DNA of 64,000 nt from Candidatus Omnitrophota bacterium (lineage in GTDB: Bacteria; Omnitrophota; Gorgyraeia; Zapsychrales; Zapsychraceae), in assembly GCA_015233195.1 (NCBI GenBank), contig JADFYE010000003.1, forward strand, positions 74,489 to 138,488, read 5' to 3'. A program made the translations under genes and the position numbers. How positions within the stretch are numbered: position 1 is the stretch's first letter; every line of letters begins with the position of its first letter. A model generated the notes under the pieces. The model worked only from the letters and a program-made list of their open reading frames with translations. It was not told where the DNA came from and made no database searches. Below are positions 1 to 64,000 of the stretch, in pieces.

Positions 1-358
1 GATTTTGTACTCCGAAAAAGTTGGTTTCCATTATTGAGCGGATATCCTGGTCTGATAAATCTTCAAAAAAACCGCCGATGCTATAGCCTGCGTTGTTTAT
101 CAGGATGTCAATACGTCCATATTTTTGTTTTATATATTCTATGGTTGTGGTTATAGTTTCGGGTTTATTTACGTCAAGTTGCTGGATATCGATTGTGGTG
201 TTAAATTCTTTAGCGCGGTTTTTTAGGTCAGTATTTTTAGATAAGTCACGCAGGGTCGCAATGACTTTGTGTCCTTTGGTGCTTAAGTGTACAGCAGTAA
301 GCATGCCAAATCCGCTGGAACAACCGGTGATGAGTATAATTTTAGGTGAGGTGTTCAT
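1..358 (-). CDS. Short-chain dehydrogenase/reductase (SDR) family oxidoreductase. Only the N-terminal 119 aa are present; the C-terminus lies beyond the left window edge.
   Basis: My own reverse-complement translation from the ATG at 358 gives MNTSPKIILITGCSSGFGMLTAVHL...GRIDILINNAGYSIGG. It has the Rossmann TGxxxGxG-type motif (TGCSSGFG) and the NNAG motif of classical SDRs. The ATG overlaps the aroC stop (ATGA). It is not in the supplied ORF track. Confidence 0.75.
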   Translation of the reverse strand, partial: MNTSPKIILITGCSSGFGMLTAVHLSTKGHKVIATLRDLSKNTDLKNRAKEFNTTIDIQQLDVNKPETITTTIEYIKQKYGRIDILINNAGYSIGGFFEDLSDQDIRSIMETNFFGVQN

Positions 359-1413
359 TTATTTTCATTTAACAAAAGTGCGTCGACTAAAACGATGGCT
401 GTCATGGCTTCTACTACCGGCACCATGCGCGGGCACAAACATGGGTCATGGCGACCGGTTACTTCGCAAAAAGAATCTTTACCGTCAGCAGTGACTGTAG
501 CCTGACGTTGAGCAATTGAAGACGTTGGTTTTACAGCAAGACGGAAAATTATATTTTCTCCGGTGGATATGCCGCCTAAAATTCCGCCTGCATGGTTAGT
601 TGAAGTGCGTACTTTTTTTCCATCCATGTAAAATTTGTCATTATGTTCAGAGCCAGTCATTTGCGCTGCGGCAAAACCCTCACCAAATTCAATACCTTTA
701 ATGCCGCCTATTGAAAGCATGGCATGACCTAATAGCGCGTTGAGTTTGTTAAAAATCGGTTCGCCTAAGCCTACTGGGCAATGCGAAACAATAGTTTCAA
801 TTACTCCTCCAATCGAATCATTTTGCGCTTTTACTTCTTCGATCTTTTTGATCATTGCATCAACAATTTCAGGATCAACAGTGCGGATTGGATTTTTTTC
901 TATAAAAGCAAAATCCTTGGTCTTGGCTACAATATCACCTATAGCTAAAGTGTAAGATGCTATATAAATATTTTTCAGGTCTAATATTTTTTTGGCAACA
1001 GCTCCGGCTGCTACTCTGGCTGCAGTTTCACGTCCGGATGCTCTGCCTCCGCCTCTGTGATCGCGTATACCGTATTTTGCAAAGTAAGTGTAATCAGCAT
1101 GACCGGGACGGAAAATATCTTTGATTTTGTCATAGTCTGCTGACTTGTGATCTGTGTTTCGGATTAATAACGCAATTGGCGTGCCAGTGGTTTTACCTTC
1201 AAATACTCCGGATAATATTTCGACTTTATCAGTTTCTTTTCTGGGCGTGGTTACAGAACTTTGTCCGGGTTTTCTGCGGTCAAGATCGTGTTGAATGTCT
1301 GATTCTTTAATTGGAATGTTGGGCGGTACGCTATCAATAATAACTCCAATAGCCGGACCATGGCTCTCGCCGAACGTCGTAATTTTAAAGATGTTCCCGA
1401 ATGAATTATGCAT
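355..1413 (-). CDS. aroC: Chorismate synthase
   Basis: 352 aa. The N-terminus MHNSFGNIFKITTFGESHGPAIG and the later RPGHADYTY and GGGRASGRETAARVAAG blocks are typical of AroC. It abuts the leuD stop. Confidence 0.93.
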   Translation of the reverse strand: MHNSFGNIFKITTFGESHGPAIGVIIDSVPPNIPIKESDIQHDLDRRKPGQSSVTTPRKETDKVEILSGVFEGKTTGTPIALLIRNTDHKSADYDKIKDIFRPGHADYTYFAKYGIRDHRGGGRASGRETAARVAAGAVAKKILDLKNIYIASYTLAIGDIVAKTKDFAFIEKNPIRTVDPEIVDAMIKKIEEVKAQNDSIGGVIETIVSHCPVGLGEPIFNKLNALLGHAMLSIGGIKGIEFGEGFAAAQMTGSEHNDKFYMDGKKVRTSTNHAGGILGGISTGENIIFRLAVKPTSSIAQRQATVTADGKDSFCEVTGRHDPCLCPRMVPVVEAMTAIVLVDALLLNENK

Positions 1414-2028
1414 TTAATTTAACCAAGGTTTATCTGTTTTTAATTTGTTTTCAAAAGTTGCGATCTCTTTTTCATACTGCATGGTCCAGCCGATTTGATC
1501 CAGACCTTTTAGTAAGCAATCGCGTTTAAATTTATCTATTGTGAATGCAAACTCTTTTTTGTTTGACGCAATTACAATATTTTTTTCCAGATCAACTGTA
1601 AATTGCGCGCCTTTATCTTTTTGGACCAGACCAAACAGTTCATTAATTTCAGGACTAGATAATTTTACAAGAAGAATGCCGATCTTGGCACAATTATTAT
1701 AAAAAATATCAGCAAAGCTTGGAGCGATGATACAACGGAATCCAAAGTCAGCTAATGCCCAGGGCGCGTGTTCACGGCTGGAACCGCAGCCAAAATTTTC
1801 TCGCCCTAAAAGTATTGAGGCTTTTCGGTAGGGTTCTTGGTTTAAAATAAAATCCGGATTTTCAATTGTTCCGTCGTAATCTGTATAGCGTAATTCGTGG
1901 AACAAATGTTTACCAAATCCTTGACGGTCAACTTTACGCAAAAATTGTTTTGGTATGATGCAGTCAGTATCAACATTAGCCCTATCCAGCGGAACGACAA
2001 TACCAGTGTGTTTTGTAAATGCGTCCAT
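1414..2028 (-). CDS. leuD: 3-isopropylmalate dehydratase small subunit
   Basis: 204 aa with an aconitase swivel-domain pattern ([18 protein letters not shown]). It lies directly downstream of leuC. Confidence 0.9.
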
Positions 2029-2039
2029 GTTTTATCCTT

Positions 2040-3440
2040 TTATAAATATTTTCTACAGTCTGTTAATTTTCCTTCAATCGCCGACGCTGCAGCAACATAT
2101 GGGCTGACTAAATGTGAACGGCTGCCAGCTCCTTGTCTTCCTTCAAAATTGCGATTGCTGGTCGATGCGCAGCGTTGTCCTGGCGCTAAACGGTCATCAT
2201 TCATAGCTAGACACATTGAGCATCCTGCGTAACGCCATTGACATCCAGCGTCGATAAATATCTGATGTAAGCCTTCTTTTTCAGCTTGGCGTTTGACTGT
2301 TTCAGAACCAGGCACAATCAAAGCAGTAACATTTTTATGAACTTTTTTGCCTTTTAATATTTGAGCAGCTGCGCGTAAATCTTCAATTCGTCCATTCGTA
2401 CATGATCCGATGAATACATAATCGATTGTGATGTCAGTCATAGGCGTACCAGGTTTTAGATCCATATATTTATTCGCCATGCGTGCGGCATTAGCTGCTA
2501 CAGGGTCACTGATTTTATCAGGATTAGGAACTACATCGTCTATAGACGTGCCTTGCCCTGGGCTTGTCCCCCAGGTAACCATAGGTTTTATATCTTCAGC
2601 TTTAAAATTTAATACCTTATCAAATTTTGCGCCCTGATCACTGGGTAAAGTTTTCCAATAAGCAATTGCTTTGTCCCAATTTTCACCAGTTGGCGCGTAA
2701 GGTTTACCTTTTAAATATGTGAATGTGGTTTCATCAGGCGCGATTAGACCAGCCCGAGCGCCAGCTTCAATTGTCATATTTGATATTGTCATACGACCTT
2801 CCATGCTTAAGGCGCGAATTGTGCTGCCAGCATATTCGATCGCGTAACCAGTAGCTCCGGCTGTTCCAATTTTACTGATAATATATAAAATTATATCTTT
2901 AGCGGTTACGCCTTTGCCTAATTTTCCGTCGACATTTATTTGCATAGTAGGCATGGAATTTTGTTGAATTGTTTGGGTAGCTAAAACATGTTCTACTTCT
3001 GATGTTCCAATACCAAAAGCTAAAGCACCGAATGCGCCATGGGTCGCGGTATGTGAATCTCCGCAAACAATAACCATACCGGGTAAAGTCAGACCTAATT
3101 CAGGCGCGAAAATATGTATAACGCCGTTGCAAATATCCTGATAATCAAAACAGCGTATACCAAATTGTTTGCAATTGTCTGACAATGCTTGCAATTGTAT
3201 TTGCGAAGTTTTTTCCATTTCTGCAAAAACTTTAGTGCGGGTAGATGTATTATGGTCCATGGTCGCGAAAGTTTTTTCCGGATGACGGGCTTTACGTCCA
3301 GACAGCCGTAAAGCGTCAAATGCTTGCGGACTGGTAACTTCGTGAATTAAGTGCCGGTCAACGTATAGTATATTTGTATCACCCTGGCTTTCTCTGACCA
3401 GATGACTTTCCCAGATTTTTTGATACATGGTTTTACTCAT
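2040..3440 (-). CDS. leuC: 3-isopropylmalate dehydratase large subunit
   Basis: 466 aa with aconitase-family catalytic motifs ([24 protein letters not shown]; [11 protein letters not shown]; CSMCLAMN). It is paired with leuD. Confidence 0.92.
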
Positions 3441-3467
3441 AAAAAACCTTTCTAATTTATTTTATAT

Positions 3468-3487
3468 GGGCACGAAGTATCGTGCCC
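3468..3487 (-). terminator. Perfect 8-bp stem / 4-nt loop hairpin between acnA and leuC. It may be a terminator, attenuator or RNA-processing stem.
   Basis: GGGCACGA-agta-TCGTGCCC, starting 6 nt downstream of the acnA stop. On the minus-sense RNA the tail is A-rich (AUAUAAAAUAAAUU), not a U-tract, so it is not a canonical intrinsic terminator. Confidence 0.3.
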
Positions 3488-3493
3488 CTACAG

Positions 3494-6193
3494 TTATTTT
3501 ACTATTCTCTTCAACACGGTCGGTAAAATCCCGCCATTTCTAAAATAATCAATTTCTACTGGCGTGTCTAACCTTGCGATTGCTGTAAATGTAGTATTGC
3601 GTCCGCTAGGAGATTTTGCGTGCACAGTAATAGTTTGCCGTGGTTTTAAATTTTCATCTATTCCTTCAAAATTAAATATTTCATCGCCTTGTAAACCTAA
3701 AGTTTGTGCAGTTATTCCGGGATTAAATTGTAAAGGTAAAACACCCATGCCTGCTAAGTTACTGCGGTGAATACGTTCATAACTTTCTGCTAATACTGTG
3801 CGTATACCGAGGAGTGCTGTGCCTTTTGCTGCCCAATCACGGCTTGAACCAGTGCCGTATTCTTTGCCAGCTAAGACCAGTAATGGTGTTTGTTTTTTTG
3901 CATATTCTCCTGCGGCGTCAAAAATATTCATTATTTCCCATTTAGGAAAATATGTAGTGAATGAGCCTTCTGTACCTGGTGCTAATTTATTACGCAAACG
4001 GATATTAGCGAATGTCCCTCGTACCATTACTTTGTCATTTCCTCTACGAGATCCGTAACTGTTAAAGTCAGACGGTTGAACACCTTGTTCTAATAAATAT
4101 TTTCCTGCCGGACTATTTTGCGCGATTGATCCTGCAGGTGAAATATGATCAGTTGTAATTGAATCTCCGACCATGACTAACACTCTCGCATTTTTAATAG
4201 TTTCTATATTCTTATTTTCTAAAGTCAAATTTGTAAAAAACGGTGGTTCTTGAATATAAGTACTTTTTATGTTCCATTCAAATTGATCTGACTTAGTTTC
4301 TTTAATTTTTGCCCAGTGTTCATCACCTTGAAAAATATTTTTATAACATTTTTTAAAAGCTGCTGGTTTAAGTCCCTTATCAATATTTTTTAATATGTCA
4401 CTTTCGCTGGGCCATATATCACGCAAAAACACTTTTTCTCCGTCTTTAGTCACCCCAACTGGTTCAACTGCAAAATCAATGTTCGTGGTTCCTGCTAAAG
4501 CATATGCAATTACTAATGGCGGACTTGCCAAATAATTTGCTTTAACATGTGGATTGATACGTCCTTCAAAATTTCGGTTACCGCTCACCACGCCTGAAAC
4601 AATTAGTTGACCGGTTTTAATAGTTTCAGCTACTTCTTCTGGTAATGCTCCGCTGTTACCGATACAAGTAGCGCAGCCATAACCAACAATATTAAATTTT
4701 AATTTTTCAAGATATTCAAGCAATCCTGCATCGCTCAAATACTCTTCTGCGACTTTTGATCCAGGGGTAAAACTGGTTTTTACAAAATCTTTAACTGTTA
4801 ATCCTTTTTCCACTGCTTTTTTTGCTATTAGCCCTGCAATAATCAGTAACGTTGGGTTTGAGGTATTGGTACAGCTGGTTATCGACGCTAATACAACTGA
4901 TCCATTACTTATCTCGTCGTTATTTTTATTCGCGACTTTAATTTTTTTATTTAGCTCTTCAGGTTTGATATTAAAACCACCTTCATTTATCGGAGCAGTA
5001 AATACATTTTGGAAATGTGTTTTTGCATTCTTTAATAAAACCCGGTCTTGAGGACGTTTTGGTCCGGAAATACAGGGTTCAACAGTAGAAAGATCTAATT
5101 CTAAATATGAGCTGTATTGGGATTCAGTCTTATAGTCGTAGAACATGCCTTGAGCTTTCAAATAGCTTTCTAACAGATCAATATCGTGTTTGTCGCGACC
5201 AGTGAATTTGTAATAATCTAAGGCGATACGGTCAACTGGGAATATTCCAATTGTAGCGCCGTATTCAGGTCCCATATTTGATATTGTAGCGCGGTCAGGC
5301 AAAGATAAATATTTTAAACCATTGCCATAAAATTCAACAAACTTATCAACTACACCATGTTTACGCAGCATTTGGACTATAGTTAATACTAAGTCAGTAG
5401 CAGTTACACCGTTAGGTAATCGTCCAGTTAATTTAAAACCGACTACTTCAGGCATAACCATATCGATTGGCTCGCCTAACATTACAGCTTCTGCTTCAAT
5501 GCCGCCCACTCCCCAGCCGACAATTCCTAAACCATTTATCATGGTAGTGTGGCTGTCTGTACCAACTAAAGAATCCGGATAAATGATAATTTCTTTTTTA
5601 ACTTTTTTCTTTAAAAGCCCAGTTGCTAGATGCTCAAGGTTGATCTGGTGAATTATACCGGTCGCTGGCGGAACAACATTGAAATTTTTAAACGCGTTCT
5701 GTCCCCATTTTAAGAATTCATAACGTTCTTTATTACGTTTAAATTCGAGAATAAGATTTTGCTCAAAAGCTTTTTTATCGCCGAAATAATCAACTTGTAA
5801 TGAATGGTCAATTATCAAATCGCAGCGTACCTGCGGGTTTATTTTTTTTATATCTCCGCCAATTTTTCCGATAGCTGAACGCATTGCAGCCAGATCAACT
5901 ACGCAAGGTACACCGGTAAAATCCTGTAAAATAACTCGACCAGGTTTAAAAGCAATTTCTTTTGTAGATTTGGTTTTTGGTGTCCAGCCTAACAAAGTTT
6001 TAATGTCTTCTAAGCGTACTTTATAATTATCGCAATTCCGCACCGTACTCTCTAATAAGACTTTAATTGAGAATGGTAATTTTGATGCATCCCCTAAACC
6101 AGTTTGCGCGAGTTTTTCAAAACTAAAGTATGAAAAGTTTCCTTTGTCGGTCTTTAATATTTCTTTAGCATCATTCGGATTAAATTTGTTCAT
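3494..6193 (-). CDS. acnA: Aconitate hydratase A (IRP-like monomeric aconitase)
   Basis: 899 aa. It has the motifs VVGTDSHTTMINGLGIVGWGVGGIEAEA, SCTNTSNP and GCATCIGNSG, and the GNRNFEGR Fe-S ligand region. Length and order match AcnA rather than AcnB. Confidence 0.93.
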   Translation of the reverse strand: MNKFNPNDAKEILKTDKGNFSYFSFEKLAQTGLGDASKLPFSIKVLLESTVRNCDNYKVRLEDIKTLLGWTPKTKSTKEIAFKPGRVILQDFTGVPCVVDLAAMRSAIGKIGGDIKKINPQVRCDLIIDHSLQVDYFGDKKAFEQNLILEFKRNKERYEFLKWGQNAFKNFNVVPPATGIIHQINLEHLATGLLKKKVKKEIIIYPDSLVGTDSHTTMINGLGIVGWGVGGIEAEAVMLGEPIDMVMPEVVGFKLTGRLPNGVTATDLVLTIVQMLRKHGVVDKFVEFYGNGLKYLSLPDRATISNMGPEYGATIGIFPVDRIALDYYKFTGRDKHDIDLLESYLKAQGMFYDYKTESQYSSYLELDLSTVEPCISGPKRPQDRVLLKNAKTHFQNVFTAPINEGGFNIKPEELNKKIKVANKNNDEISNGSVVLASITSCTNTSNPTLLIIAGLIAKKAVEKGLTVKDFVKTSFTPGSKVAEEYLSDAGLLEYLEKLKFNIVGYGCATCIGNSGALPEEVAETIKTGQLIVSGVVSGNRNFEGRINPHVKANYLASPPLVIAYALAGTTNIDFAVEPVGVTKDGEKVFLRDIWPSESDILKNIDKGLKPAAFKKCYKNIFQGDEHWAKIKETKSDQFEWNIKSTYIQEPPFFTNLTLENKNIETIKNARVLVMVGDSITTDHISPAGSIAQNSPAGKYLLEQGVQPSDFNSYGSRRGNDKVMVRGTFANIRLRNKLAPGTEGSFTTYFPKWEIMNIFDAAGEYAKKQTPLLVLAGKEYGTGSSRDWAAKGTALLGIRTVLAESYERIHRSNLAGMGVLPLQFNPGITAQTLGLQGDEIFNFEGIDENLKPRQTITVHAKSPSGRNTTFTAIARLDTPVEIDYFRNGGILPTVLKRIVK

Positions 6194-6220
6194 ATGTGCC
6201 CCTTTTAATTATTGATGCGT

Positions 6221-6249
6221 ATTATACGGAAAAGGGGTAAATGTGTAAA
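6221..6249 (-). promoter_or_regulatory. Predicted sigma70-type promoter for acnA
   Basis: Minus strand: TTTACA (6249-6244), a 17-nt spacer, then TATAAT (6226-6221). This leaves a leader of about 20 nt containing the SD AAAAGGGG 5 nt before the ATG at 6193. Confidence 0.5.
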
Positions 6250-6275
6250 GTGCGAATATAGCTTAAAGAATATGG

Positions 6276-8612
6276 TTATTCACTTTTTGCAAGCATGTCA
6301 TGAAAATTTTTGATAGGAACTACGTCAATTATAACTGGCAGCATGCCTTGGATTTGGGCAGGATCAATATTTTTTAATTCTGCGGGTATGGAAAAATTTA
6401 TATTTTCTCCGGAAGTGTTTAATTTTAAGTTAGTTGGGTTTAGGTCTATACCTCCTACTTTTCTTACAGCCATGGCACGGTCGATTATAATTTCAGATAA
6501 CCCGGAACCAGTAGCTTCTTCTAAAAGTTTTATTTTTGCTATATCAGGAATCTCAGATATATGGATATTAGGAAAATCTGTCGGATGCGATTGGATAAAA
6601 TTAATTACCGGTGATCCGGTGGCAATATTAATGTGGGGTTGTTTTTGTTTAGCCCAAGGCAATAATTTTTTAAAAAAATTTATTATTGCAGCTTCTGGAT
6701 CGGGCACATTTTGTTCAACTGTTATACTGTCAATAAATAAAGCATGTCTAGATTCTTTTATGCGTGCAGTACATTCTATTGCGGTAGAGTTTTTATTAGG
6801 TAATGAAACCACATAGTCTCCTGAAACATTTGAAATTATCAGACCAGTGTCAGCTTCTATTCGGTGTTTAATTAGTCGTTTAATTCCCGCATCAAGCAGG
6901 GTAGTAAATTCGGGAATCGTTTTTTTAATTTCTGGATCAATAAAGATTTCGTTTGGATTATAGTATGGCAAATTATATTTATCAAAACGAATTACTGCTA
7001 GCCCTTGGACTATTTCAGGGTGTGAAATAGGGCTTAATGCAACAATAAAATTTTTTGTTGTAACGGTTAATGATTTTTCCATCAGGTCAATAATTGCGGT
7101 TGCGTATTGGGGAAATTGTTGTGTTATTGTATCTTTTAGCTGCGGACTTAATTTTTTTAATCGACCTTGATATTCATGTACCCAGCTCCATTCTGCATGG
7201 TTTTTCAACCATGAATATATCTCCTCACCTATTTCTGGCGTTGAAATATTTTGTAATTCCCGCATAGATATAGTGCCATCATTTATAGAAATTTCAGTTT
7301 TGGTTTTTGCTCTGAAATTATTAATAGCGGCTATGGCTTTTCCATAAGCATGTCCTTCAGGAATGTTATTCGTCCCATCAACAAATAAAAAAAATGATCG
7401 CGCGCGGGTAAAATATATTTTTCTTTTTATTTTGTTTGGCATTAAATTAAGAAAAGCATTTTCAGTAGAGCTGTGAGAAAGCCAAGGTTCAAGCTGTACT
7501 GGTACCAGCATGGCACGGTCGCGTGTCCGCTTAGGGATTTGTGTTGCATCAGTATGGATATTTGAACGTTCGATTCGTCCGCTAACTCCACCGGCGAAAT
7601 ATTTGCGTGGAATTATTTGCTGGCTGGTTGGGTCATACTCTTCTTTTATAAAATTAAATGCGCCTTGGGCGAAAGTTTTAAGATATTGTTGATATATGTC
7701 ATTTTTAATATTTGGGTTGCTGTTTTCTATACCAAAAATTTTGTTTTGATTAACATACACCTTACCTAAAAAACTTTTTTGTATTTTTTGTTTGAACCAT
7801 GCTGCCATTATTAGGGAATTGAATACTTGACGTAAAGGCGCAAAATAAGTGCCGTTGTTAATTTCTGACTCAAGTTCTGGAATTATGATTTGTTTAATAA
7901 TTTCTGATTCTTTAACCGTTGACTTTTTACCTTTGACCTGTGATAACCCATAGTCCATATCGGTCATCACCTTTAAATGTGAATAAGTTATAATTGCGGT
8001 ATTTTTATGTTCATAGATATTTGCTTTATCAGCTACGATCCATACTTTATTAAGTGTGTTAGTTGAGATCTCAGAAGTGTTGAATTTTCCTTTTGCCTGC
8101 TGATAAATCTTACTCCAAAATTGTTTCCCAACTTCAGTATCAGGTTGTAATAAGCTCGAGGTTAATTTTTTTAATAGATAGTCCTGGGCTAATAAAATCT
8201 TTCCCATTTCAGTTCTGCTGAAATTTTCTGGAATAATTCTATCTTTTTCAGTTGGTGATAAATTTACCCATAGATCAGTTTCAGGTATGGTTAAAGCTGC
8301 TAAAAAATATTTTATTAGTTCTTGAGCCTGTTCTTTTATTTGAACTGAAGTTGGATTATCATCACCTGGGGTTACGATAAAATCAAAACGCAGCGGGTTT
8401 TCTGGATAAAAGGAAACCCCTGAAACGATGGTGGGGGCAAATCCCGGACTATGCGGGACCATCATCCCAGGGGTTAATATTATTGGTTCGGCTGCAAACA
8501 CTGTGCTTGGTATTATTATACTGTTTACCCCAAGACCGATGCACAGCACACCGACTATTATTATTCGCCGGAGACGATGCAGCAAATTATTATTCAACTT
8601 CCGCGTCATCAT
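6276..8612 (-). CDS. Unknown-function protein with an N-terminal signal anchor or signal peptide. It is a paralogue of the giant ORF at 56627-64000 through a shared N-core and GGIDLN C-tail.
   Basis: 778 aa. The N-terminus is MMTRKLNNNLLHRLRRIIIVGVLCIGLGVNSIIIPSTVFA|AEP, with tandem ATGs at 8612 and 8609 and the SD GAGGGGG. The core block FIKEEYDPTSQQIIPRKYFAGG (about 7587-7655) and the C-tail VGGIDLN (6438-6455) both recur in the giant ORF. I recognised no catalytic motif. Confidence 0.85.
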   Translation of the reverse strand: MMTRKLNNNLLHRLRRIIIVGVLCIGLGVNSIIIPSTVFAAEPIILTPGMMVPHSPGFAPTIVSGVSFYPENPLRFDFIVTPGDDNPTSVQIKEQAQELIKYFLAALTIPETDLWVNLSPTEKDRIIPENFSRTEMGKILLAQDYLLKKLTSSLLQPDTEVGKQFWSKIYQQAKGKFNTSEISTNTLNKVWIVADKANIYEHKNTAIITYSHLKVMTDMDYGLSQVKGKKSTVKESEIIKQIIIPELESEINNGTYFAPLRQVFNSLIMAAWFKQKIQKSFLGKVYVNQNKIFGIENSNPNIKNDIYQQYLKTFAQGAFNFIKEEYDPTSQQIIPRKYFAGGVSGRIERSNIHTDATQIPKRTRDRAMLVPVQLEPWLSHSSTENAFLNLMPNKIKRKIYFTRARSFFLFVDGTNNIPEGHAYGKAIAAINNFRAKTKTEISINDGTISMRELQNISTPEIGEEIYSWLKNHAEWSWVHEYQGRLKKLSPQLKDTITQQFPQYATAIIDLMEKSLTVTTKNFIVALSPISHPEIVQGLAVIRFDKYNLPYYNPNEIFIDPEIKKTIPEFTTLLDAGIKRLIKHRIEADTGLIISNVSGDYVVSLPNKNSTAIECTARIKESRHALFIDSITVEQNVPDPEAAIINFFKKLLPWAKQKQPHINIATGSPVINFIQSHPTDFPNIHISEIPDIAKIKLLEEATGSGLSEIIIDRAMAVRKVGGIDLNPTNLKLNTSGENINFSIPAELKNIDPAQIQGMLPVIIDVVPIKNFHDMLAKSE

Positions 8613-8645
8613 TTGCCCCCTCTAAGGCAGCCCCCGCTTCCTTTT

Positions 8646-8659
8646 GGGGACACGTCCCC
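8646..8659. promoter_or_regulatory. GC-rich palindrome GGGGAC-AC-GTCCCC upstream of the 778-aa gene. It is a candidate operator or a small 5'-UTR stem.
   Basis: It has perfect 6-bp arms and lies 34-47 nt upstream of the ATG at 8612, in an otherwise AT-rich divergent intergenic region. Confidence 0.3.
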
Positions 8660-8745
8660 TTTGAAACCTATTGAAAGTATATCCGATATTTTAAGAAAAA
8701 AAAGGGCATTTTAGCACTTTCGAGAAACCCCTTTCTTTTGGCAGT

Positions 8746-8785
8746 AGATGCGTAATCTGCGTTGTGTTGCGCAGATGACGCATCT
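8746..8785. promoter_or_regulatory. 16-bp inverted repeat (15/16 match) with an 8-nt spacer in the divergent intergenic region. It is a candidate operator or RNA stem-loop.
   Basis: AGATGCGTaATCTGCG-ttgtgttg-CGCAGATgACGCATCT. No gene ends here, because both flanking genes diverge, so it is not a terminator. Confidence 0.4.
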
Positions 8786-8849
8786 GCGGAGCCGGTTTAA
8801 AAATATAAATTTAATTTGATTTTCGACGGATTTCGGTTATTTTAAAAGC

Positions 8850-10286
8850 ATGATAATTTCAATTCTTAATCCTTCATTTGGCGAGAATTTTGTACGGGTC
8901 GCACGCTGGGCTGCCAAATCGCGCGGTCGGGTGCAGCGTCATCCGGAATATTTGTTGACTGTTGCTCAATTGCTTTTAGACAAAGGTCACATAGTTAATT
9001 TTATTGAGGCTGCTGCCCGTAATTTTACGTCCGAACAGTCGTATGCCCTTATTCTTGAACAAAAGCCGCAATTAATCGTAATCCACGCTACTACTCCTTC
9101 GATTTATAGTGACATTGAACAAGCTTTAGAAATAAAAAAACGGATTAATTGCAAAGTGGTTTTTGTTGGTCAGCATGTTTCTGCTGAACCGGATAACACA
9201 TTTGCTATAGCTAAAGGTGCTGTAGATTATATTGCGCGTCGTGAATATGACGAAACTTTGATTGATATAGCGGCAGGGAAAGACCCTAAAAATATTTTAG
9301 GTCTCTCACATGTTCAAGATGGTCGAGTAATTCATAATGCTGATCGTCCTTGTTTGGATGTTAATATGCTGCCTTTCCCTGCTTGGCAATTAATTAAGCC
9401 TGAATGGTATCCAGATGCAGGAAAAAAATTCCCGTTTTTAACATTAATGACAGGTCGTGGGTGTAATAATGCCTGCACATTTTGCCGTGACCCGGAATTA
9501 ATGTATGGTCGAGTTATACGTACTCGGACGGCTATGCAAGTTGTAGATGAAATGGAATATGACTTAAAATTATTTCCGCAGCTTCGAGAAATTATGTTTG
9601 AGACAGATACTTTCACTGCTGATCCGGTTCATGTTAAAGCAGTTTGTGATGAAATTATTAAACGTGGATTAAATAAAAAAATTTCCTGGTCGTGCAATGT
9701 GCGCGTGAATGTTAAACTTGAGCTCCTTCCTTTAATGAAACAAGCAGGATGCAGGATGCTTATGGTCGGATTTGAATTTGGGTATAATGAAGCTTTACAA
9801 GCGGTTAAAAAAGGCGGAGTTACTATTGAAATGGCTAGGCAATTCGCTGAATATGCCCACAAGTTAGGGTTTACAGTTCACGGGTGTTTTATGATAGGCG
9901 CACCTGGCGAAACTAAAGAAACCGCCCAAAAGACCATAGATTTTGCCAAGTCTCTTCCTCTTGATACAATTCAGATAACTGGCATTGCGGTTTATCCAGG
10001 AACGTTTATGTATCAATGGGCAAAACAGAACGGCTATTTATTAGGGAAAGACTGGACTGATTGGCTTACCCCTGAAGGCGAACAAAAAACCATGCTTTCT
10101 TATCCGCAGTTGTCTAATATTGATATTGATATGTTAATTGATAAAGGATTAAAAGAATTTTATTTGCGACCAAAACAAATATGGCGGATGCTTATCTCTA
10201 TCCGCTCAATGGGTGATCTGCTGCGTAAACTCTACGGCTTTAAAGCTTTTCTTGATTATTTTTTGAAAAATAAACTTAATAAGTAA
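8850..10286 (+). CDS. B12-binding-domain radical SAM protein (class B rSAM), substrate unknown
   Basis: 478 aa. It has an N-terminal Rossmann-like B12-binding-type region and the CxxxCxxC cluster motif GRGCNNACTFCRD. It is one of only two plus-strand genes. Confidence 0.8.
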   Translation: MIISILNPSFGENFVRVARWAAKSRGRVQRHPEYLLTVAQLLLDKGHIVNFIEAAARNFTSEQSYALILEQKPQLIVIHATTPSIYSDIEQALEIKKRINCKVVFVGQHVSAEPDNTFAIAKGAVDYIARREYDETLIDIAAGKDPKNILGLSHVQDGRVIHNADRPCLDVNMLPFPAWQLIKPEWYPDAGKKFPFLTLMTGRGCNNACTFCRDPELMYGRVIRTRTAMQVVDEMEYDLKLFPQLREIMFETDTFTADPVHVKAVCDEIIKRGLNKKISWSCNVRVNVKLELLPLMKQAGCRMLMVGFEFGYNEALQAVKKGGVTIEMARQFAEYAHKLGFTVHGCFMIGAPGETKETAQKTIDFAKSLPLDTIQITGIAVYPGTFMYQWAKQNGYLLGKDWTDWLTPEGEQKTMLSYPQLSNIDIDMLIDKGLKEFYLRPKQIWRMLISIRSMGDLLRKLYGFKAFLDYFLKNKLNK

Positions 10287-10307
10287 CTTTATTTTTTTGA
10301 GAAAATA

Positions 10308-10568
10308 TTATTTAGTTCGATAAATGTCTTTGCGATGTCCGATTAAAAGTATATTTACTGATTTATTTTTTTCATCAATTTCATAAACAATACGATACTT
10401 GCCTTGGCGGATGCGATAACGTATTGAATATCCTCGGAGTTTTTGAGTATGTTGTGCGCGCGGTTCATGCTTTAACGCGATAATAATATCTTTTATGCGC
10501 TCCACATCAGGGATAGGCAAATAGTCTAAATCTTTTAATACACGTTTTTCAATAAAAACGGTATACAT
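10308..10568 (-). CDS. Type II toxin, RelE/ParE family
   Basis: 86 aa: MYTVFIEKRVLKDLDYLP...YRIRQGKYRIVYEIDEKNKSVNILLIGHRKDIY. This is the canonical RelE/ParE pattern. Its start overlaps the antitoxin stop by 1 nt. Confidence 0.85.
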   Translation of the reverse strand: MYTVFIEKRVLKDLDYLPIPDVERIKDIIIALKHEPRAQHTQKLRGYSIRYRIRQGKYRIVYEIDEKNKSVNILLIGHRKDIYRTK

Positions 10569-10819
10569 TACGCCTGCTTTTTTCGTGAGGATATATATTT
10601 TGTTAATTCTTCAGTTCCTATATATTGCGCGTTTTTAAGTCGCGTATCAACTATAGCATTGTCATCTCGCGTTTCTTGTTCTTCTCGAAGTTTTTCTTCC
10701 AGCGCCTGTGTTACAAAGAATCTAAGTTTGATCCCATTTCGATCGCAGTAGGTCATAACATTATTTTTAAGTTTAACTGGAACCCGTGCTCCCAAAGCCA
10801 CCATATCTGATGCAAGCAT
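10568..10819 (-). CDS. Type II antitoxin, ribbon-helix-helix (CopG/RelB-like)
   Basis: The start was trimmed from the track's TTG (10879) to the ATG at 10819, which is preceded by AAGGAGG 5 nt upstream. It is 83 aa. The N-terminal GARVPVKLKNNVMTYCDRNGIKLRFFVTQALEEKL fits a beta-helix-helix (RHH) fold. It lies immediately upstream of the toxin. Confidence 0.75.
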   Translation of the reverse strand: MLASDMVALGARVPVKLKNNVMTYCDRNGIKLRFFVTQALEEKLREEQETRDDNAIVDTRLKNAQYIGTEELTKYISSRKKQA

Positions 10820-10856
10820 AAGACCTCCTTTTGGTATCTTTATAAAACAAATGATA

Positions 10857-11501
10857 TCATATGATATCAATACTGTCAATGCAGTTAATATTTAAAATAG
10901 TATTAAAAGTCAGTAATAGTTTACTTATCTCTTCCGCGAATTGTTCCGCGTATTTTGGACCCGAAGCTGTAACAATATTTCCGTCTACAAATACCCCTTC
11001 TCCCTGATATTTCGCGCCTTTTTGGATGAACTGGTCTTTGGCGTCCGACCAAATAGTAGCGTTTTTGTCTTTTAATACTCCAGCATTGGCGAGTGTCATT
11101 GGCGCAAGGCAGATTGCGCCTAAAATTTTCTTTTTTCCTACAGTATTTTTTACAATTGAGTGGGCAATAAGATCGTCCCAATATTGAACTGAACCAGTGC
11201 CGCCAATAAAAATAACAGCGTCGTAATTTACCGGATCAATATCTAAATATAGAGTTTCAGTAGTTACTGTTTTTCCAGCCATTCCAGTGTGCTCTCCAAT
11301 TTTGGATGAAGCAAGAGTAACATTAGCGCCGCGTTTTTTAAAATAAGCTTCTGGTATAAATAACTCGTCTTCTTGAAAATTCATGTCTGGGATTATCATT
11401 ATAATGTTTTTGTTTTTTAAAGGTTGGGCGGCGTCTTGAGCGCCAGATGATAATGCGAAAATTAATGAAGTTAAAAATGCAAATAAAAATATTTTTTTCA
11501 T
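10857..11501 (-). CDS. DJ-1/PfpI family protein with a predicted Sec signal peptide
   Basis: 214 aa. MKKIFLFAFLTSLIFALSSGAQD is signal-like. The nucleophile-elbow motif ILGAICLAP and the VIFIGGTG block are typical of DJ-1/PfpI. Confidence 0.8.
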   Translation of the reverse strand: MKKIFLFAFLTSLIFALSSGAQDAAQPLKNKNIIMIIPDMNFQEDELFIPEAYFKKRGANVTLASSKIGEHTGMAGKTVTTETLYLDIDPVNYDAVIFIGGTGSVQYWDDLIAHSIVKNTVGKKKILGAICLAPMTLANAGVLKDKNATIWSDAKDQFIQKGAKYQGEGVFVDGNIVTASGPKYAEQFAEEISKLLLTFNTILNINCIDSIDII

Positions 11502-12799
11502 ATTTTTTGTAGCTCCTTATTTTCCATGCACAAATACACATTTATGTTTTTTCCATGGGTGTGTATTTGTTTGCTAAGACTTTGATAAAGTTTTTCACGT
11601 ATGCGATCATTATATCTAAGTTTATTATCAAAGCCATTTATAAATTCTTCGTCTAATATTGTGTTATTTGGGAAACGGGATTCAATAGTTTGTTTCTGTT
11701 TTATGGTCATGCGTAAAGTTCCCAGACTTATCCAGGCAATGTTTTCCGGCTTTATATTTTTAAATATTTGATTAATAACACCTGCGTATTTTTGTTCCCA
11801 ATTTTTAAAATAAATTATAGGGTCAAAATGAAAAGCTATTTTATAGCCATGATCCTGGCATTGTTTAGCGGCACTTAATCTTTCAGTTAACGACGCGGTA
11901 AAGTGTTCACAATTATCTATTATAATTTGAGGATTTAAAGACCAGGCTGTGATTATATTCGGAGAAGCTTTGCATTCTAAAAGATTTTGGATATTAACGC
12001 TCTTGGTCTTGAATTCGAATTGGATATGGGGTTTGTCAGCTAAAAACGGAATTATAATTTTTGAGTATCCGGTAATGTTATCAAATAATAATGAATCTGT
12101 AAATTGACCAGTACCGATTCGTATCGGATGCTTTATTTCGCCTAACTTTTGAAGATAATCGTCGATGTTGGCTGGGATTGCTATTCCAGGTGCGTTGGTG
12201 TAGGATTGTAAATAACAGTATTCACATTCAAAACCGCAGCCCATGCCGCAATTTAAAATTTGGTAACCGCAGCATACACAGTCTTTGGTACAGGGGCATG
12301 GGGATATAAAATCAAAATTTTCTTTTACAATAAATATTCGGTCTATTCTGCGGTTATATTTTGCTATCGAAAATTCTTCGGTTTTTATATGGTCGTTATA
12401 TGAATTTATTATTTGTAATGGTGTATGTGGATATAATTTTTTGATTTTTTCGACCAGTGCTGAATTAGCTACTATTTTCTCGACTAAGAATTCTTTTGGG
12501 TCGATAAGTAGTTTTTTATAAGTTAGGTCTACTTTGGTTTGCTGGTTGTTTAAAAAAGACGGGAATACTTTAATATTTGCGCGTTCTTCGTTGGTGCAAT
12601 TGGGAAAACGTTGCTTTAAGAGCAGACTTTTTACTCCTTCAAAATTTGTGTAGGTAATGGGTATATTTTGTAATATTTGTTCAGGGGACGTGTGGTCGCG
12701 TTTGGATATTTCATATATTAATCGGGTAACAGTTTGGAGTTTATTAACGCCAAACTTTGGGAAGCGGGATGAAATTAAAATTTTAATATTTTTTAACAT
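11498..12799 (-). CDS. SPL-family (spore-photoproduct-lyase-like / DNA-repair-photolyase-like) radical SAM protein with an extended N-terminus
   Basis: 433 aa. The cluster motif CGFECEYCYLQSY follows the C-x3-C-x-YCY pattern of SplB-like rSAMs. It is preceded by the extra Cys-rich stretch SPCPCTKDCVCCGYQILNCGMGC. Confidence 0.6.
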   Translation of the reverse strand: MLKNIKILISSRFPKFGVNKLQTVTRLIYEISKRDHTSPEQILQNIPITYTNFEGVKSLLLKQRFPNCTNEERANIKVFPSFLNNQQTKVDLTYKKLLIDPKEFLVEKIVANSALVEKIKKLYPHTPLQIINSYNDHIKTEEFSIAKYNRRIDRIFIVKENFDFISPCPCTKDCVCCGYQILNCGMGCGFECEYCYLQSYTNAPGIAIPANIDDYLQKLGEIKHPIRIGTGQFTDSLLFDNITGYSKIIIPFLADKPHIQFEFKTKSVNIQNLLECKASPNIITAWSLNPQIIIDNCEHFTASLTERLSAAKQCQDHGYKIAFHFDPIIYFKNWEQKYAGVINQIFKNIKPENIAWISLGTLRMTIKQKQTIESRFPNNTILDEEFINGFDNKLRYNDRIREKLYQSLSKQIHTHGKNINVYLCMENKELQKI

Positions 12800-13713
12800 A
12801 TTGTATTTTGTTTTATTATTTTAATTTCATTATCGCTGAGCGTCCAGGTTGTAGCTTCAACATTTTGTTTTACTTGTTCGGCGTTGCGGGCGCCGACCAG
12901 GACGCTGGATACACCACTTTGCGCTAAGAGCCAGTTAATTGCGATTTGGTTTAAAGGACGCTTGAATTCGCGTAATTTTTCTAAAAGTTTTGTGACTTGT
13001 TCAAATTTTTCACCTTTGTAATATTTATAAAAAAAATTGCGCGCGTCTGATCCCTCTAGTGTTGGTGGTTCAGTGTATTTTCCTGACAATATTCCTCCGG
13101 CTAACGGACCGTAGCATAAGACGTTTATATTATGTTTGCGGCAGTATGGTAAAGCATTGGTTTCTATTTCACGGTCGAGAATTGAATAGTGGTTTTGTAA
13201 AGTGGTTATTTCCGCGTATTGTTCAGCTTCTTCTAATAATTCATTGTTAAAATTCGATACTCCTATGTAACGGATCTTGCCTTGTTTTTTTAGTTCAGCT
13301 AATGCAGTCATGGTTTCTTTTAGCGGTGTGTTTGGATCGGGCCAATGGCATTGGTAAATATCTATATAATCAGTTTTAAGTCGCTGTAATGAGCCCTCGA
13401 TCTCAGTAAATATAGATTTTGCAGTTAAGTTGTTAGTAATGTTTTTACCTTTGCCTAACAAACCGCATTTATTTGCGAGTATGACTTTTGAACGTTTGTT
13501 TTGAATAGCTTTTCCGATTATAGTTTCGGATATTCCTGCTCCGTATATAGGCGCGGTATCAATGAGATTAATACCTAAATCTATTGCAGCATGGACCGCT
13601 TTTATGCAATCCGTTTGTTTACTGCCTCCCCAATGAGTCCCGCCAAAAACCCAGGTGCCTAAAGCAATACGGGATATTTGAATATCGCTATTTCTTAATG
13701 GAAAATATTTCAT
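12793..13713 (-). CDS. Aldo/keto reductase
   Basis: The start was trimmed from TTG 13764 to ATG 13713 (MKYFPLRNSDIQISRIALGTWVFGG...). The LIDTAPIYG and YIDIYQCHWPD blocks are AKR hallmarks. Confidence 0.88.
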   Translation of the reverse strand: MKYFPLRNSDIQISRIALGTWVFGGTHWGGSKQTDCIKAVHAAIDLGINLIDTAPIYGAGISETIIGKAIQNKRSKVILANKCGLLGKGKNITNNLTAKSIFTEIEGSLQRLKTDYIDIYQCHWPDPNTPLKETMTALAELKKQGKIRYIGVSNFNNELLEEAEQYAEITTLQNHYSILDREIETNALPYCRKHNINVLCYGPLAGGILSGKYTEPPTLEGSDARNFFYKYYKGEKFEQVTKLLEKLREFKRPLNQIAINWLLAQSGVSSVLVGARNAEQVKQNVEATTWTLSDNEIKIIKQNTIC

Positions 13714-13806
13714 TATCTTTTCTCTATTGTGGTGTTGTATAATTTTAATAAATCCGCATTGCAAATATTAACAGCAAATAACAGTCATTAACAAGATTAA
13801 TTTTAT

Positions 13807-14508
13807 ATGAATATTGATACAAAGTTATTATTTGGTCTTGAAAAAAATGAATTTAAGCAGACTTGTATAATTTTACCGGTCGCGTTGAAAGCTCTTCTGA
13901 ACGCTTTTGACGTTAAAAAAATTCCTGCTCAAGTTCCGTTCCCTGCAATTAATTGTGATGTGGGTACTGTGATAATTGGTAAAACCGGCGCAGCATATAT
14001 AGGTGATATGATGTTAGCGCTTGAAAAAACCTCTTGTCATAATTTGATCTTATTAGGTTCATGCGGTGTTATTGAGGAGACTTTAGAGTTAAAAATTGGT
14101 TCTTTAGTTACACCGGCATCGGCTTATGACCTGGAAAGTTTTTCAATGATGTTAAAAGGTGATTATAATGCGCCGCATGTGGTTAAGCCTTCGACTGATA
14201 TGTTCCGGTTTTTTAAAGAAGCTAATCGGAATGTTATTGAAGTTAGATGTGCTACGGTTGGTTCAATATTATTAGAGGATAAATTCAGCCGGGTTTTTCG
14301 TGATCATAAAATTGATGTAGTTGATATGGAATGTTCAGCGTTTTTTAACGCGGGACGCAAAGCTGGTAAAAATATTTTAGCGTTATTTTTTGTAACGGAT
14401 TCAGTACGGAAAAACAATGGTTATGTTTTGTGGGAAGTAGAACAAAAACAATTAATTAATGATGCCTGCGTTCGTTCAGTTGAGGTACTTAAAAAATGGC
14501 TGTTGTAG
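13807..14508 (+). CDS. Nucleoside phosphorylase superfamily protein (PNP/UDP/MTA-nucleosidase fold)
   Basis: 233 aa. LILLGSCGVIEE...IGSLVTPASAYD and the VDMECSAFF pattern match the PNP_UDP_1-type fold. The substrate is not assignable. Confidence 0.6.
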   Translation: MNIDTKLLFGLEKNEFKQTCIILPVALKALLNAFDVKKIPAQVPFPAINCDVGTVIIGKTGAAYIGDMMLALEKTSCHNLILLGSCGVIEETLELKIGSLVTPASAYDLESFSMMLKGDYNAPHVVKPSTDMFRFFKEANRNVIEVRCATVGSILLEDKFSRVFRDHKIDVVDMECSAFFNAGRKAGKNILALFFVTDSVRKNNGYVLWEVEQKQLINDACVRSVEVLKKWLL

Positions 14509-14511
14509 TTG

Positions 14512-14682
14512 TTATTTCTGGAATATATCTTTTTCTTCTGTAACTTGTTCTGCTTTTTGTTTTTCAACTGCGCCTTTAGTGCTTAAAAAAAGTAAAAGGA
14601 TTAAAATTACTGGCACAATTGCAAATGCGCAGACCGCCCAGATTTTTGGTTTACGTTTTAATGGGTCGTAAAATAAAGTCAC
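14512..14682 (-). CDS. Small single-TM membrane protein (56 aa), GTG-initiated, absent from the ORF track
   Basis: My own translation gives (V/M)TLFYDPLKRKPKIWAVCAFAIVPVILILLLFLSTKGAVEKQKAEQVTEEKDIFQK*. The SD AAAGGAG lies 6 nt upstream of the GTG at 14682. The ORF sits 12 nt downstream of xth in the same orientation. Confidence 0.4.
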   Translation of the reverse strand: MTLFYDPLKRKPKIWAVCAFAIVPVILILLLFLSTKGAVEKQKAEQVTEEKDIFQK

Positions 14683-14694
14683 GGTAAGCTCCTT

Positions 14695-15459
14695 TTATAT
14701 TATTTCTATCTCTATAGGGCAGTGATCTGACCCAACCACATCCTTAAGTATGGTTGCTTTTTTTACTTTATTTATCATATTATCTGAAACAAAAAAATAA
14801 TCAATACGCCAGCCTATATTTCTTTCACGGGCTTTGGTCTTGTAGTCCCACCATGTAAAATTATTTCCTGCTTGGTTAAAATGGCGGAAAGTATCAACGT
14901 AACCGTGATCTATAAATTTTGTTATCCAGGCGCGTTCTTCAGGTAGAAATCCAGTATTCTTTTCATTTTCTTTTGGTCGAGAAAGGTCAATTTCTTTGTG
15001 AGCAGTATTAACGTCACCACAAATAATTAAATGTTTTTCAGATTTTTTTAATTTGTCAGCGATAGTTAAGAAATGATCATAAAATGACATTTTAAAAGGT
15101 ACACGTTTATTGCCTGATCCACCGTTGGGAAAATAAATATTAAATAGTATAAAATCTTTATATTCGAGAATAAGTGTGCGTCCTTCAGCATCGAAATCCT
15201 TATGACTAAGACCAATTGTGCATTTTATTGGTTCACTTTTTGTGTATATTGCGACTCCGCTGTAGCCTTTTTTTATGGTTGAATACGCCCAGTAGGATTT
15301 GTAGCCTAAAGGATTTAGAATTTCGTCTGATAATTGGCTGGGCGCTGCCTTAGTTTCTTGCAGGCATAAAATATCTGGGGATTCTTTTTTGAACCATTCC
15401 CAAAATCTTTTTTTGGAAATAGCTCGGATGCCATTAACATTCCAACTAATAAGTTTCAT
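14695..15459 (-). CDS. xth: Exodeoxyribonuclease III
   Basis: 254 aa. MKLISWNVNGIRA, LCLQETK and the C-terminal GSDHCP are ExoIII/APE family motifs. Confidence 0.92.
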   Translation of the reverse strand: MKLISWNVNGIRAISKKRFWEWFKKESPDILCLQETKAAPSQLSDEILNPLGYKSYWAYSTIKKGYSGVAIYTKSEPIKCTIGLSHKDFDAEGRTLILEYKDFILFNIYFPNGGSGNKRVPFKMSFYDHFLTIADKLKKSEKHLIICGDVNTAHKEIDLSRPKENEKNTGFLPEERAWITKFIDHGYVDTFRHFNQAGNNFTWWDYKTKARERNIGWRIDYFFVSDNMINKVKKATILKDVVGSDHCPIEIEII

Positions 15460-16865
15460 GTGAGGTACTCATTTATAGATTTTGCTGCGATGCGTCCTTG
15501 CCCCATGGCTAAAATTACAGTTGCAGCGCCTGAAACTATATCGCCTCCCGCCCAGACTCCGGGTATTGAGGTTTTGCAATTTTCGTCAGTTATAATGTTG
15601 CCATTAGCATTAACATTTAGTTCAGGAGTAGTTTGTTTAATTAAAGGATTGGAGCCATTTCCAATTGCAATTATAACAGTGTTTATTTCCAGGTTAAATT
15701 CGCTGCCTTTAATTAAAACTGGACGAGGTCTGCCGGATGCATCAGGTTTGCCTAATTCATAACGCACGCATTCAATTTCTTTAACACATCCAGCTTCATC
15801 TGAAATAATTTTTTGAATATTCTGCAGTAAATGGAATTGTATGCCTTCTTCTTTTGCGTGCACAACTTCTTCAATTCTTGCTGGCATTTCTTTTTCAGTC
15901 CTACGGTATATTAAGTGCACTTCTTCTGCTCCGATACGCAATGCAGTACGTGCAGCATCCATAGCGACATTTCCGCCGCCTAAAACAGCTACTTTACGTC
16001 CAAAATATATTGGAGTTTCTTGTTGATCAGTTTGATAAGCTTTCATTAAATTCACACGGGTTAAATATTCATTGGCAGAAAAAACTCCAATACAATTTTC
16101 ACCTTCGATGTTTAGAAACTTTGGTAGACCAGCACCGGTTCCGATAAATATAGCGTCAAATCCGTCTTTTTTTATTAGATCCATAAGTTTACGGGTGCGA
16201 CCTATAATAAAATCAGTTGCGATTTTTACGCCTATAGATTTGAGGGAATTAATTTCTTTTTCTACTATTTTTTTAGGCAGCCGGAATTCGGGTATGCCAT
16301 AGGTCATTACTCCTCCAGGTTTGTGGAATGCCTCAAATATGGTCACAGCATGACCTTCTCGACATAGATCTGCCGCAACAGTTATACCGGCTGGACCGCT
16401 GCCTATGATAGCGATTTTTTTCCCAGTTTGGGGTTGAATATTTAAAGTATTTGAACTTGGTAGCTCTTTATCTGCGACAAAACGCTCTAAGCGTCCGATT
16501 GATACTGCATTGGCTTTGTCTTTTAGTATTTTTCCTAGCGTACAAGGAGCTTGGCATTGTTCTTCTTGGGGGCATACCCGTCCGCAGACTGCTGGTAATA
16601 AGCTGCTTTGTTTGATTATGCTTATTGATTTGGCGTAGTTATGTTCAGTTATTGCATGAATAAATGCTGGAATATTTATGTTTACAGGGCAGCCTTCAAT
16701 ACATGGTGCAGTTTTGCATTGTAAACAACGGTCAGCTTCTTTAAGTGCTTGTTTTTCGCTGTAGCCAAAAGCAACTTCTTCCATGTTTTTGATCCGCATT
16801 TCAGGCGGCTGACATGGCATTTCTTGCAATGGGATTGCTGCTCGTTCTTTAGGCGTTAAATTCAT
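15456..16865 (-). CDS. nfnB: GltD-like NADPH-dependent FAD/[4Fe-4S] oxidoreductase. It is probably the large subunit of NADH-dependent ferredoxin:NADP+ oxidoreductase.
   Basis: 469 aa. It has N-terminal Cys clusters (CLQCKTAPCIEGCPV; CGRVCPQEEQCQAPC) and two dinucleotide-binding motifs (IAIIGSGPAG; VAVLGGGNVAMD). It overlaps the upstream NfnA-like gene by 4 nt. Confidence 0.75.
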   Translation of the reverse strand: MNLTPKERAAIPLQEMPCQPPEMRIKNMEEVAFGYSEKQALKEADRCLQCKTAPCIEGCPVNINIPAFIHAITEHNYAKSISIIKQSSLLPAVCGRVCPQEEQCQAPCTLGKILKDKANAVSIGRLERFVADKELPSSNTLNIQPQTGKKIAIIGSGPAGITVAADLCREGHAVTIFEAFHKPGGVMTYGIPEFRLPKKIVEKEINSLKSIGVKIATDFIIGRTRKLMDLIKKDGFDAIFIGTGAGLPKFLNIEGENCIGVFSANEYLTRVNLMKAYQTDQQETPIYFGRKVAVLGGGNVAMDAARTALRIGAEEVHLIYRRTEKEMPARIEEVVHAKEEGIQFHLLQNIQKIISDEAGCVKEIECVRYELGKPDASGRPRPVLIKGSEFNLEINTVIIAIGNGSNPLIKQTTPELNVNANGNIITDENCKTSIPGVWAGGDIVSGAATVILAMGQGRIAAKSINEYLT

Positions 16866-17695
16866 AAATTTTTTAATTTACATTGGTGTAATGCGTTTTT
16901 TTCAAATTGTTTATACGAATTCAAACGTTTTATCATGTTGTCAAAATCAACTAAGTGTCCGTCGAATTCTGGTCCGTCAACACAAACGAATTTTGTTTCT
17001 TTGCCTACGGTAACTCTGCATCCTCCACACATTCCGGTTCCATCAATCATTATGGTGTTTAAGGAAACTAAGGTTGGGACTTTAAATGGACGGGTAGTTT
17101 CTGCACAGAATTTCATCATTACAGCTGGACCTATGGCAACTACTAAGTCAGGTTTAGGGTTAATTTCACAAAGTTGTTTTAATGGTTCAGTGACTAAAGC
17201 TTTTTTTCCATAGGATCCGTCGTCTGTACATATGATTAACTCATCCGCGATCTGTCGTAATTCATTTTCTAAAAGTATTAGGTCTTTGTTTCTTGCGCCG
17301 ATTATGACGGTTAATTTATTGCCTGCGTTCTTCATGCCTTGGGCGATCGGATATAATGGTGCGATACCGATACCTCCTCCTACGCAAATTACGTGTCCAA
17401 ATTTTTCAATATGAGTAGGCTTGCCTAATGGTCCGGCTAAATGTGCTATTTTGTCCCCTACGTTCATTTTTGACAGTAAGGTGGTAGTTTTTCCTACGGT
17501 TTGAAAAATTAAGGTTATTGAACCTTTACTTTGGTCTGCGTCAGCAATGGTTAATGGGATACGTTCAGAATCTTCAGATACTTGAAGAATTATGAATTGA
17601 CCAGGAAGCCGTTCTTCTGCGATTAAAGGAGCGTTTATTTTTATTTTGTAGACTTGCTCGGATAATTGTTGTTTTTCTATGATTAAATTTCGCAT
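16862..17695 (-). CDS. nfnA: Sulfide/dihydroorotate dehydrogenase-like FAD/NAD-binding protein, probably the NfnA small subunit
   Basis: 277 aa with a ferredoxin-NADP reductase-like fold and a C-terminal [2Fe-2S] motif (GTGMCGGCRV...FVCVDGPEF). It is paired with the GltD-like gene. Confidence 0.75.
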   Translation of the reverse strand: MRNLIIEKQQLSEQVYKIKINAPLIAEERLPGQFIILQVSEDSERIPLTIADADQSKGSITLIFQTVGKTTTLLSKMNVGDKIAHLAGPLGKPTHIEKFGHVICVGGGIGIAPLYPIAQGMKNAGNKLTVIIGARNKDLILLENELRQIADELIICTDDGSYGKKALVTEPLKQLCEINPKPDLVVAIGPAVMMKFCAETTRPFKVPTLVSLNTIMIDGTGMCGGCRVTVGKETKFVCVDGPEFDGHLVDFDNMIKRLNSYKQFEKNALHQCKLKNL

Positions 17696-17715
17696 GTTTA
17701 TATATCAGGAAGATA

Positions 17716-18120
17716 TTAGGATTTCTCTATTGAACAAATAAATTCTTTTGATGCTTTTTGATATATGAATCCTAAACAAATACAGTAAATAACAATAGAT
17801 ATTACTGAGCTTCCCCACAAAAGTTTCGGACGGTTAAAATGCGAATTCAAAATAAAAGTGCTTACTATGACGGCTAGGGGAACTATAGCTGCGCAAAGAA
17901 ATGCGGATATTCCAATCACAGGTTTCATAATTACCTGCAGGGTGTCTCCGATTTTGAATTGTTTGGTATTACATTCAATTTCGATTTGTATGGTCGAGCA
18001 TTCCGATTTTGTTTCACAGCCGCAGGAACACGACGAACATGAAGATGGATTTTGCACATTTACAATAACTGTATTTGATAAAATTTGAGCTATGGTTCCA
18101 GCGTGTTTAATAACTTGCAT
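17716..18120 (-). CDS. RseC/MucC-family (SoxR-reducing-system-type) small membrane protein
   Basis: 134 aa. It has an N-terminal beta-rich segment with a Cys cluster (SSCSSCSCGCETKSECS), followed by two hydrophobic helices. This is the RseC-like architecture. Confidence 0.55.
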   Translation of the reverse strand: MQVIKHAGTIAQILSNTVIVNVQNPSSCSSCSCGCETKSECSTIQIEIECNTKQFKIGDTLQVIMKPVIGISAFLCAAIVPLAVIVSTFILNSHFNRPKLLWGSSVISIVIYCICLGFIYQKASKEFICSIEKS

Positions 18121-18134
18121 AATATGATCCGGAT

Positions 18135-18506
18135 TTAGATACGGCGTTTTTTTATTGGTTTTATTTTTTTAGTTACGTTACGTTTCTTGGTTTGGCTTTT
18201 GTTTATTAGTTCGAGCCCGACTAGAAAACAAGCTCCGGTGCGTTTTTTTGCAACACGTTTTACTTGAGCTAAACCTTTGTATATTTCTAAGACGCCTGAC
18301 ATGGTTACATTTACGTCTAAAATATCATTTTTGTGGTATTCATTTTCTGAAAAAAAAGCTAAACCATTAACACTCATGTCATAAGTAGTGGATAAACACC
18401 ATTTATTTTCCGTAGAACGGGGCGTGTTTTTATGCAGGCGGTATTCAATGCTTAATATTCTTTTGGCTCTGGTGTAGGCTCTGCGTTCTGCTTCAATAGT
18501 TACCAT
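18135..18506 (-). CDS. Single-domain PilZ (c-di-GMP-binding) protein with a basic C-terminal tail
   Basis: 123 aa. RRAYTR matches the RxxxR motif and DMSVNG matches the D/NxSxxG motif with typical spacing. The C-terminus is KKRNVTKKIKPIKKRRI. Confidence 0.75.
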   Translation of the reverse strand: MVTIEAERRAYTRAKRILSIEYRLHKNTPRSTENKWCLSTTYDMSVNGLAFFSENEYHKNDILDVNVTMSGVLEIYKGLAQVKRVAKKRTGACFLVGLELINKSQTKKRNVTKKIKPIKKRRI

Positions 18507-18529
18507 AATTTATGACCTTTTTTGATAAT

Positions 18530-19981
18530 TTATTCTGATTTTATCATTTTACGCGGATCAACTATTTTATCAAATTCTTCCGCAGTTAAAAAATTAAGTT
18601 TAAGTGCTGCATCTTTTAAGGTTAAATTTTTATCAAAAGCGGTTTTGGCAATTTGCGCGGCTTTATCATAACCAATGCTTTGATTAAGTGCTGTTACTAG
18701 CATTAATGAATTATTAAGATGTTGTTCTATTCGTTGGGTATTGGCTTTAATCCCGTCGATACAATTATCTTTGAAACTAACGCAAGCATCAGCTAATAGT
18801 CGGATCGATTGTAATATATTGTAAATTATTACTGGTTTGTAAACATTGAGTTCGAAATTGCCGCTTGCTCCTGCCATGGTTATAGTAGTGTCATTACCTA
18901 TTACTTGGCAGCAGACCATGGTCATGGCTTCGCATTGGGTTGGATTGACTTTTCCCGGCATGATCGAACTACCAGGTTCGTTCGCAGGCAGTATTAATTC
19001 TCCAATAGCGCAGCGTGGACCAGAACCTAACCAGCGTATGTCATTCGCGATCTTGTTTAAAGAAACTGCTATGGTTTTTAAAACTCCGCTTACTTCTACC
19101 ATTGTATCGTTGCTGGCTAAAGCTTCAAATTTATTTTCTGCAGTTTCAAAAGGTAAATTAGTATATTCCGCAATTTTTGATGCAACGCGGATTGCGTATT
19201 GCGGGTGAGTGTTTAAACCTGTTCCTACGGCTGTTCCTCCAAGCGCGATTTTATATAAACGCGGCATTACACTATTTATCCGTTCAATACTGTATTTTAG
19301 CTGCTGTGCATAGCCGGAGAATTCATCACCTAAAGTTAAAGGTGTAGCATCCATTAAATGGGTTCTGCCAATTTTTATGATGTGGCGGAATTCATTTTGT
19401 TTTTTGGCTAATGATGTTTGGAGTGATTTTAATGCGGGCATTAGTTTATTAATTATTTGATCTGTGGATGCAATATGCATGGCTGTCGGGAATACGTCAT
19501 TTGAAGACTGTGATTTATTCACGTCGTCATTAGGGTGAATTGGTTTTTTACTGCCTATGTCCCCTCCCATGATTTCAATAGCTCGGTTAGCTATAACTTC
19601 ATTAGCGTTCATGTTGGTCTGGGTACCGCTGCCGGTTTGCCAAATCACCAAAGGAAATTGATCGTTGAATTTTCCGTTTATAACTTCATCCGCAGCTTGC
19701 ATGATTGCTTTAGTTTTATTTTGTTCTAACAGGGATAATTCATTGTTTACACTGGCTGAGGCTTTTTTAATTATTCCTAAAGCCATAATGAATTCAGACG
19801 AGAAAGTTTCTACCCCGATTTTAAAATTTTCAATTGATCGTACAGTTTGCGCGCCATAGTATTTGTTGTTTGGCACACGTACTTCGCCCATGGTGTCAGA
19901 TTCCATACGAAAAGTACCGGACGCAGGAATGGGTTGTTGAACTGTAGTTTTTTTCTTTGATATAAAATTTAAAAATCCCAT
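18530..19981 (-). CDS. fumC: Class II fumarate hydratase
   Basis: 483 aa. The signature [16 protein letters not shown] and the conserved [16 protein letters not shown] block are present. The ATG at 19981 has an AAGGA SD. It gives a 25-aa N-terminal extension relative to the internal Met at 19906, which has no SD. Confidence 0.9.
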
Positions 19982-19985
19982 TATG

Positions 19986-20735
19986 CTAATCCTTTTTAGA
20001 ATTTAGAATTCCTTTTAAGAAATCGATCGGCAACGGGAATATAGTTGTAGTATTTTTATCTCCGCCTATCTCTACCAGTGTTTGTAAATATCTTAACTGG
20101 ATCGCGACTGGATATTTTTCCATCATTTCCGCAGCTTGACAGATCTTGGCTGCTGCGACGAATTCGCCGTCTGCTGCAATAATTTTAGCGCGTTTTTCCC
20201 GTTCTGCTTGAGCTTGGCGAGCCATAGCTTTGCGCAGATCTTCTGAAATATCTACATCTTTGATTTCCACGTGGGTAACTTTAATGCCCCAGGGGTCAGT
20301 CTGACGGTCTAAAAGAGTTTGCAGTTTTTCATTGATCATTTCCCGTTTAGCTAAAAGTTCATCAAATTCCATTTCACCTAAAATCGTCCGTAAAGTAGTT
20401 TGCGCCATTTGTGAAGTTGCATAATTATAATTTTCTACTTCAACTGTAGCACGGATCGGATCGATGACCCGGTAAAAAACTACCGCGTTAACTTTTACTG
20501 AAACGTTGTCTTTAGTGATCACGTCTTGCGGCGGCACATCAAAAGCAATTAAACGGGTGGTTATCATGGTTGCCAGATCAATTGGCCATAAAATAAAACA
20601 AAAACCTGGACCACGCGGTTCTGGTAAGGCTCGACCTAAACGAAAAACTACTAATCTTTCATATTCTTTTGGAAAACGTACTGAATTGACTAACCAAATA
20701 ACGAATAAAAATAGTATTACAAACATCGGGGTCAT
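19986..20735 (-). CDS. SPFH/band-7 (stomatin-like, slipin) protein
   Basis: 249 aa with an N-terminal TM helix and then a PHB domain ([17 protein letters not shown]...[15 protein letters not shown]). The SD is AAGGAG. It lies downstream of NfeD. Confidence 0.88.
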
Positions 20736-20757
20736 AATTTAACTCCTTTTTGATTTG

Positions 20758-21333
20758 TTATTTTTTTCTTATTGAAAGTGTTAGTCCTTCGACTTTAGTG
20801 ACTATTACCGTGTCACCTTTTTTAATTTCATTTTCAGACATTGCGTTCCAAAGTTCGCCATGCACGAATATTTTTCCAGGTTTATCTTTTGAAATATCTG
20901 AATTGGATTCTCCAGTTTCTCCGACCAATCCTTCTTGTCCTCCCCTGACTTTATGCGTTTTAGCTTTGATTGCCAAGATCAGCATGATTATAAGAAGAAC
21001 TGCAAGAGAGAATGTTATAGAAAAAACATATATTCTTATGTCTTGGATCATTGGGTCGTTTGAGTCGAACATTATTTTTGATCCAGCAATAAATGAGATC
21101 ACCCCACCCACGCCGCTTACCATATGTCCGGGAATATGCAGTTCAATGCTCAGTAATATTAACCCCAGTAGGATAAAGGATAAGCCATTTGAATTTGCAG
21201 TACGGAAAAGGTCAAAAATTGAATCGTTCGACATATTTGATGACATTGGCATTTGCGAATACGCGTACGCAAGTGTGGTCAGGCATATTAGAGCAATTAT
21301 TGCGGTTATAAAAATTGATAAGTATTTTTTCAT
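20758..21333 (-). CDS. NfeD-family membrane protein
   Basis: 191 aa with several TM helices and a C-terminal OB-like segment (GKIFVHGELWNAMSENEIKKGDTVIVTKVEGLTLSI). This is the classic NfeD-stomatin operon pairing. Confidence 0.8.
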   Translation of the reverse strand: MKKYLSIFITAIIALICLTTLAYAYSQMPMSSNMSNDSIFDLFRTANSNGLSFILLGLILLSIELHIPGHMVSGVGGVISFIAGSKIMFDSNDPMIQDIRIYVFSITFSLAVLLIIMLILAIKAKTHKVRGGQEGLVGETGESNSDISKDKPGKIFVHGELWNAMSENEIKKGDTVIVTKVEGLTLSIRKK

Positions 21334-21345
21334 ATTATTTCCTGG

Positions 21346-22791
21346 TTAATTATTTATTAAATAGTGTGTAAGTAATCTCACCCCTGCCCCTGTTCCGCCA
21401 TAGCCGTAATACATGCGGCTTGTGCCTTCTACAAATGCTGATCCGGCTATGTCTAAATGTGCCCAGGATTTTGTGTCACCGATAAAATTACGTAAAAACT
21501 CAGCGCCGGTTATTGCTCCGCCACCTTTGATATTGCTTGAATTTCGTAGATCCGCGTAATTTGATTTTATTGCGTCACGGATTTCTACATATAACGGCAA
21601 TTGCCAAATACGGTCATCAGTTTCTTGCGAAGATTTTAACAAGGCATCTGCCAATTTTTGGTCATTGCTTAATAGTCCTGAAAAATCAAAACCCAATCCT
21701 ACTGCAACTGCTCCAGTTAAAGTTGCAATATCAATTAATGTGGCGGGTTTATAATTTTTAACAGTATATGCGATAGTGTCAGCTAATACTAATCTGCCTT
21801 CAGCGTCGGTATTACCAATTTCTACACTTTTTCCAGCATAACCTACAAATACGTCGCCAGGCTTGTATGAACAAGATCCGATCGCGTTCTCTGCCATGCC
21901 GCAAACAAACACTAAATTCTTTTTGATATTGAGTTTCAATACATTTTTTAAAGTTCCAACAACTGCAGCAGCTCCGCTCATATCGCAGCGCATGGTTTCC
22001 ATATGACCGGTTGGTTTTAAATTAAGCCCGCCGGAATCAAAAGTCAAACCTTTGCCGACTAAAGCAGTGTATGGTTCAGATTTTTTTCCACCTGCATATT
22101 TTACAATTATTAGTTTGGGTTCTTTATCGCTCCCTTTATTAACTGCTAAATGTAGTCCGCAGCCTTGGGCAGAAAGCTCTTTTGTATTTAAAATTTTTAA
22201 AGCTATATTTTTTTTACCTTTGATAAGAGATTTAATAGTTTTTTCAAAATATTCAGAAGTTATAACATCTGCATTATCATTGACTAAGTCCCTGGTGAAA
22301 TTAACTCCATCGCATATTTCAATTGTCTTTTGATATGCGGGCTTATTGGGTGTTGCAATAATAATCTGTTTGAGTTTGATTTCTTTTTCATCTGCTTTTA
22401 TATATTTTTTCCATTTATATGCGCCGATCATTATACCTTCAATTAAAGCTTGAATTGATGGCTCGTCGTTGACTTGTGGAATAAGTTCAATGGTCTTAGC
22501 ATTTTTTAAATAAGAAGAGGATAAAGCTTTTTTGATTGTGATACGTAGTGAGGTTAAGTTTGCGTCTTTACTTTCATCTACGCCGACTAGTAATACCAGT
22601 TTTTTTTCATTGGTTAGCGGGAATATAGAGTCTTTGTCTCCGCAAAAAGTTTTATTTTTTGCCAAGTCTAAGACTGCGTTTTGGATTTTTGCGTTAGAAA
22701 AATTAAATTTCTTTTTTTCTATCTGTGACTTGGTCAGTAAAATTACAGCCGCGTCTTTATTAAATTGAGCCTTTGTTTGAAAAGATATCAT
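21346..22791 (-). CDS. pepA: Leucyl aminopeptidase (M17)
   Basis: 481 aa with M17 catalytic-domain motifs (VGKGLTFDSGG; NTDAEGRLVLAD; HLDIAG). Confidence 0.9.
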   Translation of the reverse strand: MISFQTKAQFNKDAAVILLTKSQIEKKKFNFSNAKIQNAVLDLAKNKTFCGDKDSIFPLTNEKKLVLLVGVDESKDANLTSLRITIKKALSSSYLKNAKTIELIPQVNDEPSIQALIEGIMIGAYKWKKYIKADEKEIKLKQIIIATPNKPAYQKTIEICDGVNFTRDLVNDNADVITSEYFEKTIKSLIKGKKNIALKILNTKELSAQGCGLHLAVNKGSDKEPKLIIVKYAGGKKSEPYTALVGKGLTFDSGGLNLKPTGHMETMRCDMSGAAAVVGTLKNVLKLNIKKNLVFVCGMAENAIGSCSYKPGDVFVGYAGKSVEIGNTDAEGRLVLADTIAYTVKNYKPATLIDIATLTGAVAVGLGFDFSGLLSNDQKLADALLKSSQETDDRIWQLPLYVEIRDAIKSNYADLRNSSNIKGGGAITGAEFLRNFIGDTKSWAHLDIAGSAFVEGTSRMYYGYGGTGAGVRLLTHYLINN

Positions 22792-22803
22792 AGTACTACC
22801 TCT

Positions 22804-24132
22804 CTACTTAGCTGGGTTGAATCGTTTTTGCGGATCCACAGACGCGCGTTTTTCAATAGGAATATATTCTTGAGTTTTATTACCAACATAAATTTGGCGC
22901 GGTCGTCCGATTTTAGCATTTGGGCTTTCAATCATTTCTTTCCATTGAGCTATCCATCCTGGTAATCGACCAATAGCAAACATGCTCGGATACATATTAA
23001 CCGGTATGCCTATAGCTTTGTACATAATGCCGCTGTAAAAATCTACGTTTGGATAAAGTTTACGTTCAATAAAGTATTCATCTTTTAGCGCTGCTTCTTC
23101 CATTTTTTTTGCCAGATCCAATAATGGATCAGTAATGTGTAATTTTTCAAATAATTCATCAGCTCTGGCTTTGATTATACGTGATCTAGGGTCAAAGTTT
23201 TTATATACCCTATGACCAAAACCCATTAAACGGAATGGGTCGTTTTTATCTTTGGCTTTTTCCAGATATTTTTTATAATTGCCACCGTCAGCCTGAATAA
23301 TTTTTAGCATTTCAATGACTGCTTGGTTTGCTCCGCCATGCAGCGGTCCCCATAGAGCGTTAATACCCGCGGAAATAGAAGCGAACAAATTTGCTCTAGA
23401 GCTACCTACCATCCTTACAGTAGAAGTACTGCAATTTTGTTCATGGTCAGCATGCAGAATAAACAAAGTTTGCAGGGCGCGGACAATTACATCGTCCATC
23501 TCATACGGTCGGGTATGTGACGAAAACATCATGTTCAAAAAATTTGGGATATATTTAAGATCATGACTTGGATAAATGAACGGTTCGCCTATTGATTTTT
23601 TATATGCGAACGCGGTAATAGTGCGTATTTTAGAAAGCAGCTCTACTGTAATTTTATCTATTTCAGGTTTTGAGGGATTAGGATTCACTAATTCCGGGTA
23701 ATATGCTGCCAAAGCTCCCACCATTGCTGATAAGATACCCATAGGATGTCCATTAGACGGATACCCATTGAAGAACTGTTTCATGTCTTCATGGATCATT
23801 GAATGCCGGGTAAATGCTGCTGAAAAAGAATCAAATTCCGCCTGATCCGGCAGATGACCGTATATTAATAGATAGGCGACTTCTAAAAAAGATGAGTGTT
23901 CAGCTAAAGTTTCAATGGGAAAGCCACGATAATGGAGAATACCTTTTTCTCCGTCTAGAAAAGTAATCGCGCTTGTACATGATCCAGTGTTCATATAACC
24001 CTGATCTAAAGTTATATAACCAGTCTGGGTGCGCAGGTTACTTATATCAACTGCTTTTTCACCTTCAGTGCCTTCTATTATCGGTAATTCATAAGTTTTA
24101 TCATCGATAATTAATTTAGCAAATTTTCCCAT
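22804..24132 (-). CDS. gltA: Citrate synthase
   Basis: 442 aa. It has the motifs LHADHEQNCSTSTVR, GPLHGGANQ and GFGHRVYKNFDPR. The SD is GGAGGAG. Confidence 0.93.
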   Translation of the reverse strand: MGKFAKLIIDDKTYELPIIEGTEGEKAVDISNLRTQTGYITLDQGYMNTGSCTSAITFLDGEKGILHYRGFPIETLAEHSSFLEVAYLLIYGHLPDQAEFDSFSAAFTRHSMIHEDMKQFFNGYPSNGHPMGILSAMVGALAAYYPELVNPNPSKPEIDKITVELLSKIRTITAFAYKKSIGEPFIYPSHDLKYIPNFLNMMFSSHTRPYEMDDVIVRALQTLFILHADHEQNCSTSTVRMVGSSRANLFASISAGINALWGPLHGGANQAVIEMLKIIQADGGNYKKYLEKAKDKNDPFRLMGFGHRVYKNFDPRSRIIKARADELFEKLHITDPLLDLAKKMEEAALKDEYFIERKLYPNVDFYSGIMYKAIGIPVNMYPSMFAIGRLPGWIAQWKEMIESPNAKIGRPRQIYVGNKTQEYIPIEKRASVDPQKRFNPAK

Positions 24133-24165
24133 TATCTCCTCCGAATTTTAATTCAAATTTTGATA

Positions 24166-24194
24166 ATTATATTATGAAGGGTAACTAAAATCAA
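24166..24194 (-). promoter_or_regulatory. Predicted sigma70-type promoter for citrate synthase
   Basis: Minus strand: TTGATT (24194-24189), a 17-nt spacer, then consensus TATAAT (24171-24166). It lies about 35 nt upstream of the ATG at 24132. Confidence 0.5.
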
Positions 24195-24214
24195 TATTAA
24201 GTATATATATTAGA

Positions 24215-25252
24215 CTAAAAAGTCAGGTGATGTAAGTGTTTTTTTATAAAGCTGATCTCAGCTGAATTAAGGTTTGAATATATTGGTATTGATATTGCAG
24301 TTCTAGCTAATCTTTCTGTATGCGGGCAATAAAAGCCAGGTAGATATTTGTGGAGCGGTTTAAATATGGGGTTACGGCAAGTAATTCCGTTTTTTTGCAT
24401 TTGTTCCATAAAATTTTGTTTTATTGATTCCGGTATTTTAAGTATGTAGCGGAAATATATCTGACCCGGATCATTTTTAGGGATAAATTCTTTATTTTGT
24501 ACTGCTTGATCAAAAATTTTTGCAATTGCCCGTCTATGTTTGATATTAGCGTTAAGTTGTTTTAGCTGTGATATTCCTAATGCGGCTTGGAAATCTGTCA
24601 TTTTATAGTTGAATCGGGTTACGGTATCTTCTTTATCATCATACTCTCTCAAGTCGTGAATTTTTTTAATGATTTTGCGGTCATTTGAACATATCATACC
24701 ACCTTCACCAGTAGTTATTACTTTTGTAGCATAGAATGAAAAAACACTTATATGTCCGAATGTGCCGACTTTTCTACCCTCAATATTTGCTCCAATAGCT
24801 TGAGCACAGTCTTCAATAACTGGAATACCCAATTTAATAATTGCTTTTATATTTGCAGTACGTCCAAACATATGTGGAACAATAATGGCTTTGGTTTTGG
24901 AGGTAATATGACTTTTAGTATGTATTGGGCAAATGTTTAAAGTGTAAGGATCAATATCAACTAGCACTGGTGACGCGCCAACATATTTTATCGGATTTAG
25001 CAAAGCAGAACAAGTGTACGACGGAATTATAACTTCGTCGCCGGCTTTTATGTTTAAGCTTAAAAGGGCTAAATGGATAGCTGAAGTGCCGCTGTTAACT
25101 GCGACTGCGTATTTTAGCCCATGGTATTTTGCAATTTGGGTTTCAAACGCTGTTACATTTTTACCTTGTGCGATCATACCAGAAGATAAAATCGATTTTA
25201 CAGCAGTTAAATCGGAAGAAGTTAATTTTACGCGTGAGTGAGTGATCTTCAT
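24215..25252 (-). CDS. DegT/DnrJ/EryC1/StrS-family sugar aminotransferase (PLP-dependent)
   Basis: The start was trimmed from TTG 25294 to ATG 25252, which abuts the WbqC stop. The motifs VAVNSGTSAIHLAL and SFYATKVITTGEGG (Lys in the ATK context) are typical. Confidence 0.85.
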   Translation of the reverse strand: MKITHSRVKLTSSDLTAVKSILSSGMIAQGKNVTAFETQIAKYHGLKYAVAVNSGTSAIHLALLSLNIKAGDEVIIPSYTCSALLNPIKYVGASPVLVDIDPYTLNICPIHTKSHITSKTKAIIVPHMFGRTANIKAIIKLGIPVIEDCAQAIGANIEGRKVGTFGHISVFSFYATKVITTGEGGMICSNDRKIIKKIHDLREYDDKEDTVTRFNYKMTDFQAALGISQLKQLNANIKHRRAIAKIFDQAVQNKEFIPKNDPGQIYFRYILKIPESIKQNFMEQMQKNGITCRNPIFKPLHKYLPGFYCPHTERLARTAISIPIYSNLNSAEISFIKKHLHHLTF

Positions 25253-25941
25253 ATTGTTTTGTTTATTATAATTTTTTTTGCCTCTGATCCACAATTAAAT
25301 ATTATATCAAGAGCTGATAAATGGGATATAAATTTTTCAGTCTTCTCCCATTGCTGCGGGTATATGGGATGTTGATACTTTTGTACTTCAACTCGGATAT
25401 TGTTTTCTGCAAAAAGCGCAAAATCCATATATGCGGCACAACCTTCTCCCGCTATATAAGTATCAGCTTCGACTTTTTTGCATATATCAATCAAACGCTG
25501 AGTTTGGTTAGTGGCAATATTGTAAGCAGACGCTAGTACAATTTTTGTCTTGATATCTAATATGTTTAAAAATGATTCGATAATAGTACAGTTTAAATTG
25601 GATAATTTTTCCCATTCTTGGTCATAGATTTTTTTAAATTGGTCGAAGTATTGGTTAAAGTATGGAGCATTACGGTAATTCATTTCTAATGCTTTTATAT
25701 GATCAATCCGCCAGTTTTCATTATTATTAATTTGTACTTGATTGATCGGTTGACCAAAATCATGCAGTATTGGAACGGTAAGCCATTGCCAGCCTTGTGA
25801 GGTCTTAATGCGGTTACGGTTTTGCCATTCATTTTTTTTAAACTGCGCGTCGTCTAAAAAAACAAAAATATCCGCACGGCTGATCTTGTCAAGATAGCCG
25901 AGCCAGGGTAAATATTGAGGCTGATGTATCGCCACTCTCAT
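25249..25941 (-). CDS. WbqC-like family protein
   Basis: 230 aa. The N-terminus MRVAIHQPQYLPWLGYLDKISRADIFVFLDDAQFKKNEWQNRNRI is the characteristic WbqC-family N-terminus. Confidence 0.8.
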   Translation of the reverse strand: MRVAIHQPQYLPWLGYLDKISRADIFVFLDDAQFKKNEWQNRNRIKTSQGWQWLTVPILHDFGQPINQVQINNNENWRIDHIKALEMNYRNAPYFNQYFDQFKKIYDQEWEKLSNLNCTIIESFLNILDIKTKIVLASAYNIATNQTQRLIDICKKVEADTYIAGEGCAAYMDFALFAENNIRVEVQKYQHPIYPQQWEKTEKFISHLSALDIIFNCGSEAKKIIINKTI

Positions 25942-25942
25942 A

Positions 25943-27118
25943 TTAACTTTTGACCTTTTTTATTAAACGTTGGTATTCTTTGCTGATTTGGTCGACCATA
26001 TAGTTGATGTCGTAGTCTTCAGTAATAGTTTCAAACGCGTTCTCAATAAATTTTTGCCGTATCAATGGCGCGCGGTAAAGTTCTACAATCGCATGCTGTA
26101 ATGCTTTGATATCTTGAGGAGGCATAAGCAATCCGTTCACTCCGTCTTTTATTATTACTGGGATACTACCTACATCAGTAGCGATTATGGGGATCCTGCA
26201 AGCCATAGCCTCTATTAATACTCGTCCCATTCCTTCATTCAAAGAGGGTAAAATGAAAAGATCCATACAATTGAAAAATTCAACTACTTGGGTCTGGTGT
26301 CCGACAAAATGAATACGGTCATTTATGTTCAAACGGTCAGCCAATTTTTCAAGTTTTGGTTTTTCGGATCCATCTCCGACGATAAGTAAATGTGCGTCAG
26401 GTATTTGGCTTAGCACTTCGTTGAATGCGTTAATTAAAGTACTGATATTTTTTATTGGATCAAGTCTTCCTACAAAACCGATAATAAAAGCGTTTTGGGG
26501 GAAGTTTAATCGTTCTCGAATTTCAAAAATATTAATAGAACCTTTTTTATTTTTAAAAAATGCAAGATCTATTCCGCTGGGTATGACGACCAATTTTTCC
26601 TTAGGGGCGAAATTGATCTTTAGATAATCATCACGTTCTTGGCGGGTTAAGCAAATGATTAGATTAGTTATTTCAGCAGTTATCTCTTCTGCCATAGCAA
26701 AACACCAGGAAAAAAATTTATTAAAATATCCGTAAAATATATGTCCGTGTGGAGTGTGAACAATGATTGGGATTTTAGCTTTTTTGGCTGCCCAGCGTCC
26801 AATTATTCCAGCCTTGGAGGAATGTGTATGTACTATGTCAAATTTGCTCGCAGTAAGGAATTTGGTTAATTCTCTATAAGCTTTAAAATCTTTACTAAAA
26901 TTAACATCTCGGACTAAGTAATCAATAAAATTTAGATTAATATTGTTTGATTTTGCAAATAACGCGATTTGCGGTAAATGCTGAGGATCAGTTTTACCGC
27001 TGATAAGGGTTACGTCATATAATTTGCGGTCTAAGCGCGCGACTGTCTCCAGCGTATTAGTAGCTGAACCGCCATGGTCTAAACGGGTAATTATGTGGCA
27101 AATTTTGATTTTATTCAT
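25943..27118 (-). CDS. Glycosyltransferase family 4
   Basis: 391 aa. It has the GT-B fold pattern and a C-terminal E-x7-E region (PSLNEGMGRVLIEAMACRIPIIATDVGS). Confidence 0.85.
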   Translation of the reverse strand: MNKIKICHIITRLDHGGSATNTLETVARLDRKLYDVTLISGKTDPQHLPQIALFAKSNNINLNFIDYLVRDVNFSKDFKAYRELTKFLTASKFDIVHTHSSKAGIIGRWAAKKAKIPIIVHTPHGHIFYGYFNKFFSWCFAMAEEITAEITNLIICLTRQERDDYLKINFAPKEKLVVIPSGIDLAFFKNKKGSINIFEIRERLNFPQNAFIIGFVGRLDPIKNISTLINAFNEVLSQIPDAHLLIVGDGSEKPKLEKLADRLNINDRIHFVGHQTQVVEFFNCMDLFILPSLNEGMGRVLIEAMACRIPIIATDVGSIPVIIKDGVNGLLMPPQDIKALQHAIVELYRAPLIRQKFIENAFETITEDYDINYMVDQISKEYQRLIKKVKS

Positions 27119-27141
27119 AAATTAGTATTTTAAAGCTTCTT

Positions 27142-28278
27142 TCAATTAAACAACTCTCTTATTATTTCTACATTCGACGTCCAGTTGAATTTTTGCACTA
27201 CCCGGTCATGTCCATTCTGCCCTAACAGTTGAGCAAAAGTCTTATCACTCAATATTTTTTTGACTGCTTGCGTGAATTCAGTAATACTGCTGGAATCGAT
27301 TAATAATCCATTAATATTATGTTCAATGGCTTCAGCAGCTCCGCCATTATTACCGCCTATGACCGGTTTATATAATGCCCCAGCCTCAAGAAATACTATT
27401 CCAAAACCTTCAGCATCCCCATGTTTTTCAAGTTTACGATTAAGCATCACGAAAATATCAGAAATATTGTAAAGATTTTTTAATTCAGATACTGGTACTT
27501 TATTTAAAAATTTTACATGGTTGGCTAAGTTTAATTTATCGACTAATCCTTCAAGTATCGGATGGCAAGGTCCGTCGCCAACAATGATGTACAAAAGATT
27601 TGGAAATTCCCTTAGCAAAGCGGGTAAACTTTTAATTACTGTGTCATTGCCTTTTCTTTCGATCAAACGGTTTACGCTTAAAATTATGGTGCGGTCATTA
27701 GGTATGCGGTATTTTTCTTTTGTGACAGATCCGGATTCAGGGTTTTTAAATTTATCAACATTTATAGTTGGATATATGACCCGAACTTTTGTGTCCGGGA
27801 TACCAAGGTTTTTTACGATTTGTTTAGTGAATTGGCTATTACTTATGACTAAATACGCTTTATTGCATATTTGCTTTAGTATAAATTTAAAAAACGAATA
27901 TCTTTGGTATTGAAGTATATCGGCTGAATGGGTATATACAATATATTTTAATCCTAATAAGTAACCAACGATACCCGTCGAGAGTACATGTCCGCAATGT
28001 AGATATGTTATGTTTTCTTTTTTTATTATCTGGTGGATGATTATTGTGTGATAAAAAATTGCTATAATTTTTCCTAAAATCGGTATGTGCCGAAAAAAAT
28101 CAATGCGGATAATTTTGAAGGGTAATTTCTTATCTACTTTTTCGGAATTTTCAATTATCGGAGCGCATATTACTAGATCTGCAGGATCAAAACCTTTTGC
28201 TAAATTGAAATAATAAGTGGATTGTCCGCCTAATATGGGTGGAAAATCGTGAACAAACAATAGAGATTTTTTAGACAT
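27142..28278 (-). CDS. Glycosyltransferase family 4
   Basis: 378 aa with the C-terminal GT4-type motif AEGFGIVFLEAGALYKPVIGGNNGG. Confidence 0.8.
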   Translation of the reverse strand: MSKKSLLFVHDFPPILGGQSTYYFNLAKGFDPADLVICAPIIENSEKVDKKLPFKIIRIDFFRHIPILGKIIAIFYHTIIIHQIIKKENITYLHCGHVLSTGIVGYLLGLKYIVYTHSADILQYQRYSFFKFILKQICNKAYLVISNSQFTKQIVKNLGIPDTKVRVIYPTINVDKFKNPESGSVTKEKYRIPNDRTIILSVNRLIERKGNDTVIKSLPALLREFPNLLYIIVGDGPCHPILEGLVDKLNLANHVKFLNKVPVSELKNLYNISDIFVMLNRKLEKHGDAEGFGIVFLEAGALYKPVIGGNNGGAAEAIEHNINGLLIDSSSITEFTQAVKKILSDKTFAQLLGQNGHDRVVQKFNWTSNVEIIRELFN

Positions 28279-28297
28279 AGTTTTTGAGTAAAATTTA

Positions 28298-29422
28298 TTA
28301 TTTTTTTGCAGCGCTAATTATGTTGATAAATATTTGGTACGTTTTTTCGAAAATAGTTTTTGGATCATATTCCGGCAGATAACTAATGCCGTTCGCGATT
28401 ATTTTTTCTCGCAATTTATCATCTGATAATAATTTTCGCATGGCTTCTGCAAATCCCTGGATATCGTAAGGCTCGACTAATATACCAGCTTGTTTTACAA
28501 CTTCCGGGATCGAAGTGCACTTAGCCGCAATTATAGGCGTGTGGCATGCCATAGCTTCAATTAAAGGAAGCCCAAAACCTTCATAATAACTTGGAAACAC
28601 TAGAATTTTTGCTGCACTATATAACAAGTGCGGTTCACTATTTTCGAAAACCGTACCATAGAAATATACTTTATCACTTATTTGTAATTCTTCAGCAAGA
28701 TCTTTAAGCATTTTATATTGATGGGTTTGTGGTCCAGCCAGTATAAGTTTAAGTTTTGGGAATGATTTGGTTATTAAATTAAAAGCTTTAATAAGGGTTA
28801 TTATGTTTTTATGGGGTTTAAAATTCCCGATGTAAAAGATATACCCATCAGGAGCATTTAATTTTTCCCGAATTTGATTTATTTTATTTAGATCGGATTC
28901 GGGTCTATATATTGGACTTAAACTTAAAGGAATTTTTGAGATTTTATCAGAAGATATATTGTAGATTTTTTGAATATCATTTTTTGAATAGTTTGAGCAA
29001 GTTAATATGTGTTTTGCTTTATGTACAAATAATCTGCCCAAGGTATTAAAATAGATTTTGTTAAGTACGGAGGATTGATTTTTATAATATGGAAAGGTTA
29101 AATACATTAGATCCAGAATTGAACTTACTGTAGGACATTGAGCAAATATTGGTATTTTGTAATATGGCGAAAAAAATAAGTCCACTTTTTCTCTTATTAA
29201 TTGTGAGGGTAAATGTATTTGATCCCAGATAAAAGTATTACCAGGTTTTATAATAACATTTTTTAGACGGGGATCTTGATATGATATAGGTAATTCAGAA
29301 AATAAAACAATTGAATCAGTGTGCGTAGAGTTTATAAATTCTGTAATAAAATTATCTAAGTAACGTCCAATACCGGTGTAAACGCCTTTTTGGATTTCTC
29401 GAGCATCAATTCCTATTTTCAT
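28298..29422 (-). CDS. Glycosyltransferase family 4 (GT1-clan)
   Basis: 374 aa with the motif FPSYYEGFGLPLIEAMACHTPIIAAKCTSIPEV. Confidence 0.85.
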   Translation of the reverse strand: MKIGIDAREIQKGVYTGIGRYLDNFITEFINSTHTDSIVLFSELPISYQDPRLKNVIIKPGNTFIWDQIHLPSQLIREKVDLFFSPYYKIPIFAQCPTVSSILDLMYLTFPYYKNQSSVLNKIYFNTLGRLFVHKAKHILTCSNYSKNDIQKIYNISSDKISKIPLSLSPIYRPESDLNKINQIREKLNAPDGYIFYIGNFKPHKNIITLIKAFNLITKSFPKLKLILAGPQTHQYKMLKDLAEELQISDKVYFYGTVFENSEPHLLYSAAKILVFPSYYEGFGLPLIEAMACHTPIIAAKCTSIPEVVKQAGILVEPYDIQGFAEAMRKLLSDDKLREKIIANGISYLPEYDPKTIFEKTYQIFINIISAAKK

Positions 29423-29425
29423 GTT

Positions 29426-30562
29426 TTAGTTTGTTTTCTTTACTTTTTCTAGCAGTTGTTCATATAAGAATTCGGTTTGCCGGGTGTTTTTGGTAATATC
29501 AAAAAATTTCCCGGCGTGCATACGGGCATGCTGACCCAGTGCATGCCGTAGGTCATCATTGCGCAATAATTCGTAAATATTATTCGTAAAATTTTCAACA
29601 GTGTCTTGACTAATTAATATGCCAGTTATGGCGTTTTTGATTAGCTCAGGATTACCACCATCGGCTAATGCAATTACGGGTTTTCCGCAAGCCTGAGCTT
29701 CGATTATACTCCGCCCGCAAGCTTCTTTTTTTGCTACGTGCACTATTAGATCGCAAGCGTTAATGTAGTCGATTACATTTTCAACAAAACCAGTAAATAT
29801 GATATTATTTTCGAGGTGCATAGATTTTGTAAGATTTTTTAATTGTTGTATACGTTCTCCATTATCTTGTGGAAATTGATCACCAACGATTAAAAATTTG
29901 GTTTTTGGGATTTTCTTTATAACTGATTCGGCTATCGACAATAAATATTCAGGTCGTTTTCGAATGTTAAGATTTCCAAATGAACCTACAATTTTATATT
30001 CTTCTAAATTATTTTCGTATTTGATTTTTAAGGTATGCGCAAGATTAGAACGGAATATATTAATATCAACCCCGTTTATTATAACTTGGACTTTAGCGGG
30101 AATTATTCCGTTTTGTTTAAAACGTTCAGCTACAGCATTAGAATTGCATATTATCGCGCTTGGTAAAGTGATAAATTGTTTTGACTGGTCTGGCTCTTTA
30201 TCATTCAGTAGATTACGCTCATGCCATATTACGGGAATGTTTAGTGGTTTGCAGGAAAAAGCGGCAATTAAATTATTACGGGGAGAATAACTGTGTACAA
30301 TATTTATATCATGTTCTTTTATAAAATTTTTTAGGAAAGTTATGGTTTTTTGTATTTTAAAAAAATTCAATAAAGATAATTTGGGAAAAGCATTTATCGT
30401 TACGTCTACGTCAATATTTTTAGCTTGGGTTGCTAACGGACCTTCATCTGGAAGGATGACGAATTTTTTAAATGTTGGGTTTAGATGTTGCCATAGGTTT
30501 AAAAGGCTTCTCTCTCCACCGCTTATGTCAGAATGGTTATGTAGGTATAAAATATTTGGCAT
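29426..30562 (-). CDS. Glycosyltransferase family 4
   Basis: The start was trimmed from TTG 30580 to ATG 30562 (MPNILYLHNHSDISGGERS...). The C-terminal motif is KEACGRSIIEAQACGKPVIALADGG. Confidence 0.8.
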   Translation of the reverse strand: MPNILYLHNHSDISGGERSLLNLWQHLNPTFKKFVILPDEGPLATQAKNIDVDVTINAFPKLSLLNFFKIQKTITFLKNFIKEHDINIVHSYSPRNNLIAAFSCKPLNIPVIWHERNLLNDKEPDQSKQFITLPSAIICNSNAVAERFKQNGIIPAKVQVIINGVDINIFRSNLAHTLKIKYENNLEEYKIVGSFGNLNIRKRPEYLLSIAESVIKKIPKTKFLIVGDQFPQDNGERIQQLKNLTKSMHLENNIIFTGFVENVIDYINACDLIVHVAKKEACGRSIIEAQACGKPVIALADGGNPELIKNAITGILISQDTVENFTNNIYELLRNDDLRHALGQHARMHAGKFFDITKNTRQTEFLYEQLLEKVKKTN

Positions 30563-30563
30563 A

Positions 30564-31568
30564 TTATGTCCGGTTAACAATATTTATTAAATTTTGCATT
30601 CTTATTTTATATGTATGTTCGCTTTGTGTAAATTGCATTCCTTGTTGAGCTATAAGATTACGTTCGCGATCATTATTTAAATAATATTTAATTTTGTTTT
30701 TGAGGTCAGCAATATTTGAGAATAATTTTAGGTGGATATTATCAGTAAAAAGAGTTTTTACGTCTTTTTGTTCATCACATATAACAAAACTTCCGCAGGA
30801 TAAAGCTTCGAATAATTTTGGGCTGGCTTGATACGACGGGGTTTTTCCGTCTTGGTAGTGTATTACCAGAATTATTTTTGACGCGCTGTATATTTTACGC
30901 CATTGGTCTACAGTAATTGGTTTGCTGTTTATTTTTATGCGTAATTTAGAGCCCAAGGGTATTTTATTCCAGTTGGGTCCCCAAATTTTTATATTAAAAT
31001 CTGATAATTCTTCAAATATTTGTTCCCGGTTAGGATAATATGCTCCGACAAAAGTTATGTCCGCCTCGTATAAAGCTTTGTCAGTTTTACTAAGTTCGAC
31101 TTTTTTATGATGTTCAGGTGAGCAAGCAAAGGGTATCCATTGGGGATTTTTTATTCCAGCATTATGTAAAGGTTCGATGGCTTCAGTACCTGAATAAAAA
31201 ATATGATCATAGAATGCTGCACTTTTTAATATATGAAAAAAATCACTTGGTACATCGGTAGTTAATAATGCAATTTTAGATCCTAGAGTTTTAAGAGTTT
31301 TTAAAGTTTTTATTGAAGTGCGGTATCCGCCGCACATTAGGCAAAGTTCAGGTCTGAAAACTGTGGCTTGCTTGATTAATTTGTAGTTTAAGTATGCGTT
31401 ATCTATCGAGTATAAAAAGGGAAAAGTTTTATGGATGCGTCCGGGCAGAATAAAATTACGGTCGTTGAAGAAAATAACTTCATGACCTAATTGGCGCAAG
31501 GCTTCTACTCTGTAAACATTGGTATTCGTATAATTAGGATTTAAGTTGCTGACTAAAATTATTTTCAT
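30564..31568 (-). CDS. CgeB-like glycosyltransferase (Glyco_trans_1_2-type C-terminal domain)
   Basis: 334 aa. FVGAYYPNREQIFEEL...IKIWGPNW...SPKLFEALSCGSFVICDEQ matches the CgeB/spore-maturation-like GT pattern. Confidence 0.6.
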   Translation of the reverse strand: MKIILVSNLNPNYTNTNVYRVEALRQLGHEVIFFNDRNFILPGRIHKTFPFLYSIDNAYLNYKLIKQATVFRPELCLMCGGYRTSIKTLKTLKTLGSKIALLTTDVPSDFFHILKSAAFYDHIFYSGTEAIEPLHNAGIKNPQWIPFACSPEHHKKVELSKTDKALYEADITFVGAYYPNREQIFEELSDFNIKIWGPNWNKIPLGSKLRIKINSKPITVDQWRKIYSASKIILVIHYQDGKTPSYQASPKLFEALSCGSFVICDEQKDVKTLFTDNIHLKLFSNIADLKNKIKYYLNNDRERNLIAQQGMQFTQSEHTYKIRMQNLINIVNRT

Positions 31569-32461
31569 TTTGAGTAATTTCTATACTTGACCCACTTTAT
31601 TAGGGGAAATTCAAAAATTAGCCAAATAAATATTTTTATGGTTTGAAGCGAATCCAATTTTATAGCACGATGAAACCATTGCCATGCTTCTTTCCATTGT
31701 CCGGCAAAGCAACGTAATTTACCTAATCTTTTCAGGTGCTGTATTAAAAGCTCTGGTACTTCTTGGAATTTTGAGTAATGTTTATTTATCATGCGTTCAC
31801 GTCCAGCTATCAATAATGGAAGATTTTTTGATATTTGGATATCATGCTCGAATATTTTAACTAAAATTTCAGGAATTGCGGCGAATTCGTAATGTTCTGA
31901 TATTCGTAACCACATGTCCCAATCTTGGCAGCTTTTTAACTCTTCGTCGAATAATCCAGTTTTTTCAAAACATTCTTTTTTTACCATGACTCGGGAAACG
32001 CTCCCTATTATTGAGCCTTTTAGTAATTGTTTATAAAGATTGCCGCTTAAATTTATGTTGCAGGTTTTATTTACATGATTATTTGAAGATTTTATATATA
32101 TGCTTCCAGTATAAACTATTCCGATATTTAAAGCTGAAGTATTAAACAGCTTTACTTGTTTAGCGATTTTTTCCGGAAGCCATTCATCATCATCATCTAA
32201 AAAAGCGATCAAAAAACCTTGTGCGTTTTTAATTCCAATGTTACGGGCGGCTGGACCACCCAGGTTTGAATTCAGACGGATATATTTTATGCGTTTATCA
32301 GTGAATTGTTCAATTATGTTTTGCGTATGGTCAGAGGAGCCATTATCGACTATTATTAATTCGAATTTTGAATAGGTTTGTTTAAGAACACTTTGGATGG
32401 CTCGGGTTAACAGATAGCCTCTATTGTATGTGGTAATTATTGCGGTAATTAAAGGTTCCAT
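31565..32461 (-). CDS. Glycosyltransferase family 2
   Basis: 298 aa. ITAIITTYNRGYLLTRAIQSVLKQTY...ELIIVDNGSSD...AFLDDDDEW is the GT-A DxD architecture. Confidence 0.88.
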   Translation of the reverse strand: MEPLITAIITTYNRGYLLTRAIQSVLKQTYSKFELIIVDNGSSDHTQNIIEQFTDKRIKYIRLNSNLGGPAARNIGIKNAQGFLIAFLDDDDEWLPEKIAKQVKLFNTSALNIGIVYTGSIYIKSSNNHVNKTCNINLSGNLYKQLLKGSIIGSVSRVMVKKECFEKTGLFDEELKSCQDWDMWLRISEHYEFAAIPEILVKIFEHDIQISKNLPLLIAGRERMINKHYSKFQEVPELLIQHLKRLGKLRCFAGQWKEAWQWFHRAIKLDSLQTIKIFIWLIFEFPLIKWVKYRNYSK

Positions 32462-32463
32462 AA

Positions 32464-33660
32464 TTAATTATTTAAGAGTTTTAAAAATAGTTTATTAAGT
32501 CTAAAATTTAATTCATCAATATCAAATTTTTTAATATTTTTTAACGCGTTTTTTTTCATATCTGCTCGTAATTTAGGGTTAAGGATCAACATTTTAATTT
32601 TTTCCGCATAAACTGAAGGATTATTACTTTTAATTAGAAAACCGCTGTTTTCATTAATAACGATATCACTTATTGATCCTATTTCCGGTGCAATTACTGG
32701 TAATCCAGCTGCTTGGGCTTCCATCAAGGCAACGGGTAAAACTTCGGCTTCGCTGGTTGAAATAAATATATCAGCCTCAGCTAATTGGGTATAAACATCA
32801 TCTTGGGGCAATGCGCCGAGACATTTTACGATATTGCTTAATTGTAATCGGGTAATTTTTAGATCAATATCCGGTCGCATTGGTCCTTCGCCTATTAGAC
32901 GATATTCTATATCAAAATGTTCAGGCATTTCTGTAATTTTTTTAATTACATCAAGAGCGAATATAATGTTTTTTTCTTTAACTAATCGAGCTACAGTAAT
33001 AATAATAATTTTCTTTTCATGACCATAACTTTGGATAATATTTTTCTGATCAATCCCAACCGGGTGATGGATTATTTTTTCAATTGGGCAGCCTAATTTT
33101 ATCAAGGCATCAGTATTTGAAAAAGCGATACTTAAGAATAGACTCCCATGCTCAAATAATTTAGAGTAATCAGTATGATTTGCTATGGCTTGTCTGATGT
33201 CGTAACCATGAAACATGGTTACGATTTTACCTTTTATACCGAGTTCGTTTAAGGTAACGGCGAGATTACCGTTATGTCCAAAATGACAGAAAAAAATATC
33301 AACGGGAGTTTTTATGAAATAACTGCTTTTAATCAATAAGTTTAATGATAAAGCTTCTTTTCCGTATTTTAAAAAATTTAAGGAATTCAGAATGATTTTG
33401 GGGCTAATAAAAATATTTTTTATAAATATGAATATGCCTAGGATTATTTTAAGGATAAAAAAGTGCGGTCGGTCATTGTGGTAATATGTTTTATTCAATA
33501 GATTATAAGTACGCACGTCGGGATGAACAATAATATCATTCGAGTGGGCAGCGGAAAATATGGTAATTTCATGACCTTGTTTTATCAGCCCAGTGATCTG
33601 GTTTAAAATAAAAGTTTCAGATATGGACGGAAAAACATCAATTAAAAAAGCTATTCGCAT
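32464..33660 (-). CDS. Glycosyltransferase family 4
   Basis: 398 aa with the C-terminal motif TSEAEVLPVALMEAQAAGLPVIAPEIGS. Confidence 0.8.
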   Translation of the reverse strand: MRIAFLIDVFPSISETFILNQITGLIKQGHEITIFSAAHSNDIIVHPDVRTYNLLNKTYYHNDRPHFFILKIILGIFIFIKNIFISPKIILNSLNFLKYGKEALSLNLLIKSSYFIKTPVDIFFCHFGHNGNLAVTLNELGIKGKIVTMFHGYDIRQAIANHTDYSKLFEHGSLFLSIAFSNTDALIKLGCPIEKIIHHPVGIDQKNIIQSYGHEKKIIIITVARLVKEKNIIFALDVIKKITEMPEHFDIEYRLIGEGPMRPDIDLKITRLQLSNIVKCLGALPQDDVYTQLAEADIFISTSEAEVLPVALMEAQAAGLPVIAPEIGSISDIVINENSGFLIKSNNPSVYAEKIKMLILNPKLRADMKKNALKNIKKFDIDELNFRLNKLFLKLLNN

Positions 33661-33669
33661 AATTTAACT

Positions 33670-35601
33670 TCACCTTATTTTTTGCGTAACTGTATATCTA
33701 TACCATATGATAACTGATAGAACTCTCCACAAAAGTACTGGATCATATTGCAAAAGTTTTTCATAATTGTTCCAGTATTTTAAAGATGGATCAAGCCGGG
33801 TAATATCTTCCAGCAGCGGTTTAAATACATTGCGGTATTTTAGAAAATAATTTTTGTATGGGAATTTAAAGCCCATTTTGTCTCTGCGCCAGGTTATTTC
33901 TTTAGGTAGATATTTTTCCATTGATTTACGGATAATATATTTGGTCCAACCGTTTTTAAAAAGATAGGTTATAGGCAGTCGTAATCCAAATTCAATAATC
34001 CGATAATCAAGCAGCGGGAATCTATGCTCGATTGGAATGCCCATAGTAAAATGGTCGCTGCTGCGCATATAAAACGGTAATAAAGCAGTTTGAAAATGAT
34101 ATAAAGTTCGTTGATGGAAATTGAGCTTTGGGTATTCTAAACTAAGTTGTTTTGCTTTGGTATCATTTGACAGTTGGAATTCTTTGTCTGTTTTATTTTT
34201 GATATTTAATGGGTTCAACAAAATGTTAAGATAGTTTTTAAATGTAGCAGTGGTATTTTTAATATTACGATATCTACGGCAAAATTCATGCCAATCCGCG
34301 TGAAAGCGTTGTTTGCTGTTACCATTATTTAATTCACGGTATGCTGCAGACCAAAAACTGCTCTCATATCCAGCAAATACTTCATCACCTCCAGCTCCAG
34401 TTATGACTACGTCAGTATGCTGATGTTTCATTTGATTAAGCATCTGGTAATGGGTATACGCGTTTGGATTATCGAATGGTTCTTCCATTAATTGGTTGAA
34501 CATGGGGTAATCATATGAAAATTGATTTTCTATGCCTTGAATCACATTAAAATCTAGGTCATATTTTTTAGTCATTTTACGGGCTAAAGGCTCTTCATTT
34601 GCGTCAGATATTTTGGCAGTAAAAGTTTTTATCTTTTTTTTAGAAATTAGGGCTGCGGCAGCTACGATCGATGAACTGTCTAATCCTCCGCTAAGTTCGA
34701 ACGCTATTGGAACGTCAGAACGCATGCGTATTTCTACAGCATTGAATAATAATTCTTGAAAAATTTTTACTGCGCGGTCCGTATCAATATCTTTTTCTTT
34801 CCATCTGTTTTGCGGTAGATACCAATAATGTTGGATTTGACTTGGTTGAAGTTGATGTTCATTGGGACGGATTACAACCATGGATGCTGGAGGAATGCTG
34901 TGAATTTGGCTGTAAAAAGTTGAACAATTATGGTCTTTAATTCCAGTTTGAATAAATCCTATAATTGTATCATCATTCAAATCAAGATCATTAGGGGATA
35001 TATCGATTAAGGATTCTAAATAACTGGAGAAGTAAAGTCCTTGGGGTGTGTTGCGGTAATATAGCGGTGCTACTCCTATTCGATCTCTGCAAAGCAGTAT
35101 CTCGTTGGTGCGTTTATCGTATAAAGCGATTGCCCAAAAACCATTAGCTTTGTTCCAAAATTCATGTCCCCATATTCTGTATCCCTCAACCATAACTTCA
35201 GTATCAGATCTGGTACGGAACACAACACCAGCTTGTTGCAGTTTCTCTTTCAATTCCAAATAATTGTAGATCTCGCCGTGAAATATCGCGATTATATTTT
35301 GATCTGCCGATATAAATGGTTGATGAGCTTTTTCAGATAGATCAATGATGGAATAACGAGTGTGAATAAAAGCAACGTCATGCATTATCGCGTTTTTTTT
35401 GGTTATTAATGGTAAATATCGGGGTAATTCCGGTGAACTTTTTACGGTAGAATAAGGATAGTTAGTAGTATTAAAACGATTTATTAGATGTATACCTTCG
35501 TCATCCGGACCACGTTTACGGATCGGAAAAAGAAGTTTTTCCAATATTTCTTCATTTAAATTTTGAGGTTGCTTTAATATATATCCTGCTATGCCACACA
35601 T
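33670..35601 (-). CDS. Asparagine synthase (glutamine-hydrolysing)-like amidotransferase, EPS-locus type
   Basis: 643 aa. MCGIAGY provides the Ntn Cys2. ELSGGLDSS is the PP-loop SGGxDS motif. Confidence 0.85.
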   Translation of the reverse strand: MCGIAGYILKQPQNLNEEILEKLLFPIRKRGPDDEGIHLINRFNTTNYPYSTVKSSPELPRYLPLITKKNAIMHDVAFIHTRYSIIDLSEKAHQPFISADQNIIAIFHGEIYNYLELKEKLQQAGVVFRTRSDTEVMVEGYRIWGHEFWNKANGFWAIALYDKRTNEILLCRDRIGVAPLYYRNTPQGLYFSSYLESLIDISPNDLDLNDDTIIGFIQTGIKDHNCSTFYSQIHSIPPASMVVIRPNEHQLQPSQIQHYWYLPQNRWKEKDIDTDRAVKIFQELLFNAVEIRMRSDVPIAFELSGGLDSSSIVAAAALISKKKIKTFTAKISDANEEPLARKMTKKYDLDFNVIQGIENQFSYDYPMFNQLMEEPFDNPNAYTHYQMLNQMKHQHTDVVITGAGGDEVFAGYESSFWSAAYRELNNGNSKQRFHADWHEFCRRYRNIKNTTATFKNYLNILLNPLNIKNKTDKEFQLSNDTKAKQLSLEYPKLNFHQRTLYHFQTALLPFYMRSSDHFTMGIPIEHRFPLLDYRIIEFGLRLPITYLFKNGWTKYIIRKSMEKYLPKEITWRRDKMGFKFPYKNYFLKYRNVFKPLLEDITRLDPSLKYWNNYEKLLQYDPVLLWRVLSVIIWYRYTVTQKIR

Positions 35602-35602
35602 A

Positions 35603-37078
35603 TTAGTGGGTTCTTCCTTTTAATAATATTGCTAGATGTGGATTTTTAATTTTTAATTTCAAAGGATTTGGTGGATGTGGTCTTGCTGGCGTGTTGGATT
35701 CGTTTGTGTTCTGTATAGGTTGCAAATCCGGATCTACGTATGGAATTGACATGACTATAGCGGCTAATAACCAATAGGGCTCCATAATACGGATTATTAT
35801 AAAAGTATTAGCGGTTATCGCATGAACTAATAGCCCAATGTTTCCTGCTATAAATCCTAACGCAATACCTTTTAATAAGTTATTTTTAGTCATACGATAA
35901 TATTTAAAACTTAGGCGGATTATATGGTATATAAGCAGCAAAAATGCAGTGAGTCCAAGTAAGCCTAGTTCGCCTAAAATTCTAAAATATTGACCATCGA
36001 GGAAACCGATTGAAGTTACTCCATGTCCCCAAAAAGGTTTTTCTTTCCATTTTTCAATAACAATTTTCCAACTGCGGATACGTTCTGAAGCTGACCCTCC
36101 TAACTTTATGTCTCCAATTGTTTCTGCCTGGGTCCATCGGTCTGGAGTAAAAGCATCTGTAATACGGCTTTTGATATTTTGTGGGAAAAAAAACATTGAG
36201 ACTATAATTAGTAATATAAGAATTCCTAAAAGAAAATTTCTGGCTTTACTTTTTATGAGCCAAATGAACGAAAGATACATTGGTATTATTGCAGAATATG
36301 AAGCTCTAGATAAAGTATATGTGAAAGGTATTAAAGAAAATATCGTTAAACCCAGGAGAATATATTTATAGTTTAGAAAATTTTTATATATGATTAAACC
36401 TATAGTTAAAGCGATTATTAACACCTGATAACCCCCTAAAGTATTAGGCTCTCCGCGAAGTCCTTCGAATGGAGCTGAAACTCGTATGCCATGCCCGATT
36501 TGTACAGCAGCGCAGATGTTAACTATAAAGAAAGTTAACAATATTGCAAAAATGTAAAATTTAATTTGTTTGATGGTTTTTATGTGGGCTAGGGCTATAA
36601 AAAATACAAAGAAATATTCGAGATATTTGAGTATATAAAAAGTTCCGTTCATCCACTTTAATTGTCCGCCGATTACTCCTTTCATTGTAGAAAAAATGAA
36701 TACGGCAGAATAAAAAAGTATAAATATATTTAATGGACATTTTGGTATAACGCGGGTAGATGGCTGCAATACTAATTTTAGAAACCACCCCATTATGAAC
36801 GATATGATCAAAAGATCATCAAGTCGTATCATTATAGGTCGGGCTGCTTTGGGATCGCCTATGATATATTCCGGAGATAATAACATTGCTGCGATAAGTA
36901 AAAATATGGCGATATCAGGACGTAGGACTACTAATAAAAATCCGCATATTACCGCAAAAATTATAATTGTGATAGTGGGTGTTGAGATTGCAATAGAATA
37001 ACTTACCAGCATACTAATCAATATGACCAGCAAGGCTGATATTACGATCGAAGTCTGACGGTTGTCATTCAACGGCAT
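35603..37078 (-). CDS. O-antigen ligase/polymerase-like (Wzy_C-type) polytopic membrane protein
   Basis: 491 aa with about 10 or more hydrophobic helices. A central loop with TLSRASYSAII fits the Wzy_C/O-antigen-ligase family. Confidence 0.7.
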   Translation of the reverse strand: MPLNDNRQTSIVISALLVILISMLVSYSIAISTPTITIIIFAVICGFLLVVLRPDIAIFLLIAAMLLSPEYIIGDPKAARPIMIRLDDLLIISFIMGWFLKLVLQPSTRVIPKCPLNIFILFYSAVFIFSTMKGVIGGQLKWMNGTFYILKYLEYFFVFFIALAHIKTIKQIKFYIFAILLTFFIVNICAAVQIGHGIRVSAPFEGLRGEPNTLGGYQVLIIALTIGLIIYKNFLNYKYILLGLTIFSLIPFTYTLSRASYSAIIPMYLSFIWLIKSKARNFLLGILILLIIVSMFFFPQNIKSRITDAFTPDRWTQAETIGDIKLGGSASERIRSWKIVIEKWKEKPFWGHGVTSIGFLDGQYFRILGELGLLGLTAFLLLIYHIIRLSFKYYRMTKNNLLKGIALGFIAGNIGLLVHAITANTFIIIRIMEPYWLLAAIVMSIPYVDPDLQPIQNTNESNTPARPHPPNPLKLKIKNPHLAILLKGRTH

Positions 37079-37089
37079 AGTATGTGTAT

Positions 37090-39333
37090 TTAGAGGTTGA
37101 AAGTTTGACCGGTATTTTTATTTGGCTCAGGTTTATTACCGGTTTCACTGTAATAACGGTAATAATAAGCAGAATATCCGACTTGGGCTTCAGTTTTCAT
37201 ATTGTTAAGAATTACGCCTAGCAGGTTGGCTCCGGCATTTAATAAATTGGTCTTTGCCATATTAAGGACATCTTTACTGGTATGACCGACTTTATATACT
37301 AACATAACAGCGTCGACACGGTCGGCTAATGTAACCGCGTCTGGAACTGCCATAACTGGCGAACAATCAACGATGATTATTTCATAATAGTTTTTTAATT
37401 CGTTAAGCAGTTTGTCATATTGAGGTGAAGTTAATATTTCAGAAACATTATCTACAGCACGTCCGCTGGTTAATATATTTAAATTATTCAAACCAGGCAT
37501 ACGGAGCAGATCATCAACATTCACTCCACCAACTAAAATATCAGTAGCAGTATTTACAGCCTCTTTCCAAGTAATGTTACCAATCAGGACATCAGTTAGT
37601 CCAGGTGAGCGGTGTAACCCGAAAGTTTTATATATTGTAGGACGGCGTAAGTTATTACCTAAAAGCAGAGTTTTTTTGCCTAATTGGGCTAATGATAAGG
37701 CAAGGTTCATCACTAGAGTGGATTTACCCTCTTGTTTGTCTGAACTGGTAAATAAAAAGGTTTTATATCCATGGATTTTATTATATTGGATGATTTTTGT
37801 GCGGAGCATTTTTATGGTTTCTGCTGGCCAAGATTTAGGCGAGGTTATAGCTACTAATCGCGCTTGTTGTAATAGTATTTTTTGTTCTTTCTCATTTAAA
37901 TGTAGCCCCAGTTCTTTATCTGACCAGATTTCTTCTTTTTTAATATGTGGGATAATTCCTAGAATATTCAGGTTCAGAACTTTCTCGATGTCGCTTATGG
38001 ATGAGATTGATGAATCAAGACTCTCTCCGATAAAAGCAAAGAATAGTCCTAACAAAAATCCCAAAGCTATACCCATAAGGTAATTCATGCGTATATTGGG
38101 TCTAAATGGTATCTTTGGCACATCAGCTGGGGAAACTACGGTTACTACATCATCGATAACTTTGGCTTGTTCGAGTTTGGCGTCGGACTGTTTATTTAGA
38201 AGTTCATCGTATGAGGTGACTAAGCGATCGACATTTCGTTTTAATCTTACATATTCTAATTGATTTGAAGATAAAGAACCGCTATCCCCATAGAACCGGT
38301 TTACTATCCGGTAGAGAACTTCTCTCTGGGTATCTAAAAATAATTTTTTTAGAGATAAAGATAATTGGGCTTCTTGTTCCGGGGTTATTTTGACATTTGA
38401 AAAATTTTTGATCATATCGACTATTTTTTGTTTCACGCCTGAAATTATTTTATCTTTGGCTATAACTTCAGGATGTTTTTCAGTGTAATCGATTAATAGT
38501 AAAAACCGGTCAAATTCCAGCTCAAGCAATCGACGTTTTAAACCAACAAAAATATAATTTTCAGATAGAGCTTTATCGATAGTAGTCTCAAATAATGTGG
38601 CATTTTGTGATTTTAGTTGGTCATCAATCTTTTTAAGATTGGTTTCAATTTCTAACATTTGGGTTTCAAATTCAAATGTGCCTTGGATAGTCATACGGTC
38701 AAGTACTTCTTTAATTTTGGGTGTTACTTCAAAAACTTTTTCATTTTGACTAAATTTTTGCAGTTTGACTTCTTCTTTTTCCAGTTCATCTTTGTATTTA
38801 TCAAGCTGCATATTTATGTAGGATAATACTGATTCAGATTGTTTTTTACGTCCAGATACGTTTTCTACGATGTAAACATCAGCGATGGCTTTTGCCATTA
38901 AAGCGGCTTTTTGCGGGTCATTAGATTCAGTGGTGATTCGGACAATATTGGTGTTAGGGATTTGCTCAATGATTAAATTTTTTTGGTATTGCATTGATAA
39001 TGCATGCAATGCAGTATCGCGCTCTTCAGACTCAGGAGGGAGTACCTCTATTTTTTCTGCTACTTTTCGTAGGATCGGAAGACTTTTTAACATCAATATC
39101 TCAGTTGCTAAATTTTGAGAATCTTCTTGTTTTATAACTCCGCCTTGACCTGCGATTAATCCGACCTGTGGACGTTCGATACGCAGCTCTAAGCTAGCTT
39201 GATAAATTGGTTTTTGTAATTTAGTGAATACAATTACGGACAAGAATACAATTATAAAAACCCGGACTATTGTCCATTTCTGTTTTCTAATTATGCGCCA
39301 GTATTCTGATAAAGTTACTTCATATTCCTGCAT
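37090..39333 (-). CDS. Polysaccharide co-polymerase / BY-tyrosine autokinase (Wzc/GumC-like)
   Basis: 747 aa. It has an N-terminal Wzz-type TM plus coiled-coil periplasmic region, a second TM, a C-terminal P-loop (SSDKQEGKSTLVMNLA) and a Tyr-rich tail (GYSAYYYRYYSE). Confidence 0.85.
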   Translation of the reverse strand: MQEYEVTLSEYWRIIRKQKWTIVRVFIIVFLSVIVFTKLQKPIYQASLELRIERPQVGLIAGQGGVIKQEDSQNLATEILMLKSLPILRKVAEKIEVLPPESEERDTALHALSMQYQKNLIIEQIPNTNIVRITTESNDPQKAALMAKAIADVYIVENVSGRKKQSESVLSYINMQLDKYKDELEKEEVKLQKFSQNEKVFEVTPKIKEVLDRMTIQGTFEFETQMLEIETNLKKIDDQLKSQNATLFETTIDKALSENYIFVGLKRRLLELEFDRFLLLIDYTEKHPEVIAKDKIISGVKQKIVDMIKNFSNVKITPEQEAQLSLSLKKLFLDTQREVLYRIVNRFYGDSGSLSSNQLEYVRLKRNVDRLVTSYDELLNKQSDAKLEQAKVIDDVVTVVSPADVPKIPFRPNIRMNYLMGIALGFLLGLFFAFIGESLDSSISSISDIEKVLNLNILGIIPHIKKEEIWSDKELGLHLNEKEQKILLQQARLVAITSPKSWPAETIKMLRTKIIQYNKIHGYKTFLFTSSDKQEGKSTLVMNLALSLAQLGKKTLLLGNNLRRPTIYKTFGLHRSPGLTDVLIGNITWKEAVNTATDILVGGVNVDDLLRMPGLNNLNILTSGRAVDNVSEILTSPQYDKLLNELKNYYEIIIVDCSPVMAVPDAVTLADRVDAVMLVYKVGHTSKDVLNMAKTNLLNAGANLLGVILNNMKTEAQVGYSAYYYRYYSETGNKPEPNKNTGQTFNL

Positions 39334-39379
39334 TGAACGTCTTTCTTTTTTTATTTGTTACTTTTTACTCTCTTCTCTC

Positions 39380-40183
39380 CTATGGTGCGTCTTTAAGTAC
39401 ATTTCCGCCACCCAAAGTGTAGTAATCCAGTACGTATTTTAATACGGCATCTTTAAATATATTAAAGTTATGTATAAATGAAGTTGGAACATGGATAAGA
39501 TCCCCTGGTTTTAAAACTATATTATCGGTGCGATCTCCGCGTTTTATCATTTTGTGAATATCTAAGCGCATGATAGTTGGTTTAGTGTTTTGACCGCGGA
39601 TAACAATAACACTGTTTAGATTTGCTCTTGATCGGTCGTAATGTCCGTCTAATAATGCTTCCATTAGTGTAAGACCAGGCTTTATTTTATACATTCCTGG
39701 AGCACCCACAGCTCCGATAAGCATGTATTTCCCTTCGGCATTTATATCTAATTCTAATTCCGGGTTACGAATATATTCTTGTAACATGCTGTTAAGCATT
39801 TCCCGGGCTTGTTTGCGGTTTAAATCAGTAATTTTGGTTGATCCTAAAAGCGGCATGAATATTTCTCCCTTTTCGGATACGCGGTAGATCGCTTTTTCTT
39901 TTTTGCTTCGATCGTTGTAAGATATTCGTAGTTCATCGCCAGGTACTATTTTATTAGTAGTGTCTTCATTTTCAGTTATTACCTTGAGTTGCCCAATTAC
40001 TGAATCTTTTTCTTGTCCATAATCAGTTTTATCGTCGATAGGCGGTGGTGATTGAGTTTCGTTTAATATTGCTCGTTGGTGTTCAAGAGTATAGAAATCA
40101 AATCCTCCCCCTTGCTGACCGTAAGAATTCGCGCAAAATAATAGTGAAAGTATGATAACAAAGTTTTGTAGTTTATTTTTCAT
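39380..40183 (-). CDS. Polysaccharide export protein (Wza-like; Poly_export + SLBB)
   Basis: 267 aa with a signal peptide. IVPGDELRISYND...GEIFMPLLGSTKITDLNRKQAREML and the later PGDLIHVP block are typical. Confidence 0.8.
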   Translation of the reverse strand: MKNKLQNFVIILSLLFCANSYGQQGGGFDFYTLEHQRAILNETQSPPPIDDKTDYGQEKDSVIGQLKVITENEDTTNKIVPGDELRISYNDRSKKEKAIYRVSEKGEIFMPLLGSTKITDLNRKQAREMLNSMLQEYIRNPELELDINAEGKYMLIGAVGAPGMYKIKPGLTLMEALLDGHYDRSRANLNSVIVIRGQNTKPTIMRLDIHKMIKRGDRTDNIVLKPGDLIHVPTSFIHNFNIFKDAVLKYVLDYYTLGGGNVLKDAP

Positions 40184-41168
40184 TCAAAAAAATACCTTTT
40201 AAATTTGCTAATTGAACCACTTGTTCTTTTTTGGTTTGGTTTAAAGCTTCAGTTACATAAATTAAGGTTTCTTCACGGAAACTTACTATTTTATGCATAG
40301 GATCAACTTTATTATTCGGTAATAGTAATATTCGTATAATGCAATGAGTTGGTGAAGGTGGATCATTCGCGATAACTAGCGCGGTTTGTCCGGTGTTTAA
40401 AAGTAAAAAACTTCCGATCGGATATATAGATGTATATTCAATAAATTTTTTTAATAAACGTTCATCAAACATCAGGTTCTTTTTATTTATGATCATTTTA
40501 ATGGCTTCATAAGGTGAAAAGCTCGCACGAAAGTTCCGGGCGTGGGTAAGTGACGCGAAAACATCACAGATTGAAACTATTTTTGCAAAGATGGATATTT
40601 CTAACGCGCTTTTTTTAAGAGGATAGCCTCTACCATCTACAGTTTCATGGATCTCCATAATCGCGTTCATTATTTTTTCACTAAACACGTTTTGGAATTT
40701 ATCTACAGATTTAAGCGGATGTTTTTGTACTAAGTTGCGTTCATCTTTGCTTAATTGGTTTGGCGCTTGAACTATATTTGAATATTCCATCATGCCAAAG
40801 TCGTGGCAGAAAGCTACTAATCCAAGATCAAGCAAATCCTCATCGGATAAGCGCAAATAATTGCCAAAAGCTATTGAAAATATTACGTTATTAGCGATAT
40901 GTATAGGGATGTAGTTGTCTTCAGTTATCGCGTAAGTGTAAAGTAAAAGGTCATTATATGCAGAATTTTTAAATTCATTAATTATGATTTTAAGCGAGTT
41001 TTTTATATTTTCTGGTTCGATGGTATTGAAAGTGGTTTTAACAGTATTCAACAAAGTTAAAAAGACTTGTTTAAGTCGGGGGTTTGCGTGTGGACAGGTT
41101 AATGCCTCTAGCTTAAAAGGAAGCTTGCTGGGATATTCATTTAACGGTTCACGATTGTCGGTTTGCAT
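40173..41168 (-). CDS. HD-GYP domain protein (predicted c-di-GMP phosphodiesterase; some ligand positions are divergent)
   Basis: 331 aa. The motifs are CHDFGM (HD), KHPLKS, IHETVDGRGYP (an HHExxDGxGYP-like motif), ICDVFASLTHAR and the C-terminal YPIGSFLLLNTGQTALV. Confidence 0.75.
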   Translation of the reverse strand: MQTDNREPLNEYPSKLPFKLEALTCPHANPRLKQVFLTLLNTVKTTFNTIEPENIKNSLKIIINEFKNSAYNDLLLYTYAITEDNYIPIHIANNVIFSIAFGNYLRLSDEDLLDLGLVAFCHDFGMMEYSNIVQAPNQLSKDERNLVQKHPLKSVDKFQNVFSEKIMNAIMEIHETVDGRGYPLKKSALEISIFAKIVSICDVFASLTHARNFRASFSPYEAIKMIINKKNLMFDERLLKKFIEYTSIYPIGSFLLLNTGQTALVIANDPPSPTHCIIRILLLPNNKVDPMHKIVSFREETLIYVTEALNQTKKEQVVQLANLKGIFLNEK

Positions 41169-41170
41169 AG

Positions 41171-41992
41171 TTATGTTCGGGACTCTTCAAGTTGAGAATC
41201 ACGGATAACTTTTTTCATTATCTCGTCATTAAGTGGTATTTTTACTTTTTGAATGAACCCTTCTAAAAGCGCCATATCACATATACCATTTATAACTCGC
41301 GGAATGCCTTTTGAATACTGATAAATGATTTTTTTAGCATTTTCGCTGAATAAGGATTTTTTTGAACCGGCTATTGCTAACCGATGTTCAATATAACTGT
41401 TAGTATCATTTTCATCCAATGGGTCTAAGTGATATTCAATCAATAGACGCTGTCTAAGCTGTGGAAGTTGTTTTAATCTCCTCCTGAGTTCAGTTTGACC
41501 TATCAGTATTAGCGAAAGCAGGAACCGGTCATTTTGTTGGTAATTTAATAATAAGCGCAATTCTTCAAAAGTGCCAAGATCTTCTATGGATTGAGCTTCA
41601 TCAATAACTATCAGAGTCTCTTTATTCATATTAAGATTTGATATTAATATATCATTAAAAATTCGTAAAAGCTCACCTTTTGTTTTATTTGGATGGAGCT
41701 CGTTGCTTAATTGGTATATTATTTCGCTTAATAATTCATTGGAATTTAATCGGGGATTTGTTATCAAAGCAATTTCATATTTTGATCCGGTTAATTCGTT
41801 TAAAAATACCCGACTTATAACTGTTTTTCCACATCCGTACAAGCCGGTTAGTAACATTGCTCCTTTATTATCTATTACAGTATAAAAAAGACGCAGTAAT
41901 GCTTCTTCATGTGCTTTAGAATAATACACATATCTAGGGTCGGGTGTAAGATCAAAAGGTTTTTCAGTAAGATGAAAATATTCAGTGTACAT
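41171..41992 (-). CDS. ExeA/GspA-like AAA ATPase (AAA_22-type)
   Basis: 273 aa. YFHLTEKPFDLTPDPRYVYYSKAHEEALLRL...LLTGLYGCGKT (Walker A) and LIVIDEAQ (Walker B) are present. Confidence 0.8.
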   Translation of the reverse strand: MYTEYFHLTEKPFDLTPDPRYVYYSKAHEEALLRLFYTVIDNKGAMLLTGLYGCGKTVISRVFLNELTGSKYEIALITNPRLNSNELLSEIIYQLSNELHPNKTKGELLRIFNDILISNLNMNKETLIVIDEAQSIEDLGTFEELRLLLNYQQNDRFLLSLILIGQTELRRRLKQLPQLRQRLLIEYHLDPLDENDTNSYIEHRLAIAGSKKSLFSENAKKIIYQYSKGIPRVINGICDMALLEGFIQKVKIPLNDEIMKKVIRDSQLEESRT

Positions 41993-41994
41993 GG

Positions 41995-42894
41995 TTATTT
42001 TTGTGCTCTTAGTTCCTGGATAATCTTTTTTAAGGTAGTAGATTTGATGCCTTTTACGTCAAGGGTTAGGTCAGGTTCTTTTTGTTTAATTTGTATAATA
42101 GGTTTTTCCTGAATTTCTGGCTCAATCGGTATAGTTGGTTTTATATTTGGAATTATTTGATTAGTTGGGGAATTATCATGTAGGGTTGTTTTAAAATAAA
42201 ATGTATCATCGTTAATATTAGAAGGTGTGAAAGGCGCAGTTTCCTCATTCCCGACTGAATGGTTTAATTTAACAATGCCTGATTCGATAGCGTCAGATAT
42301 AATTTTTTTGAATATCTTCAGTACATATTTAAAACACATGAACGAAAAAACAGTAGCTAGTCCGATTACAAAAATAATGAAAATCACATTTGATAATGAA
42401 AACAGGTTTTTAAGCATTACCTTGGAACGATCTAATTCTGACTCCACCGCTACGATCCAATCAAGTTTTTTAATATAGTCATAGCGAATAGCTTTTTGTT
42501 TTGAGAAAAAATCAAGTCCGTTATGCTCAGGGTAAAAAATTATACCTTGTTTGTTTTGTTGCATTTGGTATAGAATTTTCGAGCGGTAACTCTCCCATAA
42601 AACCTCATCATTGATATTTTTTAGCTTACGTTTAAAAATAAATTCTTCAGATTCGGGTTTTATTGCGAATACATTTAGTTGTTCTGGATATTGATCATGA
42701 TCAATATTTTCAGTTTGAGTGACTAACAGAATTACCTGTTCAGTTTCTTTGGAAAAATTATTGAGCCAATCAGTAAGGTTATCGCCGGCTCTTTGGATGA
42801 TTAACATCCCGGATATAAAAGCTATGGCACATCCCCAGATAAGTATTTGCGAAATAAATAAGGTATTTATTATGCTGCGCAAACTTTTTTTCAT
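41995..42894 (-). CDS. Two-TM membrane protein with an extracytoplasmic loop of about 150 aa (possibly sensor/Cache-like) and a Pro/Ile-rich cytoplasmic tail. Function unknown.
   Basis: The start was trimmed from TTG 42921 to ATG 42894 (MKKSLRSIINTLFISQILIWGCAIAFISGML). The second TM is NVIFIIFVIGLATVFSFMCF. I recognised no catalytic motif. Confidence 0.6.
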   Translation of the reverse strand: MKKSLRSIINTLFISQILIWGCAIAFISGMLIIQRAGDNLTDWLNNFSKETEQVILLVTQTENIDHDQYPEQLNVFAIKPESEEFIFKRKLKNINDEVLWESYRSKILYQMQQNKQGIIFYPEHNGLDFFSKQKAIRYDYIKKLDWIVAVESELDRSKVMLKNLFSLSNVIFIIFVIGLATVFSFMCFKYVLKIFKKIISDAIESGIVKLNHSVGNEETAPFTPSNINDDTFYFKTTLHDNSPTNQIIPNIKPTIPIEPEIQEKPIIQIKQKEPDLTLDVKGIKSTTLKKIIQELRAQK

Positions 42895-42898
42895 GATT

Positions 42899-44071
42899 TT
42901 AAGATCTTTTCCGTCCGACAAGCATTAATATTGTAATCATGATAAACGTTAGTACTGAATGGACTAAATTACTTGATACCGTAAAAATATTTTTGGAGCT
43001 ATCAAGTTCCAACGCGTTTAGTCCTAAAATTATGCATACCAGATAAATAAAGCCTACAGCATGACGTTCAGCAAAGTTCATGTTCATAAGCCGATGATGG
43101 AAATGGTCGCGACCGCGGTAATCTAGCCATTCACGGAACGAATGCACTTTGCCGTTAATTATCCGGCTGGCAGTTATGTATATCATATCAAAAATCAGCA
43201 CACCTAAAATTATTACTGGTATGCTTAAGGCAATAACTGGACCTTTATTTGACCATCCTCCAAAAATTGCTATAGCGGCTAAAATGAAACCTAATAAAGT
43301 ACTTCCTCCGTCGCCAAGATATATTTTAGCTGGATAAAAATTGTAACAAAGGAATCCTAAGGCTGTTCCCATGGTTATGGCGGATAAAAATGCGATTTCA
43401 GGTTGGTTTTGATGCAAGGCTATTAAAAAGAAAAATAATGCAGATATGGCAGTCATTCCAGTTGCTAGGCCATCCGCTCCGTCTGCAAAATTCATGGTGT
43501 TAATAATGCCAATTATCCAAATTAATGATAAACATATGCTTAGCAGGTGACCGATTAGCGTTGTACCTGGGAAAGATAAAAGTATGCCGGTAGACATTAT
43601 AATTACTGCTGCACCGATTTGACCGAATATTCTGAATACTGAGCTTAATGGACGTAAGTCATCGATTGTACCCATTATATAAATTATCGTACAGGCTACT
43701 ATAATGCTATAGAATTGGTGAGAAAAAGTAATTTTATGTCGGAGTTGGTATAATATTAATGTTGCAATCAGACCAATAATTATTGCGCTCCCTCCTAAAA
43801 GTGGAATATTCTTTTTTTCGGTAGGAGTACTTGGTTTGGTGTTACGGTCTCGGATATTTAATTTTTTTGCGATTAAAATTATAATTGGTGTTGAGAGAAT
43901 AACAATACAAAACGCGACTATCGCCCAAAGCAAGTTGTGCAAAAGATTAGCTTTTAAGTGCTGGTAATATGTATTTATATATTGACTGATACCTATCCCA
44001 CATAAAACCAAAACTATTAATCCGATAAATTTCGAAAATGTTTTAGAATATGTTTGTGATAGTTTGGTCAT
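42899..44071 (-). CDS. Polyprenyl-phosphate HexNAc-1-phosphate transferase (WecA/MraY family), the initiating transferase
   Basis: 390 aa and polytopic. The motifs are IMGTIDDL, NFADGADGLA and the NFYPAKIYLGDGGS pattern of the Glycos_transf_4 family. Confidence 0.85.
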   Translation of the reverse strand: MTKLSQTYSKTFSKFIGLIVLVLCGIGISQYINTYYQHLKANLLHNLLWAIVAFCIVILSTPIIILIAKKLNIRDRNTKPSTPTEKKNIPLLGGSAIIIGLIATLILYQLRHKITFSHQFYSIIVACTIIYIMGTIDDLRPLSSVFRIFGQIGAAVIIMSTGILLSFPGTTLIGHLLSICLSLIWIIGIINTMNFADGADGLATGMTAISALFFFLIALHQNQPEIAFLSAITMGTALGFLCYNFYPAKIYLGDGGSTLLGFILAAIAIFGGWSNKGPVIALSIPVIILGVLIFDMIYITASRIINGKVHSFREWLDYRGRDHFHHRLMNMNFAERHAVGFIYLVCIILGLNALELDSSKNIFTVSSNLVHSVLTFIMITILMLVGRKRS

Positions 44072-44081
44072 TGTTATCCTG

Positions 44082-47000
44082 CTATTTAATATTATTTAAA
44101 AGATCTATTGCGCTGTCTAACTCTTGTTTAATTTTTTCATCATGGTTATTATTTTGAGTAATTGGTTTTTCAATTACTTTGGTATCGACCTTTTGTTGAC
44201 GAACTTGGTCGAGCTGATCAGTCAGCGCATATAATGCTTTTTGTAATTGACCACGTTCTTTTTGGATCTGCATTATCTCGCTGTTTAGTAAAGTGTTTTT
44301 TTCTTCTATTTGTTTAAGCGCGGTTTGTTTTTCATCGATGATCGTATTATTGGCATTTATGGTATTTTCTAATTCTTTTATTTTTGTTTGTAATGGTTTC
44401 TTGGTTTCTTCAATACGAGTTTTATTAATTTGGTCTAGTTCGTTTATTTTATTTTGAAGATTTCGAATTTTTTCTTCCATGGTAGTCATGTTTTGAATTT
44501 GTGATTGCAGTTGTTGTATTGAATTTTCTTTTTCTTCAAGTTGGCTTTTTACGTTTTGAATTAATTTTGAATTTTTATCTGCTTCGTCTGTCTTGGTTGA
44601 TTTTAGTTGTTCAAGTTGGGCTTCTAAAGGTTTTTTAGCTTCAGTAATTTTATCCTGCCATTTTTTTTCTGAATCATTGAATTGTTGCATTAATTTTCCC
44701 AAAGCCTCTTGAATAGTACGTTTTTCATTCTTTAAATCATTTAATTGATTAATAAGACTGGCATTTTCAGATAAATTTTTTGATAATTGTTGTTCTTTAT
44801 TTTTAACTTCAGTTTGATTTGTGGTTATTTGTTTGGTGAAATCATTATTCATTGATGATATTTCATCTTTTAAAGCTTTAACTTGTTTTTCCAGATCAGA
44901 ACGTGCGGTTATGATTTCTTGTGCCTGTTGAGATTTAATATTTTTTAGTTTGGTTTCAAGCGTGTCATAGGCGGCTTTTAATTCATCAGCTTTCTTTTGG
45001 GCTAAATTCAACTCTGCATTGCGGATATCCCGTTCGCTTTGCATATCTTGCAATTCAAACTTTTTTTCATCCATTTGCTTTGTAAGCGTAACTATTTGTT
45101 TATCTTGATCAACAATTTTATTATTTGCTTCTTGACGGGCTTGATCTATTGCTTGAGTTTTATTGGTGTTTAGAATTGCGAGTTGAGTTTTTAGCTCATC
45201 TATATTTTTTTGTAGGGCAGAAGTCGAATTGTTTAATTGCTGATTTTGTTGCTTAAGATCTTCTAAAGTTGTTTGAAGCTGTTGTTTTTTAACTTTTATA
45301 TCTTCTAATTCTGTATTTTTTAACTGCGAGTTGTTTTGTTCGGAAGTTAGTGTTTTTTTCATTGTAACTAACTGTTGTTCAAGACCTAAACGATCTTGCT
45401 GCATAGTCTCAATTTGTTTGTTAAGCGTTTGTTCCGCAGCTAATTGAGTTTTGATATCATTATCTTTCGTGATTAATTGGTTATTTAAATCAGCAATTTT
45501 TTGATTTATCAATGATATCTCTTGTGTTTTTGCCAGATTATTTTGTTTTAGTTGTTCATCAAATTCAATTTTTTGTTGTAGGAGTTTGTCATCAAAGGTT
45601 TTTAACTTTGATAATAGCGGTTGTTTAGCTTCTTCTAATTTGGCTTGATAAGTGTTTTTAATTTTTGATGATTCGATATTTATGGTTTCAATTTGAGTTT
45701 GTAATTTAAGTTTTTCATTGTTAAGTTGTTCAACATTTTTGGTTGTTGTTTCAAGTTGGCGTTGTATTGATTTTAATTTTTCTTCTAATGATTGTGCGCG
45801 GGCAGACTCATTTTTTATTTTGTTATTCGAAACAGTATTCGTTTCTACTAATTCTTTCTGTAACTTATAAAGTTCAGTCTGAACTGTGGTCTTTGAGGAT
45901 TGTTCTTTTGATAATAAATTTTCTAAATTATTTTTTTGGTGAGATAAATCGTTTATGCTTTCTTGGGTTAATTTTAATTGTGTTTCAAAGCTGTTAATTT
46001 TTGCTTGCATTGATTTAGAGTCTGCGTCTGAGTTTTGTTTAGTTGTATTTAATTCTGTAAGTTTACTTTCGTATTCAGATTTAGTTTTATTTAGTAAGTC
46101 ATTTAATTTCGCGACTTCTGATTTGTTGTTCTCTTGTAATTGAGCAAGTTGCTTTTGTAGTTGGTCTTTAACTGATTGCTCATTGTTCAGAGCTGTCTCA
46201 GTATTGGTTTTTTGTTTTGATAGTTCATTCAGAGCTTGTTGGGTTGTTTTTAGTTCGTTCTCGTATTGTTTGATTTTTGTGTTAAGTACTTCTTTCTCTC
46301 CTAATAATGCTTTTGCATTTTCAGATTGAGACAAAGTGGATTGTTTTGCAGATTCAAGGTTTTTGTTTAATTCAGTCAGTTTATTCTCGTAGTCAGATTT
46401 AGTTTTATTTAGTAAATCAGTTAATTTAGCGACTTCTGATTTGTTGTTCTCTTGTAATGGGGCGAGTTGTTTTAGTAAAGGCGCTTTGGCGGTTTCGATT
46501 AATTCAGGAGTTTTCTTTTGCAGGTCTTCAATGTTCTTAGTTGAGGTTAGTTTGGTTGTTTCTAGCCTATCGTTTAATTCGTTTAGTTTATTTTCGTAGT
46601 CAGATTTAGTTTTATTTAGTAAATCAGTTAATTTAGCGACTTCTGATTTGTTGTTCTCTTGTAATTGGGTGATTTGTTTAAGTAAAGGCGCTTTGGCTGT
46701 ATCGACCTGTGCTGGGATTTGTTTTTGTAGATCTTCGATTTGCTTTTGAACCTGAACCAGTTGTTTTTGTAATTGTTCTTTAGTTAATATTTCGTTGTTT
46801 AAAGCAGTTTCAGTTGAGTTTTTTTGCTTTGATAGTTCACTAATAGTTTGTTGAGTGGATTTTAGTTCTGTTTCGTATTGTTTAATTTTTATGTTTAGAG
46901 TTTCTTTTTCATTCGCTAATGATTTACTATTTTGAGCTTGCAGCTCAGCTAGTTTGTTTTCGTAGTCAGATTTAGTTTTATCGAACTTTTGTTGGTATTC

Positions 47001-49145
47001 TTTAATTAAAGTATCTAATTGTTTATTGGTTGCGGTTAATTGAAATTTTTGCTGGGTTAAGTTTTTCAGTTCTGTGGTTTTTTGGTCAATATTAACTTTG
47101 GCTGTTGAGTATTGCTGAGAAAGTTCTTTAATTTGATTTAATAACGGTGTCTTAGCAGTTTCGATTAAAGTAGGAGTTTGTTTTTTTAGCTCGTCTATTG
47201 TTGTTTTTGCTGAAGTTAATTCACCATGTTGATTATTTAGTGAGGCATTTAATTGTTTGATATTTTTGGATAATTCGGCTTTAGTATTATTTAAAGCAAT
47301 TATCTCTTTAGCTTTTGTGGAATCCGCACTTTTAATCGAGTTTAATTGGTTAGTTAATTCGTCAAGTTGTTTCAATAAAGGTGCTTTAGTATTTTCAATT
47401 GCAATCGGAAATTCATTTTGTAATTTATTGTTTTGATCCTGTGCAGAGGTTAATTTTTGTTGATGTTCTTTAATTAAATTTTCTAATTGTCCAATTTTTT
47501 CAGTTAATTGTAATTTCTGATCTGAAATATTTTTTAATTTATTATTTTTGCTGTCGAGTTCAGTAGTTAATGAGGCTATATTTTTTTCAGAACTCTGCGA
47601 CTCTTTATTAAGGGAAATAATTTTATCGTTTAAAGCGTTGTTTTTATCGGAAAAAGTTAAGATTTCTTCAGTTTTTTGTTTTAGCAAAAAATCGCGGTCT
47701 TTTATTCCGTTTTCAAGTTCATTAACTTTTTGGGTCAATAATTTTTGGGCATCGTTGTTTTGTATTTCATTTTTTTTAAGTTGTTCAATCAGAGACAGCT
47801 TATCTGCGTTAATATTTGTTATTTCGCTTTTTTGTACAGCCAATGCTGCTGAAGTTTGTTTAAGTTCGGAATTTGACTTGGATATTTGATCTTGAAGTTG
47901 TTTTAATTGGTCAGCATATGTTTTTTGAATATTTTTTGAGTCTTGTTCGACGCTAGTTAATTTTTCTTGATATTGTTGTTTTAATTGTTGCGCAGCTTGC
48001 GTTGATTCAATTTTGATTTGTTCTATTTGTGATTTATAGTTTTTTAATTGTGAATTTAGTTCTGAAATTTTGTTATTAGAGGAGTTTTCTTTCTCTTGCA
48101 GCTGGTCCTTAATTTTTATTTTATTAGCTGCGAGTTCATTTTTTGTATTGTTAAGTTCTTCATATAATTCTTTTTGCTGATCTTGAATTTTAATCCGTTC
48201 AGTATCCCAGGAGGTTTTTTTTTCGTTTAAAGATCCGAGTTCGTTATCTTTTTTTGAAATATTTTGTTGAAGTTCGTGAATTTGGCGTTCAAGTGTGGAT
48301 ATTTGATTCGTAAGTGCGTCTGAAGTTTCTTTTAATTTTTTATCAGCGGCTTGTTGGACTTGAGTAATTTGAATTTTAAGTTGGTCAGCATTTTTAGCTT
48401 GGGTATTAAGATTATCAATTTGTAGCTGCCGTTCTTTGAAAGCTGCCTCATAACCTTCAATGGTCTTTTTCATGGCAAAAATTTCATTTTGCAAAGGCAG
48501 GCGGACCTCTTCAACACGTTTTAATAATGCTTCTTCATTTGCGGCAGTATTATTTGTCAATTCATTAAGTTTGTTTTTAAGCCTGCTATTTTCTTCTTGT
48601 AATGCAAAAGTTTCAGCACTTGCTTCTTTATATTTTTCGATTTGAATTTTTAATGATGCGATTTCTCCGCTAGTTTGCGTGTTATCTTTAATTTGATTTT
48701 GCAGGTCAACGTTCTTCTTTTCTATTTCGGATAGCTTGGTAGTTAGACCATCTTCTTTTTGCGCGAGAATTTCTTTAAATTTACGGTTATCACGTTTATA
48801 TTGCTCTAATTCGGATGATAAGGTTTGTTTTATATTGTTAAGTTGTTGAAGCTGATCTTGTTGTTGGGTCAGAGTTTGTTTTTTTTGGTTTAACTCAGTT
48901 TCCAGTGTTTGGAGTTTTTTTTGCAATAAGGAATCATCAGTGGTCTTTTTAATTGCGTTTTTTAAACCTTCATTTTCCTCTGCTAATCCCAGATTTTCTT
49001 GACGTAAACTCATAAGTTGGTTCAAAAGCGATTGTTTTTGCAGTAACAGATCCTGTAAATTATTGGTTTGTGCAAAAACCGGAGAATAAAAACTCGCAGA
49101 AACAAAAATGGCAGCTACGAGTATTTTGTTTAGCTTACTGTTCAT
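44082..49145 (-). CDS. Giant secreted coiled-coil protein (1,687 aa)
   Basis: The signal peptide is MNSKLNKILVAAIFVSASFYSPVFA|QTNN. The remainder is almost uninterrupted K/E/Q/L/N-rich heptad-like sequence with internal repeats. The SD GAGAGGAAG lies inside the end of the upstream gene, and the two genes overlap by 11 nt. Confidence 0.85.
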   Translation of the reverse strand: MNSKLNKILVAAIFVSASFYSPVFAQTNNLQDLLLQKQSLLNQLMSLRQENLGLAEENEGLKNAIKKTTDDSLLQKKLQTLETELNQKKQTLTQQQDQLQQLNNIKQTLSSELEQYKRDNRKFKEILAQKEDGLTTKLSEIEKKNVDLQNQIKDNTQTSGEIASLKIQIEKYKEASAETFALQEENSRLKNKLNELTNNTAANEEALLKRVEEVRLPLQNEIFAMKKTIEGYEAAFKERQLQIDNLNTQAKNADQLKIQITQVQQAADKKLKETSDALTNQISTLERQIHELQQNISKKDNELGSLNEKKTSWDTERIKIQDQQKELYEELNNTKNELAANKIKIKDQLQEKENSSNNKISELNSQLKNYKSQIEQIKIESTQAAQQLKQQYQEKLTSVEQDSKNIQKTYADQLKQLQDQISKSNSELKQTSAALAVQKSEITNINADKLSLIEQLKKNEIQNNDAQKLLTQKVNELENGIKDRDFLLKQKTEEILTFSDKNNALNDKIISLNKESQSSEKNIASLTTELDSKNNKLKNISDQKLQLTEKIGQLENLIKEHQQKLTSAQDQNNKLQNEFPIAIENTKAPLLKQLDELTNQLNSIKSADSTKAKEIIALNNTKAELSKNIKQLNASLNNQHGELTSAKTTIDELKKQTPTLIETAKTPLLNQIKELSQQYSTAKVNIDQKTTELKNLTQQKFQLTATNKQLDTLIKEYQQKFDKTKSDYENKLAELQAQNSKSLANEKETLNIKIKQYETELKSTQQTISELSKQKNSTETALNNEILTKEQLQKQLVQVQKQIEDLQKQIPAQVDTAKAPLLKQITQLQENNKSEVAKLTDLLNKTKSDYENKLNELNDRLETTKLTSTKNIEDLQKKTPELIETAKAPLLKQLAPLQENNKSEVAKLTDLLNKTKSDYENKLTELNKNLESAKQSTLSQSENAKALLGEKEVLNTKIKQYENELKTTQQALNELSKQKTNTETALNNEQSVKDQLQKQLAQLQENNKSEVAKLNDLLNKTKSEYESKLTELNTTKQNSDADSKSMQAKINSFETQLKLTQESINDLSHQKNNLENLLSKEQSSKTTVQTELYKLQKELVETNTVSNNKIKNESARAQSLEEKLKSIQRQLETTTKNVEQLNNEKLKLQTQIETINIESSKIKNTYQAKLEEAKQPLLSKLKTFDDKLLQQKIEFDEQLKQNNLAKTQEISLINQKIADLNNQLITKDNDIKTQLAAEQTLNKQIETMQQDRLGLEQQLVTMKKTLTSEQNNSQLKNTELEDIKVKKQQLQTTLEDLKQQNQQLNNSTSALQKNIDELKTQLAILNTNKTQAIDQARQEANNKIVDQDKQIVTLTKQMDEKKFELQDMQSERDIRNAELNLAQKKADELKAAYDTLETKLKNIKSQQAQEIITARSDLEKQVKALKDEISSMNNDFTKQITTNQTEVKNKEQQLSKNLSENASLINQLNDLKNEKRTIQEALGKLMQQFNDSEKKWQDKITEAKKPLEAQLEQLKSTKTDEADKNSKLIQNVKSQLEEKENSIQQLQSQIQNMTTMEEKIRNLQNKINELDQINKTRIEETKKPLQTKIKELENTINANNTIIDEKQTALKQIEEKNTLLNSEIMQIQKERGQLQKALYALTDQLDQVRQQKVDTKVIEKPITQNNNHDEKIKQELDSAIDLLNNIK
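46069..46665 (-). repeat. Intragenic direct repeats inside the coiled-coil gene. There are three copies of a 72-bp core, encoding (Q)ENNKSEVAKL(T/N)DLLNKTKS(D/E)YE.
   Basis: Copies at 46387-46458 and 46594-46665 are identical over 72 bp and lie 207 bp apart. The copy at 46069-46140 differs at a few positions. A 21-bp partial copy lies at 46960-46980. Confidence 0.9.
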
Positions 49146-49989
49146 TGTTATCTAACTTCCTCTCTACAATTGCGACTAAATTGCGCAATTTGTTTTTTAA
49201 TGTCTCTATGTTTTCTTTTAAATGTAAAATTTCTTGGTTTTCTTGTGCGCAGTTTTCAGGCGCAGTTTTTTGTGAAAGTAAAGTATTTTTAGTGCGTAAT
49301 TCATCATTTTCATTTTGTAAATTTTTATTTTGCTTCTCATATTCTGAAAGTTTCGCATTCATCTCCGTCCATTGGTCTTGGAGTTTTCGTTTGTCTGCGA
49401 TTAGTTCATTCAAAGTTTTAGTTATTTGATTATAATTTTCTGAATATTTTTTGAAATAATTATCAAAATTTTTAAGTTCTGTCGGTGTATTGCCTTCAGA
49501 TACGGGCGGGTTGTCACTATTCGGTGTTTCAGTATTTATTATGGTCAGATTTTTTTCTGGAGTATGGTCGATGTTTTCAATAGGCTTTATAGGATTAGCT
49601 TGCTGTAGAGGTGCAGATTTTAGTGATACTTGGGTTGGTTCTTTTGGGATGGGATTAGTGTCATTTTTTTTAACTGTATCACCGATAGCAATGTTGCTAA
49701 AATCGGTAATTGTTACAAGAGTGGGATCATTATCGACTGGTCCCAATTTTGAGATTGCTGAAGTCGAATCTAAAACTTTAAGATTACCGATCATTTGACC
49801 ATTTTTATATAATTGGACAATATCACCTTCTTTTAAATATGCGCTACCCAGATCAGAGAATGCAATTTTAAATTTTGAATTAACGTTTATAATCTCTCCC
49901 GAAATAGTTTCCGCAGGAGAAAAATGAGGATAAAGGCAAAATATAAGGTTTGCAACACAAAGTAAAAAAATTTTGTGGCAACTATGCAT
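49135..49989 (-). CDS. Secreted protein with an N-terminal beta-rich domain and a C-terminal coiled coil. It is the first gene of the EPS operon.
   Basis: 284 aa. The signal-like N-terminus is MHSCHKIFLLCVANLIFCLYPHFSPA|ET. The C-terminal roughly 110 aa are heptad-like (KTLNELIADKRKLQDQWTEMNAKLSEYEKQNKNLQNENDELR...). The SD is GGGGGA. Confidence 0.75.
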   Translation of the reverse strand: MHSCHKIFLLCVANLIFCLYPHFSPAETISGEIINVNSKFKIAFSDLGSAYLKEGDIVQLYKNGQMIGNLKVLDSTSAISKLGPVDNDPTLVTITDFSNIAIGDTVKKNDTNPIPKEPTQVSLKSAPLQQANPIKPIENIDHTPEKNLTIINTETPNSDNPPVSEGNTPTELKNFDNYFKKYSENYNQITKTLNELIADKRKLQDQWTEMNAKLSEYEKQNKNLQNENDELRTKNTLLSQKTAPENCAQENQEILHLKENIETLKNKLRNLVAIVERKLDNNEQ

Positions 49990-50035
49990 AATTTCCCCCG
50001 TTAATAGTATTATTGAAAGTTATAATAATATTAGC

Positions 50036-50063
50036 ATATTAGCATTTTGGAATACAAAATCAA
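50036..50063 (-). promoter_or_regulatory. Predicted sigma70-type promoter heading the coiled-coil/EPS operon
   Basis: Minus strand: TTGATT (50063-50058), a 16-nt spacer, then TAATAT (50041-50036). The -10 region is part of the tandem GCTAATAT-GCTAATAT. It sits in the only sizeable gap (129 bp) in this part of the window. Confidence 0.4.
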
Positions 50064-50118
50064 CTTTTTTATCGAAAGATTATGCGGTTATTGAAGATAG
50101 GAGTGAAAAAAATTGAAA

Positions 50119-51180
50119 TTAAATGTCGAGATACTTATCTTTTATCTTGACTATATGTGGCATTATTTCTAGAAATTTATCAATTAAAACCGGATCAAAA
50201 TGTATGCCTTTTCCTTTTTTAAGCTCTTCAATAGTTTTTTCAATAGACCAGGGTTCTTTGTAAGGGCGTTTACTGGTAAGCGCGTCAAAAACATCTGCGA
50301 TACAACAAATTCGTCCTGATAAAGGAATTTGAATGCCATTTGATTTTTGCGGATATCCTGATCCATCCCATTTTTCATGATGGCTCAGCGCGATGTCGTG
50401 GGCAACTTGTAATAAATGTGATTTGCTTCCGGCAAGAAGGTTTCCTCCAATAGTAGCGTGTCCCTTCATTATTTCAAATTCTTCTGGAGTTAGTTTTGCT
50501 GGTTTTAAAAGTATGTTATCCGGGATTCCAATTTTTCCAATATCATGCAGCGGACTTGCGCTCAATATTGTATCGCACTCCTCAGGAGATAAACCAATGG
50601 CTTTTGCCAGAGCATAAGAATAATGGCTCATCCGGAGAATATGCATACCAGTTTCAGTGTCACGGAATTCCATTGCTTTGGATAATCGGTCGATAAGATC
50701 CATTTGAGTCTCGGATAATTCATGAGTTCGCTCTTTGACCTTTTGTTCAAGGATAACGTTGGTGTTTTTTATTTGCTGGTTTAATAAGCGCACTTCAATT
50801 ATATTGCGCGATCTGGATATGACTTCATTATTGTCGTATGGTTTATTAACAAAATCTTTCGCTCCGGAGTCTAGAGAAATTTGACGAAGTTTTTTGTCAT
50901 CATCACTGGTAAGTATAAGGATAGGCAAATAATCATCAGCATAGGTTAGCTTAAGTTTTTTTATTATGTCCAATCCGCTGATCTCTGGCATATTGAGGTC
51001 GAGAATCAGTAGTTCTGGTTTAATTTTTTCATAAAGTTCTTCAGCTTTACGCGGATCAGTTATAGCGTGTATATTGGCAAATCCATTTTTTTTGAGTATT
51101 TGGCGGATAAGGGTAATACTGACCGGATCATCGTCAACAAGCATAATGTTTGATTGTATAATCTGGTCTTGAGATATCAT
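50119..51180 (-). CDS. Response regulator with an HD-GYP output domain (RpfG-like c-di-GMP phosphodiesterase)
   Basis: 353 aa. The REC domain shows IMLVDDDP...LLILDLNMPEISG...ILILTS...KP. The HD-GYP domain shows LHDIGKIGIP...SHHEKWDGSGYP...IADVFDALTSKRPYK. Confidence 0.88.
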   Translation of the reverse strand: MISQDQIIQSNIMLVDDDPVSITLIRQILKKNGFANIHAITDPRKAEELYEKIKPELLILDLNMPEISGLDIIKKLKLTYADDYLPILILTSDDDKKLRQISLDSGAKDFVNKPYDNNEVISRSRNIIEVRLLNQQIKNTNVILEQKVKERTHELSETQMDLIDRLSKAMEFRDTETGMHILRMSHYSYALAKAIGLSPEECDTILSASPLHDIGKIGIPDNILLKPAKLTPEEFEIMKGHATIGGNLLAGSKSHLLQVAHDIALSHHEKWDGSGYPQKSNGIQIPLSGRICCIADVFDALTSKRPYKEPWSIEKTIEELKKGKGIHFDPVLIDKFLEIMPHIVKIKDKYLDI

Positions 51181-51936
51181 TTAGATTTTCCAATTTTGCA
51201 TCTGTTCGAGAAACTTGTAATCAGTTGAATCGCAATGGATCGGAGTAACAGTTACATATCCTGAGTTTAAAGCATAGGTATCATAAGTCAAGTCAGTCTT
51301 TTTTTCCGGGATTTTACCGCTCATCCAGAAATAGTCTCTGCCGTGCGGATCTTTATTTTTTGTGAAAATTCCATGTATTGGAGTAACGCCTTGTTTGGTT
51401 ATTTTTATGCCTTTTATTTTTTTTACTTCGATGGCTGGCACATTGACATTTAAAAATGTACCTTTAGGCATAGCGTGTTTTTTAAACATTTTTACTAAGT
51501 TAGCGCCGCATTGTGCAGAATATGAAAAATCAGGATCTGAAAAAGTGTCTAATGATATGGCAAGAGCAGGAATACCCATAAGTGCGCCTTCCCTTGCTCC
51601 GGCTACAGTGCCTGAATAAAAAACGCTGCATCCGTCATTACATCCCCAGTTGATGCCAGAGACTACGATATCGGGTTTAGCTTTTTTCATTAATACATCA
51701 ACTGCGAATTTCACGCAATCTGCTGGGGTTCCGCTTATTCCATAACCAAAAAATTTATTATTTTTATAAAATTTTTTATACCAGATCGGATAAGATAAAG
51801 TTATCCCATGACCAACTGAGCTGCGTTCTGAATCAGGCGCCACCACAAAAACATCACCAACAGTTTTTAAAGTTTTATACAAAGCATAGATGCCGTCAGC
51901 GTTTATCCCATCGTCATTTGTCAGTAGTATTTTCAT
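51181..51936 (-). CDS. surE: 5'/3'-nucleotidase SurE
   Basis: 251 aa. MKILLTNDDGINADGI and the SGINWG motifs are SurE hallmarks. Confidence 0.9.
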   Translation of the reverse strand: MKILLTNDDGINADGIYALYKTLKTVGDVFVVAPDSERSSVGHGITLSYPIWYKKFYKNNKFFGYGISGTPADCVKFAVDVLMKKAKPDIVVSGINWGCNDGCSVFYSGTVAGAREGALMGIPALAISLDTFSDPDFSYSAQCGANLVKMFKKHAMPKGTFLNVNVPAIEVKKIKGIKITKQGVTPIHGIFTKNKDPHGRDYFWMSGKIPEKKTDLTYDTYALNSGYVTVTPIHCDSTDYKFLEQMQNWKI

Positions 51937-51980
51937 AATAATTATTCTAACATTAGAGTTTCATGTCTAAAAATTTATTC

Positions 51981-52838
51981 TTATTTTTTTATAACTACTG
52001 CTAATTGTTCTTTAGAAGGTGATATTTGCACTTTTGAACCGATTGGGAATTTAATTTTTTGGTGAGCCCCATCAATAAAGATCATGCCGTTACGCATGCA
52101 GGATATTATTTGTATGGTTTTTTTTGCGGATAATATGCCGCCCTTTAGGGAATAATTTTTTTTAAATCCATAAAATAATTCACGGGGTTGATATTGAAAT
52201 CTGGTATCAGTTAAGGGTAATATTTTACCGCCTGCAGAATGTATGGCTCCGCTGCTTCCTGCTGCGGTGGATATCCATATGCCTGAATTCCGGTGTTCCT
52301 CGCTGGTTTTATCGATTGTAATGTGGTATCGAGTCATGGCTGCGGGATTAGAATGTGTAATTAATATATCATTTGTAAAATTTATAGGTTCTTTATGGTC
52401 AGGGAAAATCAGTTGTAATCTGGGTAACATCAAAACTGAATATTTATTCAGCAAAATATCATGCAAAATTTGATCAAGTATTTTTAAGGTAACTGTGCAT
52501 AATCTGCCGTGACTGTGTTCCGGGTTAGAATTAATACCAAAAATTAATTGGTTTTTTACACTGCGGGCTGCTTCCAAAAAAGTGCCATCCCCTCCGACTG
52601 TTATAACAATTTGATATTTATTATAATCGATTTTTGAACCGCGGCATCGACTCGAATAAGGTATTTTAAATTTTTTTAACGCTGACAATGTTTGGTCAAG
52701 ACAACTATAATGACAGTCATGGGTGTACTTTAGAATTTTAAGTTGTTGGGGTGAGACAAAACCTTTAAAATTTTTTGCTTTTTTTATATACAGTTGAAAC
52801 AGACTGCGTTTGTATAAAACTAATATTTTAGGCATCAT
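51981..52838 (-). CDS. nadK: NAD kinase
   Basis: The start was trimmed from TTG 52853 to ATG 52838 or 52835. The GGDGTFL motif and the C-terminal pattern are those of the ATP-NAD kinase family. Confidence 0.8.
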   Translation of the reverse strand: MMPKILVLYKRSLFQLYIKKAKNFKGFVSPQQLKILKYTHDCHYSCLDQTLSALKKFKIPYSSRCRGSKIDYNKYQIVITVGGDGTFLEAARSVKNQLIFGINSNPEHSHGRLCTVTLKILDQILHDILLNKYSVLMLPRLQLIFPDHKEPINFTNDILITHSNPAAMTRYHITIDKTSEEHRNSGIWISTAAGSSGAIHSAGGKILPLTDTRFQYQPRELFYGFKKNYSLKGGILSAKKTIQIISCMRNGMIFIDGAHQKIKFPIGSKVQISPSKEQLAVVIKK

Positions 52839-53502
52839 GATTGAAATTCTCAAATTTAATTTTAAGCAGCATTTGTTTTATTGAGGGAAATATCATATCC
52901 GCGTTATTGATATATTTTTTAGGTAAAGATGTTTCTAAAGCCAAGCATAATAATTTTGCGCGTTTGGCAGCAGTTATACCAAAGGGCGCGTTTTCAATTA
53001 CAACAGAGTCGGATTTTTTAAGTCTTAGTTTTTTTATGGCTTTTAAATATGGTTCTGGATGTGGCTTACCTTTCTTGACATCGTTTCCTGTGATAACAAC
53101 CGAAAATAAGTTGAATATATTATCTGGTAGTATTCGATGTAATTCAGGGCGGGATGTTCCGGTTACTAATGCTAATTTAAAATTTTGTTTATGCAGTTTT
53201 TTTAAAAAGCTACGCGCTCCAGGGATAAATTTGGTCTTTGCTAATGTTTTGAAATACGCTTCTTTATCGTTTAAACATTTACGGGCTATAGTTTCATTAT
53301 AAGGCTTATGATATTTTTTAAAAATATCATATAAGCAGTCTATACCCGGCGATCCTTCTTTCAAATATATGTCAAGTTTGGTGGGATGGATCCCGGCATT
53401 TTCTTTAAGAATTTTTACCCATGCTCGGTAATGATCCGGCATAGTATTAGTTATAACACCGTCCATATCAAAAATAACGGCTTTAAGATTTAATATTTTC
53501 AT
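52828..53502 (-). CDS. HAD-superfamily hydrolase (beta-phosphoglucomutase-like subfamily IA)
   Basis: 224 aa. The motifs are AVIFDMDGVITNT (DxDG), LVTGTSR and GKPHPEPY...VVIENAPFG. Confidence 0.8.
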   Translation of the reverse strand: MKILNLKAVIFDMDGVITNTMPDHYRAWVKILKENAGIHPTKLDIYLKEGSPGIDCLYDIFKKYHKPYNETIARKCLNDKEAYFKTLAKTKFIPGARSFLKKLHKQNFKLALVTGTSRPELHRILPDNIFNLFSVVITGNDVKKGKPHPEPYLKAIKKLRLKKSDSVVIENAPFGITAAKRAKLLCLALETSLPKKYINNADMIFPSIKQMLLKIKFENFNHDA

Positions 53503-55001
53503 TTAGCATCTTTCTTTTTTAACCACTCACTGATTTCAGGCGAAAAACGTTGAGGTATATTGTTGCGTTTAATTATAGCTTCGTCAATTTGATCAAGATT
53601 TTTATTATCAATTATGATTTTCATATTTTGTTCAGTTTCAAGGATGGTGTATGGTTCGGTTTTTTTGATTTTTTCAAGAATACTTATGAATTCGTTAAAG
53701 GATTTAAAAGTTTTACCGTTTACGATATTAATAATTTCGTTACCGTTCTGATGATATCCAATATTTATATCATCGGGCAATACATGAAGGAATACTACTA
53801 AATCAGTTTTTCTTTCTGTATTAAGAGTGCCGCTACCCATAAGGTAATACATGAAATCTAGCGGCGGAGGTTCACCATTTTTTTGATTCCAGGAATTTAG
53901 AAGGTCAGTACTCAATACTGTGAATACAAAACCACCATAAATGTAATATAATGGTCTATTAAAATATTTTATATTCGGCACTAACGGTTTAAAATTTTTG
54001 AGTGTCAATTCGATATCTAAAAGTTTTTTATTGCGGATTATTTTAAGTTTGACTTTTTCACCGATTTGTTTTTTGGTGATTAAATAGTCTAAGGATAACC
54101 GTTCAGTGTTGCGAAAAACAAAAGTTCCGTCTTCTCCTATATTTATTCCGTCAATTTCTAAAATTATATCATCAGTTTTTAAAATTCCGTCTGCTGGTGA
54201 GAATGGCGCAATTTCCGATATAACCACCCCTCCAGAAAAATTTTCAATACCATAAAATTTTCGTAAAGTCGGGTTTTCGGTATTGTGGTGGAATATGCCT
54301 AATATTGGAAAGCCGTCATATTTATTATTGGTTTTGAGGTCATTTAAAAAATGTTCAATCACTGGGTTGGGAATTATATATCCTATATTCTGACCTGATG
54401 AAAGGACTTGCATGGCTACTCCAACCACCTGATCGTTTATCAAAGCTGGTCCGCCGCTGTTACCTGGATTTATAGCCGCATCAATTTGAACACCAAGCAA
54501 ATTACGACCAGTTTGGGCGTAGGATATAACTTCAATGCGGGAAATAACTCCTTCGGTGATAGATAATTTTTCCCCTCCCTCAGGGTATCCAAGAACTGTT
54601 ACACTATCCTGTAAATTTGGCAAATCTCCGAATTGCAGTGGTTTAATATCTTTAAAAAAGGTTTTATCTTTGATTGATAATAACGCGAGATCGCAATCAT
54701 TACTTATGGCTTCTAATTTTGCGGTATAAGTTTTAGGGTCTCCGGATTTTTTTACTTGAATGAACGTTTGGTCAGAAACTACATGAGCGTTAGTAAGGAT
54801 CCGCTCATTATCTATGACAAATCCTGAACCGGAGATTGATTCAACGCCTAATGATTGCCAGGGCTGGTAAAAATCATTGTGGTTAGCCGTAACAAATATT
54901 TTTACTACTGCATTAGAAAGATTGCTGCTCGGCTGGCAAAGCCCGGGTAAGGCTAAGGTTAAAATGTAAACGGTAATAAAAGCAACAGATCGGATATTCA
55001 T
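53499..55001 (-). CDS. Periplasmic S1C (DegP/HtrA-like) serine protease with a PDZ-like region
   Basis: The start was trimmed from TTG 55016 to ATG 55001 (MNIRSVAFITVYILTLALPGLCQP signal; SD AAGG). The catalytic motifs are TNAHVV, DLALL and GNSGGPAL. Confidence 0.85.
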   Translation of the reverse strand: MNIRSVAFITVYILTLALPGLCQPSSNLSNAVVKIFVTANHNDFYQPWQSLGVESISGSGFVIDNERILTNAHVVSDQTFIQVKKSGDPKTYTAKLEAISNDCDLALLSIKDKTFFKDIKPLQFGDLPNLQDSVTVLGYPEGGEKLSITEGVISRIEVISYAQTGRNLLGVQIDAAINPGNSGGPALINDQVVGVAMQVLSSGQNIGYIIPNPVIEHFLNDLKTNNKYDGFPILGIFHHNTENPTLRKFYGIENFSGGVVISEIAPFSPADGILKTDDIILEIDGINIGEDGTFVFRNTERLSLDYLITKKQIGEKVKLKIIRNKKLLDIELTLKNFKPLVPNIKYFNRPLYYIYGGFVFTVLSTDLLNSWNQKNGEPPPLDFMYYLMGSGTLNTERKTDLVVFLHVLPDDINIGYHQNGNEIINIVNGKTFKSFNEFISILEKIKKTEPYTILETEQNMKIIIDNKNLDQIDEAIIKRNNIPQRFSPEISEWLKKKDAK

Positions 55002-55077
55002 AGGTGTACCTTGCAATAAATTGGTTAATCAATTTTTACAAGTATAGTAAAAAAAACGCTATGTGTCCTTATAATTT

Positions 55078-56541
55078 TTATTTTACTGCGATAGCTTTTG
55101 AAGAAACTTTTAGATCATTGACATTATCTTTAATCAGATTTTGGATATCAGTGATGCGGTTGTTAAGTGAAGTTAGCTGTTCGCGGTTTGCGATTTGCTC
55201 GGGGTTATTTGTAGTGGAGGAAATTTTAATTTGTTCAAGTTCACTTTTTACCACTTTTAATTGGTCGTTTATATTATCTAAATTTGCTTGGGCGCGTTTT
55301 ATAATTTTATCGCGTTCAAATAATATTTTTTGGCTAAGTTCTAATTGTTCGTTAAGTGTACTGACATCCGCGTCTTTTTTCTTTAAACGGATGTACGCGT
55401 CTTTAAATTTTTGTTGGTAAATAGCTAATACTTGTTGAGATTCTAAAAGATCCGAGTGTTCAGTTTCAAGTTTTTTTATAACTTCGCTATATTTTTGTAC
55501 TTTTAAATTAGTAAGACTTTCAACTTTTTGCACGTCGCGGTTTTTAGTTTTAATATTGTCTTGTGCTTCAAGGAATTTTTCTTTATATATATTTAAAATG
55601 CCATTTGCTTCAATAAGGTTTTCTTCTCTTTGTAATAATGCCGCACTTAATTCTTCAGTGCTAGATTTGAGTTGGGTTGTGATCTGCAGTAATTGTTGCT
55701 GTAATGTATCCATTGAAGATTGTTTTTGCTCGAGTAGTTGCTGACCTAGATCAAAGCGCGCTTGCAGTTCTTTTAATTCATTTTTTATTTGGGCGAAACG
55801 TTCTTCATTTTTATTTATTTGGAGGTCTTTTTCAGTTAAACGTAGGCTCATGTCAATAATTTTGCCGTTATCCGCAGAATTTATCTTTGGATTGGTTCTA
55901 GGAATATTTGACATGCGAGTTTCTGAAGTGTAAATATTTTGCGGCGTATAAAAATTTGATATAGCTAATTTATTTTGTTCTTTAAGCTGGTCATATTTTT
56001 CGATAGTTTGGTTTAATTTTAAGGTCAAATGATCTCGCTGTACGCGTAACATATCATTCAATATTTCAAGGAAATTACGATTATCGAGCGAAATATCGTT
56101 TGAATATTCAGGTTTAGCAAAGTTTCGATCTTGTTTGATAGCGTTATTTTCGGCAATTTGATTTTTGGATATTTGATTGATCTTTAATTCGAAATATTGG
56201 ATTTGTTTGACCACATTATTGATGCCGGTTATCAAATCACGAAAATATACTAATTGGATTTTATTGAAACTTGTAAGTTTAGTTTCATTACTTAGACGTA
56301 TAAGTTGTTCTTGGGTTAAAGCATTGGACGGATCAATGAGCAATACTCGACAAAAGTCATTTATTGCGCCTTCAATATTATTAGTTTTTAATTGCTGAAT
56401 ACCATGATTATAAAGCGAATTAGTTAGACGTGCTTCACTTTCATAGGGTGATTCATCCATAGAAAATGAAAGGTTAGGATTTTGAATTAAACAACATCCA
56501 ATGAGTAGAATAAATAACTGTTTTGAGAATAAATTTGACAT
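55078..56541 (-). CDS. TPR plus long coiled-coil protein, a probable lipoprotein
   Basis: The start was trimmed from TTG 56583 to ATG 56541. MSNLFSKQLFILLIGCCL carries a lipobox-like LIGC. A TPR-like segment (YNHGIQQLKTNNIEGAINDFCRVLLIDPSNA) is followed by about 350 aa of heptad-like sequence. Confidence 0.65.
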   Translation of the reverse strand: MSNLFSKQLFILLIGCCLIQNPNLSFSMDESPYESEARLTNSLYNHGIQQLKTNNIEGAINDFCRVLLIDPSNALTQEQLIRLSNETKLTSFNKIQLVYFRDLITGINNVVKQIQYFELKINQISKNQIAENNAIKQDRNFAKPEYSNDISLDNRNFLEILNDMLRVQRDHLTLKLNQTIEKYDQLKEQNKLAISNFYTPQNIYTSETRMSNIPRTNPKINSADNGKIIDMSLRLTEKDLQINKNEERFAQIKNELKELQARFDLGQQLLEQKQSSMDTLQQQLLQITTQLKSSTEELSAALLQREENLIEANGILNIYKEKFLEAQDNIKTKNRDVQKVESLTNLKVQKYSEVIKKLETEHSDLLESQQVLAIYQQKFKDAYIRLKKKDADVSTLNEQLELSQKILFERDKIIKRAQANLDNINDQLKVVKSELEQIKISSTTNNPEQIANREQLTSLNNRITDIQNLIKDNVNDLKVSSKAIAVK

Positions 56542-56554
56542 ATTATTAATTTTG

Positions 56555-56583
56555 GTTATAGCACAATATATAAGAATTGCCAA
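56555..56583 (-). promoter_or_regulatory. Possible sigma70-type promoter for the TPR/coiled-coil lipoprotein gene
   Basis: Minus strand: TTGGCA (56583-56578), a 17-nt spacer, then TATAAC (56560-56555). It leaves a very short leader without an SD, so confidence is low. The TGATGACGCATCA palindrome lies just upstream (56587-56599). Confidence 0.25.
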
Positions 56584-56626
56584 TAATGATGACGCATCAA
56601 CAAAGTGATAAAGTATGCCATATAAA

Positions 56627-59600
56627 TTATTGATTTGGCAAGGGGAACTGGAAAAACCTGGAAGGATCGTTTAAGATTTGAATGGAAACAATTATGGAAT
56701 CTAAACCAGTCATATTTTTTAGGGAAGCCAGAAGCGCTTGATCGAAATTTTTCTGATCTAGGCTTGATACTGCGCCTGTTTCCACTGCGATATCCATTTT
56801 ATCCGTATTCAAATCAATCCCGCCGTTGGCAAGCTGGGCCTGGTCCTGATCCGGATATAATTGCTTAAATGTTTCAAAACGTTTGAGCTCGTTAAAATCC
56901 GAACGCTCTTTTAATAGCTCAAGAAGATTTTCTTTTATTTCCCGCTCGTTCCGAGACCCTTTATATTCCTCCATTAACCAGCTGATATGCTTAAGATCCA
57001 ATGTTTGAATAAACGCTTTCCGCACCTTTGCTTTTCTATTCTGATTTCCCACTCCCCAGCCAGTTAAAAACATATGAAACGCCATCAATTCACTTTGAGG
57101 AAAATCATTATCCCGCGAATTTTTTACTTCTTCTGGCATGGAATACACAAAATGCGGCGCTAGAATTGCAAACAGATCAGGACGATGTTCCACAAGATAA
57201 TCCATCCACTGATACATATATTGATGACCATGACGGCAAAAACACGCAAGCAAAAACATCATGGGTTTTCGAATATCCTGAAATTCATTATTTTGCAAAG
57301 CCTCAAAAATATCCGTAGCAGTTTCATTAAAATGCTCCATTCCTCCGCAAAGAGCGACTAACAGAACTAAAAACATGTGGCCGTACATATCTTCCGCAAC
57401 AGGATCGCCTGAATGCCTAGCAACATCATAAAGCCCGCCAAGAATTTTCGAAATTTCATCGCTTAAAACATGTTCAGGAACAAAATCTATTCCCGAATAC
57501 TTTTCAAAAAACTCATTTAATTTTTTATTTTCCCGTAATTTAGCGATGGCTGTTCTGAGCCGTTGAACTTTCTCATCAACAGCAGGAGCCATAGATTCTT
57601 CTTCAGGGAATAATTTCCTGAAACTTTCCAACTGACGAATTTGCTCAAAATCCGAACGCTGCTGCAGCAAGGGCAAAACATCTTCAGCACCTGGTTTCTT
57701 TAATAACACATACGCGTGAAGCAGACGATCAATATCCTGAATATTTAACCGCTGAATAAAAGCCGCCCCAGCTGTACGATTTATTGGCATTGAATCCTCA
57801 TCCTCTTCACCAAAAAATCTAAAAACTAAGGCCCCATCCTCTTTAAATCCTAAAATGTATCTTGCTCCCAAAGAATAAACATTTTCGGATACCGCTAATA
57901 TTAAATACGGCGCAAAAATTTCGAATAAATCAGGCCGCGCATGCGATAAATATTCCAACCAATTCGCCATATATTGATGTGACCCGATACAATAATACGC
58001 TATCAAAAACATCAGAGATTTTTGAATCTCCTGAAATTCCTCTTGCTGGAGCGAATCCAGAATATCAGTCGCTGTTTCATTGAACGAATCCACTGATCCT
58101 CCTATGGCATAGACTAAAGACATTAAAAATGAGTAGTTCATACTGCTAAGAACTTCTTCACCTAAAGTCCTTGTAAAACGGCTTAACCGAACTGAAAATT
58201 CCATGTAATCTTGTTCGGAAATATTCTCAGGATCAAACCCGTCTCCTGCATATTTTGTCAGAAAATCATTTATCGCTGGCGTCTCCCGTAATTTGGCGAT
58301 GGCGGTTCTTAGACGTTGAACTTTCTCATCAACAGCAGGGGCTTCAGGACGCTGCTGAATCAGCTCTGTAACAATTCCTAAACACTCCACAGATCCTATC
58401 CTGATAAACACATCCCGCAAAAGATCAAGATTCTCAATACTGAGACTTGCAATAAATTTTTGTCTGAGTTTCTGCCTTTCAGGCTTTTTACGAAAATCGT
58501 CTTTAAATAAACGGATCAGCATAAGCTCTTGGGAAGAATACATCTCCATTTTATCGGATATTTCAATCGCAGTTTTTGTGACAGCTGAAATAAGATGCGG
58601 CGCAAAAATAGCAAACAAATCAGGCTTTTCTTCTGATAAATATTCCAGCCACTGATACATATATTCATGACCGCCGAAACAAAAATATGACATTAAAAAC
58701 ATCAAAGGTCCTGCAATATCTTTGAATTTTTCATTCTGCAATGCTTCTAAAATGCTAGTCGCTGTTCGATTAAAATCCTGCGCATGCCCGCCATTCATAT
58801 ATACCAATAAAAACAGGAAAGAATATCCTACCCCTTTAACAACCGGATCATTGAATTTTTCAATAACTTCTCTAAGCCCTTGCTGTAAATTTAAAAAATC
58901 TTGAGATGAAAAATTCTTTGGATCAAAGCGCTCTCCTGAATATCGCGTAAAAAAATCATTTAATTCTTTATTCTGTCTTAATTCCGCGATAGCCGCTTCC
59001 ATTCGACGCACACTTTTTCCTTCACCTGTTTCCTGACTCTCAAACGCGCCTGATACGCCTTTCATTCTCCGATTTTGATGCACAGAAAAATTCTCACCCA
59101 AAGTAGCTTCAATCTCCCTCGGAGATTTCCAATCCCCTTCTATGGCTGTACAACGACTGGCTGCATGTTCCAATGCTTCTCTAAGATTTCCAGTAAAAGA
59201 TTTAGTGTCAAAAATTTTCTGCAGCTGAGGATAATTTTTAATATTAAAACTCTGCGGTTCTTGTTCTGTGAATGACGCGTAATAGGCTTTCTGCGCCCGC
59301 ACAGGATGAAATTGTGTCCTAGGGTCATCCCAACCGATCAATTTTCCCTGCTTTTTATCATAATAAAAAATAAACGGCTCATTGCCGTATCGACGATCTT
59401 GGGATGAAATAGACCGCGCAGCACCTGGCATCAGCATGATTTTTAAAAGCTCTGGATGTCCTTCTACTTGCGTTTCAATATGCATGGAATATGTTGCGTC
59501 TAAACTATATTCCTGAATCTCAATCGCTCCTTTCACAGCATGCTCTGGAATGCCATGTTTCTGACGATGACGGTACGCTTCATACGAATACAAAGATGCA

Positions 59601-62600
59601 TATACTTTCTGTAAATACTGATTTAATTCTTTGACTGATCTCACACGCACATTTTCAATCGAAAGATATGTGCCTGCGCCGACACCTGGATATTGTTCAA
59701 GGTCTTGGTCATTGGTCACAAGCCGGATCACTAAAGGTGTCTCAAAAATCCATTTATTCATATGAGCCAGCTGTCGCATTTCTTTCCAACGATCAGGATC
59801 ATCGTCCATTTGTTTAGTCGATTTTTCAATTTCTTCCACAGAGGGAATAATCTCATCTAGCTCTCCCAGAGAACTGGAAAAAATATATTCCCGCATCTCA
59901 TTTAAAGCCGCTTCCACTTGTGCTTGCGGCGCGTCAGGGGGCAAATTTGATATTTTGTCGTTTATCTCGTAATATTCGTCGGATAACTTAAACAACCGAT
60001 TGGTTAAACGATACGTTAAAACTAAAAATTGCGGCACATTGGCTCTCAATTCTTGTCCAAGAATGTATTGATTCAACGCTTTCCTGCTCATCCAAGGCAG
60101 TAATTTTTCATAATCATCCGCATATCCATCCATTTCAGAACTGATTGTGTCTGGTCCGCCCACCTCATCCACAGGATCTACTTGTACTGGCTCAAGTTTT
60201 TCATCTGCCTGATGTTCAGCAGGAATTTCTACAGGACGATCAACAGATTCCAGGGATCCCCTGCCTTCTTCTCCTACGTCCATACGCATGAGAATATCCG
60301 CTGATTTTCCTTTTCTTTTAAATTCTTGAATGACCCGTCCTAAAAACACATCCACATTGGGTAAAAATAACAGCGGGATCTTAGACACACGGGCTTGCGT
60401 TACAATATGCTGTCCTCCTGATCGCGCGAAAATGATACCTGCAGCCTTGCTTTTCCCAACTGTAATCCACGAATAATCCTGGGGCACCACAACAAGATCC
60501 CCTTCTTTAACAGCCTTTCTAAAAATATCTTCCGCTTGATCATCATCCTGTAACACCACGATCCTGCCTTTGGCTGTTCCATGCAAATCACCTTTAAGAT
60601 TTCGTATTCCAAACGTCATCAAATACTGGCCGAAAAATAAATTTAAGCGATCAGCAAATGATTTTAAAAACGCGTTTTGAGATGAGCTTAATTGCTGCCC
60701 AAAGACTTCATTCATGCCTTCTTCAACAGCCTGATATTCCTTATACAAAATTCCCCATGCGATCAAAGCAGGTTCTAAATTCTGTCGTCTGAATTCATCT
60801 CCTGCTGTGTTTAAATGACCGAGCGCTTGGGCGATCCCCTCATCAGGGTCAAACTCAGAAGACTGCCTGCCTTCATAATCCCGCTGATACGCGACAACTG
60901 CTGAACGCAAAAGCGGATCCATAACCTCGATATGCTGTAAACGATCGCAATAGATCAACATCCGGTAAATCCAATCAATATACTCGAAATAGGAAATGAT
61001 CTTTTGATGAATGTGAGTTAAATTCTCTATTTTTTCAATTTTATGGCCTAATGCTGCAATAATATTTTTATGATCATGCAGGCTTTGACGGAACGCGTAA
61101 AAATCAATGGTGCCGTTATTAAATCCTCGTCTCACTTTGGAGAAAGAAATTTGATCCCTGATCTCTGCAGGCACATCCGCATGTTCAAGCTCTCGTCCCA
61201 AACTCGCTTCCATGTCATTAATGCGGCTTAAGAAAAATCCAAGATTGGAATTTTTGTCTACACGGACATCACCTTGAGTAGATTTTATTTCAGGCAAAGG
61301 TGTGAGATCAGCAGGTTTTTGATAGGAGACTCGCTCAGTCTGATCCAACTCATGCTTGATTGCTCCTAGCAATGCATCCCCAAATCCTGATGGCTGTTTC
61401 TTTACATATCCAAGACCGTATTGACTCTTAATCTCAGGTGATAGATCCTGACGAGCCTCGTCATAACCCGGAATATTCAATTCAGACACCATACTTCCCG
61501 AGACGACCATGATCGCGCCTGTAAATCCTTTTTCCAGACGCAGACGATTAATTAAAGCGAACGCATTCTCTCCATCCGCAAACTGAAAATCCGTGAGGAT
61601 CAATATCTCATCATCTTTTTTTCCTTTTTCTTTCAACTTCTCATACTGAGCCATTACTTCTTCCGGAGATGTTGCCGCATAAATATGATGAAAACATGGT
61701 CCTAAAATATCCTGCATGGTTGAACGAAAATCCGCGTTGTCATCTGCTACGATAATATGAGTGTACTGATGTTTTGCCAATCTGGAACGCCATGATGAAT
61801 CTGCCACAGTCTGCCATGCAGGAGTCCATACAGGATCGTCTGCTTCAACAGTTAGTGTCATATCTAAAGGCTCTGCGTCTGCTTTCACCATGACCGCACG
61901 CAATCCATTGGAGAACACTTTGACTTTTGGGCGGCTGACTAATAAAGAGGCTTTCTCCTTTTCCCAACCTTTGCTTTGATATTGCGTTTCACGTCTGTCC
62001 CATTCTAATTTGGGGAACCTGTTATATAGCCCAGGCATCCCTAACACCACTGTGCCGGTTTGAACAAAAAAATCATACCCATTATGATACATCCAGCGGG
62101 AAGTTGTTGAGTCTATGACGAACTGGCGGTTTCTTATGTCACGAGGGTCTTTAGCAGCGACCAGCATGTCATTATTTTCCAGCCCCAAAGCATTAAAAAA
62201 TTGCGGATAATCAGGCTTCATGCGTACATAGCCTGGCTGATCAGGAGCTGGCCCTGCTTCAACAAATTCCAACATTCTACTCTCTATATTACCAATGATA
62301 TTCCCTTCGAATCCTTCCTGCGGCGTTTCACCTATGACTATAGGGATTTCCGCAATAATATCTTCAGGTTTAAATTGCGGTAATGGCTTGATTGTTTTCC
62401 CTCGAGATCTGGTGGGCTGGACTTGCAAAAGCATTAGTTCATTTCCGGCAAACACCACATCCGCATCAATGTTTAATCCTAGAGCTTTTCGAATGTTCAA
62501 TACGATCTGCCTGATCTGACGCGTCTGATCTTCGCTTAAAGGCGACCGGAGGGATTCTCCATTAGCCGTTAAAATGTCGTGCGTCTGGCTTCGCCATAAT

Positions 62601-64000
62601 TGCGCATACGGAGATTCATTAGCCTCGCTGGAAACTCCAGAATAAGGATTTTGTAATTCTCTGCCTTGCCAAACAATTTTCCAAGGATATCTTTCAAATG
62701 CATATTGGATATTTGCGATATGGTCGGTTCCTGGAATAAAATTTATCACTGTGGCGCCTGAAACATATTCCAGAGTTTTTGCACCACCCACGACTGTCTC
62801 AATCGCAGGGAAGCCTCCCACATCGGAAAACGCTCTAGCGGATTTTTCCGGAGCGATCTCATCCTGCAAAAAAACACCATAACTTTCATTTAAATATCCT
62901 GATGAATAATGGTTAAATCCTGCCAATGGTTGACCCGACATATACGCGCCGACTTGCTTAAGCGCGGTAAAATGATCGATCGCGACAGTTCCGTCAAACT
63001 CGAGTTGACGCTGTTCAAAACTATCTTCTCCGGAAACAGAGATCCGCTGAACGATGCGAGGTGATAACATCGCCATCCGCTCATCCCAATACTGACGCAT
63101 ATCCTGAGGTAAATACTGACTCAACAAAAACGATTCAATAGCTGACTCAAACTCGCGAAATACATCAGAAGCATATTCATTAGCATGCATGCGTTGAATT
63201 GACGGCATCAAAAGCAAAGACTTGAAAAATTTATTCCATTCTTGTATCGAAGCGAATTCCGAAAATTCCTTTTCAAATTCTTTTAAGAATTTATCCAAGC
63301 CGCGCTCAAAATCCGGTTCATTTATTTTGCTACGATAAAGATCCTGGAAGCATTGTGCAAAACCTCTGCCATCTGATAAAGAATTCCTTAAGTCACGGAA
63401 TTTTTTGCCAATATCATTCGTTCGATAAATCGCACCAAGTGTATTTAAAAATTTTCTGTTAAACACAACAAAATGCGGAATCTTAAACCCTAACTGCTGA
63501 GGCAAATCTAACTCTTCTAAGACGATAAGCCACGCGATCTTTGAGCCAAAATTCTGCATCAAATATTCATAACGGTTACGGATCTCTTGATAAGGCACGC
63601 CGGGATAAATAGGCGAGCCATATTGTTCTTGAGAAATAAAGTGATGATCTTCGGGATTATACGTGGACTGCCGCGGTTCAATGCTTAATGAGGCGTAGTC
63701 GACAGATGGATTAATAGGCGATAAATTTACTTTAACTTCAAAAGGCTTGGACATAGCAAAATCTGTGCCTGATTGGAGCGGCTCCACAACCATAGCAGTG
63801 TCGATGTGTTCAAACCCAGCCCCGCCTGTAAAATATTTGCGGGGGATCACCTGTTGGGCAACAGGATCATATTCTTCTTTGATGTAATTGGTAACGCCTT
63901 TTTTGAATGCATCGACGTACTGCGACCAGATTTTTTGTTTTTCGGTTTTGTCTGCAATGTCAACGCCGGCAATTTTGTTTTGATTAACAAAATAAACCAT
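56627..64000 (-). CDS. Giant multidomain protein, truncated at its 5' end by the window edge (>2,457 aa). Order: family N-core, PPDK_N-like 1, REC, swivel-His, PPDK_N-like 2, 3x unknown module, GGIDLN tail.
   Basis: The frame is open from 64000 to the stop at 56627. Domain calls were made by eye from motifs (see the sub-features). The Met at the window edge aligns with an internal residue of the 778-aa paralogue, so the true start probably lies upstream of 64000. Confidence 0.9.
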   Translation of the reverse strand: MVYFVNQNKIAGVDIADKTEKQKIWSQYVDAFKKGVTNYIKEEYDPVAQQVIPRKYFTGGAGFEHIDTAMVVEPLQSGTDFAMSKPFEVKVNLSPINPSVDYASLSIEPRQSTYNPEDHHFISQEQYGSPIYPGVPYQEIRNRYEYLMQNFGSKIAWLIVLEELDLPQQLGFKIPHFVVFNRKFLNTLGAIYRTNDIGKKFRDLRNSLSDGRGFAQCFQDLYRSKINEPDFERGLDKFLKEFEKEFSEFASIQEWNKFFKSLLLMPSIQRMHANEYASDVFREFESAIESFLLSQYLPQDMRQYWDERMAMLSPRIVQRISVSGEDSFEQRQLEFDGTVAIDHFTALKQVGAYMSGQPLAGFNHYSSGYLNESYGVFLQDEIAPEKSARAFSDVGGFPAIETVVGGAKTLEYVSGATVINFIPGTDHIANIQYAFERYPWKIVWQGRELQNPYSGVSSEANESPYAQLWRSQTHDILTANGESLRSPLSEDQTRQIRQIVLNIRKALGLNIDADVVFAGNELMLLQVQPTRSRGKTIKPLPQFKPEDIIAEIPIVIGETPQEGFEGNIIGNIESRMLEFVEAGPAPDQPGYVRMKPDYPQFFNALGLENNDMLVAAKDPRDIRNRQFVIDSTTSRWMYHNGYDFFVQTGTVVLGMPGLYNRFPKLEWDRRETQYQSKGWEKEKASLLVSRPKVKVFSNGLRAVMVKADAEPLDMTLTVEADDPVWTPAWQTVADSSWRSRLAKHQYTHIIVADDNADFRSTMQDILGPCFHHIYAATSPEEVMAQYEKLKEKGKKDDEILILTDFQFADGENAFALINRLRLEKGFTGAIMVVSGSMVSELNIPGYDEARQDLSPEIKSQYGLGYVKKQPSGFGDALLGAIKHELDQTERVSYQKPADLTPLPEIKSTQGDVRVDKNSNLGFFLSRINDMEASLGRELEHADVPAEIRDQISFSKVRRGFNNGTIDFYAFRQSLHDHKNIIAALGHKIEKIENLTHIHQKIISYFEYIDWIYRMLIYCDRLQHIEVMDPLLRSAVVAYQRDYEGRQSSEFDPDEGIAQALGHLNTAGDEFRRQNLEPALIAWGILYKEYQAVEEGMNEVFGQQLSSSQNAFLKSFADRLNLFFGQYLMTFGIRNLKGDLHGTAKGRIVVLQDDDQAEDIFRKAVKEGDLVVVPQDYSWITVGKSKAAGIIFARSGGQHIVTQARVSKIPLLFLPNVDVFLGRVIQEFKRKGKSADILMRMDVGEEGRGSLESVDRPVEIPAEHQADEKLEPVQVDPVDEVGGPDTISSEMDGYADDYEKLLPWMSRKALNQYILGQELRANVPQFLVLTYRLTNRLFKLSDEYYEINDKISNLPPDAPQAQVEAALNEMREYIFSSSLGELDEIIPSVEEIEKSTKQMDDDPDRWKEMRQLAHMNKWIFETPLVIRLVTNDQDLEQYPGVGAGTYLSIENVRVRSVKELNQYLQKVYASLYSYEAYRHRQKHGIPEHAVKGAIEIQEYSLDATYSMHIETQVEGHPELLKIMLMPGAARSISSQDRRYGNEPFIFYYDKKQGKLIGWDDPRTQFHPVRAQKAYYASFTEQEPQSFNIKNYPQLQKIFDTKSFTGNLREALEHAASRCTAIEGDWKSPREIEATLGENFSVHQNRRMKGVSGAFESQETGEGKSVRRMEAAIAELRQNKELNDFFTRYSGERFDPKNFSSQDFLNLQQGLREVIEKFNDPVVKGVGYSFLFLLVYMNGGHAQDFNRTATSILEALQNEKFKDIAGPLMFLMSYFCFGGHEYMYQWLEYLSEEKPDLFAIFAPHLISAVTKTAIEISDKMEMYSSQELMLIRLFKDDFRKKPERQKLRQKFIASLSIENLDLLRDVFIRIGSVECLGIVTELIQQRPEAPAVDEKVQRLRTAIAKLRETPAINDFLTKYAGDGFDPENISEQDYMEFSVRLSRFTRTLGEEVLSSMNYSFLMSLVYAIGGSVDSFNETATDILDSLQQEEFQEIQKSLMFLIAYYCIGSHQYMANWLEYLSHARPDLFEIFAPYLILAVSENVYSLGARYILGFKEDGALVFRFFGEEDEDSMPINRTAGAAFIQRLNIQDIDRLLHAYVLLKKPGAEDVLPLLQQRSDFEQIRQLESFRKLFPEEESMAPAVDEKVQRLRTAIAKLRENKKLNEFFEKYSGIDFVPEHVLSDEISKILGGLYDVARHSGDPVAEDMYGHMFLVLLVALCGGMEHFNETATDIFEALQNNEFQDIRKPMMFLLACFCRHGHQYMYQWMDYLVEHRPDLFAILAPHFVYSMPEEVKNSRDNDFPQSELMAFHMFLTGWGVGNQNRKAKVRKAFIQTLDLKHISWLMEEYKGSRNEREIKENLLELLKERSDFNELKRFETFKQLYPDQDQAQLANGGIDLNTDKMDIAVETGAVSSLDQKNFDQALLASLKNMTGLDSIIVSIQILNDPSRFFQFPLPNQ
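56630..56830 (-). other. GGIDLN C-terminal tail shared with the 778-aa protein
   Basis: LANGGIDLN (56807-56824) is followed 33 aa later by GLDSIIVSIQIL. The 778-aa protein has VGGIDLN followed 30 aa later by GMLPVIIDVVPI. Confidence 0.6.
56840..59010 (-). repeat. Three tandem copies of an unassigned helical module of about 220-250 aa (R1 about 58346-59010, R2 about 57593-58345, R3 about 56840-57592)
   Basis: R2 and R3 both open with the identical APAVDEKVQRLRTAIAKLRE, 753 nt apart. All three copies share (N/I)(D/E)FF.KY(S/A)G..F.P, FN(E/R)TAT(D/S)I(L/F)(E/D)(A/S)LQ..(E/K)F(Q/K)(D/E)I, MFL(M/I/L).(Y/C)(F/Y)C..(G/S)H(E/Q)YM..W(L/M)(E/D)YL....PDLF(A/E)I(F/L)AP(H/Y). Confidence 0.85.
59080..60105 (-). 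other. PPDK_N-like (ATP-grasp) module 2
   Basis: SRKALNQYILGQELRANVPQFLVLTY..., VIRLVTNDQDLEQYPGVGAGTYLSIENVRVRSVKELNQYLQKVYASLYSYEAYRHRQKHGIPEHAVKGAIEIQEY. This parallels the canonical AVRSSA.AEDL...SFAGQ..T.LNV......L..AIK.V.ASL...RA..YR...GI......MAV.VQ. Confidence 0.6.
60355..60574 (-). other. PEP-utilizer mobile (swivel phospho-His) domain-like module
   Basis: GRIVVLQDDD...GDLVVVPQDYSWITVGKSKAAGIIFARSGGQHIVTQARVSKIPLLFLPN. Compare the canonical G.i.v....p......aGi.t..GG.TSH.AI.AR..GIP. The candidate His codon is at 60407-60409. Confidence 0.6.
61391..61759 (-). other. CheY-like receiver (REC) domain
   Basis: HIIVADDNADFRSTMQDIL...ILILTDFQFADGENAFALINRL...GAIMVVSGS...GYVKKQP. The acidic pocket, phospho-acceptor Asp, Ser/Thr and Lys positions all appear to be present. 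Confidence 0.65.
62411..63540 (-). other. PPDK_N-like (PEP/pyruvate-binding, ATP-grasp) module 1
   Basis: FKIPHFVVFN..., RISVSGEDSFEQRQLEFDGTV..., GVFLQDEI...SARAFSD and ELMLLQVQPTR follow the order of PPDK_N landmarks (VP.GF; VRSS..ED...FAG; .vQ.m.....G..f; ilQ.RP). Confidence 0.55.
63822..64000 (-). other. Family N-core segment shared with the 778-aa protein
   Basis: VYFVNQNKIAGV...NYIKEEYDPVAQQVIPRKYFTGG aligns with VYVNQNKIFGI...NFIKEEYDPTSQQIIPRKYFAGG (about 7587-7760). By hand count, 33 of 58 aligned positions are identical. Confidence 0.8.

Follow-up and report, generated by a model that had tools for sequence, protein, structure and literature searches.

A conserved ATPase and HD-GYP gene pair from the polysaccharide loci of seven or more bacterial phyla, and its possible role as a nucleotide-responsive switch in Omnitrophota

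The window examined in this study is a 64-kb stretch of DNA from an uncultured Omnitrophota bacterium, and all genes of the region described here are located on its minus strand, as judged from ORF coordinates. Three consecutive genes encode a predicted two-TM Cache-type sensor protein of 299 aa (41995..42894), a soluble AAA+ ATPase of the ExeA/TIGR03015 family of 273 aa (41171..41992; AAA_22, E 7.9e-21), and an HD-GYP protein of 331 aa with a predicted incomplete metal site (40173..41168; Pfam HD_5, E 6.7e-18). Downstream of these lie genes for a short OPX (Wza-like) export protein of 267 aa (39380..40183; Poly_export and SLBB_2; top NCBIfam match pepcterm_export TIGR03027, under cut-off), a PCP-2a/Wzc-like co-polymerase with a tyrosine-kinase domain (37090..39333; Wzz, GNVR and AAA_31; TIGR01007 at 144 bits, over cut-off), and a Wzy/O-antigen-ligase-like polymerase (35603..37078; Wzy_C, E 5.5e-9). 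The upstream neighbor of the trio is a GT4 priming transferase (WecA/MraY-like polyprenyl-phosphate sugar-phosphate transferase; 42899..44071; Pfam Glycos_transf_4, E 8e-36; NCBIfam ECA_wecA at 88 bits, under the model cut-off). From the GT4 gene through the membrane protein and ATPase genes to the HD-GYP gene, the intergenic gaps measure 4, 2, and 2 nt, and the HD-GYP gene overlaps the wza-like gene by 11 nt; these junctions, read in the sequence, agree with a preliminary description of the locus, which gave a spacing of 2-4 nt and the same overlap. When positions 39380-44071 were searched for terminator-like sites on the minus strand, none was found, which is consistent with a single operon. 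The region is best explained as part of one operon on the minus strand that serves a polysaccharide pathway of the Wzx/Wzy type (PCP-OPX). Within the 64-kb window, no diguanylate cyclase or PilZ gene was recognized.

The ATPase carries a Walker A motif LTGLYGCGKTV (41819-41851), which contains the GCGKT noted previously in this 273-aa protein, a Walker B motif IVIDEAQ (41591-41617), and a GIPR sensor-2-like motif (41285-41311), all on the minus strand; its catalytic motifs were invariant in 14 homologues. Its predicted structure (pLDDT 89) was closest in fold to ORC/Cdc6, MuB, and TnsC. In MuB and TnsC, ATP hydrolysis is triggered by a partner protein. The earlier assignment of this protein to the ExeA/GspA type held up, as it aligned with the N-terminal domain of a 571-aa ExeA-sized protein of Aeromonas with 41% identity (aa 1-246, E 6e-61) and shares with ExeA/GspA proteins (Aeromonas; Ideonella GspA-GspB) the N-terminal MY..F.L.E.PF motif as well as the Walker motifs. 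By sequence comparison, the ATPase is thus homologous to the cytoplasmic domain of ExeA. However, ExeA-sized proteins (548-571 aa) are about twice as long. ExeA carries a transmembrane segment and a periplasmic peptidoglycan-binding domain; neither feature was detected in the ATPase when hydrophobicity and Pfam matches were inspected.

The top family match of the ATPase was TIGR03015 (full length, 237.7 bits, E 1.5e-70), a model that NCBIfam already titles XrtA/PEP-CTERM system-associated ATPase. The ATPase is homologous over the full model to the XrtA ATPase of Nitratidesulfovibrio vulgaris (pDEVAL01), with 35% identity to the D. vulgaris protein. The setting is also shared, namely an EPS locus with a short OPX protein, a PCP, a tyrosine kinase, an AsnB-like amidotransferase, and a Wzy-like ligase, and pepcterm models were the best or near-best matches of the window versions of these EPS genes. 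Nonetheless, the ATPase score falls below the TIGR03015 cut-off of 324.5 bits, the XrtA ATPase is longer (439 aa, with a C-terminal extension), the canonical XrtA locus has no HD-GYP gene beside the ATPase gene, and no exosortase, TIGR03016 outer-membrane protein, deacetylase, or FemAB gene was found within the window.

For the membrane protein, the ATG start was chosen, giving the same 299 aa as NCBI record P0152; the ORF itself reaches a TTG at 42921. Two hydrophobic segments are located at aa ~12-36 (TM1, 42787-42861, minus strand) and aa ~163-190 (TM2, 42325-42408, minus strand). The two TM segments and the Pro/Ile-rich stretch (aa ~245-274) described earlier were therefore recovered, but the intervening loop comprises ~125 aa, not ~150. 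This loop contains a putative periplasmic Cache-like domain (aa 37-160; 42415..42786, minus strand; delimited by hydrophobicity and hhalign) with the conserved motif LWxxYxxKLIYxMQKQKxGWIxYP...IRY..I..LGWIVAVE, and the family profile matched dCache_2 sensor kinases in hhalign (96.8%, E 2.9e-10). Searches with the protein gave no Pfam or NCBIfam match. From these comparisons, we take the protein to be a Cache-type two-TM sensor without a recognizable output domain. Behind TM2, a variable Pro/Ile-rich linker (42073-42324, minus strand) could not be aligned among 25 family members, whereas the C-terminal cytoplasmic helix (DLTLDVKGIKSTTLKKIIQELRAQK; 41998..42072, minus strand) was conserved in the same 25 proteins, with S285, L288, and R296 invariant and I283 and K290 nearly so. 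A search of all locus ORFs found the helix motif only in the membrane-protein family, and we regard this helix as a candidate docking peptide. The family comprised 70 cluster representatives among 1.84 billion proteins, and an orthologue stood immediately 5' of the ATPase gene in nine loci (L001 and L004-L011). Given that, in both the locus set and the protein clusters, the membrane protein occurs in one Omnitrophota subgroup only, the conserved unit is the pair of ATPase and HD-GYP genes, not the triad. The neighborhood suggested earlier was thus conserved in relatives, but beyond this subgroup only as a pair.

To describe this pair, GTDB species genomes were scanned with an ATPase profile, which yielded 80 loci; together with loci retrieved earlier, 88 ATPase copies were available, and 82 loci lay outside the source genome. 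An HD-GYP ORF was located directly 3' of the ATPase gene in 74 of the 88 copies (76 when two short, profile-detected HD-like ORFs are included). The gap was ≤10 nt, or the genes overlapped, in 64 of 73 pairs, the HD-GYP gene mostly overlapping the upstream ATPase gene. According to record titles, the loci belonged to Omnitrophota, Aminicenantes, Rokubacteria/Methylomirabilota, Acidobacteriota, Marinimicrobia, Latescibacterota, Fidelibacterota, Margulisbacteria, and Saganbacteria; polysaccharide loci carrying the pair span seven phyla or more. For 65 of the 73 pairs, the retrieved locus contained one or more EPS markers, and the flanking EPS genes were shuffled between genomes. Upstream neighbors of the 73 pairs included Wza (13), Wzc (12), GT4 (11), and the membrane protein (8). 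In other phyla the pair sits beside genes for the priming transferase and amino sugars, or it separates Wza from Wzc or Wzc from Wzy. Pairwise identities of ATPase and HD-GYP protein co-diverged (Mantel r = 0.93, equaled by 0 of 999 permutations), which is likewise expected for any vertically inherited neighboring genes; the partner evolves much faster (mean pairwise identity 32% versus 52% for the ATPase). Six ATPase homologues of the same clade had no HD-GYP partner. More distant ExeA-like ATPases of a canonical XrtA locus, a GspAB locus, and a Roseobacter EPS plasmid also lacked an HD-GYP neighbor, and the partner thus marks a distinct subfamily. No paper on the pairing was found in the literature. 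The pair is uncharacterized, as had been surmised, yet an ExeA-like ATPase in EPS loci was already known and named through TIGR03015.

The original proposal was that the trio may assemble or activate the outer-membrane channel of the Wza type in the manner of ExeA/ExeB, under c-di-GMP control exerted by the HD-GYP protein. The ATPase domain is truly ExeA-like, and the trio directly precedes and overlaps the wza-like gene, in an order kept in the nine related loci. However, the ATPase lacks the membrane and peptidoglycan-binding parts of ExeA; the membrane protein is Cache-like, showed no similarity to the ExeB-sized neighbor of the Aeromonas ExeA-like gene (E 0.27), and is missing outside one subgroup; and, in contrast to type II ExeA/ExeB systems, there is no secretin, which the OPX protein is not. 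Moreover, Wza is not singled out as the target, since the EPS neighbors of the pair vary across phyla; in Aminicenantes and Marinimicrobia, the pair adjoins WbqC, DegT, and GT4 genes, not Wza. The ExeAB analogy is not borne out, and we consider this explanation improbable. Weak Pfam TniB and nSTAND matches and weak PADLOC P-loop matches (∼19-20 bits) could point instead to an anti-phage defense or mobile-element module (a TniB-like ATPase with an HD nuclease-like protein) residing in the EPS locus by chance. Given the EPS setting of 65 of 73 pairs across phyla, the lack of any PADLOC family for the HD-GYP or membrane protein, the even base composition of the region, and the absence of a transposase or integrase in the neighborhood (Pfam matches and annotation of window genes), this would be very surprising.

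In the HD-GYP protein, the HD-GYP domain (aa ~83-246) is preceded by N-terminal helices and followed by a C-terminal beta domain (aa 248-310; 40239-40427, minus strand). As described before, the second His-rich motif reads IHETVDGRGYP, not HHE (EIHETVDGRGYP at aa 172-183; 40620-40655, minus strand). Every close homologue (P0122-P0128; L001, L004-L011) likewise lacks this first HH His and has I, V, M, or T there, so the substitution is not an error. The positions equivalent to the PmGH ligands, in a mapping that rests on alignment spacing, are Y86, H90, H122, D123, H150, I173, H174, and D202. The earlier notion of an altered metal-ligand motif held for I173. The H...HD...D site is intact, two of the three remaining second-metal ligands (H150 and H174) are present, and E175 and the GYP motif are also retained. 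Relative to catalytic HD-GYP phosphodiesterases (PmGH, 4mcw; PA4781, 4r8z; RpfG-type REC-HD-GYP), the domain and GYP loop are the same, but I173 stands for the first HH His, Y86 for the trinuclear-site Glu, and M126 for the HDxGK lysine.

Active-site columns were then counted in 74 sequences (73 partners plus the window's own protein). The HDxGK lysine was missing in 74/74, and the HD histidine and the first HH His were present in only 45/74 and 44/74, respectively. Different ligands were lost in different lineages, with Ile, Val, Met, Ala, or Phe, none of them a metal ligand, in place of the HD His or first HH His, and with the last Asp replaced by Glu in Aminicenantes; several substitutions in the clade (His to Glu, Cys, or Tyr; Asp to Glu) may remain compatible with metal binding. 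As a control, the REC-HD-GYP protein of the window (50119-51180) and most unlinked HD-GYPs were canonical at the altered positions. Judged on these alignments, the HD-GYP partner falls within a clade whose metal site is altered, and the window protein may have residual phosphodiesterase activity. It is possible, although doubtful, that the protein is an active phosphodiesterase, perhaps mononuclear or differently metallated, that lowers local c-di-GMP or another cyclic dinucleotide. In that case the ATPase would contribute to EPS assembly on its own, as in XrtA loci, and the genes would be adjacent only through co-regulation. The ligands kept in the window protein fit such activity, its best PDB sequence match is the cGAMP phosphodiesterase V-cGAP3 (E 8.5e-15), and EPS loci with an ExeA-like ATPase but no HD-GYP protein exist. 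The lineage-specific losses to non-ligating residues, the universal loss of the HDxGK lysine, and the mostly canonical unlinked HD-GYPs argue against it, and strict adjacency with start/stop overlap across phyla exceeds what co-regulation usually maintains.

The closest structures to the HD-GYP model (pLDDT 82.8) were Bd1817, DvhD, and PmGH. Bd1817 of Bdellovibrio (3tm8), an HD-GYP-family protein reported inactive, was the top structural match (TM 0.54-0.58 over 229 columns, some of them in the N-terminal helical region) and stands alone like the partner; however, identity is only 20%, and Bd1817 lacks the GYP tyrosine (PDB title). We know of no link between Bd1817 and ATPase or EPS genes. DvhD (Desulfovibrio vulgaris, 9rbz/9rc0; Foldseek E 1.2e-6), which has lost the canonical metal ligands, is a metal-free HD-GYP protein and a proven c-di-GMP receptor (PMC13090378). 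This precedent and the altered-site clade favor the earlier suggestion of a sensor, not an enzyme, whereas the intact H...HD...D site speaks against it. Most c-di-GMP contacts of DvhD have equivalents in the partner: L139 (69/74), GYP Tyr/Phe (69/74), L/M207 (65/74), and R211 (52/74). The guanine-specific Glu of DvhD is replaced by Lys, so the ligand is perhaps not c-di-GMP. DvhD, moreover, resembles LapD in being a transmembrane receptor; it carries periplasmic, PAS, and SQ-GYP domains and controls a protease. The HD-GYP partner, by contrast, is soluble, retains HD and one HH His, possesses a beta domain in its C-terminal part, and shares its EPS loci with a paired AAA+ ATPase. Alternatively, the HD-GYP fold could serve the ATPase as a structural or regulatory subunit that needs no ligand, for instance by activating hydrolysis or as an adaptor (as TnsB/TniQ does for TnsC and MuA for MuB), with no second messenger. 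The faster divergence of the partner, the loss of R211 and of the aromatic residue at 213 in Rokubacteria, and the partner-triggered hydrolysis of this ATPase fold class agree with such a role. We nonetheless consider it unlikely, as H90, H150, H174, E175, L139, the GYP proline, and R214 are each kept in 63-73 of 74 sequences, a pattern not easily accounted for unless a ligand or metal is bound.

Taken together, these data suggest that the pair is most likely a regulator, not a channel-assembly factor. On sequence grounds, we give about an even chance to a switch in the cytoplasm that responds to a nucleotide and acts on the assembly or export of Wzy-dependent polysaccharide, with lineage-specific input from a Cache sensor; the absence of a recognized diguanylate cyclase or PilZ gene in the window and the partnerless ATPase homologues count against it. 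The following account of how the proteins interact, of the ligand, of the target, and of the direction of control is our inference. The core would be a translationally coupled, cytoplasmic two-protein module of the ATPase, which has a "switch" fold like that of ORC, MuB, and TnsC and whose Walker A, Walker B, and sensor motifs are all intact, and a cognate HD-GYP subunit whose dinuclear metal site is predicted to be incomplete, whose HDxGK lysine is gone, and whose DvhD-type c-di-GMP residues are largely retained. The HD-GYP subunit would sense c-di-GMP or a related nucleotide, with slow turnover or none, and would in this way switch the ATPase on or off in an ATP-dependent manner. Through the ATPase, the inner-membrane assembly machinery (priming transferase, Wzy, and Wzc), and thereby export, would be licensed or tuned. 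In the source lineage, the additional upstream gene encodes the putative Cache-type two-TM sensor, and its C-terminal helix, the sole conserved cytoplasmic feature, would plausibly bring the ATPase and HD-GYP protein to the membrane and add an extracytoplasmic input.

From ~24.2 kb to ~50 kb of the window, every gene was found on the minus strand, in one polysaccharide locus. The order of transcription runs from a 1687-aa coiled-coil protein (44082-49145) to a WecA-like GT4 priming transferase (42899-44071), the membrane protein (41995-42894), the ATPase (41171-41992), the HD-GYP protein (40173-41168), a short OPX (Wza-like) protein (39380-40183), a Wzc-like PCP/tyrosine kinase, a Wzy-like polymerase, an AsnB-like amidotransferase, seven glycosyltransferases, and WbqC and DegT. 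The window belongs to a metagenome-assembled genome of a Candidatus Omnitrophica (Omnitrophota) bacterium. The three proteins of the trio match NCBI entries identically (151-kb contig; locus tags HQL25_02180 and HQL25_02190). As the preliminary description had it, the genes are separated by gaps of 4, 2, and 2 nt and overlap the wza-like gene by 11 nt; the ATPase is a 273-aa AAA_22 protein with GCGKT (and DEAQ), and the HD-GYP protein is a stand-alone HD_5 protein with EIHETVDGRGYP. The two TM segments and Pro/Ile-rich tail of the membrane protein were also confirmed, but its loop, noted as ~150 aa, measures ~125 aa here. A promoter and terminator scan detected no terminator-like sites on the minus strand within the trio block, and was otherwise at background level. 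The OPX protein (267 aa) carries a PES domain and one SLBB domain; its best matches were pepcterm_export and EpsY-type models, all under cut-off, and no outer-membrane beta-barrel partner for it was recognised in the window. Exosortase, GGDEF, PilZ, or T2SS genes were likewise not recognised within the 64-kb window.

Several features around these genes were also recorded. The 1687-aa coiled-coil protein, directly upstream of the priming transferase, has a hydrophobic N-terminal segment (a possible signal peptide) and three near-identical ~32-aa repeats (LQENNKSEVAKLTDLLNKTKSDYENKL); in relatives its position is held by a 2900-aa ORF, and a homologue is present in locus L009. Further upstream lie two coiled-coil-only proteins of 284 and 501 aa (49135-49989 and 55078-56583) and an ORF of >2457 aa (56627-64000, minus strand) that runs off the window. 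Downstream of the polysaccharide locus, 355-24132 encodes ordinary central metabolism (citrate synthase, fumarase, two aconitase-family proteins, chorismate synthase, leucyl aminopeptidase, and an NfeD/SPFH pair), and no mobile-element genes were found in that region.

The conservation of the trio was examined by a profile search with the ATPase across GTDB, each species being represented by one genome; this yielded 80 loci at 45-71% identity to the query. By record titles, these belonged to Omnitrophota, Aminicenantes, Rokubacteria/Methylomirabilota, Acidobacteriota, Marinimicrobia, Latescibacterota, Fidelibacterota, Margulisbacteria, Saganbacteria, Nitrospirota, and Elusimicrobiota. When ORFs were called in the loci and searched with the window proteins, an HD-GYP ORF was found immediately downstream of the ATPase, on the same strand, in 74 of 88 ATPase copies, and a profile search added two short HD-like ORFs. 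Two loci end before the downstream position can be read. Six copies truly lack an HD-GYP partner and have unrelated genes downstream (GH3, esterase, or unknown proteins); no substitute c-di-GMP domain was found downstream in these partnerless loci. The recurring unit is this pair of ATPase and HD-GYP genes, not the trio: the membrane protein was confined to the window's subgroup. The earliest start codon possible for the HD-GYP ORF overlaps the ATPase stop, or is no more than 10 nt away from it, in 64 of 73 pairs. The two proteins also diverge in parallel: their matrices of pairwise identity correlate at Mantel r 0.93 (0 of 999 permutations), and the mean identity is 52% for the ATPase versus 32% for its partner. 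No natural ATPase-HD-GYP fusion was present among the listed homologues, and more distant ExeA-like ATPases (the N. vulgaris XrtA locus, Ideonella GspA-GspB, and a Roseobacter-type EPS plasmid) have no HD-GYP neighbour.

The flanking genes vary with lineage: GT4, membrane protein, pair, and Wza in the window's subgroup; Wza, Wzc, pair, and Wzy in other Omnitrophota; Wza, pair, Wzc, and Wzy in Rokubacteria; pair, WbqC, PIG-L, DegT, and GT4 in Aminicenantes; and WbqC, DegT, GT4, and pair in Marinimicrobia. A defence or mobile-element origin of the pair would be compatible with the P-loop matches returned by PADLOC, but these were weak only, and at least one EPS marker was present in the available locus DNA of 65 of 73 pairs; such an origin is very unlikely. 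The ATPase and HD-GYP genes form a translationally coupled, co-diverging pair among Wzy-dependent polysaccharide assembly and export genes in many phyla.

Individual loci showed further arrangements. One Omnitrophota genome carries two ATPase and HD-GYP pairs on either side of Wzy (L032, 7759-13143), and an Elusimicrobiota contig carries two tandem ATPase genes without HD-GYP directly before Wza and Wzc (L042, 2770-4404). In Rokubacteria/Methylomirabilota (L029, L043-L083), the Wza-like gene upstream of the ATPase is ~2-fold longer (roughly 550 aa) and Wzc is ~1050 aa, ORF lengths that may be over-called in these high-GC contigs. WbqC, DegT, the WecA-like GT4, and a 640-aa AsnB-like amidotransferase accompany the pair in Aminicenantes, Marinimicrobia, and the window (24215-25941 and 33670-35601, minus strand; shared sugar genes in L003, L016-L030, L049, L059, L060, L070, and L078), which hints at a common sugar chemistry for such loci, possibly an N-acylated or amidated amino sugar.

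The HD-GYP protein (HD_5, E 6.7e-18) contains DGRGYP, and its structural model (pLDDT 82.8) matched Bd1817 (3tm8), the Desulfovibrio vulgaris c-di-GMP receptor DvhD (9rbz), the catalytic HD-GYP protein PmGH (4mcw), PA4781 (4r8z), and V-cGAP3. An extra C-terminal beta domain (aa 254-308) is conserved in the clade. Metal ligands were mapped by spacing on a phmmer alignment to PmGH. The PmGH ligands, which we take to be numbered E185, H189, H221, D222, H250, H276, H277, and D305 (Bellini et al. 2014), correspond to Y86, H90, H122, D123, H150, I173, H174, and D202 of the window protein, respectively. The study of DvhD (PMC13090378) confirms that PmGH binds iron through its HD and double-His motifs. 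The window protein shares the fold and the GYP loop with catalytic HD-GYP proteins, but its ligand set and HDxGK motif are incomplete: Ile (I173) stands at the first position of the HH pair, Tyr (Y86) at that of the Glu, and Met (M126) at that of the Lys, while H90, H122, D123, H150, H174, and D202 are kept.

Column counts were made on 74 aligned sequences (73 partners and the window protein). The HDxGK lysine was present in none of them, with Met or Leu instead. The HD histidine was found in 45; Rokubacteria have Ile in its place, and a second Omnitrophota group has Tyr, Cys, Ala, or Phe. In 44, the HH pair has its first His, for which the window's subgroup has Ile, Val, or Met, whereas Marinimicrobia and others have Glu. 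Aminicenantes partners have Glu for the last Asp, and the most eroded form occurs in Rokubacteria/Methylomirabilota (ID...HHE...GFP, RxY motif lost). H90, H150, H174, E175, and the GYP proline were each kept in 67-73 of the 74. Because different ligands have been lost in each lineage on a conserved scaffold, the alignment suggests that full dinuclear catalysis is not under selection in this clade. When unlinked HD-GYP proteins were aligned with the window's REC-HD-GYP protein (50119-51180, minus strand), the HD motif was present in 12 of 12, the HH pair in 11 of 12, and the HDxGK lysine in most. The REC-HD-GYP protein is itself fully canonical (HDIGK, HHE, GYP, and RPYK intact) and is a candidate for the system's real phosphodiesterase. 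Its gene adjoins surE, ~9 kb upstream of the altered HD-GYP gene; similar ORFs lie within 10 kb of the pair in eight other loci.

The preliminary description had proposed a sensor rather than an enzyme from the altered metal-ligand motif. The alteration was borne out, but a complete H...HD...D site is retained in the window protein, so that inactivity is not proven, and several of the replacements elsewhere in the clade could still permit metal binding. The foremost competing explanation is that the HD-GYP protein acts as a phosphodiesterase, ordinary or modified, and shares no more than co-expression with an ATPase that serves assembly independently. The retained site speaks for it and the lineage-specific ligand losses against it; we judge it rather unlikely, though the strongest of the alternatives.

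DvhD was shown in 2026 to be a c-di-GMP receptor (PMC13090378). Equivalents of its c-di-GMP contacts were widely kept among the 74 sequences: L139 in 69, the GYP Tyr/Phe in 69, L/M207 in 65, R211 in 52, and an aromatic residue at position 213 in 50. The window protein has L139, Y182, L207, R211, and F213, with R144 as a conservative replacement for Lys; the equivalent of DvhD Lys582 is variable across the clade, and the guanine-reading Glu668 of DvhD is replaced by Lys in the window protein. The likeness to DvhD is uneven: DvhD is metal-free, whereas the window protein retains part of its metal ligands, and ligand loss varies across the clade while the contacts are mostly kept. A second alternative makes the HD-GYP protein a ligand-independent adaptor; it appears unlikely.

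The ATPase (AAA_22, E 7.9e-21) is predicted to be soluble, as it lacks a hydrophobic segment. It is 41% identical (E 6e-61) to aa 25-270 of a 571-aa ORF of Aeromonas caviae. This ORF we take to be ExeA, and the 227-aa ORF that follows it ExeB, an assignment made from ORF sizes because the record is unannotated. The alignment to TIGR03015, the NCBIfam 'XrtA/PEP-CTERM system-associated ATPase', spans positions 1-267 of 269 (E 1.5e-70) at 237.7 bits, under the curated cut-off of 324.5; identity with the N. vulgaris XrtA ATPase is 35%. From these TIGR03015 and Aeromonas alignments, the earlier assignment of an ExeA-type ATPase domain was therefore correct. The TIGR03015-type setting, an ATPase inside an EPS locus with OPX, PCP, and tyrosine kinase, is also present; PEP-CTERM proteins and exosortase XrtA were not recognised in the 64-kb window. 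Across 14 diverse homologues, no variation was seen in Walker A, Walker B, the GQ motif, or GIPR. The catalytic motifs of the ATPase are thus intact, and the metal site of its HD-GYP partner is eroded. A PDB sequence search gave no match, and the fold search alone was informative: the AlphaFold model (pLDDT 89) was nearest to ORC/Cdc6, MuB, and TnsC. In this class of AAA+ switches, assembly takes place in the ATP state and a partner acts as the trigger. An exact look-up of the window ATPase across public assemblies gave no match, although NCBI does contain the identical protein.

The window ATPase shares the N-terminal AAA+ (AAA_22) domain and an N-terminal motif with ExeA. However, the TM segment and the peptidoglycan-binding domain, the features that make ExeA a secretin-assembly factor, are both absent from the window ATPase, which stops at 273 aa; a Pfam search gave no PG_binding match. 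The membrane protein was considered as ExeB and rejected (E 0.27 versus the ExeB-sized Aeromonas ORF), an identity that its Cache-like character also contradicts. A secretin or T2SS client for the ATPase was not recognised in the window. The ATPase domain notwithstanding, the proposal of an ExeAB-like assembly module for the Wza-type channel under c-di-GMP control is not supported on these points, and we regard it as improbable, more so than the adaptor explanation.

The membrane protein had no Pfam or NCBIfam match, and a word-indexed homologue search returned only itself. An exhaustive phmmer search gave 70 cluster representatives, the weakest matches being long sensor kinases and one MCP, aligned over their dCache_2/sCache_2 module and next TM segment. 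When a 25-member family profile was compared with the membrane-proximal module of dCache_2/sCache_2 kinases, hhalign gave 96.8% (E 2.9e-10). By profile comparison, the membrane protein is of the Cache-domain sensor type (TM, extracytoplasmic Cache/PDC fold, TM). The Pfam and NCBIfam searches showed no known cytoplasmic transmitter (HAMP, kinase, MCP, or GGDEF) in the membrane protein, whose cytoplasmic part is a variable linker and a conserved 25-aa helix. Orthologues have in common TM1, the Cache-like domain (in L010 and L011 in duplicated or extended form), and TM2; then come a low-complexity linker that cannot be aligned and a final stretch of 25 residues under strong conservation (consensus I-K-S-x-x-L-K-K-I-I-x-E-x-R). 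The Pro/Ile-rich tail is thus present but belongs to the variable linker, and the conserved feature is the C-terminal helix. The family was found directly upstream of the ATPase in L001, L004-L011, and two JGI contigs, and in none of the other loci of the set; its helix motif had no match beyond the family among all ORFs of the 83 loci.

Taken together, these data are compatible with the pair being a regulator of polysaccharide assembly or export, a reading that we consider evenly balanced overall. Its anatomical part is highly probable; the signalling mechanism is tentative, falling somewhat short of even. In this mechanism, the ATPase and HD-GYP proteins would form a complex, the HD-GYP subunit would read a cyclic dinucleotide (most simply c-di-GMP), and the complex would exert post-translational control over polymer assembly or export. 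An extracytoplasmic input would come from the Cache protein in the window's lineage, which would also provide a membrane anchor by way of its conserved C-terminal helix. The fullest form of the proposal is doubtful but a real possibility: an unrecognised receptor-effector pair, widespread in mostly uncultured phyla, in which a catalytically impaired HD-GYP protein would sense c-di-GMP, or a different cyclic dinucleotide, and so gate a switch ATPase of ORC/TnsC-like type that licenses Wzy-dependent assembly, with a Cache sensor joined through a docking helix in Omnitrophota.

Annotation already recognises an ExeA-like ATPase in EPS loci (TIGR03015), and neither c-di-GMP control of polysaccharide secretion nor the receptor-type HD-GYP domain is a new concept. 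As far as we can tell, an ATPase subfamily with an active-site-altered HD-GYP partner, in at least seven phyla, is new, and the Cache-sensor add-on in Omnitrophota also appears new. Literature searches over about 8 million papers found no HD-GYP protein paired with an ExeA, GspA, AAA_22, or MshM ATPase, and nothing on the pairing for the PEP-CTERM system ATPase; the PEP-CTERM paper of Haft 2006 does not discuss the ATPase.

Many exopolysaccharide loci, those of the XrtA/PEP-CTERM system and of Roseobacter plasmids among them, have an annotated ExeA-like ATPase, and no assigned mechanism for them was found in the literature. The subfamily that travels with a dedicated HD-GYP protein (74-76 of 88 copies) is now set apart, and this association suggests, as a testable hypothesis, control of the ATPase by a nucleotide second messenger. 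If true, the receptor-effector reading would open, for the first time, a functional approach to the TIGR03015/ExeA-like ATPases of EPS loci as a whole class, and would add to the few HD-GYP domains that have been proposed or demonstrated to be receptors, not enzymes. The pair is carried by lineages that for the most part have not been cultured (Omnitrophota, Aminicenantes, Rokubacteria, Marinimicrobia, and others), and in which surface polysaccharides probably have a central role in attachment or host association.
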